Shown piece by piece: positions 1-64,000 of a stretch of DNA of 64,000 nucleotides. The notes beneath the pieces were generated by a model, which was given only the letters and a program-made list of their open reading frames with translations, did not search any database and was not told the origin of the DNA. Origin of the DNA: Macrostomum lignano (Eukaryota). The stretch covers positions 1 to 64,000 of the forward strand of contig NIVC01002316.1 in assembly GCA_002269645.1 (NCBI GenBank), written 5' to 3'. A program made the translations under genes and the position numbers. Within the stretch, counting starts at the first letter, position 1. Every line of letters begins with the position of its first letter.

Positions 1-362
1 GAGTCAATTAACTAAAGATTCTTAGAAAGAAAAAAACTATATACAATTCGCAGTTTAACTAAAACAAGAGTCGCATACGACCTAAGCACGTACATGGCAA
101 ACGGCACTACTTGCAAGAGTCAACCAAGTCGAAACCCTAGTTGCCATGGTGCTTAAGCAAAAGGAAGCAATTGAGCGGACTATTAAAAGCACTTAGGCCA
201 AATATTGCAGTTTGAAATCCTTAATCTGATAAGTATGTGAAAAAAAATCGAATAAAAGAAAATGAAAATTTAAAACGTAATTTATTTAACACTAGACTGG
301 TCATAATTCTAAAAAGTTTTTGTAAACTAGAATTCATGGTTTCAGCTTATGTTACGAGGAAT

Positions 363-803
363 AGATTAGCAATCTATTCTATTCCTTTATGAGTGACGTT
401 GGTTAGATTAGCAATCCATTATATTCCTTCATCAGTGATGCTGGCTAGATTAGCAATCCATTCTATTCCTTCATCAGTGATGCTGGCTAGATTAGCAATC
501 CATTATATTCCTTCATCAGTGATGTTGGCTAGATTAGCAATCCATTCTATTACCTCATCAGTGATGTTGGCTAGATTAGCAATCCATTCAAATTCTTCAT
601 CAGTAATGTTGGCTAGATTAGCAATCCATTCTATTCCTTCATCAGTGATGTTGGCTAGATTAGCAATCCATTCTATTCCTTTATGACTGACGTTGGCTAG
701 ATTAGCAATCCATTCTGTTCCTTCATCAGTGATGCTGGCTAGATTAGCAATCCATTCTATTCCTTCAACAGTGATGTTGGCTAGATTAGCAATCCATTCT
801 GTT
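363..803. repeat. 42-bp minisatellite, about 10 copies
   Basis: Unit TTGGCTAGATTAGCAATCCATTCTATTCCTTCATCAGTGATG repeated head to tail; explains the 14-aa periodic ORF 393..686. Confidence 0.95.
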
Positions 804-1735
804 TACTTCAGTTCAAGCAATTATTAAAAAGCTCACATGCATGATCTGTAAAGATCAAACTCGTACAACCGGCTTTCACCAAACACAGAGAATGGAACAA
901 AAGTTATCCTTACCTATAAAGTGCATTAACAAAGAGCAAAGCCAGTAAAAGTAAACTGACAGACGGGGTTGGAGCCGGAGCTGTGGGCTTTCAAGCATGC
1001 AGGTTTTTAACATTCAAGCAAATCAAAATTCGATAATTAGAGCACATAGAAAATAATTATAATTTGAAACTAAATTGAAAATGCGGTCAAGCCTCGAACT
1101 CAAACAAAAAGCACAAAAGTAGTCGAGCGGCAGAATTAGCGCAAAGCTCTGAACAAAAAACGGTACAAATAATAAATTTTGAAACCCAGGTAAATTCGGC
1201 ACAAGACACAAAGTAGAACGGGACGGTTGTGCTTAAATTCTTGGAAAATCAAAGAAATTAAAGAATGCAGAAGAGCTTCAAAACGCAATGAGCTCCAAGC
1301 AATAACCAACCGTCCCGTCCATTGATTTGCGGTGCCTACCTGAATTTACTGAGGCAAATAAAACACACTAATCAACTGGATTTAAAAAAAATAATACAAC
1401 TTCGTTACAAACAAAACAATTTGAGAACAGTTGCGAGTTGGCCGAAAAGCAAAACCTGGCAAAAAAATTTACTGTTTTCTGTTGGTTATGGAAGCAATTT
1501 AAAAGCTGCCGATATCTCTGTGAGTGACGAATAGTCTTAGTCACGCTTTGGATCAGCTTCAGGTTCGATAGACAGACGAGGACAGATGGGGTAATCGAGA
1601 CGTTAAGGCATAGTAAATTGTTGCGTTGTTAGAGCGCATTCCCTCTGATATATCACCAATAGATGGAAGGGACAAGACAGTCTATGGCCTTAGCTGGCTC
1701 ATTTGTGCCAGTACTTGCACCAAATAACTGATAAA

Positions 1736-1928
1736 GGGCCGTATGCAGAAAGCTCTGTCTAGGGTAGTCCGGTCTTGAAAAGCTAGTCTGGACTTGGATT
1801 TGGTATGCAGAAACACAAAGTTAGACCGGTCTACTATAGCAGAACTAGGGTAGCTGGACCATAGACTATAGACTTAACTACCCAAGTCCGGACTAGCTAG
1901 TCTGGACTAAGCTTTCTGCATACGGCCC
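1736..1928. mobile_element. 193-bp MITE, copy 1
   Basis: Terminal inverted repeat GGGCCGTATGCAGAAAGC...GCTTTCTGCATACGGCCC (18 bp); near-identical copy of the same length at 10956-11148. No clear TSD. Confidence 0.9.
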
Positions 1929-2295
1929 ATTGCTTCCCTGCAGCCACAGCCACTCGGGCCATAGACAATAAAGCCAGTCTCGCAATTCCAAGCTGCTTTC
2001 TACCACAGACGACAAGTGAAGGCTCTGCTCTCTGGTTGAAAAAGACAATCAAGTAGGAAATTTCCAAGCAAGCATTCTTGATTCTCAATGGAATTATCCG
2101 CTTGATTGAGCATCTCCTGTTGTCTGATCTTCGCTGTATTGTTGGCTCGTAAGTGACGTTATTTAACGTTATTTTCAACGGCAATAATTATTGAACTGAA
2201 TGCAAAGTATGCTGTGTCGGTTTAGTTTTTCTAAGACAGCAGTTTCATGTCCCCTTCATCTATTTGGCAATATATCACAGAAGTTCCTCGCTTTA

Positions 2296-5200
2296 TTAAA
2301 AGGAATTCTTTACAAAAGATAGAAACTCTGGCTTAGTAAGCAGAGTCCAATAAGCCTTGGGAGTTTCTGGGGCAGCGGCGGGGGCGGCGTCGGAGGCTTC
2401 GCCGTTCGCGCTGGCCTCGGCGGCTGAAGAGTCCGACGGTTGATCAGCTTGTTGGCTTGTCCGGCGCCGCTTGGCCAGAAAGAAGTTGAATTTATTGAAA
2501 ACATCGGCCGCAACAGCCGTCTCCTCGGCGTCCCACAGGCGGAGCGACTCCTCCATTGTGAGACGTCGCTTTAGAGAGGGCGGCGCGGCGGCAGGATAGG
2601 CGAAGTCGGGCTGGTAATCGGCGATAGGCTCCGCAGGACAGTCAGGTTTTTTCTGCTCTTTGCGCGCTCTATGGCGACGCTCACGGCTTCGGCTGCGCCT
2701 GCGATTGCTGCTTCGGCTGCGACTATTGCTGCGTCTTCTATCACTGGTGCTGCTTTTGCGACGGCTTCTGCTGTCGCTGCTTTTTCTATGGCCGCTGCTG
2801 ATTTTACGATTACTGCTGCTACTGCTATTGCTGCTGCTGCTACTGATCCGACGACTACGACTGCTTCTTCTATAGTGGCTGTCGTTTCTGCGATAGTTGC
2901 TGCCTCGGTCGCTGCTGCGATACCTGTCCTGACTGCGGCTCGGCCTGCGCGATTCAAACAGGTTGAATTGTACTAAAATTCACTGCCTCTATGATGCATG
3001 CAAATGCGAAATACAAAATGCGATTACAGACTTACCTGTCGCTAGCAGCAGCCCTACTGCCGCTATTATGGCTGCTGATACCAGGAATGACTGCAGGCAC
3101 CGGTTTCCCAGATTTATTCTGAGCGGCAGGTACTGGTGAACCGGATTTCGATGTGACAGGCACCGGTGTTTCTGTAGATGCTGCGATCAGCGAGTCTGAA
3201 ACCTGTGGATCTGGAACAGGTGCAGCTGATACCTGTGGATCTGGCACAGGTCCAGCTGATACCTGTGGATCTGGAACAGGTGCAGCTGATACCTGTGGAT
3301 CTAGAACAGGTACAGCCGATACCTGTGGATCTAGAACAGGTACAGCTGATTCCTGTGGATCTAGCACAGGTACAGCCGATACAGCCGATACCTGTGGATC
3401 TGGTGGCACAGGTGTGGCAGAATCCCGTAGCAATGACACAGGCGTGGCAAACACCGATGAAGCAGACTCAGGTGCGGCGGACACCAGTGGAGTAGACACA
3501 GGTGGAGCAGACACAGGTGCGGCAGACCCCTGTGGAGCAGACACAGGTGCGGCAGACCCCTGTGGAGCAGACACAGGTGCGGCAGACCCCCGTGGAGCAG
3601 ACACAGGTGCGGCAGAAACGGGTTTAGCGCCCGACCTGGCCGCCGCCAAGCGCACCCTGGGATCCCGACTCTCCAGCTGCTTGGCCTGCTCCTGGGCGGC
3701 CTTAGCGGCGGCCTCAATACGCTGCTTGCCGATAGCCTCGGCCGCCTGTTTCATCCGGTCGGCCAGGCCGCTGAAACAGTCTTGCAGATTGTAGCATCGA
3801 ACGGTTGAACGGCAGACTGGCGCCCACTGCGCGCCCGGGTCGGTCGAGCCTTGGCAGAGCAACTGGCGCCGGGGAATGGGCAGCCAGATCAGCACGTGAA
3901 TCAGATTCTTCGTGCGGCCCAGCATGCGGGTAGCGCTGTCTAGTTGAAGCCGCTTAGATAGCGCCGACTGCGACGGCACCAAATAGCAGAGCGCGCCGGC
4001 GCCGTCAGCCGATTCGGTCATGGGCGCCAGCAGCAGGCAGTCCTTGGTGATCAGCATCTCGCAGAGTGTCCGGGCCCGGGCGGCGTTAGACGGGTCGAAC
4101 AGTCCGGCCAGGTAGCTGACGTAGCCGGCGCTGGAGTCGGCCAGGCGGCAGACGGGCTTCTCCTCGGTCAGGGAGACGCCACAGTTGGCCAGGCGGGCCT
4201 CCAGATCGGCCGAGTCGACAACGCGGCAGGGGGTGGCCGACGGCAGCGAGCCGAGCTGCAGAAATGGCAGCACGGAGGGCGTTTTCTCAAGCGAGACCAG
4301 GCCGAGCTTCAGGCTGGGTCCCGCTGGCAGCAGGGGCAGCAGGACTTCGCCAACAAGGTAGGCGCCGTCGTTGAATTTCTTCACCCAATCTTGCCGATCG
4401 GGGTACACGGGCCGCGGCCGTCGTTGACTTCGGCTACGAATCGGGCTCGACTCAGTGGAAGATTCGGCGGAGGAGGACACGGCTTCAGCTGATGCTGCAG
4501 AGCACTTTGCATTTTCCTGCTGCTTCTGCTCAGGTTTAGGCGCATGCTCCAGCGTCTCAGCTTCATCCTTCTGATCCTGCTGCATTTGTTGTTGAACCTG
4601 CTGCGCCTGCGTCTCCTGTTGTTGTTGCTTTGGCTGCTTGCGGTCGAGTGTCGGCTGGGTCTTCCGCTTGAAGCACTGGTCCCTGATCTGGTGCACGGGA
4701 TTTGGGATAAACTATTCGATGTCTCAGAATATGCTTTGTATGCGAAGGTTGCCTATTCTAATCAGTAATCTACTAGTAATCTATCTGTAAATCTATTAAA
4801 AGCGATGCAAAAAATTAACTTATTAAAGATACCTAGTTCTCAATAAATGACAGATGCTCAAGATGCAAATTAATAAACACAAATATCGTAAGCAGAGAAA
4901 AGTTTCCTACAGGGCGTGCGCTGAGCTCGAACTCAAGCATCACAGCTTCACTGTTGATGACGAATGGCCTAGATTCAAGAGGCAAGTCTGCGTTTGCTGG
5001 TGAGCAAATTAGGGAGCAGGAAATGTCCCATAAACGCGACACTGGAAAGGTCTCAACAGGGAGACTCTATTAGTGGACAGCTTCAGAGCCTGGTTCAAAT
5101 TCCAGGCCAAAATGCTTACCAAGCCATCGAACTTGAATTGAACAGCAGCCACAGGCAGCACGTGCCTGGGATGGTCCATCAATTCCAGGTCGGGTCCGTA

Positions 5201-6370
5201 CTCAAATAGGAACACCTGGCTGCTATGAAATCCGGCTTCAATTATGCTTGCAGCTTTTCTATTAATCAATTCATCGTCTGTAAGCGTCTGACGAACGCTC
5301 TCGTGACAGTTGTACATTGGCTGTGGCTCCACAACGCTGTCGCCCTCGGTCCAGTAGCAGACGCGGCCGCGAACGTAGCGACAGATGACCAGCCAGCCAG
5401 TCTTTGGCAGGCCGAACTTCGGTGAGATCCGATCGACGTACCGGCCCAGGGAGACGCCGGTAGAGCCGATGGCCAGAGTAGAGTCTGGCAGGTTGCCGCG
5501 GCGGATGCCGTTCTCAGCAATGCCGCGCAATCGATCCATTACGTCCGGCACGGGCGCCAGGTAGACGAAACCGTACCGCTCATCCAGCTTGACGGAGCCA
5601 GCCAGGGCGGCCAGATTGCTGGCGTTTTCTTCGGCAATGGCGGCCTGGATCTCCGCCTTCTTGGTGGCGAACTGTGACAACAGAATTACTCAATTTGGTT
5701 ATTTTTGTGCACTAGAATTCGATATAGTACTACTAGTAGCAGCAACCAGCTAAGCGCATTTCTATAAACTGCTTATTTTTACCTTATCACCGAGGCTCTT
5801 GTTGCCGATAGCAAATACTTTTGACGGGGAAAATTTGCTTCTTAATTCCTTATTTAAGAAGCCGCGCGATATGATGCAGTTAATGTCGTGCTTGTACTCG
5901 TTGGAATTTAGGTCAACGCTGCGCAGAAATTCTGCAAATAGAAAGAAGAAAGGTAAGTAGTCTACAGCCTGAAAAAGCTATTTACTAAGGCTAAATTGGT
6001 TATTAGCTTAGTCACCCTTGGAGCTATGCGCCACTTTGGGCACCCGGATCTGTTTCAAAGCCTCTGTGCCAACGTAGCGCTCGTTAACAACATTTGGATG
6101 AAACCTGCCGGCCGAACCCGAAGCCATGGAATCGGCTGTCTGATTGAGGCCTCCAGACGCAGCGGCGGTGGTGACCTTTTTCTTCTTCTTTTTAATTGGA
6201 AAAGCCGAGCCAATATTATTATTGTTGCTGCAGTTGGCAATGTTATTATTGTCTTTTGGCCCGGAGCTTCTCTCCGACAGCGATAATGAAGGCGTTTGAC
6301 AGTGCCTCAACGCCTGGAATTGCGAGTTTGAACAGCGAGGTTTAAACGGCGGCATTAAGGGTGAATTCAT
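2296..6370 (-). CDS. TASOR: TASOR/FAM208-like protein: pseudo-PARP (DUF3715) + SPOC-like domain + Pro-rich repeats + RS-rich tail, about 1178 aa
   Basis: Exons 6370-6016, 5931-5783, 5671-5120, 5066-4911, 4711-3036, 2944-2296; all GT-AG and phase-consistent (3537 nt). GNKSLGDKFATKKAEI, GVSLGRYVD and QVFLFEYGPDLELMDHPRHVLPVAAVQF parallel the human TASOR motifs as I recall them (NELLEKEFTEKRREL, GVYLSRYAD, QYYFYEYGFDELRRRPRHVCPYAVVSF). The downstream segment (LCEMLITKDCLLLAP...LCYLVP...LIHVLIWLP) fits the SPOC position. The exon 4/5 and 5/6 junctions are less certain. Confidence 0.8.
3190..3615 (-). repeat. Exonic 30-bp tandem repeats (GSAAPVSAPQ / VSAAPVPDPQ) in TASOR-like exon 5
   Basis: 10-aa periodicity in ORF 3032..4696, with DNA-level repeats such as GATACCTGTGGATCTGGAACAGGTGCAGCT. 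Confidence 0.85.
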
Positions 6371-9300
6371 TACTCCAATAACCTACACAGATTATCTTGC
6401 ATCCTGAAATATATTATAACCTAGAAAAAGATTAGAAAAAAAATTCGCGAGCAAGACAAAACGAAATAATCAATAAATCAATAATTTATGTTGTCTGACA
6501 AACACTAAAACACTTACACCGAATAGAACAATACAGCAAGCAAAGATTAAGCAAAGATGACTTAAACTAAAAAAATATTTTAAAGCTAATCACAAGCTTA
6601 GGGATAACTTTTCCTTTTTACATTGCATTGAGTAAGCCACCTGAGTAAAGAATGATTCACAGTAAGAATCAATCCATAAAAAGTAGTAGACTTGTTGATT
6701 TATCAATAAGAATGTCAAGAAGCTGCATTGCAGTCAGTCTCACGCTCTCGTATTATCAAATTCAAATGCTCTTAAACTCAAGAGCATCCGGATACCGATA
6801 GAAAGTTGAGGTAGCGCGCGGTTTAAGGCAAAAACAGAGTTGAATTAAATATTTCCACAATAGCAGTAGTACGGATAAGACGAACAACAATTGACTTGTT
6901 CTTTCTTCAGGATGTCCCATGTGCACTTAAAGCGCGTTTTCCAGTCGTATAGTTGCGGCTTCAATTGAAATATTGGCGCGTTCGAATAGACAAAATTGCA
7001 AGCAGTCAGGGTTGATACAAGCAAAATTTAATTCGGATTTAGTCAAATTAGATTTTGCAGTTCAAAGTTATGAAGCTAAATATAAAGTATAGCAAATACA
7101 ACGAATAACAAACTCGCAGAAAATAGTGAACTCTTACGTGCTATTACGACACCAAATTGGAAAACAGCCGCTAATGTTCAAATGATTCGGGTCTCGAGGT
7201 GAATCAGAATGCGGGTTGTTTAACTTTGGGGGAGGGGAGAATGAGGGGTTTCGGTACAGGGGGGGGGGGGGGAAGGACCCCAAAGCACGAATCAACTATA
7301 TGGAGGTGAGTGGTATACGAGCAAGCAATGCACATTTGTCATGATCCTTCAACCAACCATAACTCGACAAGCATGTAGTGTCCTGTCTAGACTCCATTGT
7401 TTGGACAGACTATGCCAAAATCGCTTCTTTTAACTTCTACCAGACCAAATTTTATAATACAAAAAGCCCGCTGGGGAAAGAACGGAAATTCAACGAGTTT
7501 GACTAGCGAGTAGTGATGACTCATTCTTTTTCTGGACAGATGCGTGTATAGGGTATAAAATAAGCCCGAACGCAGACCCTACGGTCCCATTGGCACTGAT
7601 AAGGGTGGATAACCCAAGGTTTCAAGGATATAGACTAGAGGTTAATGCAAGGTGAAGAAGTTCCTGTGGGCCTTGCCCCAATTTTATCTTCTTAAATTCC
7701 TAGCTGTTCCTTTCTATCCACGTTAAGTTAAAAACGGACATCAAAGGGGAAATCCTACAAAATATAGATAGGCTGCGCCATAGACAACGCTCAAATTACT
7801 GAAACTCGACCGAGAAACAAGCAAACCTGACATTAGACACAAAGCATTTTGCACTGCCGCTGCAGCCGAATACTGCGCACTTTTTTTGCTTTGAAAGTTC
7901 ACGCATGATGAACGTATCTTATCAATAAGCTTACTGACTGAACTGTGTGCAGAAACTGACAAGTCTGGGCCACAGATAGATGGTTTGGACTTCGAAGTAA
8001 CAACTCGGCGCCAGCGCTTTGGCCTTATTGTCGTTCTGGCTCAATAATGCGATCTCATTTCAACACTATTTGTTCAAGTGGTTCTTTGTGTGGTTTAATA
8101 CCTGGTCTGACTCTGAAGTCCTGCGCGGTTTTCTGACCTGAGCGAGTCGGGGAGTGGAAAGGGAGAATTGGAATTCGTACATGGCAATCATCTTATCAGC
8201 TCAGCAGTAAACAAAAAAGCGCTAAGTTCCGAAATCCCAGACCAAGACACGGATCCAGATTTCGGTTTGAGGCTTGTTCAGTAATCAAATACTTTTAATA
8301 AGAACCTCCGAAACCGGCGCAGGAGAAGCCGCCCAGGCGTGCCGTACAATCCAGCTGGACCTGTGGAAGCATCCTAAAAAAGAAAAAAGTATCCGCTTTA
8401 ACCATTAGTGGAGTCAATTTCAGCAAATATTAGTTTTACTTACCATTAAATTTGTTTAGTCGCATTACAAATTAGGGCAAGACAGAAGTCGGGCTAAGAG
8501 TTCAGACACGGCTGTGAAATCCTGCCACGTTGGAGCACTCGATTGCAGTTGCATCGCGAAATTTTCAGCGAAGAGTCCACTCGTTTCTTGTTAGCTCAGT
8601 TGTTATAGTTACCTCAGTTGAGGCAGATTCCTCGCAAATATTTTATTATTACAATACTAATCTTCATGCCAATCTCTTCTAGTTGAGCTAGCTTGATAAA
8701 GCATCCGTTCTATGCTTTCCGATGTCAAAATCGAAATGAGATGAAATCACTCTTGTAAGTGGTGGACTTTTCGATTTAGGCCAAAAACTAAAAACCAATG
8801 CTAGCCAGTCGAACCTGTTTGGAAGCTAGAAATATATATATTTTTCATTTACGCTGGAGGTCTTGGCTTTTATTCTTAGACAAAATTACAGTCAATATTT
8901 AATTTAATTTAAAGCAGTGGCGTCTGCTGAATACGAAGGCTTTATGGGAAGGTTACACGATACATGTATAGTCAATGGAAGGAGAATCAGAACAATCTCT
9001 CGCAGGAAGAAATAAAATAGAAGCCATGTTTTCTATATAAAGAGACACTGCGCAATCCGCAGGTTACATCATTCGTGATTGAAACTTGAGAAGTTATCAC
9101 TTTTTGAGGCGAGGGGGCTCTACTTAACTGTCCGGAGCGGAGTCTACTCTAATCTATATTGGATACTAGCTTTTCCTGCCGCTATACTTTATACCGATTT
9201 GTAAATGCTTCATATATAGTGCACACTATGTAGGGATGTTGGACATCACAATTGCAGTTGCAGCATCGAACCTTTTATTTCGATTTTGCTGCGTACATAA

Positions 9301-10955
9301 TATCTTTAGATAATATTTTAATGATCTGCTAGAGTAGAATTGTTTAACGAATCGTATTCCAAAACGCTGAAATAGGTAAAAAACGATTAACATGAATTAG
9401 AATATGCCATCTTGGCAAACTTGACCTATGTATGAGACACTTGCCTTAAAACTAATTAGGACTCTTGGCACACACATTGTAATACACTCAGCAACAGCTC
9501 TCCCCCTATTCACGCTGTCACGCGGCACTCAAGTTAAGCAATGTCTTTAATGCTAGTTGCAGTAACGTATGTAGGCACTACGAGCATGCAAAAGTGACGT
9601 TACCCGCCGTGGCATCTTGATCAGCAACGAGTTTGCTTAAAAGTTTTTCAAAAACATGGGTAATACAGTAATAAACGTACCGGAGCAAGTCCTGAATGTT
9701 GATACTAATAACTAATATCAATTTCTGTATGCAATGCGCATGTTGTGTCGGCCGCACCGTAAGGGATTTGGGCAAATACATGTATTAATGGTTTCATCTG
9801 ACACTGTCACAACTCACTAGCTTTTCTCTCTAAAAGTCGAAGCAAAAATGCTCAGTCATTGAGACGATGCCTTCTTTAAATAAATAAAACTAAGGGAGGT
9901 GGGGTGGTTGGGTCGTTGACTGTTTGTGGCACGAGAGCGATAAAAAATAGGGGTTAGGCAAAAGCCTAGAGTGGATCGATAAATTGGACAAACGCCCTAC
10001 CCCCAGCCAACCAAACACTTAGGTGTACTTAGTCAATGTACATTCTTAGATAATACATTTTTAGCTTTAGGGCGGCTTCATTCAGAAACGTGGGGTTACC
10101 CTCCGTACACTCAATTTAATAGTCTGGTCTGTTTCTCTCTCCCATCCAGATTTCTATTGGATCATACGCCTCCCTTCATTTTATTGTAAGTTCTTACGAG
10201 AGCGTGTTAAGCTTATGTCTTGTACATTATATGCCGTCCTGATAAATGTGCATCTCTTAGATACGCAAAAAGTTCCTATAGCTAAGGTCCCCTAGGGTCT
10301 TCTCAAATTAAATTCATTCGATCTATCCGAAATAGTAAGGTAACACATCATGCAGATGCAAAACAAACTAGCTGTACTATCTAATTAAATGAAAGTGCCC
10401 TGCAAACGATATTGAATAAATAAATTTAAGGAGCTTCAGGTAGAACTTGGTACAAGAGTTTAAACAAAAAAATTATTGCAGAATTTTTGCAGCTTTCTTG
10501 AGAAAAACTGAAAGTTCATAACTAATACAGTAATACAAATAATTATGATGATACAATAACACAGTACAAAAGCAAACACGCATGAAGCCGACATAATTAA
10601 AAAAATTACTAAAAACATTTTGTCGATGCATGCAAACAAACAATATAGATTTTGAGACAATTTTGTGCCCCTGAAAGGTAAAAAATTAAATTGTGCGTAA
10701 TGCAGATCTCCCAAGCAGCAACAGCTTCCACCCCGTTTAACAACAACAATGCAGATCAGTGCCCGAGCGGGTATCATACTGTGTGAGACCTCCGAGCAGG
10801 ACCGACTCGTGGCTCAATAAACTTGATTGATTAGTTGATCCACGTTTATCCAACTAACAACAATATTAAAACTATGCCGGATGAAGGTGCTAACAAACAA
10901 TATATAAACCAAAGAGCATTGAAGTCGCCTTGTATAAAGTACTAATAAAGACGAA

Positions 10956-11148
10956 GGGCCGTATGCAGAAAGCTCTGTCTAGGGTAGTCCGGTCTTGAAA
11001 AGCTAGTCTGGACTTGGATTTGGTACGCAGAAACACAAAGTTAGACCAGTCTACTATAGCAGAACTAGGGTAGCTAGACCATAGACTATAGACTGAACTA
11101 CCCAAGTCCGGACTAGCTAGTCTGGACTAGGCTTTCTGCATACGGCCC
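10956..11148. mobile_element. 193-bp MITE, copy 2
   Basis: Same TIRs and length as 1736-1928, with only a handful of substitutions. Confidence 0.9.
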
Positions 11149-11655
11149 GAGAAGTTGAAACCTATTTTTTTATCCACATAGCTGACCCTCCGGTTACCAC
11201 GTTTTTCGTCTATAGCACAAGCTGTGGCTAGATTGGTGTACAAAGCCGGTGCTCAGAGATTTAAATATTGGGACATTTCGCACTTAGAACATAAATAATG
11301 CGTCAAAATAAGCAAGACCACTTTGCCCAGCCACCGGGCTCAGTCATGCCACTGTCGATTACACTATTCCACATGCACCATGCCACTAAAGTGCGTGGTA
11401 ACTTATTGCAATAGCTGCGTTTCTGAACACAAGTTAAGGGTGGATCACATGTATGACTATAAGATTTGCAAAAGAGGCAAGCAGGATGTACGGTGATCAA
11501 AAGCAATTGCTGGGTCTTGGTTCACATCTGACGCGTATATTAAGCCACTAAATAAATCAAGCAATAATTATTGAGGTAATGATAGATTGAAATTAACCAG
11601 AATAAAATATAACTAAGTATTTCATAAAAATTACTTGAGACGGCTTCCTCAGAAA

Positions 11656-13605
11656 TCAATCAGATACAATTTCGCCCTCTTCTAGTTCGATTTCATCATC
11701 AAAGTATAAAAGTTCACTGTTTAAATGCGAGGAAGCACAGTTTATATCTGTTGTGGCCATATTTATAACAGCCTTGTTAATCTTTGATGAAGATGATTGG
11801 CTAGATGAGCCTTCATTTCGACGCTTTCTATGTTGATGTAGATCTGAAGTTGACGAGTGTTTAGACTTGGATTTGTCTGATACAGAAGTAGGTGCGCTGG
11901 ACTTTCTGTGCACTGAAGTACCTGAGACGGATGTACGTGCGCTGGACTTTCTTTTCAGCGAGGCAGTTAAAGCAGACGTAGATGATTTGTGCTTACTTTT
12001 AACCGACGCGTTTTTGGCTAACCTTTGAGTATTAACGATAGATTCCTTTTGTTTAGAGGCAGACTTCATAGGTTTATAGGACTTTTTCCGTGCTAACGCA
12101 TCCGAGGCAGCGATCAGCTCAGGCTTGTTTTTTGTCGTGTCAATTTTGACAGAAGTCAGTGTGGTCGATTCGCTACCAAGGGTAGAGGTACTTGCAATCG
12201 ATTTTTCAACCGACGCAGATGTGACCGGAACAGACCTGTTAGAAGTTGAAACTCTAAAAGAGCCAAACAACGAAGCAGCAGTACCGGAAGCAGAGTTTCT
12301 GAAAGCGTCTAGCAACGAAGTAGAAGCTTTGGAAGCTGTTGTTACAACAGGGGTAGAGCAGCGGGTAGAGCTCAACGATGAAGCAGCAGCTGTGACAGAA
12401 GAAGCAACAGTGGTGGAGCTGCAGGTACCGGTAGAGCTAAGCAATGAAGAAGCTGTGGCATTAACGGAAGATTTTAAATTTGGTGCAGCCTGTATCAAAT
12501 TATCCGAACCGGTTGCAGAAGAAGTGGTGGTCACAGCTGACGCAACCGTTACTTCATTAATAGACGGTGCAGCTGTTCCAGAGTCAACTACTGAAGTCGA
12601 AGTCGTGCCACGTGAGCTGGGTATCGCAGGATTTATTACAGAAGCTTTACATGTAGAAGTTCCAGAAGCTAAGTCAGCCGACATTGTTTCCAACAGACGG
12701 ATTTGCATAGGACAGGAAGCCTTAGCAGGAAGAGGCGGCAAAGGCTGTGCGAATAAGTCCATAGGAGGGAAAATGTTTAAATGAGGCGGCACAGGCAATG
12801 ATGGGGCTACTCCTACATTTCCTGAAAAGCAAGCCGCCATTACTGGGCAAGCCGGAAGTGGTGACGACTGAGGCGGCGGTTGGGGAAATACAACTTGAGC
12901 AGAAGAACCGCAGTTAGAGAAGGTTGAGACAGAAAATGGCATCGACATGAGAGGCGGTATCGCCATCGGACTTGATTGCTGAATGTGACCGTACGGTGCA
13001 GCGCCCGATGGTTGCGTTGAGTTCAAGACTGTCGAATAGTTTAGCAGGCCGGAGTCGCTGCTGCTGGAGCCTACCTGGCAAGACGACGCTGCTGATTCCG
13101 ATGAAGGGCGTACTAATGAGAACATCATCGGCGGCACCTGCAGACGATCGCTAGCAGCTTCTACAGAAGACTGCATGATTGGAGCTACGGCAGGTGGGAC
13201 GGACGCTGTCGTAGATTCAGAGACAGTAACAGCAGCGGTTGATGTAGCAGGGGTCGATCGGCGTCCGATGAACTCCAGCGCCTGCAGCTTAGACCAGCGG
13301 CTTCTCAGCTGGGTAACAATAATATCCTCAATGCCTTGAATAACGTTAAGCAAATCGTATATATTCGGAAGCGGCGAACTGAAACCACTGAGCTCTGTTA
13401 ACTCGTGCAACGCTTCAACGCATAGGCTGCACCAGACTGGCCAAGACTTCCGCACGCTGACAACGTCCGGCTGCCGATGCTCACCGGCGGCCAAGAGCGG
13501 TAGAAGCGCCGGCTCCAAAGCGATGGAAGAGAATGCGCGAACCAACTCAACGCGCAGTAGGTGGCGCAGCTCAGAGTCTGGCAGCCGGATCTGAGGAGCA
13601 AACAT
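11656..13605 (-). CDS. Ser/Thr/Ala-rich, probably nuclear protein of 649 aa: basic C-terminal region, terminal acidic LEEGEI motif, no recognised family
   Basis: 1950-nt uninterrupted ORF. A globular-looking N-terminal ~115 aa is followed by low complexity sequence, K/R clusters (LKRK, RKRR) and the end DDEIELEEGEIVSD*. The true 5' end is uncertain; a TTTGCTCCTCAG acceptor at 13591 may join upstream exons. Confidence 0.7.
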   Translation of the reverse strand: MFAPQIRLPDSELRHLLRVELVRAFSSIALEPALLPLLAAGEHRQPDVVSVRKSWPVWCSLCVEALHELTELSGFSSPLPNIYDLLNVIQGIEDIIVTQLRSRWSKLQALEFIGRRSTPATSTAAVTVSESTTASVPPAVAPIMQSSVEAASDRLQVPPMMFSLVRPSSESAASSCQVGSSSSDSGLLNYSTVLNSTQPSGAAPYGHIQQSSPMAIPPLMSMPFSVSTFSNCGSSAQVVFPQPPPQSSPLPACPVMAACFSGNVGVAPSLPVPPHLNIFPPMDLFAQPLPPLPAKASCPMQIRLLETMSADLASGTSTCKASVINPAIPSSRGTTSTSVVDSGTAAPSINEVTVASAVTTTSSATGSDNLIQAAPNLKSSVNATASSLLSSTGTCSSTTVASSVTAAASSLSSTRCSTPVVTTASKASTSLLDAFRNSASGTAASLFGSFRVSTSNRSVPVTSASVEKSIASTSTLGSESTTLTSVKIDTTKNKPELIAASDALARKKSYKPMKSASKQKESIVNTQRLAKNASVKSKHKSSTSALTASLKRKSSARTSVSGTSVHRKSSAPTSVSDKSKSKHSSTSDLHQHRKRRNEGSSSQSSSSKINKAVINMATTDINCASSHLNSELLYFDDEIELEEGEIVSD

Positions 13606-13667
13606 GATGAGGGCGAATCATTATTAAGTAAACGTGCAATTCTTCAATTCTTAATTCAATTTTTGCA

Positions 13668-14271
13668 TTACGGTCTGCAACTAGTGCTACATAGACGCAG
13701 GTGGGGCTTCAGGCACTGTCGAAAATCAAGGCGAAGGTCTATACACAGCCAGCGAGTAGGAAAGCACTGTAGTTAAATGCTCATACCACTGACCCCTGAA
13801 TACGTAAATGCGCACCTTGCAATACGCAAACGCAAGCACACAGCGTAAAGTGGCCCGGACTTTTCAACGTCAGGCAGTGTGCATGTGCACAGAGCCCTAG
13901 GAGCCGACCCATAGGCCATATCGTACATTCCCCGGACCCATTTCAGCTCACGAGAAGCAGATTTCAATGCACGGTCGAGCGGAATCAAAGCCAGTGGCTT
14001 TGGCGCGAGAGTGGACATGCTACCGATTTCTTTGCTACTTTCCGTGATGTCGGATAATGACTTTCAACTATTGTAATGTGTCAAATAAATAAGAGCCAAA
14101 ACTGCTCACCTGTAACTCGCGGAACTCAAGTGCAGCCGCCTGTTTCAACTGTTCTGCGGCCTCCTTGCTGGCGACGTTGCGCAGACTCCAGCGTACAGTC
14201 AGCAGCATGCGTAGAAAACGCGTGTCTGATCTAAATGAGGCGGATTTCTTGTTATAGGCTGCCGAGGCCAT
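13668..14271 (-). CDS. Putative three-exon ORF of about 168 aa (or 5' exons of the 649-aa gene)
   Basis: Exons 14271-14110, 14060-13787, 13738-13668; 49-nt (GTGAGC..AAG) and 48-nt (GTATGA..TAG) introns keep the frame. No homology recognised. Confidence 0.4.
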
Positions 14272-16256
14272 GTCCACAGTCACGCTGCAATATGTAAACC
14301 ATGCTAATATATAATAATAGAGCATATTTTTAAAGCAGAATATGATGACGAAAAATGCTTTAAGTCAATAGAGTAAAGGAATAAAGAGGATTTGAAGTAT
14401 GACTGTTATTTTGCGCAATGTAGCGTTTTGCTTCTCTACCTCCTCCGTAGACGAAATAGCAATGTTCTAACTCAGAGTATTGAGATAGCAAAATACAAGA
14501 GAGTTAACTCGCTTCTAAAATCCAACCGTCTCTCCAGTCACCAGAGACTTCCATTCATATCTATTTATACCTGAGTATTGCATTTCTCAATCAGTCTAAG
14601 TCTATCTATAATTTCAGCCACGCGTGGAGATCAACTTGGAACAAAGTTGGCGTGTTTTTCCATGGACAGTGCAGGGAATACTCCCTGGACAGAGAGAGTA
14701 TTCCCTGGACAGTGTTTTTTGACACAATATTGCTGTTATGTGAGCTGGGGGTTTTGGCTGGGGGAATGACTCACTGTGACACATCCGAAGCATCCGAATT
14801 CCGGCTTATGCATGCAATGCAATACACATTTTCACGTTCGATTTTGATCAAAGTCCAGTTCTAAAAAAACTAGCGGAAATTCAATTCAGACAATTTAGAC
14901 TGGGACCCAGTCTAACCCCAGCTCAAAACATTCTAACCGAAGTAAGGTTTAGCCATAGACAAAATTATCCTGAGTCTGTAGCATAGTCTGTAGCATAGAA
15001 AAGGTGTAGCATAGAAACAGGTGAAAGAAAAGATATGAACTAGAGCCCACCTATTCTGTGTATTCCTTGATGAATGCTTGAGCCTCGACACTTCGTACGA
15101 TATTTTAGTCTGAGGTTGTGTAGTGATCCGCTAGTTTGGTGTTAGGCGTCGCACTATTGTCAGCAGCTTCCTTCGCCCTCACCCCCGCCCTGGGTTGCTG
15201 TATGCCGCTGGTCAGCTTCCCGCCCGTCTGTTGCTGCCCTTGGCCTGTTCTGCCCTTCTGCGTCTCTGTTCTCAGCCCTCAGCTTCTCTGCTGTAGGCTG
15301 TCTCTGTTTCGTTCCCGTCCCGTTTTCCTCTGTCTTGTGAGCAAGTCACATGACAGATCTTATGTTCTTGGAGTCTTAAAGTGCAGTAAACGTAAACATG
15401 TTTACTGCACTCGTTGGCCCTGTTTACCGGGAGAATCACGTGCTTTCGGACCCCTCCCTTCTCTAAGGAGAGGAGTGACTCATGTTGCTAAAAATAGCAA
15501 CTGAGTCACAGCCGCGTGTACTCTGGCCGGAGACCTCAAGTGACGTCAGTTCTAAAAATAGCAGTATTGCAGTAGACATTGCAGTAGAAAGGCTGCTTTA
15601 CTAAGAATTCTATGCCTAAGTGGCTTATCAAGTTATTGGGAGAATAACTTGAGAGAAAGCTTATGAGAGCAAATCCAAACTATATGGATTAGTCTTAAGC
15701 AGAGAGTAGACAGACAGACAGGAAAGTGAAATAAAAAGTGACAGAAGATTCTAATAAAAAATCTACGAAATATAAAATGACTAACACAAAGATGGCTGAC
15801 TTCAACAGAAACTCAACAGTACTGAACTAGTTAGCTGTGGAATTGCATCCAGTTTAATACAAAAACAGAAGTAAGTATGAATAAAGTGTGTGCGTTTAAA
15901 CCATCACCGATTGATTAAAAAGAATTACAAAAATAATAAATTACTTAGCCGACAAAAGCAGACCAGCTGTCATCAGAGCAGGTTCAGATGGTGTCAATGA
16001 AGACGAACAAAAAACATCGAATGAGTGGGTTATAAATATTTTGTTAATTAAATTTGAGTTTCAAATTGAACGCGAGTGACACAAAAAACGTGCCGCTGAG
16101 AATCGAATGACATCTTCCAGCAAGAATTGAAATTATAAGTTATAACAAATATTTAAATAAAAAATCATATTACATATTCTAAGAAAATAACATTCAGGGC
16201 TACGGTTCAAAAGGCCTAATAAACGCAAACTAATTAAAACTAGGAAACTCAAAACT

Positions 16257-19200
16257 TTATGAGAGCCTGGCGAGCTTAGCTCCAAGGTGATGGCGTGATT
16301 GATAGGGCTCGTCTGCGGCTGCAGCCAACGGCGATATTGAATCTTCTGAGTCTGACTGACGGCCCGATCGCCGGGGTGGCCGCTGGTTTGGCCTCCGATC
16401 AGGTCGATGAATATTTGGTCGCTGGTTTGGTCGCTGCAGTGGTTGCCTACGCAGATAAACAGAAATACGATGATTACGGGTGATTTTCTACTAAAATAGT
16501 CAAGCGCGCACAGACTGTTAAAATAATGCTAATAGAGGACAGGGTATAGGCTAGGATGAAAGAGCTGAAACCAGGATAGAACCCCAGTAGTTTCGGGTGG
16601 TGGCAGCCAGGACAGAACCCCAGTAGTTTCGGGTGGTGGCAACCAGGACAGAACCCCAGTAGTTTCGGGTGGTGGCAACCAGGATAGAACCCCAGTAGTT
16701 TCGGGTGGTGGCAACCAGGACAGAACCCCAGTAGTTTCGGGTGGTGGCAACCAGGATAGAACCCCAGTAGTTTCGGGTGGTGGCAACCAGGACAGAACCC
16801 CAGTAGTTTCGGGTGGTGGCAACCAGGACAGAACCCCAGTAGTTTCGTGTGGTGGCAACCAGGACAGAACCCCAGTAGTTTCGGGTGGTGGCAACCAGGA
16901 CAGAACCCCAGTAGTTTCGGGTGGTGGCAACCAGGACAGAACCCCAGTAGTTTCGGGTGGTGGCAACCAGGATAGAACCCCAGTAGTTTCGGGTGGTGGC
17001 AGCCAGGATAGAACCCCAGTAGTTTCGGGTGTTAGCAACCAGCTGTTACCAGCAGCGCAATAAATCTGTAGAGATCCTACCTTTCACTGAACCATCGCTG
17101 ATTCTGTGCACTTCTTGTTGGCGAGCGAGGCGTCTGCTCACGGAGGACTTCGTCTCGATTACTCATAGTTCGACTTTTGACGCCGCTGTACCAGCCCAGC
17201 CGCGTCTTGGCCTCCGCAACCATGGAATCAACGTCGACACTTTCCAGACGCTTGTTCAGCTGGACGCTGGCCCAGTTGGCGACGTGCTCAGCAACCAGCC
17301 TGAGCAGCAGGCGGCGGTACCGAGGCCACAGAGTGCTAGCCATGTAGCGATTGGTGCACAGCTGCACCTGGTCAGGTCTGGCTGGCGTCCCAGCGAGCAG
17401 AGCAAAGCCGGACACGGCCATACTGGCCAGACAGTCCACCAGCTGCACAGGAAACTGCGCTACCGCGCGCCGAGCAGAACTGGCAGCGAATGAGACGAAT
17501 TGGCCAATAACGCTGAGCTGATGGATTGCCTGAGCATCGAGAGTCCACTGCAGAGTTACCAGCTCGTTAAACGGACGAAGCAGATTAAATAGTTCGGGCA
17601 TTCGAACCGCATAACTAACCCACCGTTTCTTAGACAATTGGCTCGAATAGGCAGTAAACGAAGGCAGCTGCATGCTGACCTGAGCGCTGCCGGCTGGCAA
17701 GCCAAGGTCGGCCAAAATTGGCGAAATCTGCTGGTTCATAAGCGGGCTGATTGTGAATAATGATCCCGCAGACAAGTTCTGATCCTGCGACTGACAGTCC
17801 CGATGCCTTAGATCCCGATCCCGTTAGATATGAGTCCCGATCCCGTAAGATATGAGTCCCGATCCCGTAAGATATGAGTCCCGATCCCGTAAGATATGAG
17901 TCCCGATCCCGTAGCTAAGAGTCCCGATCCCGTTAGATATGAGTCCCGATCCCGTTAGATATGAGTCCCGATCCCGTTAGATATGAGTCCCGATGATGTA
18001 CGAGCTAGCTAAGAGTCCCGATCCCATAGCTTAGATTCCCGATCCCATAGCTAGGAGTCCCGATCCCGAAGCTAAGTGTCCCGAAAACGAAGCTAAGAGT
18101 CCCGATTCTGTAGCTATAGCTAAGAGTCCCGATTCCATAGCTAAGAGTCCGGATCTCGTAGCTAAGAGTCCCAATTCCGTAGCTAAGGGTCCCAATCCCG
18201 TAGATAAGAGTCCCGATCCCGTTAGATATGAGTCCCGATCCCGAAGCTAAGTGTCCCGATCCCATAGCTAGGAGTCCCGATCCCGAAGCTAAGTGTCCCG
18301 AAAACGAAGCTAAGAGTCCCGATTCCATAGCTAAGTGTCCCGATCCCATAGCTAAGTGTCCCGATCCCATAGCTAAGAGTCCTGATCCCGAAGCTACGAG
18401 CGTAATTGTCCCGATCCCGAAGCTAAGTGTCCCGAAAACGAAGCTAAGAGTCCCGATTCCATAGCTAAGTGTCCCGATCCCATAGCTAAGTGTCCCGATC
18501 CCATAGCTAAGAGTCCTGATACCGAAGCTAAGTGTCCCGAAAACGAAGCTAAGAGTCCCGATTCCATAGCTAAGAGTCCGGATCTCGTAGCTAAGAGTCC
18601 CAATTCCGTAGCTAAGGGTCCCAATCCCGTAGATAAGAGTCCCGATCCCGTAGCTAAGAGTCCCGATCCTGTAGCTAAGAGTCCCGATCCCGTAGCTGAA
18701 AATCCAAATTCTCCAACTTATTTTTTGACCAAAGACCTGAGAAAAACTTCCCCGAGAACGCCAAAATCTAATACACTGGCTACAAGTCATAAATCATGGC
18801 CCAAACCTTACCATCTGGTTAAGCGCCTGTGACACCTTCTCGGAGGTCCAGCCTCGGCCGCCAAGCCGGTCGGCGATTTCGGCGGTGGACCTGGCGCAGG
18901 CCATGCCGAACGCCCGAGCAACAGCCTCGGCGCTCAAGTCCGGTCGCTGTCCGATTAGGCGATAAATCCGACGCTCAATTCGATTTCGAATCTGCCTGCG
19001 CCACCTGAGGCTCTTGCCAGATTTGATAACGAAGCCATGGCTGTTGCAACAGCCTAAGCAGTACTGCATTAGCGAGGTGTTGACGCAATTGTAGAATTCC
19101 GATAAGCACGCCTCAGAATCCAGCGTATCCAGTTCATCCTGAGCCGAGCTCGATGCCAGCGAACTGTCACCGCTTGTTGACGCGCACGAAGAAGCCGCCG

Positions 19201-19264
19201 CAGGCGTCTGTGATCGTTGAACTCCTGCTCCCGGCTGCAGCGCAGTTGGCAGCGAGGAAGACAT
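16257..19264 (-). CDS. Orphan three-exon protein of about 448 aa, predicted helical
   Basis: Exons 19264-18812 (ATG|GTAAGG), 17784-17081 (CGCAG|GAT ... AG|GTAGGA) and 16446-16257; phases 0 and 2 are consistent, total 1347 nt. Both introns are filled with minisatellites. No family recognised. Confidence 0.65.
16567..17042. repeat. 36-bp minisatellite, about 13 copies, in intron 2 of the orphan gene
   Basis: Unit AACCAGGACAGAACCCCAGTAGTTTCGGGTGGTGGC, contiguous with no spacers. Confidence 0.95.
17805..18697. repeat. Compound 21/22-bp minisatellite in intron 1 of the orphan gene
   Basis: Units GTCCCGATCCCGTTAGATATGA and GTCCCGATCCCATAGCTAAGA, with a higher-order duplicated block (~18120-18220 vs ~18565-18650). 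Confidence 0.9.
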
Positions 19265-20115
19265 TGCTGAAATATTACAGATGCTATTTCATTGTCTGCA
19301 GTCTATGAGCACATGCCTAGAACACGCAAACCTACTTATTAGCAATGAAGCTTGAACTAATTCAAAATGTGATATTATTTCTAGCCATACCGTTAGAACC
19401 AAAAAGATCGGTTAATCTCCAACAGAGATAAAAATCAAACTACGAGCCCTACAGCTGTACTCAACAACATTAGAAAGTCACCACCTTTGAGAGTGAGCAG
19501 TAAATTATAGTTTATTATTGACTTTTGAGTGAAGCAACTTGCGTTACGCGACGCAGAGTTGAGCTGGGTGAGGAGGGATTGGGAAGAGCGGAGGGCGAAG
19601 ATTGGATGGATTCAAGCTTCCGCCCGGTTTTCATTGTTTTTTCAAGCATTTTTTAATATCAAAATGGTTGGCAAGGAGATAGACGCTGGTCGAAAGACAC
19701 TGCTCACTGGGGTAAAGGGTGGCGACTTTTTAATGTTGCTGAGTATATGATGACTGCCAGCATAGAGAGTAATGAATGAAGCACATAAACAGATTTGCGT
19801 AAAATAATACTTTATTTAGCTGTCTAGAGCGCAACCTCAAATTCTTCTTACAGATGTACTACTTTTAAGTTGAATTCATGCAAAATATGCTGCCTAATCG
19901 TATCAGCGATAACTAGATCTTGCACTAGCAAGACTTTATTGCCACCGATCCGAAAAAAGCTAAAGACGAATAAAACAAACTTTCTCGGCCAAATAAGTCC
20001 AGATAAGACAACAGACAAGCGAGGGGTGTGTTAAACATTGGCCACACAAAAATTAAAGTATAAAACTGTCGACTCGATTGTCCAAATCGAAAGCATTGCA
20101 AGCCCAAAAAGAGCC

Positions 20116-21837
20116 ATGACGGAAAACGATTCAAACATAGAGAAGAAATCCGAAGACTCGGAATGCCGACCCAGAACTTTTGAAGACCTGCTGGGCCTAC
20201 TGGGGCCCAGAGGTCCCTACCAGATACTGCTGCTGGCATGTCTCTGCTTTGTCCAAGCCTTCCCTGGTATGGTTACGCTGTCAAACGCATTCGCCAAGTC
20301 CTCGCTGATGAAGCACCAGTGCGACATCAACTCAACGGTTGGCAACGAACTTATAAGCAGCTGTTGGTCGGCAGAAGCTACAGAGGATGAGTGCCGCGTG
20401 CTGGTTAACTGCACTAATGTGCCTGGCGGCAATGTAGCTACATCGCAATGCATCGACTGGACATTCGACAGGTCAGTCTTTACGGAAACAATAGCAAGTA
20501 GGTTTCGCTTGGTCTGCGGCAACAGTTACCTTGCCGACCTGGCTGCTACCGGCTATTTTGCCGGATTCCTTCTAGGAGCAAGCCTATACGGTCTATTTGG
20601 CGACAGGTTCGGCCGACTACCAGCCTCTCTGGTAAGCATGGCCAATCTGACACTTGCAACTGCTCTGGCGGCACTGTCTCCAGTGTACTGGCTATACGCT
20701 GTAGCGATGGTGCTAGCTGGCTTTGGCACAGGCGGCATGCTTAGTGTGCTTTACTCGGCTACCATCGAGTGTACGGACTCTGCGCACAGACTGGTGTGGG
20801 GCTTTACTGTCAACCAGGGCTGGTCACTTGGCGTATTCACGGTAACTCTGGTTGCCTATTTGGAGCGAAACTATCAGGCCCAGCTGCTGTGGCTGTGCGC
20901 AACAAGTTTGCCGCTCTATTTGCTCTTGCTGCTATCTGGCGAATCGGCCCGCTGGTTGATCTCAGCTGGCAGAGTAGAACGAGCCGATTCTGTCATTGCG
21001 CGGGTTGCCCGTCTAAATAGAACAGCCGACAAATTGCCAGCAGACTTCAGCGCTGAGGAGATCTACCTGCACGAGCAGCGGGCAGTCGCGGTAATGAATA
21101 CCGGATCCGAAATTCGCACGGGCGGCAACCTCTTAAATCTGTTTCGAACGCCGGGACTGCGCAGAGCGACTCTGCTAAGTTGGCTGCACTGGTTCGCGGC
21201 CTCCATGACCTACTTTGGCATCAGCTTGGCTGGGGACTCAATCGGCGGAGACGTATTCCTAAATGTGGTTCTCGTATCGGCAGTTGAATTGCCAGCCAGA
21301 TTCCTCGGCATGCTACTGTCAATCTGCCGCATTGGACGCAAGCCTGTACTCTATGTTTCATTCGCCTTATCGGCCGTATTCTTGGCAGTCATGGTGGCGG
21401 TGTTCGATCAGTCAGTGTCTGGCAGTGCGGCAGCAAACGTGGCACTGGCAGTTCTAAGCAAGTTAAGCATCACAGTCGCCTTTGACTGCGTGTGGCTCTA
21501 CTACAGCGAAATGTTTCCAACTGTGATTCGCAGCGTCGGTGTTGGCTCAGGCTCAACTATGGCCAGGGTTGGCGCCATCCTGAGCACCCAGATGCTGCCG
21601 CTGCGCTCAGTATGGGGGCCATTGCCATTTGTGATATTTGGCATTGGACCGCTGCTTGCCTGCCTAGTGATCTACTTCCTGCCAGAGACTGTGGGCCAGG
21701 ATCTGCCCGAGACAATCGCCGATGGCGAGAAATTTATTCTGAGCAATAGTGGCCAATTGTGCTGTGGCAAAAAGAGTACAAAGGTTGTCCATCCTAATGT
21801 AGTTGCTATGGAAACTGGTGCAGCAAAATTGGCTTAA
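20116..21837 (+). CDS. SLC22-family organic cation/carnitine transporter (MFS), intronless, about 573 aa
   Basis: FEDLLGLLGPRGPYQ start, Cys-containing first loop (WTFDRSVFTETIASRFRLVC), GDRFGR and IGRKP MFS motifs, ESARWL, YYSEMFPTVIRSVGVG, LPET. ATG 20116 is preferred over the TTG at 20038. Confidence 0.95.
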   Translation: MTENDSNIEKKSEDSECRPRTFEDLLGLLGPRGPYQILLLACLCFVQAFPGMVTLSNAFAKSSLMKHQCDINSTVGNELISSCWSAEATEDECRVLVNCTNVPGGNVATSQCIDWTFDRSVFTETIASRFRLVCGNSYLADLAATGYFAGFLLGASLYGLFGDRFGRLPASLVSMANLTLATALAALSPVYWLYAVAMVLAGFGTGGMLSVLYSATIECTDSAHRLVWGFTVNQGWSLGVFTVTLVAYLERNYQAQLLWLCATSLPLYLLLLLSGESARWLISAGRVERADSVIARVARLNRTADKLPADFSAEEIYLHEQRAVAVMNTGSEIRTGGNLLNLFRTPGLRRATLLSWLHWFAASMTYFGISLAGDSIGGDVFLNVVLVSAVELPARFLGMLLSICRIGRKPVLYVSFALSAVFLAVMVAVFDQSVSGSAAANVALAVLSKLSITVAFDCVWLYYSEMFPTVIRSVGVGSGSTMARVGAILSTQMLPLRSVWGPLPFVIFGIGPLLACLVIYFLPETVGQDLPETIADGEKFILSNSGQLCCGKKSTKVVHPNVVAMETGAAKLA

Positions 21838-22099
21838 GCAAACACATTTTTTAAACACTGTTATCTCTAAACAACTTCTGGAATACTTATTGATTTCCAT
21901 ACTACTGAGAGTAAAAATTATATTGTAAATTTAAACCCCAAAATTTGGTGGCCCTTTAATGGTATCTGCTTGATTCTTACAAGCAGACAGCTTTGGTGTG
22001 ACAATTATGCAATATCAATGCTTTTCTATTGCTTAAAAATTTGCCTTATCATTTTTATGCATTCTTTGCACTTTTTTGTTTTAAATGTATAGCAGTCCA

Positions 22100-22620
22100 T
22101 GAGAATTGCCTGTAGATGAATTGCCTGCCAATATTTGCCCACAAAGCTTTTCCTGCCAAGATTTGCCTGCAATGAATTTTCCCTTGAGTAAATTGCCCAT
22201 TGAGATTTGCCCATAAGTGAATTTGCCTGCTGAGGTTTGCCCGCAATGTTTTTTTCTTCTAGTGCATTTGGCCTTGCAGCAGATTTTGTCTGCATGCATT
22301 GCCTCCCCAATGTAATAAGTTTTAATAAAAAGATATATCCAATCAAAATGTTTTGATAGTAACTACATATTTTTTTTGGGGGGGAGCATTATAGACAGAA
22401 TCCAGCTGCCAAATATGTTGCAGGAAAAAGCATTGTGGGCAAACCTTGGTGGGAAAAAAACTCAACAGACAATTCACTTGTGGGCAAATTGCACTATGGG
22501 TAAATCTTGGTGGAAAAAGCTTGGCAAACAAATCTTGATGAGCAAATCTCCTGCGGGCAAATCTCAGCGGGCAATTTGTCTGCAGGTAATTTGCATGCTC
22601 CTAATGTATTGGGGGAAATG
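22100..22620. repeat. Degenerate fold-back repeat (ATTTGCCC arrays versus GGGCAAAT arrays)
   Basis: A left arm of ~20-bp ATTTGCC(C/T) units and a right arm of (G/A)GGCAAA units in inverted orientation around a short spacer; heavily diverged. Confidence 0.35.
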
Positions 22621-23499
22621 ACTATATATAGGAACAATTTTGCTGCAAATAAAACCAACTTGCTATTGACTAAATTGCTAATTAAGTTAAGTCCTAAGCA
22701 GTTTAAACTACAATCCTTCTTAGAATTGAATGTTGAAAATAAAGTTATACATTTTCAAGAATCTTTTTAAAGGCAGTTCAGAGAAGTCTACAAAGAAAGA
22801 AAGTTAGGATCTATTCAAAGAGATACAAAGCATTGCACTGTGACAATCTGATGCTATTAACACCCAGATTGGGAAAATATATGTAGCAATAAAATAAGCT
22901 ATTGTGGAGTCATTTTATGCCACCATGCACTTGTAGCAACAGCAGGGAGGGCAGTTTTGTGAGCCAAGCTAGTATAGATGCTGCTTCCTGTGGGTAGCAA
23001 AGCCTGTGAGCATTTTCTCCAAAAAACAGCATGCATCTACCATGCTGAAGATCAGGCCCATGGAATCCCAGCACACTGGGTTCCACTCTTCTTTGAGTTG
23101 AGGGTGTACACAAACAAAAAGTATATAGTCAGCAAGGTTATTGACAAGCAGAGAAACTTGTTTGCCTACCATTGCCCATTCATTGGATAACTAAGAACTT
23201 TAAATTGACTAATGACTAGACTATGATTAGCTTTGACATCAAATTGCTATTTACAAATGTTCCCATTGATTTTGCAATCAACCTAGCCTATACATACATG
23301 CGCAACTGGTGGCCGACCTGGCCGATCCGGCCACCGTAAATTGTGGCTGACCAGGGGTAAGTCGCAAAATTGAGTCAACCAAAAACAGAAAAACACAAGA
23401 ACCAAGAAAGGCAAGAGGAAAGCGAAAAAAAGAGCAGTTCAGGGAAAATGGTGAAGCAAAAGAAAAACAATTCGCAAAAGAAGCAAACTAAGTTGTAAA

Positions 23500-24230
23500 A
23501 ATAATCAGGTAAGTCGCAAAAAGGATCAGGTAAGTCGCAAAAGAAGCAAACTAAGTCGCAAAAAGGATCAGGTAAGTCGCAAAAGGGTTAGGTAAGTCGC
23601 AAAAAGGATTAGGTAAGTCGCAAAAAGGATTAGGTAAGTCGCAAAAGGGTTAGGTAAGTCGCAAAAGGGTTAGGTAAGTCGCAAAAGGATTAAGTAAGTC
23701 GCAAAAGGGTTAGGTAAGTCGCAAAAAGGATTAGGTAAGTCGCAAAAGGATTAGGTAAGTCGCAAAAAGGATTAAGTAAGTCGCAAAAAGGATTAGGTAA
23801 GTCGCAAAAGGGATTAGGTAAGTCGCAAAAAGAATCAGGTAAGTCGCAAAAGGATCAGCTAAGTCACAAAAGGATTAGGTAAGTCGCAAAAGGATCAGGT
23901 AAGTCGCAAAAGGATTAGTTAAGTCGCAAAAGGGTTAGGTAAGTCGCAAAAAGGATTAGGTAAGTCGCAAAAAGGATTAAGTAAGTCGCAAAAAGGATTA
24001 GGTAAGTCGCAAAAGGATTAAGTAAGTCGCAAAAAGGATTAGGTAAGTCGCAAAAGGGTTAGGTAAGTCGCAAAAGGGTTAGGTAAGTCGCAAAAGGATT
24101 AGGTAAGTCGCAAAAAGGATTAAGTAAGTCGCAAAAAGGATTAGGTAAGTCGCAAAAAGGATTAGGTAAGTCGCAAAAAGGATTAGGTAAGTCGCAAAAA
24201 GAAGCAACTAAGTCGCAATAAGAGGGAAGT
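23500..24230 (+). repeat. 20-22-bp minisatellite (GGATTAGGTAAGTCGCAAAAA), about 34 copies
   Basis: Direct tandem array inside the 3.3-kb element; the TAAGTCGCA motif recurs near both element ends. Confidence 0.95.
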
Positions 24231-24454
24231 AAGTCACAATCAGAGGCAATCAGGGGGTAGTAGGTGCAGGTGTGGCAGGAGAGCAAAAACAGAATAGAAG
24301 CCTTCAACAACAGACAAGATCTTTGAAATCAGAAGCCCGCGTCAACAGTTTCCCATTGATTTCTTAAACTCTGGAGCAGGGGTTGGCAAACTCCGGCTCG
24401 CGAAGCCCCTCTATCTGGCCCTCGCCCCTCGGGTTCTTTGAAACTTCCTAACTA

Positions 24455-25326
24455 CGAGGGGCGTCCGGAAAGTAGTGTTACTTTTGCTTGGTGTGGACGT
24501 ATGGAAACGTGTGGCGTGTGGACGTATGGTGTGGACGTATGACACTTGCATGTGCTTGGTGTCATTTGAAAGCGGCAAGTCTCTTCTTTAAAATGACACC
24601 AATTGCAAGAGATTTGAATCTGTGCTTCAAGAGATATGGATGATTAAGTAGAGAAAGGTCAGTCATAGACTTACAGAACCTCAAAAATGTCAACAGAAAA
24701 CTTTTACGATTTTATCGATTTTTTCGTAATCATGGGCTGTCTATGGCCAAATGTGATGCAGTGAACGAGAGGGGCTGTCTCATAAAACTACGAGACTTGT
24801 AAAACTGCTTCTGCTGCGCCTGCAAAGTTTATTGACATTCAATTTTCAATTGTGAACTGCAAATGGATGTGCATTCAAAGACTGGGCAGCGACATGCCAT
24901 CTTTACACTTTGGAGCTCCGGAACCAAATCGGCTGACATCCACAGGCAACTTTGCACAGCTCATGGCGACCATGCTGTCAGCAAGATGACAAGTCTGCCA
25001 ACCGATGAATGATTTTAATGTTGTTCGCTTGTGTGATAATTTGCTTGTTATCTGTTTCACCTGCTTCTGTACTGTACTGTTGTGTTTTTTGTTTTTTCTG
25101 GAGTAATTACGCTCGTGATAAAAGTTTTCTGTTGACATTTTTAAGGTTCTGTAAGTCTATTACTGACCTTTCTCTACTTAATCGTCCATATCTCTTGAAG
25201 CACAGATTCAAATCTCTTGCAATTGGTGTCATTTTAAAGAAGAGACTTGCCGCTTTCAAATGACACCAAGCACATGCAAGTGTGACTGTCCATACGTCCA
25301 CACCAAGCAAAAGTAACACTACTTTC
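24455..25326. mobile_element. Tc1/mariner-like non-autonomous element with ~200-bp inverted repeats, nested in the 3.3-kb element
   Basis: Starts TA|CGAGGGGCGTCCGGAAAGT. 24468-~24706 is the reverse complement of ~25118-25326 and the right end is truncated. Preceded by a hAT-like end fragment CAGGGGTTGGCAAAC at ~24377. Confidence 0.6.
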
Positions 25327-25361
25327 TTAAGGTTGGTAACATTACTTAGGTTGGTGTCTCT

Positions 25362-26035
25362 TCAACTCTCATCTCTCTCTTCTTCTCTACCTTGCCTCCC
25401 CTCTTCTCTCTCTCCCCCCTTTTCCCTCTTCTCTCTCCTCTCATTTTTACTCTCCTCTCTTCTCCCCCTTTTACTCTACCCTTTCTCCTCAATGCCCTCT
25501 TCTCTCCTCTTATCTTCAGCAAAAATATGTGCATATTTTCTTACTTCAAAGTAGAGGGAATAGAAGATTAGAGATAAGCAAACAGAGGAGAGGCGAGCGA
25601 TGCGATGGGAGAAAAGATAGAAGAGGAGAGAAAAGCTGAGGGAGGAAAAAGAGATGAGAGAGAAGAGGAGATGAGAGGAAAGAGGAAAGAAAAGATGATG
25701 GATGAGATCAGAAGAGAGGAAAGAGGAAAGAGAAGAAAGTAGATGAGAGAAGAGAGGATAAAGAGGAGATGAGAGGAGAGTGAAGAGAGGAGAGATGAGA
25801 GAGTAGAAAAGAGAGGAGAGATAAGATGAGAGAGTAGAGTGGAGAGAGACGAGAGGGAAGATAAGATGAGAGTAGAGTGGAATGGAGAGAGACGAGAGGA
25901 GAGATAAGAAAGTAGAGAGGAGACAGAAGAGATAGGAGAGGAGAGGAAAGAGAGGAGAGAGGAGAGGAAAGAGAGAAGGGATAAGGGATGAGAGAGAAAA
26001 GAAAAAGAGGATGAGAAGATTGAGGAATGGAGAGA
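25362..26035. repeat. Opposed CT-rich (25362-25515) and GA-rich (25563-26035) low-complexity tracts
   Basis: Near-pure polypyrimidine then polypurine sequence; source of the spurious S/L-rich ORFs. Confidence 0.85.
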
Positions 26036-26966
26036 ATTTGCAAAGGCCTCAAATCTTAGTTTAACATGCATTACTCCCATCTTTGCCTTTTTCCTAACTG
26101 TTAACAAGTTTTTGTTTGAGCATGACTTCAAATTTAGAATCTATGCAAAAATAGTTCCGGGAATTAGAATTCAGTGGTTTAAAAATCTGTGGGTTTTCAC
26201 AGCTTGTATCTCTACTGGATTCGTATTCTGCATCTGATGAGCCATCTGAATCAGGGCTCTCATCTTCCATGCCAAATCGTCTAGCAAATCGTTCTTGAGC
26301 TATAGGTCACACTGTATTCACTTCACTTACTTCTGGACATTCATGAATCATGACTTTTGTAGTATGCTCACTACACTGTACTGACAATTTACTAATTGCT
26401 TCATGCCGCCACTAGATGACATACTGATTAGCTGTTATAAAAACGCCGAATCTGCACGCAGCACTAATTAGCTGGCGAGGCATTTAGCTTTAAAAATATG
26501 GTCATAGTTACTCCTGCCGTTTACCTAACGTTTTTGCTTGGCTATTTTATAGGTAAGTCGCATTTTTTATCGAAAACTAAGTCGCACGGCCAGCGTAATT
26601 TCAGAAGTTGCGCATGTATGAGCCTATAGATATGTTTACTATGAAGACTCTCCTATACATATTCCTTTTAGTGAGGATATTTTCCATAAGTTGCTTAGGT
26701 TTAGTACTAATGGCCTGTTCATATATTGTGAGCACCTCTACAGGCAGATGGATGGCTGAGCTATGGGTAGTCCCTTGCACCAATGCTTGCCAACCTCTGC
26801 ATTGCCCATTAAGAAGCTAAATGGCTGAAGTGCCCCTGTGCCCCCCTGGTGTACCACTGCTATATAGATGACACATTTGCTATCTTCAACACCAAAGCAA
26901 GCCCATATACTGAATTCCTGAATATCATTAACAATACCTATCCTAACAAAATTCACTGCTAAGATT

Positions 26967-27381
26967 CCAGGATGGAATCTTTGCATGACAAGTTTGGAAC
27001 AAAAAGTTGCGTGCAATTTTTTGCACAAGTTTTTTTACCTATGCATGCACAATTTTTTTGCCACTTGAATTTCTCAGCAACTTTTTTACAATGTTTTACT
27101 AAAGCTTAAATAAATCTTTAATAATAAACAATATTATTCTTTTTTGTTTAATTTAGTTCCCAGTAGCTTTGTTTTTAAATTTGCAATAACTTTGTTTTAC
27201 TGTAACAAGTGCAATATTCAAAATTTAAATGAAACTATGCAAGATTTCTTAGAATATTAAGCTGCACGCAGGTAAGCTTTTTAAAGTTACACAATTTTGC
27301 TAGAAATGTGGGTACAAGTGCGCAAGTTTTTGTTAGCGCGCACGAAATGCGTCTAGGATTTTGTACAAAAATTCCATCTTG
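26967..27381. mobile_element. 415-bp MITE with 8-bp TSD, inserted in the Penelope RT
   Basis: Ends CCAGGATGGAAT / ATTCCATCTTGG (1 mismatch); TSD CTAAGATT at 26959-26966 and 27382-27389. Confidence 0.85.
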
Positions 27382-28026
27382 GCTAAGATTGGTGACAAAA
27401 TTTTAAACTTTCTTGATGTCACTTCTTACCACAATGGCAGCAACCTTGAAACGTCTGTCAAGAACCACAAGAAAATGTTTACTGAGCCTATTGCTCAACT
27501 ACCATGCCATTTGCCCCAACTCTTGGAAGGTTGGTTTGATTTGTGGTTTGCTGCACCGGGCTTACTGTGTGTGTAGCTTGTGCTACATAAGGAGCTGACT
27601 CAGATCAAACAGATCTTTAGATTGAACAACTATCCCAACTAGCTGGTTGACATTGAAATTAAGGAATTCTTGAACAGGAAAATGAACAAGAAAATAGACA
27701 CCAAGGAAAATGTTTAGCACTGTATATGACTGACTACCTTCTAATGTGCAACCAATGCACTAAAGTTAGATATGCTATGAAATTTGAAATTATTGATTGT
27801 AACTGCCAGAGTATAAAGTTGCCTACTCTTGAGGCATTGTACATTAAACAGCTAAAGCCCACCATAAATATCCAACTTGGTGGTAGAGGGGTGAGTGTCT
27901 ATAGGGTGTTCTGACCCCATGTGCTTGTCTTTTATTTAGAGCCATCTAACTTTGCTATCCATACTTGCATCATTTTGGCTTACTAGACTTTAAAAATTTA
28001 CTATCTCTCTGCATCTATATTATTGC

Positions 28027-28058
28027 CTAAAGATGCCAATTGTTTGGCGAAACATGTC
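28027..28058 (+). ncRNA. Decayed minimal hammerhead ribozyme in the Penelope 3' region
   Basis: CTAAAGA-TGCC-AATTGTTT-GGC-GAAAC-AT-GTC: CUGANGA box with G5>A, short stem II, GAAA box, palindromic ACATGT stem III and a GUC cleavage triplet. Stem I is not complementary. Confidence 0.45.
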
Positions 28059-28488
28059 ATGTGAAGATTAGGCCTAATAAATTGTAATTTGGTATTATTA
28101 AAGAAAAAATGTGAATATTTGTTTTTGCTTTCATTTCTTGGCTTTTCTCAAACAATATACCTTACATTGAAAATTACTATTAATTGTTATTGATAATAAT
28201 AATAATTTATTTTTAGAGAAAAATATGCAAAAGTAGTTTCAAGGTCAAGGATAGGAATTTAGTAGGTTTAAAATGTTTGGGTTTTAATAGCTTGTTTTAT
28301 TATAATAATTATATTGATAAAAATGGAAACTATATTAAATTGATATGTTCTTTATTTTGACTGAGGGCCACACTCTATTTGTACAATTAGATATATTATT
28401 AATAGGCCTATTAAATATAATTGTCTAGAATCTAGATTGTCTGTCACTAGATCATCTTGTTGCTAGATTGATTGGAAGCAGTTACCTA

Positions 28489-28972
28489 CCAGGATGGATT
28501 CTTGCACGAAAATTGCAACACATTTTTGCATTTGGGAAAAAATGCAAAAAATTGTGCAACGCAAAAAAAAATTGCACACCTGTACAGGCTGCAAAAAATG
28601 TGACAAAAATTGTGAATTATTTTGCGACTGTTTGCACAGTTTAAATTACTGGCTTTACTGTATTAAATGTAGAATTACTACAAAAAATGTATCATTTAAT
28701 AGCTCATTATTTACAAACTGTTCAAATTAAAAATTTTCTACTTAAAAAAAACAAAGATAATCAGTCTAATATTTATTGTAACGAGTTGTCAAAAAATGAA
28801 AGTATGAGGCTATCGCAAAACATTATTTTGACAATTGGTAATGCTAAAAATTGCGCCACTAAATTTTGTTTAAGATTGTAAAAATTGCATTTGCTTACAG
28901 TATGGAATTGCACACCAAAAAAAAGTTGCAATTTTCCATTTTATATGCCAGATGCAAGAATTCAATGCTGGG
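28489..28972. mobile_element. 484-bp MITE, probably the same family as 26967-27381
   Basis: Starts CCAGGATGGATT and ends ATTCAATGCTGG (degenerate TIR); 8-bp TSD GTTACCTA at 28481-28488 and 28973-28980. Confidence 0.8.
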
Positions 28973-29352
28973 TTACCTAAATGCAATAGCTCCTTTTACC
29001 CTCCCTCTCTACCACTGAGAAGATAGCATTAGATTTGTGCAAACTTTGTGCAACCACTTTGACTAAAAGTTATTATTATTTTTCTATTATACAAAGAAAC
29101 AAATGTGTTAGGCCTATATTCCTAATAACTAATGTAATAAATTATTAGGCCTATATAAATATAAAATACTTTATAACAAGATTTTTTGCTGAGCCTTTTT
29201 CTTAGGTTAGAATTTGCTAATATTATTATTTTTAATGATATTATAATTATCCCTATTTTAAGTTTTTAGACTTTATAAATTATTGCAATAGGCCTCACTT
29301 TTAGTAAGTAGTTTTACATTTCTTAGAAATGTATAAATTAAAAAACTGCTAT

Positions 29353-30011
29353 TGTTATACTATGCGAATATTTTAAATATTTTGTATATTTTCTATATTT
29401 TTTGTATAATATTTCGTTTGAAACAATAAGAAATTTTTACTCTAAATAGAGGCCACTTGGGAGCCTGGCAAAGTATTCCTGTTCCTTGTTGAACAACTTT
29501 AATACTCTCACTTGAAAAGAAATTTTATCAGCCATGGGCTTGTATTTGCTCGTGTTACTTATTTCAAGTAGGCCCTAGTAGATAGTAGTTTAGGAGTTGC
29601 CCCAAGATTGGGAGTTCAATCCGTTCTTAGAGAACGAGAGATCCTAGACTCAGGGGTCTAGTAACCCACCTTTGGAAGGCAGAATTCCTACCACAGGGTA
29701 GAGAAATCTAGGCTTAGAGTCTGAGAAACCCGCCTCAGGGCAGAATACCCAGCAAAGTGCACTGTGACCCTCTAATCCCAGGAACGCCTAGGACTGAGAG
29801 AATAATATCTTTAGAGGAATATAGGGATAGGATAGACAGTGCTTAAAAGACTGCTCAGGCCAGAAAGTACAATAAAAGTATAGACGCTACCAATAAAAGT
29901 ACATAAGCTACCAATAAAAGTACATGTGCTACTAGTAATTAGACAGATAATATAATCCGTAAGAGCAGTGATTATAGAGAACTATTACCCCTGTTATAAC
30001 TTTGGTGGCAG
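29353..30011 (+). mobile_element. Possible LTR remnant with primer-binding-site-like sequence
   Basis: TGTTATAC...GTTATAAC ends, three internal AATAAAAG signals, followed directly by TTTGGTGGCAGC. No gag/pol recognised downstream. Confidence 0.3.
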
Positions 30012-33000
30012 CAAGTAAGGCTAAACAAAAGAATAAAGAAGAGCCCTGGGACATTATTTTAATTAGGGCCTATGAAAATTAAGATCCAATAAAATTAGAC
30101 TAAAAATCATATTTAAACCTTTTAATATATCTTTATTAATTATATCCTAATTATCTTTATAAAAAATCTCATACCTGCTAAGAATAAGATAGGTCTACTA
30201 GCTTTGGCTAGCTATGCAACTTATAGAGATAGAGTTAGAGTATATTGGTATTTAACCAACTAAATCAACCAACTAACCAATTAAAAACACAACTCTTGAC
30301 CTGCTCTTGCCATATTGTAAATGCTAAGAATCTGGCCTATAATACCTAGGCCTATTTGAAACCAGGGCCTGTGGAACAATTCATAGTTATTTTGTATTCG
30401 ATTAGATTAGATTCAAACATTAGCTAGCTTAGAATTGAATTCAAGAGTTCATCTGAGAAAAATAGGACCATTATTTTAAATTGTAATCGACGATCAATGG
30501 GCTTACTATAATGATTATGGTTACATTAGAACAATTTCGAGTAAACGTCCAACTGTTGTCTGAAGCCCTCCGGTTAAAACAGTCAACTAAGGCAACTTAA
30601 AAATTCGCTTCGACGAATTTACCCAGTTCAAATGCCAGGTAAAGTTGATTTCTATATAACAAATTCGCTAAATCAAAGAGCTAAGAAGCTAAGATCCAAA
30701 AAACTTATCAAGTGGGCTTAACTAAAGGCATATTATCCATTAAAAGTGGATTAAACGTTCATTCGGTTCTTAAGCTCTTTATAGTTTATACGCACATAAA
30801 CTATACATGAAATATCGGTCTTCTTGAAAGAGAAAAGTGAGGGACTAACGCATGCATGGATAAAATTCAATCTCATTTCACTAGTGCCTCACGCAGAAAA
30901 AAAAACTTTTTATGAGCTTATCAAGGACGACTTAAGTAGAAGGACGGTACCTATTCAGACAGGCCGATCCTCAGCACCTACATGTAGTCCAGTAACAGCA
31001 GAAATAGAAGAGGCGCCAGCGTGTTAACCCTGAAGCACGCCCATCTAGAGATTGTATAATCTAAGATTGAGGATGTGTGTGACGATCCACCAGTCCTTTG
31101 GCGGAGTGAACAGCCGTACGCAGCCTTCAGATGCAGCGCGGAATTAGGTGAGGCTGAGCTGTCGGTTGCACGTCTGCCCATAGGCTGGTGTAATCAATTT
31201 ATTGTTATTATTAATATTACTATGCATAAATAATATACAAGGTAAAGATCAACAAGCAGATTGCTTTTCATGGTCAAAAAGTAAATGCCTGGGAAGCTGC
31301 ATTCTTGGCTTTTTACTGCAGCTGCGAAATTTGTATTGTCTTTATATATACTTGCTCGGCATTCTTTGGAATGGCCAAACCGAAACACGGAAATTAAAAA
31401 TCTAACAATGATGATAATTGTGGGCTAATTGAACGAATAATTAGACGCGTGGCAATATTGTGGTTGCCATTGTCAGTCAATATATTTTTGGTGGCTTTTT
31501 TGATAGATTTCCACCTTAAAGACGTTAATTAAATAAAAAATAGCACACAAATAAAGTGAACCTTGTGATATAAAAAAGGACCGTTACAGTGTTAACGCAA
31601 CTTTAGGTAGAAATTAGTTAAAAATATTTGAATATGTATTAATAGTTTTAGTCAAAAAAAAAGATATTTTAAAAGAATGAGTTGAAACAGATTCAATAGA
31701 CACACGCTGCTATAGTGGTATTGCAGTTCACGGAAAATCAACCGATCAATATATAGCCAGCAATATATATAGCCATCAAAAGTGCATAAAATTGAGTTTA
31801 TCTGCTAAATTAGCCAATCAGAGCTCTTCGCGATATTACCCCACTGTTGCGAATAGCCAACAGAATAGAAAAATGGCTGCCGCAAGAGCCATAATATCCG
31901 CTGGGGACATTATGACAAGCAGGCGCATTTGAGTGAGGAGACTTGCTTGCACTTGGCATAAGAGAAATTATACAGCAGAAAACGAATGAGTCTGCTGCTT
32001 GAAATGACTAAGATGCACTTGACTTGGTCGTTTGTATGGTAACTCTGGATTGAAAAATTGCAACTTGATTTGATTTTGTCGCACTGGAACTCAGTTATTT
32101 GCACTTTAGTTGGCTATGTTGCTACTTGACTGGGGAAAGAACCTACAAAACTGCAGGTACGCCGTGGAGTGATTTAAGCCACTCTTATTGGTGATTTAAT
32201 TGTTATTATCCAGATTCAGCGGCCATTGTTCGAATCAAAATCGTTTTTGTTTAGAAATATTTAGAAACCGCGGAAAAGCCACTGAGCATCGCGAAAATAT
32301 GTAACCCAAACTGGATTGACAATAGGTCGATAAAACTTCAGACACCTGCGCATAAATGTACCGTGCGATGAAAAAATATAATAAACCGAATTTCAAAGCA
32401 TAACCATTCTATACATGTACAGGCGTCTAATATCAGCAACACTAGTTTTGGAGATGAGGTCTTTTTGAGAATGTGTGACAGTCGATTGGCACACCTTTCA
32501 GCAATTGTTTTTATTCCTAAAATCCATCTATTCTCGAGAAATCTCACTAACTTTAAGAATTACAATCATAACCTGAGACTTGGTCGAAATCGATAGAATT
32601 TCGAAAACAAACTCACATCTGACATTGGATAATGAGAGCTTTTAAAAGTAGCTTTTAAAATAGAAAGCATTAGCCTCGACTCTTTAGCACAGCTTTTACC
32701 GCTGAATCCCATGCAAGACTACAATTGAAACTTTGATAAAAATTCACTCACACGAGCTAAAATTTAAATTTAAATTAAACGGAAATAACAAATAGTGATA
32801 TAGCGAATGATATTACTGATAGGCAGTAGCGTGACGAACAATTGAAAGTTATGTTATGCAAAGTCGAATTGACAATCCATTCGGTACCAGATGCGACGGA
32901 GCATGTAAATGAAAGTAAAATAGCAATCGATGTGAAAATGGTCAGCAATTTAGCTTCGTCTTAGAGATAAAACTTGCCTTTATTGATGAAGAAAAAATAT

Positions 33001-33212
33001 CAATATGATTATTGTAAAGAATATCCTTTCGAAAAGCTGAGGCTGAGAAAAAAATTTTGATTAAAAAAAATTAAAGATAAAATTTAGGAAAAGTTTATGA
33101 ATGAAAGTCTTACAAGTTTCAAAAAGTATTTTACACCCATTCTACGCTGGTATGCAATGTACGATGGTAATAAAAATGTTTAAAATTAAAACCCGCATCA
33201 GTTAAACCACAG

Positions 33213-36200
33213 TTAGTTCAGCTCAGCATCACTGAAGCCCAACTCGAGAAGAAAAGTGCGAACTTCTTCTAAAATATTTTCGGACGCCTCAAGCGCAGAC
33301 TTCGCATCCTTGCGACTCAGCGCCGACGGGTCGCTGGATCCGCCCGGGTAGCGACAGTCAACGGAGCCTGCGATCGGGTCAAAGCGCCAGCAAAAGTCAA
33401 AAGACGACGCTGCATGTCCTGTTGGACAATCAAGCCAAGATTGTCTTGCAGCCTGTGGCTCTTTACTGCCGGCTTGCCGGACGCCAAAACCGCCGCCTTG
33501 AGCGCTTTTTCAGCCGCCTGATGCGCTTTGTAGACAGCCCAGTTCGCTGCTAGGCGCTGATCTCTGTGTATGTCATTACCGCCGGCGCGGTGGTCGTCGC
33601 GAGCAACGCGCCAATAGTGCAGGGCGATATCGCGACCTGGCGAGACAGTGGCAGAGCTGATGCAGGATGTACTGCAAGAAGAGCGGAAAATTTTGGCCGG
33701 AAAACTGAACTCTCCACCTGATGTAGCGGCTGTTGGAGCGCGTCGTTTCCTAGTTGACAACGTCGTAGTAGAATCAGGTGAGTCCAACTCTAATAGCAAA
33801 TGACCGGCAGTTCCTACGTCATCAGCATCACTCTGCCATTTTGAGAGCATCTCGCGCACAAAATTGGATCCAATGCGCGCAACTTGTGTATTTACATAAT
33901 TGTGCAAGGCTTGCACAAACGATAGACTGCTGGTGCTTTCTGTTCTGTGATCAAAGGTTGCTGAATGTCGGCCAGGACTGCAGTGCTGAACCACTCTTCT
34001 AACAGCGAGTCTGCAATCGCTTGAGGCTGGCAGCGACTGACCTTGCTGCAGCAGACGCGAAAGTTCCTCCTGAAGCGCAGCATCTTTCTTCACTGGAGTC
34101 GCCTATGTCCGCCAAGCTTTCTCTCTGCTGTCTGATGTTAAAAAGTTCTAGTGCTGTACTGCGCACAGTACATTGGCTCCACTCAACCGTGTACTCCTGC
34201 AGCACGAGTTACTACTGCTCCTGTCACTCCTAGCAACTACTCTAGCAAGCACGAAAGTATCAGTGTCATCATTCTCAGTCCGTTGGTGCAGAGCTACTAA
34301 CTCACCGGGCTCAAAACTGCAGTAGACGGTCATGCTGGAAGCTGGTAAGTTCTTGGAGTTGACTGCGAAGCATGGCCGGAACCAAACTGCAAGTGCAACG
34401 TCACAGCGCTCTTGCTCTGCACCTTCATGGCCAAAAGAACAAGTGGCTACATTGTCTTTGTCAAGCTCCGTTGCTATCAAGGTTAAGTCTTCAAAACGCA
34501 GCCACGTTTGCATATTGCCGCAAATATCCGTCTTAAATCCAAGCACACTAGAAACAAAGGAATTAACAACAACTGTGAGCTCCTTGTACCATAACGTAAT
34601 ATAGTCATTGCCACAGTCACTGTCTGTGTGCCTCACGTAGATAGTTTTCTCAACTAAAAAACTTTTCTTTTCCTGCTGCGAGTCAACGAATACTTTGTCA
34701 TCTACTGATAATACGGACATTAAGTCCTTCATGCACTGTACTTTTAGCTCGACCAGAGCAGCTTTCAGCTTGTCCCGACAAGTCTCAATGGTTAAGCGGC
34801 CACGACCATCCGCATGTTGAATGATTCGGACCAGTCCGTTCAACATATCAGGATGAATCAGCTTCTTCTTCACAGTCTGAGCAACTAAGCAGCCATTTAT
34901 TCTACAGTGCTGACTGTTGTCTGCCAGGCGCTCGTTGACAAGTTGACTCAGTGTCCGGACACCCAGATTGTCGCGCAGATATTTGTTTAACACATTCTGT
35001 TTGTCCGAGTTAAGGTTTGCAAATTCGATATCTATAAGCTGTACATGTAACTCACAGTGACCTCCAATTCGCTTGTAATAGTCCGGTGCGTCGTTGATAG
35101 CCAGATCCAGCACATTCTCCATACAGAGAACCTGCTTATCCTTATGTTTAGAGCTAGTTGTGAGATACAGCGGTGTTGTTTTCTGACTGAAATTTTGCTC
35201 ATCGCGATCTAGCAGATTAGTCATAACAGATAAGCATTCGGAAACTACATTCATTTCTTCTTCTCCAAGAGCATAACTTGTGTCTGATTTTTCCTTCAAG
35301 CACTGCAGCGCATAGTATACTTGACTCATCGTAATTTCTCTGGTCGCGCCAAAAGTTTCGAATACTTCTGAAAACTGCATCAGTTCTCGTGGACAAGAAA
35401 TAATATAAGGCGGTATTTCTTTTGAACTAACAAGGCAAATGCACTTGGCGGGTAGAAATACTTTCCATTATCAACGATGACGAACGCGACCGCCTTAATA
35501 TTTCAAGACTTGCAAATTCACTTAATCGTAAATTTTTTTTGATATGCAGATAAATTTTATTCATAATCTTTTTCCTAAGTTCCACATTTTCTTCTGATAG
35601 ACGCACAGACAGAAAAGAACTGCTCGAAAGCAAATTATTCAAGTGCTTCTTGAAGTCATCGGCAGTGGGAACCTGGCGTACTGCAAGCTTGCCAAAATGC
35701 TGACTGATCTGCTTCACGTACTCTGGACAGATTGTGCTTGCCGTCCAGCACAGAAATCTATTAGAGAACCGAACTGAGTCTCTAAGCTTAAGCATTTTTG
35801 ATTGCTTGACTTCAAAAAGAGACTGTAGCTCATTGAGCTCATCAGAGACAACGAATGAATGTTTGCCAGGCGGCCCAAGCAACTATCACTTAGAGCGGAA
35901 CCTGGTGTTTTAAGTACGATATTATGGCTTCAGATTTTTTTGTTACGTCGGCCGTAAATTTTCCCTGTCCCTCTTCTTCGAGATTTTTAGCAAACGAAAG
36001 GAGTAGGTCTTCTGAGCATTCGGAAATCAGTCCAGCATGATTTAATAGCTTTCGCATACTTTGCTGCCGATAGTGTGAAGGCAAAAGCTCATCCTCCGGA
36101 ACAATATGCTTGAAGAGTTCAACGCTGTCATCATAGAACGAAGTGGCTAAACGCCATCTGCCATGAGCGAACACAATCTCTGTGGATTTTAGAAGAGCCA

Positions 36201-39200
36201 AAACATTCTTCTGTTCAGCTCTCAGCTTTTGTTCCGGCAACAACTGGGAAACTTTCTTCTGAAGCATATCGATATGTTGAAACTTCGTACTGTTAGAAAA
36301 TTCAGAAAACACTGGCAAAAATGAAGCAGCATACGCACCCCATTGGTCCAAATTGGAAAAGCTCAGGCAAGTAAACAGGTTCTTTAGCTGGTTTTCTTGT
36401 TTAAGTAAAACCGTAGATTGATCCAATTTCCATAAGTGCATGTCAGAGGTGGCTATCTTAGCTGACAAGACGTAGACAGTTTTGTCGCTTACGCTGACGC
36501 ATTGACCATCGAGTGTGACGAATATCGGCAACTTCTTTACAATTGTACACAGCTGCTCAACTTTGTAAGCCGACAACAAAGACTGCCAGTTTTCTTGGAT
36601 GTATTGTAAAACAACGAAAGCTTGCCTGCTGCTAGGTGACTTGCTCATTAGAATACAATTAAAAACACGGAGCATTTTAGCCGGTCGATCTACCGAGCCG
36701 CAGTGGCTCCGCAAGAAAGAATTGTCCGAGTTGATTTTCGGACAATGCAGCTCATCAAGAGCAGCGAGAAGATCGATGTTTAGATTGCTGAGCGATGCAT
36801 ATCCATCTACGCATAGAACACACGGCAAAAGAGAAACTGTTGCAAGTTTCGATTGAGAAGAGTCATTTGAGCCGACTCAATAGGAAGCAAAGCTGCATTT
36901 GATAAACAAGAGAGTTTATTTAACTGATGCGATTCAGAGTATAATTTCGATGAAAGGAATTCCCAAACATTAGTCAACCATTCGTCAGAAACAAAAGCAT
37001 CACCAGTCGAGTTTATGTTAGGAATCAAGCGTCTACTTGAGCAGATCAAATCAGGGAAAAACTTGGCAAGGAGCTCACTGAAATCAGCAATTCCAAACTC
37101 TTTGAAAAGTCTTGATTCGATTGCCTTTTTGTACGACTCAAAATTTTCGGAGAAAATTTTTAGAACGAGTTTATGAACAAACATTTTTCGAGCATTTGGA
37201 TCGGAGAAAATTCGTTCTGACCATGAGGTCAGGAATGCCGCTTTCTCTGTTGAAAATAATTCAAGGACATTGTCAGCTGCCAAGTTGAGTGGAGTTCCAG
37301 TAAGCAGTTGCACTTCATTATGCGCATCTGAGGCCGTCGTGTATGATCGCGTAATGAATTCGATCACACAAGCGACATTTTCTGCATTCTGGAAAGCGGT
37401 TTCCTCCACTGACTTTGGGAGCGCTCTGCGAAGTCTTGCACACAGTGGCCCATTTAGATAGTTTGACAAAACTGCTGGACTCAAAACGGGAATGTAGCTC
37501 TTTGTTTCTAGACTGCAGTTATACACGCGAAAGCGCGATATTAAATGTTTCAACTTTTCGTTTTCAACGACCAATGGAATACCCAACTGCATCAGCACTG
37601 GTCGCTGATCATGTATGCTCTCGCTTTCCACTAAAAAGCATGTCTTGCCGTCAACTGATTCCTCCGATGTGGCAAGTGGAAGCCAAGAAACGGTTCTATT
37701 CGCTCCAGACTGGCATGGTAGCAGAGCCCATCGGCCTGTCAGAAGTTCTCCATACAACCTATTTGCCATTTTGGCCCACAATGAACTACTTTCTCCTAGT
37801 TTTGGTAGCAAACAGCAGTAGCAATCAATTGAAAGGTCAGGCTGCTGTTTGATTGCGTCCAGCATCGTTGCATAGCAGTGGGGAAGAATTTCACATGTGA
37901 GCATATCGTTCCACTGCGTCTCTGCGTCCACTGAATGACCGCACCACAGAGCGCGCCTTGACGGGTCAAGTACAAAGCAACCGTTAATATGAACCGGTAG
38001 TTTCGTGCTTATTGGCAGTGGCAAAAGCGAGTACACACGATAAATCTCCGTGTCTCTGTGAGTACTCTGATTAGACAGCCTGGCAGCGACGCCTACTTTT
38101 GGAAGGATTGGCCAGCCTCCAGCGGCAACTTTTTTCTCAAGCTCCTTCAGTTGAGCAACAGGCCCATTCTGTGGCAGGCTCACACACTGAGCTATCATCC
38201 ATTTTTCAGTAGCGACAGAGCCTTGTTTTTTACTGCCTAATTTGTCCGCCTTCTCGCTAATCTCCAGAGTGTAAGCAATTGTGTCGCATGTCAAATTGGT
38301 CAGTGCAGCACCCGGCTGCTTCAGCGACATGCCAACGCTGCGACAAGATGCATTGAATGCAGAAAAATCACCTATTGATGTCGAGGCTCGAGCATTCGCT
38401 ACACAAATCTCTGTGATCGTTCCGTCCAGGTGCACCTCCATCAAGGTGATGCGTCGGACATTTGTAAGAAAGAGCATTGTACTGGCAATTTCACTTTGGA
38501 ATTCTTCGAAGAGTGCTTCGATCATAGCGCTACTGACTGAAGAGCTGCAGATCTTGGACTTTTCCGCTTGATCAGGAGTTCTCAAGGGTAATCGAAAAAT
38601 CGTGCATCCAGCCTGTTGCAGACGTCCTGGTAGGAAGCCCTCCAACGCGTCCTTGAACATTTCCTTGTGTCTCTGGGTCAGTAGATATTTGGCACCTGGA
38701 ATATTTGTACCAGCCAGATGTGTGTACCTGCAGTGAGGATCCAGAACACAGAAAGTATCGCCATTGCTAATTAACTGTGGTACGTCTGTAGCGTTGTACA
38801 CACAGTTGAATCCAACACCAAAACGGCCAGTCTTCCACGCTTCAGACTGCTTTGATCCAACGCCCAAGCTCTGAATGCCCTTCAAGTCCGACTCGGTGAA
38901 GACAGAGTTGCTGAACGCCAAAAGTGCAGGCCCCTGCAACTCATGCCAGGAATCACTCAGCACTTGCTTTCCAGGTAGCTTGCGCTTGTCATTTACAAAC
39001 ACGACTTCTGTTGCTTCCGCATCGTCAGCATTTTGAATAAGTTCTTTAAAGAGCTCAATGCCAAGAGGGTAACCCCTTAGGATTCCTTCTAGACGAGTGG
39101 TAAGATTCTCGCTTTGGCCAAAAGGCTCACAAATCTGTCGGAGGGTCTGTTCTCGTTGAGTTGGCACTCCAAGGCGCTCGCAGATCTCATAGGACAGACA

Positions 39201-42200
39201 CTTGTGCGTAAAATATAGACCAGGCATAGGGTCTAGTTGGCTTAACCATGGCAGATTGTTGTAGCACAGTTCTGAGCAGGGTCTCAGTGCTCCAGATCTG
39301 TCAGGTGCGAAAATCTCCTCTAAGTAAGGTACATGTACGTCTTCGTCAGTATCCAGGTGACTGATTAAGCAGTTAAGTAGTTCAACGCAGCTTCGTAGAA
39401 CTGTCGGTGATACCGGAGCGCTGCTGCTTTGCTGATGGATGCGCGCAAGAGCCTGACAATAACTTCTGGCATCAAATCTTCTGGCAACGCCGAGAGCAAG
39501 TAGAAATGGTGCACACTTTTTAGGTTTTCGAAGGTATCGCAACGTGAAAAGATGAGGCGGCAGCTCTGTATCAGTGGGTTCAAACGAGACCTGCTGTGGA
39601 AGCAAGAAGCCTCCAGTTTCATGGAATACTAATCGTTTCCGGCTGTTCGACATTTGAGCCTTTTTCATGCGTTTAATTTCTTCAGAAAACTGATCGCCAG
39701 AGAGGTGCCGGTAAACAGCTTCACATATATCTGTGTAGCAAAGATCTGAAGCTGATGAATGACTACTGGCCAGAGACTGCAGCTGCTGCCAAGCCAGATC
39801 CCAGCTAACAGAGTCGCACACGCCCAGTTCAACTAGCACATCATCCACATCATTAATGTTTAGAACGGTTTCGTCAAGCACATCGTGGTTTAGACCGACA
39901 AGATCTGCGAGGTGCTCGCGGAACAGATTCTGTGGATATTTCAGACAGTTGTCTCCCTTAACAGGCAGGAAAGCAATCCTAGACATCTGAGACAAAGCGT
40001 AATTTTTTTCCGAACTTTTCATTCCCCGAAGGTAGTAGAGCAGACTGCGAATACGATTGTACTGAAGCTGAGAGTTCAGCAACTTGGAAACACTTTTTGC
40101 TCGCTCCACGAGTTCCAGTCCAGTGATGTCCGTGCGCAAGCCAAGGTTGTTCAGAGCTTTCAGTACACAATCATCGGAGCACAGGTCATTTCGAGGAAAC
40201 ATCGCTGCATCTGCGGAGTCTGGTGTGCGGCAGAACAGGCTGGCAGCTCGGCACTTGGGACTAAGCAGGTCTGCTGGCCTTTTTAGGCTTCCACGACCGT
40301 CGGGTATGCAGCATGTGGTGCGCATTTTATCGCGCACCTTCTGCGTAACCAGTGCGCTGCAGGAGTCAAACTGAAAGCCGGGCCGTCCAATCAGTTTTAA
40401 AAGAAACGAAATAAATTCTTCAAAGTGCGATCGATTACTGCGCGAAAATATCGTATCGCTCTGCCACAGCTTTTCAGTAGAATTCAGTATACGCAGGACG
40501 GCGTCTTCTACAGACAGAATGCGGCATTGAAACTCTCGACCGGCGTACTTGATCGCGGCTGCATGCACTTCAGCGGTTAACCAGACGATTCCATCAGAGA
40601 CTTGGTCGATCAGACTCTCCAAGTGTTTGGCAACGTTGGTGAAGCTGCGCAGACTTGGTTCGGCGAATTCGCTCCTGGCAAAACTAAGCCAGCTGTCGGA
40701 ACAGGGGAACACGGCTGGACCATCTAATTTAAATGCCGACTTGTACAACTGGCGGGCAAGCGGCTCCCACAGTCGGCCGATCTAAAGTACATGAGAAATG
40801 GTGCGTTGGTGAGCTGACACAAATTTTAGGACTCGTCCACAGCTTAAACTACACAAAAGTCGCTGATGAAGCATTTGTTAAGCACAAAATAGGTTAAGCA
40901 CAAGATAGACTCAAGCATCATGAATGGCAATTACTCGTTCGGATATTTTTGAAAATATTTCCAAACGGTTCTCAAAACTCGCTATTCGAAAGTTTAGAAA
41001 AAACTCTTCCATACTAGAAAATCGAATAGCAACTCACCATTCCCTGCGGCCAGAGACGGAGAAACTTCTCGGCCGGGGCTCCATCCTTTGCCAGCAGTTC
41101 CAGGCAGCGCAAATAGGCGGGCGCCACAACGCCTGATAACAGGCAGGCGTTCCACTGGCCGGGGCTCCATTCGCCCCGCCTGTCGTCGCCTGTCGCCTCG
41201 AGCAGGTGGCGCCGGCTCGAGTCGAGCGCAAACGCGCCGTTCAAAAGCACCGGGAACGGTGGAGCCTCAGCGCCAGATGGCAGCGGCAGGAAGCAGAAGG
41301 CGGCCGACTCGGAAGGTGGCAGCTGAGCTGGCGTCATCCGGGATGCCCCCTCGAGACGGACGGCGACCGAGCCGACGGGTGACAGTGCCAGGCTGGGGTG
41401 CTCGGTGGCCATTTTGACCGCCTCGGAGCCTCCCAGCGCTGAAGTCACCAGCCAGCGACGCTCGCGTATGCGGCCAATTGTTGACAGTTGGCTGACAAAG
41501 TTCTGCCGGGCCTGCGGTGGCAGAGATTCGCCTAGGCTGACTTTCACTCGCATTGTGAAGCTGCTCAGCACCGGTTCCTGTCTGCCAGCTATTGGCTTCT
41601 TCATCACAGCTCGGGCCGCCTTCAGCAGGCTGCAGTGAACCGCAAGCGGCTCCGTCACGCCCGGAGTCGGCAGGCTGTGGCTGGAGAGACTGCGCTCCAG
41701 ACTGCGCTCAACCAGCAGCAGCGTCTGACAATTTTGACAGTTGTGAAAATCTTACCACTCTGGACTTTGTAGCATTACATAAAAATTCTTGGATTGATAC
41801 AGCTTCCAACATGCAGTAGCCTTATCTGTTTCATTATTCATTATTTATAAATTACATGTAACATGTAGACTTACAACTAATTTTTTCCATACGCAACCAA
41901 CACAAAAACGCGTCATCAGATAAAACCCGGCCCCAAAAATAAAGACCACCATAAGCCAACAACCCTCTTCCCTTTATGGACTGTAGAGAGTTATTAAAAC
42001 CATACCGTAATGTGCTACATAAAGTAATACTCTAAGAAAAGTCTATTTTAATCTGCAACCTAGAGACTAGAGTCATGCGCAAGTAGAGTGATTTAGAACC
42101 CTACGTAGGACCAACGTCTGTTTGATCAAGGAACCGGTTTTCAACAGCTGTGTTTGCTTAACTCCATATAAGGTAATGCTTAAACATGCATGACCGCTTA

Positions 42201-45200
42201 ATCAAACATGTATGACCGAAGTAAATATCCGAGTAAAAAATTCAGACTTGGAGCGGTCTCAAATAAGACTTTGAAGAAGAAAAGAACACCAATCTCCGAG
42301 GGACTACACTTGTCCAATTGGTGAGCGTTTAACAGCTTTAGTTCTTTGTTGCTAGCATTAATAAGTCGATTAATTGAGTTTACGAGAGCCATTTATTGTC
42401 GAAATCTTTGAGACAGGCCTCCTTATTTCCTAGAATATATTCTTAGAGGATTTATTTATTGATTTGAGTTATCTGTTACGTTTCGGACGTGACGAAGACG
42501 CCCTTTAGGAGGATCTATTACAGAACTCAGAGAATTCAATTGTTCATTAGGGCGCACGTTCTATTGTTAATTCCGAGCTCGAGGACCGTCAAGATCTCTG
42601 ATTCGCTCTCGTTTTTGGTCGACCCACAGTTAAAGTCAAGGATCCACGGAAGCCAGCCGTCACTACAGCAAGCAAGGTCAGCTACACCCTTCAAGACAAA
42701 GACGCTTGCAAGTTACCAGAGGAGCCGCTTCAGTAAGATTTATTTGATTTAGCATATACCTAGGCACTTGTTCCCCAGTGTCTAGAGTGGGAGTTTTCGA
42801 GTGACTGATCAACACTTTTAAACTCTTCAGGACCAACAATCCCGGTTATACGCCAACAAATCACTTTGTAAACTTCTGATTGACTGACAATTCATTCAAC
42901 AACCTACTTGATAGGCTAACAATTCCCACTAAGTAAACCAACAATCCTGTTTATGGATGAAGATCTATTCCTTACTCAAACGCAAGAGTTACTAGCCTAT
43001 TGCATTGGGACGAACTCTAACCGCCATAATCAGAAATAGCTCCAAATCCAAACCTTGCATTCTGAGTGGCCCTCGCCTCGATAAGCGAGCCGCAGCCGGC
43101 GCACCGACTGGGCGAACATGATGAGATTAGTCGCCTGCTCAGCAGTCTGTCGCATCAGAGACCAGGCGTCGTTAACCGAGTAGTGGAGCTGACGGATGCG
43201 CGACTTTCTAGCCAGAGCTGGCGAACGGAGCGGCAGGCGGATCAGGGTGCCCTGGTACGGCCTGCCTTGGCGCAGGTCGCAGCCCAGCATGCCCTGCGAG
43301 TTGAATTGCATTAGAATATGTTGGTTCATTTGGTTCTTGTTGATCTTGTTAAGCATAAAGAAACCAAAGCCAACTTTTTAGTGGCACGGGAGAGGGGCGG
43401 GGCAGAGCATCTCAGCGGTAAGCGCGTCTGACTCTCGCGCCGTGACCCCTTGGTTTGATTCCGTGCGCAAACACTTTCATTTGGGGCAGGAGGGTTGTCG
43501 TGTTACGAGGGCCAACCCCCAAGGCATAGAGAGCGTACATGCCTGACGATTAAAAAGCCAAGGGTCGCTGTACACCTTTGTATACACCTTTTCGCTGTAC
43601 ACGTTGTCGCTAACAATGTAGCGCCATGCCAGTACGCCTACATACCTCGTGCGATTATTATTATTTTGATTATGATCGGAAACTCTGTTTCTTAGAAATC
43701 CTTTAAAGCTGGTTATACACCAAAATATACAAGAAATAGATAAACATTTTGGCACAAAACAGGGGCTTTTAATACAGCTTGCTAGTTTCATTGCTCCACT
43801 AATTTTTGCAAAGAGCTATTTGAAAAATAGTCATAGCTAAGTCTAGCTCGTGTTTTAAATGACTTGCATTGTCTAGCAATGGAATATCTTGTAATTAGAA
43901 GCAATAAACAGATTTTATTAAAAGATTAGCTCTCGATCTGATTCAAACATAACATCTCGTTAGTGCATTTTGGCGTACGAGTAAAGCTAGCCTTCATAGA
44001 ATTTCTAACAAAACGAAATTTTGCATCTTTCTAATAAAGTCGTCCTTCTAAAAACTTGCCTGATAAGGCGCCAACTGATCCTTGTACTCAGTGAACGCCT
44101 CTCCATGGGCTGACAGGTCTAGCCTTACTCCAGTCTGTCGCTGGCCCATGCTCTGGTACAAGTTCTCCAAGTAGCCACCGCCAACCTGGTCGCCGTGCGG
44201 GTCTAGCACCTGCAGCATTTAATGAGACACTTGGATGTTTTCAATAAACACCACCCATTTAATGAGACTCTCGACTCATAGCACCTGCTATGCCTGATCT
44301 TTGATGGTGATGCTTCTGAGCCCCATACATCAGCTTGATTCTCTCCCGACACTCCTGATTGATTCTCCTGACACTCCTGATTGATTCTCCTGACACTCCT
44401 GATTGATTCTCCTGACACTCCTGATTGATTCTCCTGACACTCCTGATTGATTCTCCTGACACTCCTGATTGATTCTCCTGACACTCCTGATTGATTCTCC
44501 TGACACTCCTGATTGATTCTCCTGACACTCCTGATTGATTCTCCTGACACTCCTGATTGATTCTCCTGACACTCCTGATTGATTCTCCTGACACTCCTGA
44601 TTGATTCTCCTGACACTCCTGATTGATTCTCCTGACACGCCTGATTGATTCTCCTGACACTCCTGATTGATTCTCTCCCGACACTCCTGATTGATTCTCC
44701 TGACACTCCTGATTGATTCCCCTGACACTCCTGATTGATTCTCCTGACACGCCTGATTGATTCCCCTGACACTCCTGATTGATTCTCCTGACACGCCTGA
44801 TTGATTCTCCTGACACTCCTGATTGATTCTCCTGACACTCCTGATTGATTCTCCTGACACTCCTGATTGATTCTCCTGACACTCCTGATTGATTCTCCTG
44901 ACACTCCTGATTGATTCTCCTGACACGCCTGATTGATTCTCCTGACACTCCTGATTGATTCTCCTGACACTCCTGATTGATTCTCCTGACACTCCTGATT
45001 GATTCTCTCCCGACACTCCTGATTGATTCTCCTGACACTCCTGATTGATTCACCTGACACTCCTGATTGATTCTCCTGACACTCCTGATTGATTCTCCTG
45101 ACACGCCTGATTGATTCCCCTGACACTCCTGATTGATTCTCCTGACACTCCTGATTGATTCTCCTGACACTCCTGATTGATTCTCCTGACACGCCTGATT

Positions 45201-47062
45201 GATTCCCCTGACACTCCTGATTGATTCTCCTGACACTCCTGATTGATTCTCCTGACACTCCTGATTGATTCCCCTGACACTCCTGATTGATTCCCCTCAC
45301 ACTCCTGGTTGATTCACCTGACACTCCTGATTGATTCTCCTGACACGCCTGATTGATTCCCCTGACACTCCTGATTGATTCCCCTGACACTCCTGATTGA
45401 TTAACCTGACACTCCTGATTTATTCACAGCTGACACTCCTCAATGATAAAAGTACATTTACTGAAACTGGTTGTATCCCATTGAACTCTATTTTCTGACA
45501 CTTCATCACAGTGATAGTATTTTGAGAGGTAAACCATCAGAGGTAAAAGCCGAGAGATCAGCCATCACACCTGCAGGAAATGTCCGCTAAGCACCGAAGG
45601 GACATCCGTGAGGTTGTAAACGGCATTGAATCCCAGGCCGAACTTGCCAACCTGGCCCTCGTCGAGCCGCGCTCGCTTAGTGGCGCCGCCAAGTCGCAAT
45701 AAATTATCGAAGTCGCTCTGCGTAAATGAAGCGTCATTGTGCGCCCACAGGCTCGGGCCCTGCGTGACCAAAAGGGGTTGGCAGACAGTTTCACTAAACA
45801 CACCCCACAAATCCCAGGATGCCCCACAAATTCCAGGATACCCCACAAATCCCAGGATGCCCCACAAATTCCAGGATACCCCACAAATCCCAGGATGCCC
45901 CACAAATTCCAGGATACCCCACAAATCCCAGGATACCCCACAAATCCCAGGATACCCCACAAATCCCAGGATACCCCACAAATCCCAGGATACCCTCACA
46001 AATCCCAGGATACCCTCACAAATCCCAGGATACCCTCACAAATCCCAGGATACCCTCACAAATCCCAGGATGCCCCACAACTCCCAGGATACCCCACAAA
46101 TCCCAGGATACCCTCACAAATTTCAGGATGCCCCACAAATCCCAGGATACCCCACAAATCCCAGGATACCCCACAACTCCCAGGATACCCCACAAATCCC
46201 AGGATACCCCACAAATCCCAGGATGCCCCACAAATCCCAGGATACCCCACAAATCCCAGGATGCCCCACAAATCCTAGGATACCCTTAAAAATCCCAGGA
46301 TACCCCACAAAACCCAAGATATCCTAAAAACCGCAGGATACCTCACAACCCACAGAATGCCTCACAACCCACAGAATGCCTCACAACCCACAGAATACCT
46401 CACAACCCACAGAATGCCTCACAACCCATATAATGCCCCAGAACCCACAGAATATCTTACAAGCCAAGATACCTCACAATCCACAGAATACCTCACAACC
46501 CACAGAATACCTCACCTCACAACCCACAGCATACCTCATAAACCAAAGGATACCCCACAAACTCCAGGGTACCTTACAAACCACAGGATACCCCACAAAC
46601 CCCAGGATACCCCACAAACTTCAGGATACCATACGAACTTCAGGACTGCAAGATACATAAAAAACTCTGGATATTAATGAACCAGACATCTTTGAATGCT
46701 CTGTATAACAAATATAAAGTCGAGTTTAACAATTAAGGATTCATCTGGCACACTTCTTATAGCTAATAGAAATAATTATTTGCTGTAAAATGATTTTGAG
46801 TTGCTTAAACACAAGCTCAAATGGGCTTTTTCCTCACCTGCCAATCTGCCAGTTGAGGGTCCAGAAGGCTTTTGCAGTAATCTAGGTGATTTCGTGTGTC
46901 CAGCACCAAGGTCAACTCTGTGGCCCCTGCATCATCAGCATTTTGTAGCAGCTCCTTAGGCACAGCAAGGCCATCTGAGTATTCACCTAGGAGGCCACGT
47001 ATTCGATCAGTAAGGCTCTCAGACTGACCTCTAAGGATCAGGCCTCGCCTATGCGAATGCAT
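33213..47062 (-). CDS. SACS: Sacsin-like protein (SRR2- and SRR3-type HSP90-like repeats, degenerate J domain, HEPN); frameshifted 3' portion in this sequence
   Basis: Exons 47062-46838, 45759-45571, 44209-44060 (GC donor), 43293-43054, 41724-41038, 40781-33213. Motifs KELLQNADDAGA, GKFGLGFNAVYNLTD, ELFKELIQNADDAEA, GRFGVGFNCVYNATD, LPVHINGCF, HEPN AHQAAEKALKA...CRYP. About 8 frameshifts between 33.3 and 36.9 kb must be bridged; true stop at 33213. Confidence 0.85.
42474..43030. mobile_element. Possible solo LTR in sacsin intron 4
   Basis: One end reads TGTTACG (CGTAACA on the minus strand) and starts a ~550-bp compositionally distinct block; the other end and TSD are unresolved. Confidence 0.25.
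43402..43740 (+). mobile_element. tRNA-derived SINE in sacsin intron 3
   Basis: A-box-like CTCAGCGGTAAGCGCGTCTGACTC and B-box-like GGTTTGATTCC at tRNA spacing; no full cloverleaf; 3' boundary approximate. Confidence 0.45.
44335..45440. repeat. 22-bp minisatellite, about 50 copies, sacsin intron 2
   Basis: Unit CTCCTGATTGATTCTCCTGACA; explains ORFs 44203..45390 and related. Confidence 0.95.
45800..46640. repeat. 19-bp minisatellite grading into a degenerate variant, sacsin intron 1
   Basis: Unit CCCCACAAATCCCAGGATA, then CCTCACAACCCACAGAATG. Confidence 0.9.
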
Positions 47063-50000
47063 ATGTATTGTTAGATGCCAAAGCTGACTTGTTTAGCATG
47101 AAGTTGAATTATGTTATTATTGATTAAAAAGCTAGAGATAATGTTTATAACTCAACTTAAATATGTTGAATATAAGCTGAACTATAAATGTGTTGAAATT
47201 TATACTGAGAAGAAAACAAAATATATAATTGATAAAATAATATTCTAGAATGTAGCATAATATATTTTTTCTTTTAATTTTTAAATTCTATTCTTGGCAC
47301 ATAAATAACAACATAATAAGTTTTTAGAACTCTCTCGAGTGAATAATTTTTTTAAAACGTTGATTTTATAGTTAAGTCAAAAATAAATAAATAAACTTAA
47401 ATTAAATTAAACTTAAATTAAACTAACTGCAAAAATATGTTAAACAAAGTCTATTACTAATAAATAGTATTTTCATAGTCTATTACAAAATCAAGTTTTA
47501 ATTTGTCATTGTATAAAATCAACCTAATTCTTCCGTGGTTGATTAAAAGAGCTCCTATCAGCTCCTATCTCATAAAAGAGCCAAGGAGGTCCGCTTGATA
47601 ATTTTGAAAAACGAAAAACGAAAGATTAATTTAAAAAATGTCTCCACCATTTTTCGATTTAAAACGTTAAACACGACATTGTGTTGCTAGGTAACCAGCT
47701 TAAGTGTGATGTCCTGGGTTGGTTTATAAGAGTCCAAGTGTTTGTCTAATGCTGTGAAGAGAATGGACAGGATAATTTATTACAATTTCGTTTTACGCTA
47801 CAACTACTGGACTACTGGTTTTTGCGCATCGAAATGAAAGCAATGTTAAAGATGTCAAATTATACATGTGGCACTTCATAATTTACTTTCTCATACAAGC
47901 GTTGCCGCAACGAGAAAAAACTTCATAACCTATTTAGGTAAAATATATTTGCTTGTTAGCTTCCTTTTCCTAGCTTGTTGATGATTAGAAGCATACTACA
48001 TTTAGGATTATATCAAAATGTAAATTAAATGCTATTTTTGACAGAACAATTAAACTGAAACGTAAAATTACGTGTACGCAGAGTATAGTGCAGTCGGAAA
48101 TATTTTACACATGAACAACTATAGAGTTGTGCACTCTAGTTTTCCATGATTTTACATCTGCATCACTATGCTTAAGCATTAGTTTCATTGAAAACTCAGT
48201 TTTTCTGAACAAATCAAGTCATTCATGAAAAAAATTCTTATACATGTACAAACTCCACTTTTGAAAATTGAGTTCGCGTTGACACCTCTTATTTTCAATT
48301 TTAGTCGACTCGATTTTGTCCCCAATTATGGCATTATAAATGGAGGACGTTTTGCGTATGTAATTAAAATAAAAACAAAAAGCCGACTTTTATAGCAGCT
48401 ATTTCCGATGGACACCCATAGCTAGAATTATAAATTTTCAACTCAAAATTTGCTTTTGATTTCGGACGTAAAGACGCTGCTTGCATGTACATGTACGACA
48501 TTGTATGGTGCCGTCCATGAGACTACATATGCGTGTAATACATGTACGAGACGTACTGTTGTTTAATAAATCACAACTGCATGGTAACACCTTGACATTT
48601 ACTACGGAGCAGCTTGACAATTCAAATTAGAATTCTGTTGAAAGGCAAATTTAAAACTAACTTTGGTTCCTCCAGATCCTGCTTTGTAATCATTCATGCT
48701 TAATTACAGTAACAGATGTTAATTCTTATATATAATATATATTTAAACTTGCAAGCTACAAAAGAAACTTTAAAATGAAAATGGAAAATATATGAACTAA
48801 TACACGGGTCAAACGTTATTCAGATAATTTGTGAAGTGGCTCGAACTTTTAGGGAGTTTGGGATGCTATTAGGGCACACGTGGCGATATGTACGGTAAGT
48901 AGCTGTACGCAGCACTGCCAATCAGTATAGGAATACAGAGGACACGCCATATATTAATGCACGTGGTAACTGTATCAACAAAGTATGGCGCAATGTTATC
49001 AAAGGAACATTTTCAACGCAATGCGCTTAATAGCCTACTTACAGTAACACCTGTCAATGGCTTAGCTTTTTAAATGTATTACAAAATCGAAAGCAAGAGA
49101 AAGTATAACTTTATATGCACGATTTAAACTGATTTGACCCGATGGAAGCTTGTGATATAGTGGAACTGCTTTTTCTATCGAGCCCAGTGTGTACTTTTAC
49201 TGCAATCCGCCGTTATTAGAGTTTTAACAGCAACACAAAAACGTATTGCTTCCTCCGAGTAGCAGCGAGTCATATTGCGGAAGATATCAAAACGAAGTTT
49301 TTAAAAAACAACAACTAGAAAGAAGACCAGTACTTGAAGCAAAATAATAGTACACAAAAATAGTTAGCAAAGTGCATAGTTGGATCAGTAAAACAGCATG
49401 GGCAAAGTGTAAGTATTGATAACGGCTCGGCAACGCGTGTTGCGAGTGTGTACATTGCATGGCGTCCAGTGCAGACAAGCAGAACAACCGCAAATAGAAG
49501 GCAAGTAACACAAAAATAATGTCGAGAAGAAAATTCAGCCCTGTACATAATGAGTTCGCCGATTGGAAACAGTAATTTTTCAACTGATTTAAAACGATTT
49601 GAACTTAGTTTACAAAATGAGATACTGCTGCTAAGAGAAACCCACCGTTTTAACGGGCATGTTTGCAGTAGCCATGCTTGAATTCATCTCAGAAAGAATG
49701 AAACCAGACTCTTAGATTATGATGAAGCAATATCTATAGCCTAACAGACAAATAAGAAAGAAGCAATGGATTTTTAGGCTAAAAAACTTTTTAAACGCAC
49801 AACATGCACTTTTAAAAGGAAGTAGCTTCATCAACATAAACAGTTGTTAACAACTGAAAACGATGCGAATTTCGGTGGCGCAGACTTCAACGTACGAATA
49901 CAAGAGAAACAGTTGAAAACTTTACTAAATTTTGTTTACAATAGTAATGGCATAATAACTGATATAAGAAGGAAAAATATTTACCTACTAATGCAAACAA

Positions 50001-50293
50001 AAACTATCCTTAGATGCTTTTTAATAAAATTTACTCATCTCTATTCAGGCTTCGATTTTTTTCGGGCGCTGCAAATTCGTTTTCGTCTACTTAACAGTAG
50101 CAATATGAGAATATGTTATTGTATAGCGAGTGACGCAAAATAAAAGCTTGGTTAAGAATGCTACGGGATATTTAAGGAAACGGCTTAGCAGGCCAATGCA
50201 AAACGAGTATAGAAAATATTGATGCGCTGCTGACAGCACTGTGACAGAACGGGAAGTCGCCAAATGTACAGTAGAGGGGGGAAGCAGCTGGCG

Positions 50294-53200
50294 TCACCTG
50301 GACTCGGTTTTGACAATCGAATTGGCGCTGCCGCTGCCGCCGCCGCCGCCGGCGAGGAACCGATTGCGCAACTCCTGCACCTCGGAGCTCACCCGGGTCA
50401 GCTCCTGCCGCATCATCCGGTTCTCAGCCTCCAATCGGCTGCTTCCGGTGCCGTCCGCCGGTTCCCGCAGCTGCAACTGCGGCCGGTTCCGCTTCCGGTG
50501 CGACGCTCGGCAGCTCCGATCGGGGGCTGCGGCGGCTTCTTCGGTCTCCGCTGCATCTGCTGCCGGATGCTGGGCCTCAGCTTCTGCGTCGTCTTCATCG
50601 TCGGGCTCCTCAACGGAGTGCGGCAGCGCCAGCGAGGGCTGCTCGTCCGGGACGATGCGGAGGCCCGGCCTGCTGACCGCCGCGAGGCCATCGCCGCCGC
50701 CGGTTGGGTCGTCAAGGCCGTTGCCACGGCGGCTGGGCTGGTTCCGCAGTTGCTGCTGCTGCAAGCAGTGCTGCTGCAGGTGGTGCAGATGCTGATGAAG
50801 CTGGTGCCGACGCATCGCGGCTGCCGCTGAAATCCCAATTGACGGGAATGCGATTTGTTTAAGGGAGGCGGCGGTAGAGATGGAGAGGTGATGGAGACAA
50901 TTAGGAGAATAGATTAGGGATTTAGTGACAGTAGCTTAGAAAAAAGGGAGAGATTTAGGGAGAAGACATAGAGGGAGAGTCAGGGAGAAGACAGAGAGAG
51001 GGAGAGTCAGGAAGAAGACAGAGAGAGGGAGAGTCAGGAAGAAGACAGAGGGGGAGAGTCAGGAAGAGAACAGAGAGGGTGAGAGTCGGGAAGAAGACAG
51101 AGAGTAGTAGGAGTGAGGAAAAAGACATGGAAGGGGAGAGTCAGGGAGAAGACAGAGAGAGAGAGAGAGAGTCAGGGAGAAGACAGAGAGGGAGAGTCAG
51201 GGAGAAGACAGAGAGGGAGAGTCAGGGAGAAGACAGAGAGAGAGAGTCAGGGAGAAGACAGAGAGAGAGAGTCAGGGAGAAGACAGAGAGAGAGTCAGGG
51301 AGAAGACAGAGAGAGAGAGTCAGGGAGAAGACAGAGAGGGAGAGAGAGAGAGAGAGTCAGGGAGAAGACAGAGAGGGAGAGTCAGGGAGAAGACAGAGAG
51401 GGAGAGTCAGGGAGAAGACAGAGAGAGAGAGTCAGGGAGAAGACAGAGAGAGAGAGTCAGGGAGAAGACAGAGAGGGAGAGTCAGGGAGAAGACAGAGGG
51501 GGAGAGTCAGGAAGAAAACAGAGAGGGTGAGAGTCAGGAAGAAGACAGAGAGTAGTAGGAGTGAGGAAAAAGACATGGAAGGGGAGAGTCAGGGAGAAGA
51601 CAGAGAGAGAGAGAGAGAGTCAGGGAGAAGACAGAGAGGGAGAGTCAGGGAGAAGACAGAGAGGGAGAGTCAGGGAGAAGACAGAGAGGGAGAGTCAGGG
51701 AGAAGACAGAGAGGGAGAGTCAGGGAGAAGACAGAGAGGGAGAGTCAGGGAGAAGACAGAGAGAGAGAGTCAGGGACAAGACAGAGAGGGAGAGTCAGGG
51801 AGAAGACAGAGAGGGAGAGTCAGGAAGAAGACAGAGAGGGAAAGTCAGGAAGGAGACAGGGAGTCAGGGAGAAGACGGAGAGAGTCAGGAAGAAGAGTGG
51901 AAGATACGAAGGGAGGGATAGGCAAGAGAGTGAATGCAGAATCTGTACAAGAAACACCGAGAGACGGTCTGCATGTGTACCCGTACATGTACAGACAGAA
52001 GTGCGCAGTGCCCAGACGCAAATTCCAAGCGCGTAGAGCTTTGCTTTGGGCGCAGGTGCGGCAAAAATGTTCAGAGATCGATTCGTTGGGCTTATTGTTC
52101 AATTACAAAGCCTATTTGAATGACACGCGGTGCCACTGGCAGCCCAGTAGCACCTTTTCAATGCACAATTGCCTCGGTGCATGCCAAAGTACAGAATAAG
52201 CGCTTAGGTGCCCATTTTTTCAGTTTCTAAGGCGAAAATCTTTTCAAAGCTGACGACTTTGCTGGCTTTCCGAGTTCTACGGCGCTGCTTTCATGCGTTT
52301 ATTGCGTTCGGGACTGAAAGATTTGGAGAGCGGTTGCCCAGCAACTGAGGATCTGGGAGGCTGGCCCAGCAACTGAGGATCTGGGAGGCTGGCCCAGCAA
52401 CTGAGGATCTGGGAAACTGGACCAGCACCTGAGGATCTGGGAGGCTGGACCAGCAACTGAGGATCTGGGAGGCTGTCCCAGCAACTGAGGATCTGGGAGG
52501 CTGACCCAGCAGCTGAGGATCTGGGGGGCCAACCTGAACCCTAGAAAGATACAAAGCTTCAGATTGAAATTCCAATTAGAAATCCCTAAGGTCCCAAATT
52601 CACAGCCCCTCACCGGCAATCTGCAGCGGTCCTTGGCACAGGGTCAGGTCCAGCGGCTCGGCCTGGTCGGTGAGGTGATTCGCTGGTGGCGCTGTAAGCG
52701 ACGTGGCGGTTGCAGCGGAGGCGGGCGCCAGGATGGTCGGCGCCATGACGGCCGTGGGCTTCAGCGTGAGGCCGCAGGAGGCGAGGCTCTGTGGCGCAGC
52801 GGCCGCATAGTTGGCCAGCAGGTTGAAGTTGAACAGGCCGCCGATCTGGCCTGGCGCCACCAGGCCGAAGGTGGCCGCCGGTGAGGAGTTCACAACTGGA
52901 GGCGCTGCGGCAAGGGCGGTCGCTGAAGATGCGACAACAGCGGCGGTGGCGGCGGCTGAGGATGCGGGCGCTTCGCCGACTTTCAGCGCGGTTAGTCGAG
53001 ACGGTTGGGGGGCTGAGGCGGCAGCTGCGGTGGCGTCAGCTGATGAGTTTGAAGCCTGCGGCTGCACCAGCGGCGACTGACACTGCACCTCGGCTGCCGG
53101 AGTCGGCGAGGTCGCTGACGATGCCGGCTTCGACTCGGGCTTCGCGGCGGCGGTGTCGGCGGCGGCGTCCGCGGCGTCGTCGGAGGAATTTGTTGGCAGT

Positions 53201-54886
53201 CCAAATCGCTTTTTAATGGCGGTGAGCTCCACCTTGAGCTTGGTGTTCTCCTGCGTGATGTGGGGGACTGGCGTGTGAGCTTTGGTTCTCATGGAGCTGT
53301 TCTCATGGGTTGTTCTCATGGGCTGTTCTCATGGGCTGTTCTCATGGGCTGTTCTCATGGGTTGTTCTCATGGAGCTGTTCTCATGGGCTGTTCTCATGG
53401 GCTGTTCTCATGGGTTGTTTTCATGGAGCTGTTCTCATGGGTTGTTCTCATGGAGCTGTTCTCATGGTTTGTTCTCATGGAGCTGTTCTCATGGAGCTGT
53501 TCTCATGGGTTGTTCTCATGGGCTGTTCTCATGGGTTGTTCTCATGGAGCTGTTCTCAGGGAGCTGTTTTCATGAAGCTGTTCTCATGGGCTGCTCTCAG
53601 GGAGCTGTTCTCATGGAGCTGTTCTCATAGGCTGTTCTCAGGGGGCTGTTCTCAGGTCGATCTCACATCTCAGGGGCTGCTCTCAGGTTTATCTCAGGTA
53701 GGTTTAGAGTGACTCTAGGGTGACAGTCATAAGTAAAGCAATTCTTAGTAATATTTAGCCTCAATGCTAGCCTCTCTGAATTCTAGAGTCATCTCACTCA
53801 CCTCGGTGAGCTCCTGAATCCGCATCTCCATGGCAACATCGTTCAGCCTTCGTTTCTCTCTGCTCCTCTTCGCCGCCTCGTTATTCTTGCGCCGCCTCTC
53901 CCAGTATTTCTCGTCCTTCTTCAATGCCGACGCTCCGTTGCCGCCACTTTTGGCTTTCTTTGCTGGCGGCGGCCCGCCGCCGGAGGTCAGACTGTCGTCG
54001 TCGCCGCTGGACATGCCGCCGGCAGCTGCGGCAGACGCCGCTGAGATGCCGCCAAGTTGACCAACAGAGGCGTCCTCAGCTGCCTCCTCCTTGACGCTGA
54101 AGCCCAAGTCGCCGCAGTCGGCGGCCGATTCCTCTTCGCTATCGAGTCCGATGCCGTCCGCTGTCAGCGAGTCGGCGCCGGCGGATCGACGCAGTTTCTC
54201 TAATTTGGCCGCTGCGGCTGCCGCTGGCGGCGTGGCTCGTGCGGCATCGGCCAGCGAGTTTGAGAGCTGCGAGTCGCTGCGAGTTTTTTGTGGGATTTGC
54301 GAGGCTGTGCATTGGATACTGGCTGTGAATGGCATGGGATACTGGCTGTGAATGGCATGGGATACTGGCTGTGAATGGCATGGGATACTGGCTGTGAATG
54401 GCATGGGATACTGGCTGTGAATGGCATGGGATACTGGCTGTAAATGGCATGGGATACTGGCTGTGAATGGCATGGGATACTGGCTGTGAATGGCATGGGA
54501 TACTGGCTGTGAATGGCATGGGATACTGGCTGTGAATGGCATGGGATACTGGCTGTGAATGGCATGGGATACTGGCTGTGAATGGCATGGGATACTGGCT
54601 GTGAATGGCATGGGATACTGGCTGTGAATGGCATGGGATACTGGCTGTGAATGGCATGGGATACTGGCTGTGAATGGCATGGGATACTGGCTGTGAATGG
54701 CATGGGATACTGGCTGTGAATGGCATGGGATACTGGCTGTGAATGGCATGGGATACTGGCTGTGAATGGCATGGGATACTGGCTGTGAATGGCATGGGAT
54801 ACTAGCTGTGAATGGCATGGGATACTGGCTGTGAATGGCATGGGATACTGGCTGTGAATGGCATGGATACTGGCTGTGAATGGCAT
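50294..54886 (-). CDS. NFIL3: NFIL3/E4BP4/vrille-family bZIP transcription factor, about 562 aa
   Basis: bZIP KKDEKYWERRRKNNEAAKRSREKRRLNDVAMEMRIQELTE|ENTKLKVELTAIKKRFGL, plus a C-terminal ENRMMRQELTRVSSEVQELR coil like that of NFIL3/vrille. Exons 54304-53802, 53250-52614 and 50826-50294 are phase-consistent. The first coding segment (54886-54871) is tentative. Confidence 0.9.
50955..51895. repeat. GA-rich ~24-bp minisatellite (GAGAGTCAGGGAGAAGACAGAGAG) in the bZIP gene intron
   Basis: Tandem units with variable (GA)n; internal block duplication at ~51100 and ~51550. Confidence 0.9.
52320..52530. repeat. 28-bp minisatellite, about 7 copies
   Basis: Unit CTGGCCCAGCAACTGAGGATCTGGGAGG. Confidence 0.9.
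53286..53660. repeat. 13/14-bp minisatellite in the intron that splits the bZIP zipper
   Basis: Units CATGGGCTGTTCT / CATGGAGCTGTTCT. Confidence 0.9.
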
Positions 54887-54890
54887 GCCA
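54306..54890. repeat. 23-bp minisatellite, about 25 near-perfect copies, at the 5' end of the bZIP CDS
   Basis: Unit ATGGCATGGGATACTGGCTGTGA (plus strand). Confidence 0.95.
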
Positions 54891-55190
54891 GTTCCGAGTT
54901 CAAGACAATGTTCTGTCAAAATAAACAAAAGCCTAATAAATAAGACTGTAACTATCAAACTTAGAGGTCAACAGAGGTCAGGTCAGCAGTGACAGAGGGG
55001 TAAGGACAGGCGGGCTACAGGAGTCCCGGTCAGCCCTGGGGTGGATTACGCAATCCAGCTGAGCCAACAAGCACTCAGCAGACAAGCACAGAGAGTGGAA
55101 GGAAAAGAGATTTCAAATTCTCCTGGCAACTATTGCACAATTTATATTTACTTGTAAATATGTTCAGCAGCTCTGCCTTATATAACTTAC

Positions 55191-55260
55191 TTTGAGCTTT
55201 GAGCTGATGCAGACAGTTGCTGGGCGGGTGCCGACAGCTCGGGGGTCAAGCCGGGTCGCG
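55191..55260 (-). other. Probable non-coding 5' UTR exon (70 nt) of the bZIP gene
   Basis: Polypyrimidine CATTTCTCTTCCCCGTCCCAG acceptor and AAA|GTAAGT donor; TGA in the frame that would join the bZIP ORF. Confidence 0.5.
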
Positions 55261-55794
55261 CTGGGACGGGGAAGAGAAATGATGGAGGGAGCGGGCGGTC
55301 GCCAACTGAGGCAGGATGGTGGGAGAAGGCTGCTGTACTCAGCTTTAGGAGTTAGGAATGAATCTACTTTTTTTCAACAAAAAAATCACGAAGACTAGAG
55401 AAAGGAGAAGCGAAGTTCGAAAATGAGTTTCGTTTTTGCTCTTATATAACTATTCGGTGGGATCAGCAAATTTCAGGAGTCGCAGTCGAGTTTGATTGAG
55501 CAGACCAGTGCCGGACTGGGGGAGGGAGAGAGAGACCTCAATTTGCACAAATTGCAAGTACAGTTCAGTTTGAGTTGCCGCATCTTGAAGCAAGGGGAAG
55601 ACTTTTCTTCTTTCCATCTAGTTGCTGGGGGGGATCTGAGAGGCTGGGCGGATCTGTGGGGGGCTGTTTGTTCGTGTGGCGTTGCGTGCGCTAGCGGGTT
55701 TAGCGGGTAGGCGGTTGGGCGATCTAGGAAGGGAAATTTTGAGTGAATTCACAGCCTCAATTAACACATTGCAGGGAGGGTCCACCGCTTCCGC

Positions 55795-56102
55795 TTCTAT
55801 CCTGAATGTCCACCGATTCCATCCCGAATGTCCACCGATTCCATCCCGAATGTCCACCGATTCCATCCCGAATGTCCACCAATTTTGTCCCCAATATCCA
55901 CCGCTTCTATCCCGAATGTCCACCGCTTCTATCCCGAATGTCCACCGCTTCTATCCCCAATGTCCACCGATTCCATCCCGAATGTCCACCGATTCCATCC
56001 CGAATGTCCACCAATTTTGTCCCCAATGTCCACCGCTTCTATCCCGAACGTCCACCGCTTCTATCCCGAATGTCCACCGCTATCCCCAATGTCCACCGAT
56101 TC
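55795..56102. repeat. 22-bp minisatellite
   Basis: Unit AATGTCCACCGATTCCATCCCG and variants. Confidence 0.9.
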
Positions 56103-56504
56103 TATTAACTGTCTCGCAGTGCAGTCGCAGGCAGACCGACAGTCAGAGACGCGAACTGAAGGATATTTTGAGTCAAGATCGAGATGCACAGGCACAGGCT
56201 CCTGGTTTTTGCAGTCCCACGGGGTGAAAACAAGTGAGTGGGTAAAGAGGATCAGGGAGGCTGGGCAAGCCAGGGAACTCATCCTTGGTTTGAAATGAGT
56301 TACATTTTTGCTGCATGCATATTTTCTTCAGCAATACTTGAGAGTTCAGAATTCGCTAACTCCATTCGCTTTTCATTACAGCACACTGGATCGAGAACGT
56401 TGTCCGAGTGGCAAATTTAAGCAAAAATTTACCAATATTTCGCGACATCTATCTAAATTACAATGTAAATCATTAAACTTTACAACAAAATCAATACATA
56501 CACG

Positions 56505-57045
56505 CCCTGCCACATTCTGGTCGGTCATTGCCTTGTCACATTCTGGTCATTAGATCGGTCATTGCCCTGCCACAATCTGGTAATTAAATCGGTCATTGCC
56601 AGATTCTGGTCATTAGATCGGTCACTGCCCTGCCACATTCTGGTCATTAGATCGGTCACTGCCCTGCCACATACTGGTCATTAGATCGGTCACTGCCCTG
56701 CCACATTCTGGTCATTAGATCGGTCACTGCCCTGCCACATTCTGGTCATTAGATCGGTCACTGCCCTGCCACATTCTGGTCATTAGATCGGTCACTGCCC
56801 TGCCACATTCTGGTCATTAGATCGGTCACTGCCCAGTCACATTCTGGTCATTAGATCGATCATTGCCCTGTCACATTCTGGTCATTAGATCGGTCATTGC
56901 CCTGTCACATTCTGGTCATTAGATCGGTCATTGCCCTGCCATATTCTGGTCATTAAAGCGGTCATTGCCCTGTCACATTCTGGTCATTAGATCGGTCATT
57001 GCCCTGTCACATTCTGGTCATTAGATCGGTCATTGTCCTGTCATA
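56505..57045. repeat. 34-bp minisatellite, about 15 copies
   Basis: Unit ATTCTGGTCATTAGATCGGTCACTGCCCTGCCAC. Confidence 0.95.
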
Positions 57046-60000
57046 CATGTACAAAAATGCAATGCTCATGAGTTCTGTGGTAGGTATTTGAAATTTGAAT
57101 TCGAAGTAAGGTTGGGGAGGGAGGGATATAGTTGGCATAATATTAGGGCAGCACAGCAGAGCCTAGAGAGTAAGGTCGAGTCCTCATCAATTGCTCCCTT
57201 GCCCAGACTCTCCTCCCCTCTCTCCTACCCGCCTGAACAATCAGTTCGAGCAATCAGCGGGTCTCGGGGAGACTGCACTGCACAGCAATGCACATGCATG
57301 CCTTTGGGTGTACTTTTCTACTGGCGAATTGGGTGGGGGAGCTTGCGGTCAGAATCGGAATCGAACGGCGTTTAGCTAACTTGTGAAAATCTATAAAAAC
57401 TTATAGAAGTAAAAACTTATATTTAAACAAAAATAATAACTCACGGCGTTGCAACTCCTTTGGGGTCGGCTTGTTGCACGAATTGAATAACGGGCAGTCG
57501 TCGTTTGTGCATGCAGACAGAATGAAGACTTAGGGAACTGGTATTACTATATTTTGTCTAATCCGATTGATTTATATGAGTAATAAGAGACTAGCTAGAG
57601 ACTAGATTTATTTGTTAATAGGTTTATTTGATAATAATCGTTTTATTATAAGAATAATGGCAAAAATAAAATTCTAAAATGCACGCTGTTTTAACATGCT
57701 TGCTCAATTATTATTTCAATTGAGACTAAATACGGACAAGGAGAGTAATGAATATTACCTTTGCTTTTCTCCTTGCCGCTACTATTATTAAGTCTCTCTG
57801 GTCTCGGTGTTGCGTTAACAGGGGGCCTATACTATTTAAGAGTTAAAACTGCGGGTGGAGAAGGTATGACGGAGGGGGTTGAGGTTTGGAGAAAGGAGAA
57901 GCCTTCAAAGCAATTGGCACGGAGGGGGCCAGAGAGAGAGGCAGAAAGAGCGAGAAGGCACTGTGTGCGTTGGGTTAGTGTCGTATAGTAAAATGGAGCG
58001 GAGGGGTAACGCCAGGTCCGCACGAGGCCCTGTCAGATCAGGACAAGCCCCGCTTCTCTCTCCAACACTTCTCTTCCCTCCTGCCCCCCGCGAGCGCAAT
58101 TTCAACCCCCACTCCTCTAAGTTTCAATGTACATTGGTCGTGTGATAAGGGCAAAGCTAGATTGGAGCGCGGAGGGGGTGGTGGGTTCTAATGTTGTCCA
58201 CCCCTAGCCCGCACGAAGCCCCCACCTCTAGTCAAACCCCCCTTCCCGCACACTGTCGGGGGAACTGGTCCAGTTAAAGGCAGGAAGGAGAGGGTGTCTG
58301 CTATAAAAAGCACTTCTCCGACGCAGCCCCCCTTATTGCACAAGAATTATGCAACCAATAGATTCTCTGTACGCCGGGACCGACGAAGGGGTGGCGCCAG
58401 TGGCCGCCAACCCCCCTGTTCAACACGCAACGCATTTTGACTACAGACGCAATAGCCCGAGAGTGTGAGGCCGAGGCTGAGGGAGGGGAGAGAGAGATGA
58501 CGCGAGTGCAAGGGAAGGAAAGGAGCTTGGTTGGTCGGGCGGACCCCCAACAGGGCAAGTGCTTTCGTCATGCAATAGCGGGACAGGGGGTGGGTGGGTT
58601 TGACCTCATGAGGACACAGCCCCCAGGGCCAGCCCGAGGGACTGGCGTGGCAGTCTAAGGGAAAGAAGGGCCGGCCTCGCAAAACAACAGTCTGGGCTCC
58701 GGAGAGAGAAGCAATTGTGGCTGACTGGCTGATAGTAATAGTAATAACGCACAAAGAGAAGTGTGCGAAAAAAGCAAAATGAATGAAATTATACAACCGA
58801 AATTGAATAGTATGCGCACATGTCCGCGTTGCCCGATGGCCGATGCACAAAAAGTATTAAGCAAGGTTAATACATGAAACAAGCAATTTGAATAGCAGAG
58901 AACTTGAATTATAAGCTCGGTAATCTAATAATTTTATGTTAATTTTCCTTACAGATCCTTGTCTTGTTTGTAGTACTCGTATAATTAGTGCCTGCCTCGG
59001 TGTTAAAACCTGGTTAAAGACAATGAAATCAAAGTTCCACTGTAAACGGTGGCTTGTTCGAAGTTTTTCTGATTAACAGAAGATAACCATCCTTGCGATG
59101 TCAATATTTGCTTTATTCTCCACAATACTCTATAGGAATCTAATTTATTCCCTGCTTGACTGGAATACTTGTATCTCTGTGGACAGAACCGAAGCAGAAA
59201 AAGTAAAAAGAACAATGAAAGTTCACGAAGCTTCAGTTGAAGTTATTCTCATCGAAATGCAATGGCAATTGGTTTCCAATACGAACCCTGCTATGACTGA
59301 AGCAGTGAAGCTTCCTTGTTTGCCGGTTCCGTGGGTTCTGTCTTCTCGTCGAAGATGCAGGTTCCTGGTCCAATTAATTAAGCTTCGACATCCGCGTCGT
59401 TTGCGTTATCGCTGGTAAAGCTTGTAAACGAATTACCCATTACCAACAGGCCCGAATGCAACTCTTGATAATAGCTAGTCTAGACAGGAAATTGGTCTGA
59501 TTGCATATCGCAGATTTTGATGCCTCATCTGTTTACAATGAAGCTGCAGTGCGGTGTGTAAAACTATAGCTTTCACTGCCGCGTTGTTGCCAAGCAGGAG
59601 CCGCTAAATTTAATATCGATTTACTAATTAAAACTTTCTTGCATAAACTAAGAGGCGGACTATCACACCAGATAGCCAGGAAGTGATCTGCCATGGGTTG
59701 ATTCTCGCGTCACACCAAATCATCCGCAATTATTAATCTATACAGCGAGTTGTCAAAGCCCTGATGATAAGCATGAAATTATAGCATTATCAAATTGTTA
59801 ATCTTAAACGACGCATGCCGCACTTCGTGTGCAGCAAAAACAAAATTTGCGCTGCCCCGCGGCCTCAGTTGTGCGAAATTCGATTGCAATTAGAAACAGA
59901 TTTGGAAGCAAGGGGAATCGGTGTTGAACCGGACCTGGAAATATTTGTCATCAAGGGTTGCAAGGGCCTGCAGTTAACTTCTAATGCAGACAATCAAAGC

Positions 60001-60129
60001 GCTGTCAGCTTCCATTGTAACGGAATTTCTATATTCTAATTTAAATCACCATTTAAAAAGGAATTGTAAAACTGACCACAAAACCTGACTGCAGAAATGC
60101 TGAAATAGGATAGCTTCTTTGCGACCACG

Positions 60130-60438
60130 AGACAGACAGGAACCCGACAGGACCCAACAGGGCCCAACAGGACCCGACAGGACCCGACAGGACCCGACAG
60201 GACCCGACAGGACCCGACAGGACCCGACAGGACCCGACAGGACCCGACAGGAACCCGACAGGACCCGACAGGAACCCGACAGGACCCGACAGGACCCGAC
60301 AGGACCCGACAGGACCCGACAGGACCCGACAGGACCCGACAGGACCCGACAGGACCCGACAGGACCCGACAGGACCCGACAGGACCCGACAGGACCCGAC
60401 AGGACCCGACAGGACCCGACAGGACCCGACAGGACCCG
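60130..60438. repeat. 10-bp tandem repeat, about 30 copies
   Basis: Unit CAGGACCCGA. Confidence 0.95.
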
Positions 60439-61587
60439 TAATAAAGACCGTAAATTATAGTCTTTGTCAAATGAATTTCATTCGACATTTGATGCCTGCG
60501 TGCCAAAGCGGCCTTGTCAGTCGAAATTCCTCTGCTCTTCAAACAACACTGCTGAACAACTTTGACCTTTGTTGAAAGGTTAAAGAAGTAAATTTGAAAG
60601 GTCAAATCTTACAAAGACATGCCCAACGCCAAACAGGCGGTGTGCCTTTGTTAACTTTAAAAGCAAGCCCGCATCCTGTACCGAAGCAGATTTTAGCATT
60701 AATAAAACTCGAATAGCGTCTCAAAGTTTACAACTCAAAAAGGACCACCAGCACAGCAATCAAAGTGATTTTTATCTTCGCAAAAATTGAGTTGCCATGC
60801 AAAAACCGCTGATAACTCAGTTGCAAAAATCAAAGCGGTTTATGGCCCCCCTGCCCGGTTACGCAAACAGGAGAAGTTGTGGGGTTTTTTTACAACCCAT
60901 TAACTCAAATGTCACGTGAACTATGGTGGTGGACCAGGGGACATGGGAGAGATAGAATTGAAAGCACCCGTGCAAGGTCCACCCCGTGTTGGGGCAAACT
61001 TCCTGCATTTTCGGAATGAAGTGAATCAAAATGGTTTTCTACTAATTCTGAAAATTGAAGTTTCAACAAAATTTCAATACGACTATATTTCCCAAGACTT
61101 TCACCAAAATACAAAGGTAACTATCCAGTGACTAACTACTTGAACAAGTTTGCAAAATGACAAACGACATGCAGATTACGGAATAATTGGGCAATATTTT
61201 AGGCTTTGAGCTTTAATTTGCGATCCCTAAAAATTGTGTGCAAATTAATTTTCAGTGAGATTTGAGAAGCATTTTCCTTTTGAGCTTTTGTTTCTTTCGC
61301 TTATGTACTTTTTGTTTAATCCGACTGATGGAGAAGAAAGATGCAGGGTTAAAAAACAGAATAAACATCTTTGTTTTACCGTTTTCTGTCAAAATGTTTA
61401 AACGTTTTTTCTCAATTCAGTCAAATGATGGATGCATTAATAATAAATAATGTAGCATTTTATCTCGGGAATAACTGCATCTTTAACTTGGACCAATGCA
61501 TATTATTTGTTTTATTTCGCAAAACATTTGAATCACTTTTTAATTCACGGTTCTTTAAAAGTAGAACGAACTGGAGTTACTTGAAGT

Positions 61588-62300
61588 AGCTGACACCCAC
61601 AATGACACCTACAATGACTCAACTGACACCTACAATGACACCTACTTTCCTCTCTCGTACAGTGACTTAACTGACACCTACAATGACTCAACTGACATCT
61701 AAAATGACTCAAATGACACCTACAATGACTCAACTGACACCTACAATGACTCAACTGACACCTAAAATGACTCAACTGACGCCCACAATGACTCAACAGA
61801 CACCTACAATGACTCGACTGACACCTAAAATGACTCAACAGACACCTACAATGACTCAACTGACATCTAAAATGACTCAAATGACACCTACAATGACTCA
61901 ACTGACACCTACAATGACTCAACTGACACCTACAATGACTCAACTGACGCCTAAATGACTCAACTGACACCTACAATGACTCAACTGACACCTACAATGA
62001 CTCAACTGACACCCACAATGACACCTACAATGACTCAACTGACACCTATAATGACTCAACTGACACCTACAATGACTCAACTGACACCTAAAATGACGCC
62101 TACAATGACTCAACTGACACCCACAATGACGCCTGCAATGACTCAACTGACACCTACAATGACTCAACTGACACCTAAAATGACTCAATTGACACCTACA
62201 ATGACTTAACTGACGCCTACAATGACTCAACTGACACCTACAATGACTCAACTGACGCCTAAAATGACTCAATTGACTCCCAAACATCTCTCAACTGACA
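61588..62300. repeat. 21-bp minisatellite
   Basis: Unit CAATGACTCAACTGACACCTA. Confidence 0.95.
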
Positions 62301-62794
62301 CCAGTAACGACACACCAGGCATTACAAAAAACGGGCCTTCTGGCTTCACAATCTTATTCATCATGCGTAAGAAAAGGTCAAACCCACTGAAAAATGTCAA
62401 AAAGGACAAAACACAAACTGGAATATAGTGAGGCAACGATCAGTTTACGCTTTCATTGCAAATTCCTAGCATAATTTCTTTGAATTCCCGAGGTTCGCAT
62501 TCCATTTTACTAGTTTGGCTTGTGTCATTTGTATCAGTGTTTCTGCAAACAAAGGCGGGCCTGGCTTTGCACCCCCCTTTGCCGCTCTGGTATTGTAGTG
62601 TCCCCGAGTGCAGATCAATGACAAAGCATTGCGATATTGCGTAATCATTTGCGTTGTGGCTTTGTTGGTCCTAATAATGGCCTCAGTTAAATGTGTCATT
62701 ATTATGTAAGTAATAGTTAAAATCAAACCAATATTCCATTGGTAGTCTGTCCGAACAAGCATGTTAATTTTCATGGACTTATCCTGAATTCTAT

Positions 62795-63511
62795 TGAGGT
62801 GCTGTTTTTGAGGGTGCTGCTGTCTTTGAGGGTGCTGTCTTTGAGGGTGCTGTCTTTTAGGGTGCTGTCTTTGAGGGTGCTGTCTTTGATGGTGCTGTGT
62901 TTGAGGGTGCTGTGTTTGAGGGTGTTGCTGGCTTTGAGGGTGCTGCTGTCTTTGAGGGTTGCTGTCTTTGAGGGTGCTGTCTTTTAGGGTGCTGTCTTTG
63001 AGGGTGCTGTGTTTGAGGGTGTTGCTGGCTTTGAGGGTGCTGCTGTCTTTGAGGGTTGCTGTCTTTGAGGGTGCTGTCTTTTAGGGTGCTGTCTTTGAGG
63101 TTGCTGTCTTTGAGGGTGCTGTGTTTGAGGGTGCTGCTGTCTTTGAGGGTGCTGTCTTTTAGTGTGCTGTCTTTTAGGGTGCTGCTGTGTTTGAGGGTGC
63201 TGTCTTTGAGGGTGCTGCTGTGTTTGAGGGTGCTGTCTTTGAGGGTGCTGCTGTCCTTGAGGGTGCTGTCTTTGAGGGTGCTGCTGTCCTTGAGGGTGCT
63301 GTCTTTGAGGGTGCTGCTGTCCTTGAGGGTGCTGTCTTTGAGGGTGCTGCTGTCCTTGAGGGTGCTGTCTTTGAGGGTGACGCTGTCCTCGAGGGTGCTG
63401 TTGTTCTTGAGGGTGCTGCTGTTCTTGAGGGTGCTGCTGTCTTTTAGTGTGCTGTCTTTTAGGGTGCTGTCTTTGAGGGTGCTGTCTTTGAGGGTGCTGC
63501 TGTCTTTGAGG
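62795..63511. repeat. 15/18-bp minisatellite
   Basis: Units GAGGGTGCTGTCTTT / GAGGGTGCTGCTGTCTTT. Confidence 0.95.
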
Positions 63512-64000
63512 GGAGTGTCATAGTTTGCAACAGTCGGATAAGTCAAAACGCCTTGTATTTCTGGGCCATAGCCCACTAATATCTTGAGAGTGTCATACTT
63601 AACGCTCGCAGCAGTCTACTTAGAGTAGGATTTCTGCGAATTTATAAATCACGCGAATGTTTCAATAATGGGCTCACGAAAATATAACAGACAGTTCCCA
63701 TAGCACTGGGTTCCTCTACTTGAGTGACATTTCATAAATTCTGTACGGCAAATAAAGCTATAATGCGCTGCAGTTTATTGACAGGAAGTGGCCACGAGCT
63801 ATGCCGTGATTAAAAGAGTGAAGTTTCATTTACCTGGCAGGAATCCAAACTCAGAATTGCTTCCGATATGACTAAACTTGGACTAAAAACTTTATTCAGA
63901 CTTTAAGCACTTTTTTACCTTTTGAAATGAGCATTGCGCAGTTTTGTGCCATTGTTAACTAGAAAATTATTTAAAAGCTTTTTTTAACTGTCAGATGATT

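What the first reader, a model, noticed from the sequence alone, without database searches (positions are those of the whole stretch)
2296..6370. A TASOR-like HUSH scaffold in an invertebrate-type genome
Joining six exons gives the TASOR domain order: pseudo-PARP/DUF3715 with the diagnostic FEY...PRHVxP motif, then a SPOC-like domain. Established: TASOR scaffolds the HUSH complex (with MPP8 and periphilin), which silences L1 elements, retroviruses and intronless transgenes, and is characterised almost entirely in vertebrates. Inference: this looks like a flatworm-type genome heavily loaded with TEs, so it may run a HUSH-like, RNA-dependent silencing system that has not been described. The fragmentary ORF track hides this gene.
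Basis: partly seen in the sequence, partly recalled or inferred. Interest (0 to 1): 0.8.

Follow-up and report, generated by a model that had tools for sequence, protein, structure and literature searches.

The report
Flatworm TASOR-like pseudo-PARP (DUF3715) gene
This is a real, spliced gene of the flatworm Macrostomum lignano whose protein carries the same inactive-PARP-type domain as the human transposon-silencing scaffold TASOR, but such TASOR-like genes were already reported across invertebrates, and nothing here shows that a HUSH-like complex exists in the worm.

Summary
The gene is real and sits at the stated coordinates, on the minus strand from 6370 to 2296. Five GT/AG exons join in frame to give 1126 aa.

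- **DUF3715 domain: confirmed.** The Pfam score is above the curated cut-off (33.3 vs 28.5 bits). The only significant PDB match is the TASOR pseudo-PARP structure 6TL1 (E = 6.6e-9). The FEY...PRHV stretch aligns with TASOR's extended β8-β9 loop, including the tyrosine that Douse et al. found essential.
- **SPOC-like domain: weak support only.** Pfam and PDB sequence searches found nothing. Relatives appear only within M. lignano, even among 1.84 billion representative proteins. A low-confidence AlphaFold model (pLDDT 50) has three SPOC domains as its top Foldseek hits, at non-significant E-values of 0.06-0.28.
- **Other TASOR features: not found.** No DomI, DomII or PIN domain was detected.
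- **3' end: unsettled.** Whether the decapeptide repeats and the Arg/Ser-rich stretch are in the mature protein is unsettled.
- **HUSH partners: not searchable here.**

UniProt already labels near-identical M. lignano proteins as DUF3715 proteins. Schöpp et al. 2023 reported TASOR-like proteins throughout Metazoa. This is a new member of a known kind, of moderate to low interest.

The parts
2296..6370 (-). Whole coding region of the DUF3715 gene (ATG 6370-6368 to stop 2298-2296); 5-exon model, 1126 aa
   Evidence: in-frame join, all introns GT...AG; 92-98% identical M. lignano proteins; these proteins map onto the same exons.
6016..6370 (-). Exon 1 (aa 1-118 plus one base): Ser/Asn/Lys-rich N-terminus with a KKKKKK run (aa 60-65)
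   Evidence: P0001 and P0002 start at the same Met. Donor is GTGACT.
5783..5931 (-). Exon 2 (aa 119-168): start of the pseudo-PARP domain region
   Evidence: acceptor ...TTTGCAG, donor GTAAAA. The junctions are reproduced in database models P0001 and P0002.
5120..5671 (-). Exon 3 (aa 169-352): main part of the DUF3715 / pseudo-PARP domain
   Evidence: Pfam PF12509. PDB 6TL1 TASOR matches aa 214-349.
5153..5533 (-). Stretch matched by Pfam DUF3715 (aa 215-341; profile positions 25-150 of 150)
   Evidence: E=2.2e-7, 31.4 bits. E=5.9e-8, 33.3 bits. Gathering score is 28.5.
5162..5206 (-). FEYGPDLELMDHPRH (aa 324-338): counterpart of TASOR's extended β8-β9 loop (Tyr303-His316). Tyr326 sits at the position of TASOR Tyr305.
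   Evidence: Alignment printed. Loop bounds and the Y305A phenotype come from PMC7532188. I inferred the residue mapping from the two.
4712..5119 (-). Intron 3 (408 nt; 432 nt if the alternative acceptor at 4688/4687 is used, which drops 8 aa, FIPNPVHQ)
   Evidence: One search gives the model. Searches show the database models use the downstream acceptor. Both choices are phase 0.
4406..4711 (-). Gln-rich, presumably disordered linker (aa 353-454; 21% Gln)
   Evidence: composition; no predicted structure, though the model is very low confidence
3752..4405 (-). Middle β-rich domain (aa 455-672), the candidate SPOC-like domain. Detectable only in M. lignano paralogues at the sequence level.
   Evidence: only M. 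lignano hits, with P0004 at 39% identity. AF2 model, pLDDT 50, pTM 0.54, about 8 strands and 4 helices. Foldseek top 3 are the SPOC domains of RBM15 and SHARP (E 0.056-0.28); no Pfam or PDB sequence hit.
3632..3751 (-). Ala/Gln/Lys/Glu-rich long predicted helix (aa 673-712)
   Evidence: helix in both models, and the best-scoring part of the second; composition.
3036..3631 (-). Pro/Val/Ser/Ala decapeptide repeats (aa 713-911), encoded by 30-nt tandem repeats. Open in the exon-4 frame up to a GTAAGT donor. Near-identical database models P0001 and P0002 skip this region.
   Evidence: TRF, period 30; 554-aa ORF; weak coding score 0.04, the only stop-free frame; skipped in P0001/P0002, kept in P0003
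2647..2944 (-). Arg/Ser-rich region (aa 912-1010; 35% Ser, 30% Arg, three Tyr) at the start of exon 5. The reading frame is inferred, not shown.
   Evidence: phase continuity from the exon-4 donor to the conserved C-tail; composition; codon usage does not separate this frame from the +1 frame, and both are open
2296..2646 (-). C-terminal tail (aa 1011-1126) plus stop codon. It includes the RRLTMEESLRLWDAEE...NFFLAKRRR stretch present in database models.
   Evidence: the last 90 aa of P0001 are 100% identical to 2568-2299; coding-like score 0.22 in this frame only; no Pfam hit.

Best explanation
This is an intron-containing nuclear gene of Macrostomum lignano. It encodes a member of the DUF3715 family, the TASOR/TEX15-type pseudo-PARP or 'RDTS' domain.

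Shown:
- The domain is present.
- Its nearest solved relative is human TASOR.
- It keeps the extended β8-β9 loop with the tyrosine that TASOR needs for silencing.

Probable but not shown:
- The roughly 220-aa β-rich domain after a Gln-rich linker is a fast-evolving SPOC-like barrel. That would give the DUF3715-SPOC order of 'TASOR-like' invertebrate proteins.
- The protein continues into Pro/Val/Ser/Ala repeats, an Arg/Ser-rich region and a short conserved tail.

Inferred by analogy only:
- The protein is nuclear (poly-Lys run, Arg/Ser-rich region).
- It acts on nascent transcripts as an adaptor in co-transcriptional repression, as TASOR and TEX15 do.
- The pseudo-PARP domain would be the effector module. 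The low-complexity tail would supply RNA or RNA-processing contacts.

Whether it assembles a HUSH-type complex with MPP8-like and periphilin-like partners is open.
For: - Gene model: in-frame 5-exon join with canonical splice sites. The same exon 1-3 junctions appear in database proteins.
- Organism: M. lignano. A near-identical second copy in GCA_002269645.1 has almost no substitutions in exons or introns.
- DUF3715: above the gathering score.
- TASOR 6TL1: the sole significant PDB hit.
- Loop and Tyr305-equivalent: conserved (alignment plus PMC7532188).
- Middle domain: conserved against a 39%-identical paralogue at many hydrophobic, Cys and Trp positions. The top three Foldseek hits are SPOC domains, and Ku β-barrel chains appear further down the list.
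- Literature: TASOR-like DUF3715-SPOC-DomI proteins occur throughout Metazoa, and DUF3715 domains from TEX15 can replace TASOR's (PMC10578480).
Against: - No Pfam SPOC or DUF3699 hit, even at E<=10, and no PDB sequence hit.
- The fold matches are not significant and rest on a pLDDT-50 model.
- The second model, covering pseudo-PARP plus middle domain, failed (pLDDT 31). The PARP fold itself was therefore not confirmed by structure here.
- No DomI, DomII or PIN domain was found.
- Database models of near-identical copies leave out the repeats and the Arg/Ser-rich region, and codon usage does not settle that frame.
- There is no expression evidence. The exact model proteins are absent from the 15-billion-protein collection.
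- The function is entirely by analogy.
Confidence: 0.6

Rival explanations
1. It is a DUF3715 protein with a lineage-specific architecture, not a TASOR orthologue. Only the pseudo-PARP domain is shared. The middle domain is a flatworm invention. The protein works without any HUSH-like complex, for example as an SR-like factor linked to RNA processing.
For: - The middle domain has relatives only within M. lignano, among 1.84 billion representatives and in the profile search.
- There are no SPOC, DUF3699, DomI, DomII or PIN hits.
- In Schöpp et al.'s DUF3715 tree only some invertebrate clades are marked as carrying SPOC-DomI (figure legend). Cnidarians have DUF3715-only proteins.
- An Arg/Ser-rich tail is typical of splicing-related proteins (the last point is my general knowledge).
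Against: - The top three fold matches are exactly the predicted fold, SPOC, out of 350,542 chains.
- The TASOR-specific loop and tyrosine are kept.
- The position of the β-rich domain directly after DUF3715 matches TASOR's order.
Confidence: 0.28
2. It is functionally closer to TEX15. On this reading it is a DUF3715 effector acting downstream of nuclear PIWI/piRNA in the germline and stem cells, not a HUSH-type somatic system.
For: - DUF3715 domains of TEX15 and TASOR are interchangeable in function (PMC10578480).
- Invertebrate DUF3715 proteins are hard to assign between the two.
- Flatworm stem cells and germline express PIWI proteins (general knowledge, not tested here).
Against: - The only PDB hit is TASOR. 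This is a weak argument, because no TEX15 chain was returned and I do not know whether one is in the PDB.
- No TEX15-domain Pfam hit.
- TEX15 architecture is reported as vertebrate-specific.
Confidence: 0.1
3. The locus is not a functional gene. It would be a decaying duplicate or a chance set of ORFs in GC-rich, repeat-rich DNA.
For: - The genome holds several near-identical copies.
- The low-complexity parts are open in more than one frame.
- There is no transcript evidence in hand.
Against: - 3381 nt stay open across five exons with canonical, phase-compatible splice sites.
- Domain hits are above curated thresholds.
- Coding-type codon usage appears only in the model frame for the middle domain and the C-tail.
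- A 39%-identical paralogue shows a conserved core pattern.
Confidence: 0.02

Closest known systems
Human TASOR (FAM208A), scaffold of the HUSH complex; pseudo-PARP structure PDB 6TL1
   Same: - DUF3715/pseudo-PARP domain near the N-terminus, with 6TL1 as the only significant PDB hit.
- Extended β8-β9 loop of similar length (15 vs 14 residues) with the Tyr305-equivalent and the closing PRHV...P stretch.
- A β-rich domain directly downstream whose best fold matches are SPOC domains.
- Long low-complexity regions.
   Different: - 1126 aa against 1670 aa.
- No detectable DomI (the MPP8-binding domain), periphilin-binding segment, DomII or PIN.
- The middle domain has no sequence similarity to anything outside M. 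lignano.
- It carries a 100-aa Gln-rich linker, decapeptide repeats and an Arg/Ser-rich region.
- Partners and function are unknown.
Invertebrate 'TASOR-like' proteins (DUF3715-SPOC-DomI) of Schöpp et al. 2023, PMC10578480
   Same: It is an invertebrate protein with DUF3715 followed by a probable SPOC-like domain. This is the class it most likely belongs to.
   Different: That class was defined by a match to a SPOC-DomI HMM. Here the SPOC part is supported only by a weak fold match, and DomI was not found. The paper's own HMM was not available to me.
TEX15 (vertebrate piRNA-pathway factor with DUF3715)
   Same: It shares the DUF3715 domain, which is functionally interchangeable with TASOR's.
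   Different: No TEX15 domains were detected. TEX15 architecture is reported as vertebrate-specific.
Periphilin N-terminal Arg/Ser/Tyr-rich disordered domain (PMC7544229)
   Same: Composition only. The modelled aa 912-1010 are 35% Ser and 30% Arg with a few Tyr and acidic residues. This resembles the description of periphilin's self-associating, HUSH-essential region.
   Different: - No sequence homology was tested or claimed.
- The flatworm region has far fewer Tyr.
- It lies in the same polypeptide as DUF3715.
- Its reading frame and its presence in the mRNA are not established.

Membership tests
DUF3715 / RDTS pseudo-PARP family (Pfam PF12509) | Match to the family profile above the curated gathering score | tested here: met
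   33.3 bits vs 28.5 on joined exons 2-3. 31.4 bits on the raw exon-3 ORF. The hit is lost when the whole 1126-aa protein is scanned.
DUF3715 / RDTS pseudo-PARP family (Pfam PF12509) | PARP-like fold | tested here: inconclusive
   The sequence alignment to the solved TASOR pseudo-PARP covers aa 214-349 (E=6.6e-9). The AlphaFold model of this region failed (pLDDT 31), so there is no independent structural check.
DUF3715 / RDTS pseudo-PARP family (Pfam PF12509) | Degenerate NAD+-binding and catalytic residues (hence 'pseudo') | not tested
   The PDB chain numbering could not be mapped with certainty onto the residue numbers of Douse et al. upstream of the loop deleted for crystallisation. I make no call on these residues.
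TASOR / TASOR-like (HUSH scaffold) | Extended β8-β9 loop with the essential tyrosine (TASOR Tyr303-His316, Y305) | tested here: met
   FEYGPDLELMDHPRH (aa 324-338) aligns with the TASOR loop and Tyr326 falls at Y305. Loop definition is from PMC7532188.
TASOR / TASOR-like (HUSH scaffold) | SPOC-like β-barrel directly after DUF3715 | tested here: inconclusive
   No Pfam or PDB sequence hit. The low-confidence model's top three Foldseek hits are SPOC domains, at E 0.056-0.28 and target-normalised TM-score 0.45-0.48.
TASOR / TASOR-like (HUSH scaffold) | DomI, the MPP8-binding domain after SPOC | tested here: inconclusive
   No DomI reference, solved structure or Pfam model, came back in any search. 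After the last strand the model shows about 30 poorly predicted residues and one long helix, with no second globular domain of about 110 aa.
TASOR / TASOR-like (HUSH scaffold) | C-terminal DomII/PIN domains (vertebrate TASOR) | tested here: not met
   No Pfam hit anywhere downstream of aa 352 at E<=1 to 10. The C-terminal 415 aa are low-complexity apart from a short tail. The definition of invertebrate TASOR-like proteins does not require these domains.
TASOR / TASOR-like (HUSH scaffold) | Periphilin-binding helical segment, and MPP8, periphilin, MORC2 and SETDB1 partners in the same genome | not testable with these tools
TEX15 | TEX15 domain(s) after DUF3715 | tested here: not met
   No such Pfam hit.

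The most novel reading that the evidence does not exclude
The flatworm protein could be a compact, single-chain version of the HUSH core. A TASOR-type pseudo-PARP and SPOC module would be fused to its own Arg/Ser/Tyr-containing self-associating, RNA-binding tail. That tail would do in cis what periphilin's disordered N-terminal domain does in trans. If so, RNA-directed silencing of the HUSH type would predate vertebrates and would not need the three-subunit layout.
Probability: 0.08. Interest if true: 0.7.

Novelty: new member of a known kind. Interest (0 to 1): 0.3.

Why it matters
HUSH has been studied functionally only in vertebrates. TASOR-like proteins are known in invertebrates only from sequence surveys.

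A clearly delimited TASOR-like gene in M. lignano, a laboratory flatworm with a repeat-rich genome, gives a concrete locus. It allows one to ask whether the DUF3715 module had a transposon-silencing role before vertebrates, and with which partners.

As it stands the result is an annotation-level confirmation, not a new system. Its practical value is a better gene model than the truncated or frame-shifted database entries. It also adds the observation that the domain after DUF3715 evolves so fast that profile searches miss it.

Tried and rejected
- **Pfam on the whole 1126-aa model.** No DUF3715 hit. The domain has to be scanned alone, and I guess the low-complexity remainder is the cause.
- **Word-index homologue search with the pseudo-PARP region alone.** It returned nothing, not even the near-identical P0001. 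I treat this as a tool limitation, not as evidence.
- **phmmer of the middle domain against 1.84 billion representatives, then a two-sequence profile search.** Only M. lignano proteins came back, so no deep alignment could be built.
- **AlphaFold on aa 100-700 with 5 sequences.** It failed at pLDDT 31, so I did not use it for a fold search.
- **Profile of the middle domain against PDB sequences.** Nothing relevant (best E 0.62, an enoyl-CoA hydratase).
- **dN/dS between the window and the second assembly copy L001.** Only 5 substitutions across the gene's exons and introns, plus a few single-base indels in L001 that look like assembly errors. This is not informative.
- **Codon-usage frame test.** It supports the model frame for the middle domain and the C-tail, weakly for the repeats, and not for the Arg/Ser-rich region.
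- **A sixth small exon inside intron 3 (ORF 4833-5042).** Rejected: no acceptor there is compatible with the phase-0 GTAAGC donor of exon 3, and exon 3 joins exon 4 directly in phase 0.
- **Exact look-up of the 1126-aa and 1118-aa models.** Neither is in the collection, so there is no transcript-derived confirmation.
- **Mapping the NAD+-site residues of Douse et al. onto the alignment.** Abandoned because the chain numbering is ambiguous.
Full report
**What is there.** The region 2296-6370 holds a gene on the minus strand. I read the reverse strand and located the junctions. Five exons join in frame: 6370-6016, 5931-5783, 5671-5120, 4711-3036 and 2944-2296. The coding sequence is 3381 nt and the protein 1126 aa. 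Every intron begins with GT and ends with AG.

The first three junctions are reproduced in independent database proteins. For exon 4 those proteins use an acceptor 24 nt downstream, at 4687. That acceptor is also phase 0 and drops eight residues, so both forms are possible.

**Whose genome.** The full model finds three proteins at 92-98% identity, all from Macrostomum lignano. Two UniProt entries are already named 'DUF3715 domain-containing protein', and one NCBI entry is hypothetical protein BOX15_Mlig000723g14. The NCBI protein lies on contig NIVC01004496.1 of GCA_002269645.1. That contig matches the window at 97.6% over 7.7 kb. Inside the gene it differs by only five substitutions and a few single-base indels. 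Those indels probably explain why the database models are truncated or change frame.

**The pseudo-PARP domain.**
- The raw exon-3 ORF hits Pfam DUF3715 at 31.4 bits. Joined exons 2-3 hit it at 33.3 bits. The gathering score is 28.5.
- Among 177,635 distinct PDB sequences, the only significant match is the TASOR pseudo-PARP structure 6TL1 (E=5.7e-8 and 6.6e-9). The next hit has E=0.22.
- Douse et al. (PMC7532188) describe a loop between the last two strands, Tyr303-His316. It is unique to TASOR among human PARP domains, and the Y305A change in it abolishes silencing.
- In the printed alignment the flatworm stretch FEYGPDLELMDHPRH (aa 324-338) lies on that loop. It is one residue longer. Tyr326 sits at the Tyr305 position, and the closing PRHV-x-P stretch is shared.
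- I could not say whether the NAD+-site residues are degenerate, because the numbering of the crystallised construct could not be mapped with certainty.

**The claimed SPOC-like domain.** After a 100-aa Gln-rich linker comes a roughly 220-aa Leu-rich region (aa 455-672).
- It has no Pfam hit even at E<=10 and no PDB sequence hit, alone or as a profile.
- A full HMMER scan of 1.84 billion representative proteins found only M. lignano sequences. These were two near-identical copies and one 39%-identical paralogue, A0A1I8I998.
- A profile search added only another M. lignano fragment.
- The alignment with the divergent paralogue keeps many hydrophobic, Cys, Trp and Pro positions. This points to a folded domain that evolves quickly.
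- With so shallow an alignment AlphaFold gave a poor model (pLDDT 50, pTM 0.54), with about eight strands and four helices followed by a long helix.
- Foldseek against 350,542 PDB chains nevertheless ranked three SPOC domains first: RBM15 7Z27, and SHARP 1OW1 and 7Z1K. E-values were 0.056-0.28, probabilities 0.44-0.69 and target-normalised TM-scores 0.45-0.48. Ku70/80 chains appeared further down.
- None of these matches is significant. Still, the fold that was predicted in advance came out on top. I count this as suggestive, not as a pass.
- A second model of aa 100-700 failed (pLDDT 31).

**What is missing for 'TASOR'.** Vertebrate TASOR has DUF3715, SPOC, DomI (which binds MPP8), a periphilin-binding segment, DomII and PIN. 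Invertebrate 'TASOR-like' proteins are defined by DUF3715-SPOC-DomI. Here I found no second globular domain after the β-rich region, only a long Ala/Gln/Lys/Glu helix. Nothing resembles DomII or PIN.

The rest of the model is low-complexity:
- Pro/Val/Ser/Ala decapeptide repeats, encoded by 30-nt tandem repeats.
- A 99-aa region of 35% Ser and 30% Arg.
- A 116-aa tail.

The tail is coding-like in the model frame only, and it is present in database models. The repeats are weakly coding-like. The Arg/Ser-rich frame cannot be told from the +1 frame by codon usage. Its support is that it alone links the GTAAGT donor of exon 4 to the conserved tail without further introns. The UniProt models of near-identical copies skip both the repeats and the Arg/Ser-rich region. 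Neither of my full-length versions exists as an exact sequence in the 15-billion-protein collection. The 3' half of the gene is therefore a hypothesis that needs transcript data.

**How it probably works.**
- Shown: a DUF3715 domain of TASOR type.
[quoted passage not shown] TEX15's DUF3715 can replace it.
- Inferred: the flatworm protein is nuclear (poly-Lys run, Arg/Ser-rich region). It would act as an adaptor in co-transcriptional, RNA-linked repression.

Nothing here shows whether it nucleates a HUSH-like complex. Its partners could not be searched.

The main rival is that only the pseudo-PARP domain is shared and the rest is a lineage-specific architecture with another role. DUF3715-only proteins are known in cnidarians and cannot be assigned cleanly to TASOR or TEX15.

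**Comparison with what is known, and novelty.** Schöpp et al. 2023 state that TASOR-like proteins occur throughout Metazoa. Appel et al. 2023 note DUF3715 next to a SPOC or SPOC-like DUF3699 domain in a lancelet. UniProt already tags the M. lignano proteins with DUF3715. I found no paper that mentions both TASOR and planarians.

The finding is thus a new member of a known kind. It comes with a better gene model and with the note that its post-DUF3715 domain is too divergent for profile detection.

The most novel reading still open is that the Arg/Ser/Tyr-containing tail does in cis what periphilin's disordered domain does in trans. That reading rests on composition alone and on an unconfirmed reading frame.

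**Context.** The window is not visibly rich in transposons. About 9.3 kb of it (15%) lies in 17 minisatellite arrays. The ORFs I scanned belong to ordinary genes: a sacsin-like gene, an MFS transporter and a bZIP factor.

**Verdict.** Interest is moderate to low.

Noticed in passing
window 33317-41658 (-): A large sacsin-like gene. The 1313-aa ORF at 36807-40748 has a Sacsin domain (E=3e-69), and the ORF at 33317-34093 has a HEPN domain (E=6.7e-7). Several long ORFs in a row suggest few or short introns.
   Followed up: partly
window 20038-21837 (+): A single 599-aa ORF with Sugar_tr and MFS_1 domains (E=1.9e-26): a transporter gene that looks intronless over its whole length.
   Followed up: partly
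window 53745-54887 (-): An ORF with a bZIP_2 domain at its C-terminal end (E=3.2e-13). It runs upstream into a 23-bp x 25 tandem array (54309-54887) that is open in all three frames, so the true N-terminus of the bZIP gene is unclear.
   Followed up: no
whole window; e.g. 362-800, 16569-17042, 17813-18697, 23507-24199, 44342-45447, 45802-46630, 50950-51863, 61603-62302, 62794-63499: Seventeen minisatellite arrays (units of 10-42 nt, TRF score >=200) cover about 9.3 kb, roughly 15% of the window. They generate many of the long spurious ORFs on both strands.
   Followed up: partly
window 11656-13605 (-); L001 1003-3645: A Ser/Thr/Ala-rich 649-aa ORF with no Pfam hit lies next to the DUF3715 gene. 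It may correspond to the 711-aa gene called upstream on the matching NCBI contig, but I did not align the two.
   Followed up: no
proteins P0004 (A0A1I8I998) and P0005 (A0A1I8FQ60), M. lignano; not in the window: These are divergent paralogue fragments (39% and 43% local identity) of the middle domain. They share a CYLVPS...RL.L...HV..WL stretch, so M. lignano has a small family built on this otherwise orphan domain. It is unknown whether those copies also carry DUF3715.
   Followed up: partly
L001 (NIVC01004496.1) vs window 2296-6370: The 2017 assembly copy is about 99.8% identical in the gene but has single-base indels in exons 3, 4 and 5. These are probably long-read assembly errors, and they would explain the truncated or frame-shifted NCBI and UniProt protein models.
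   Followed up: partly
tool behaviour: The word-index protein search with the 234-aa pseudo-PARP region returned no hit, although P0001 and P0002 contain that region almost unchanged. Negative results from that tool should be read with care.
   Followed up: no
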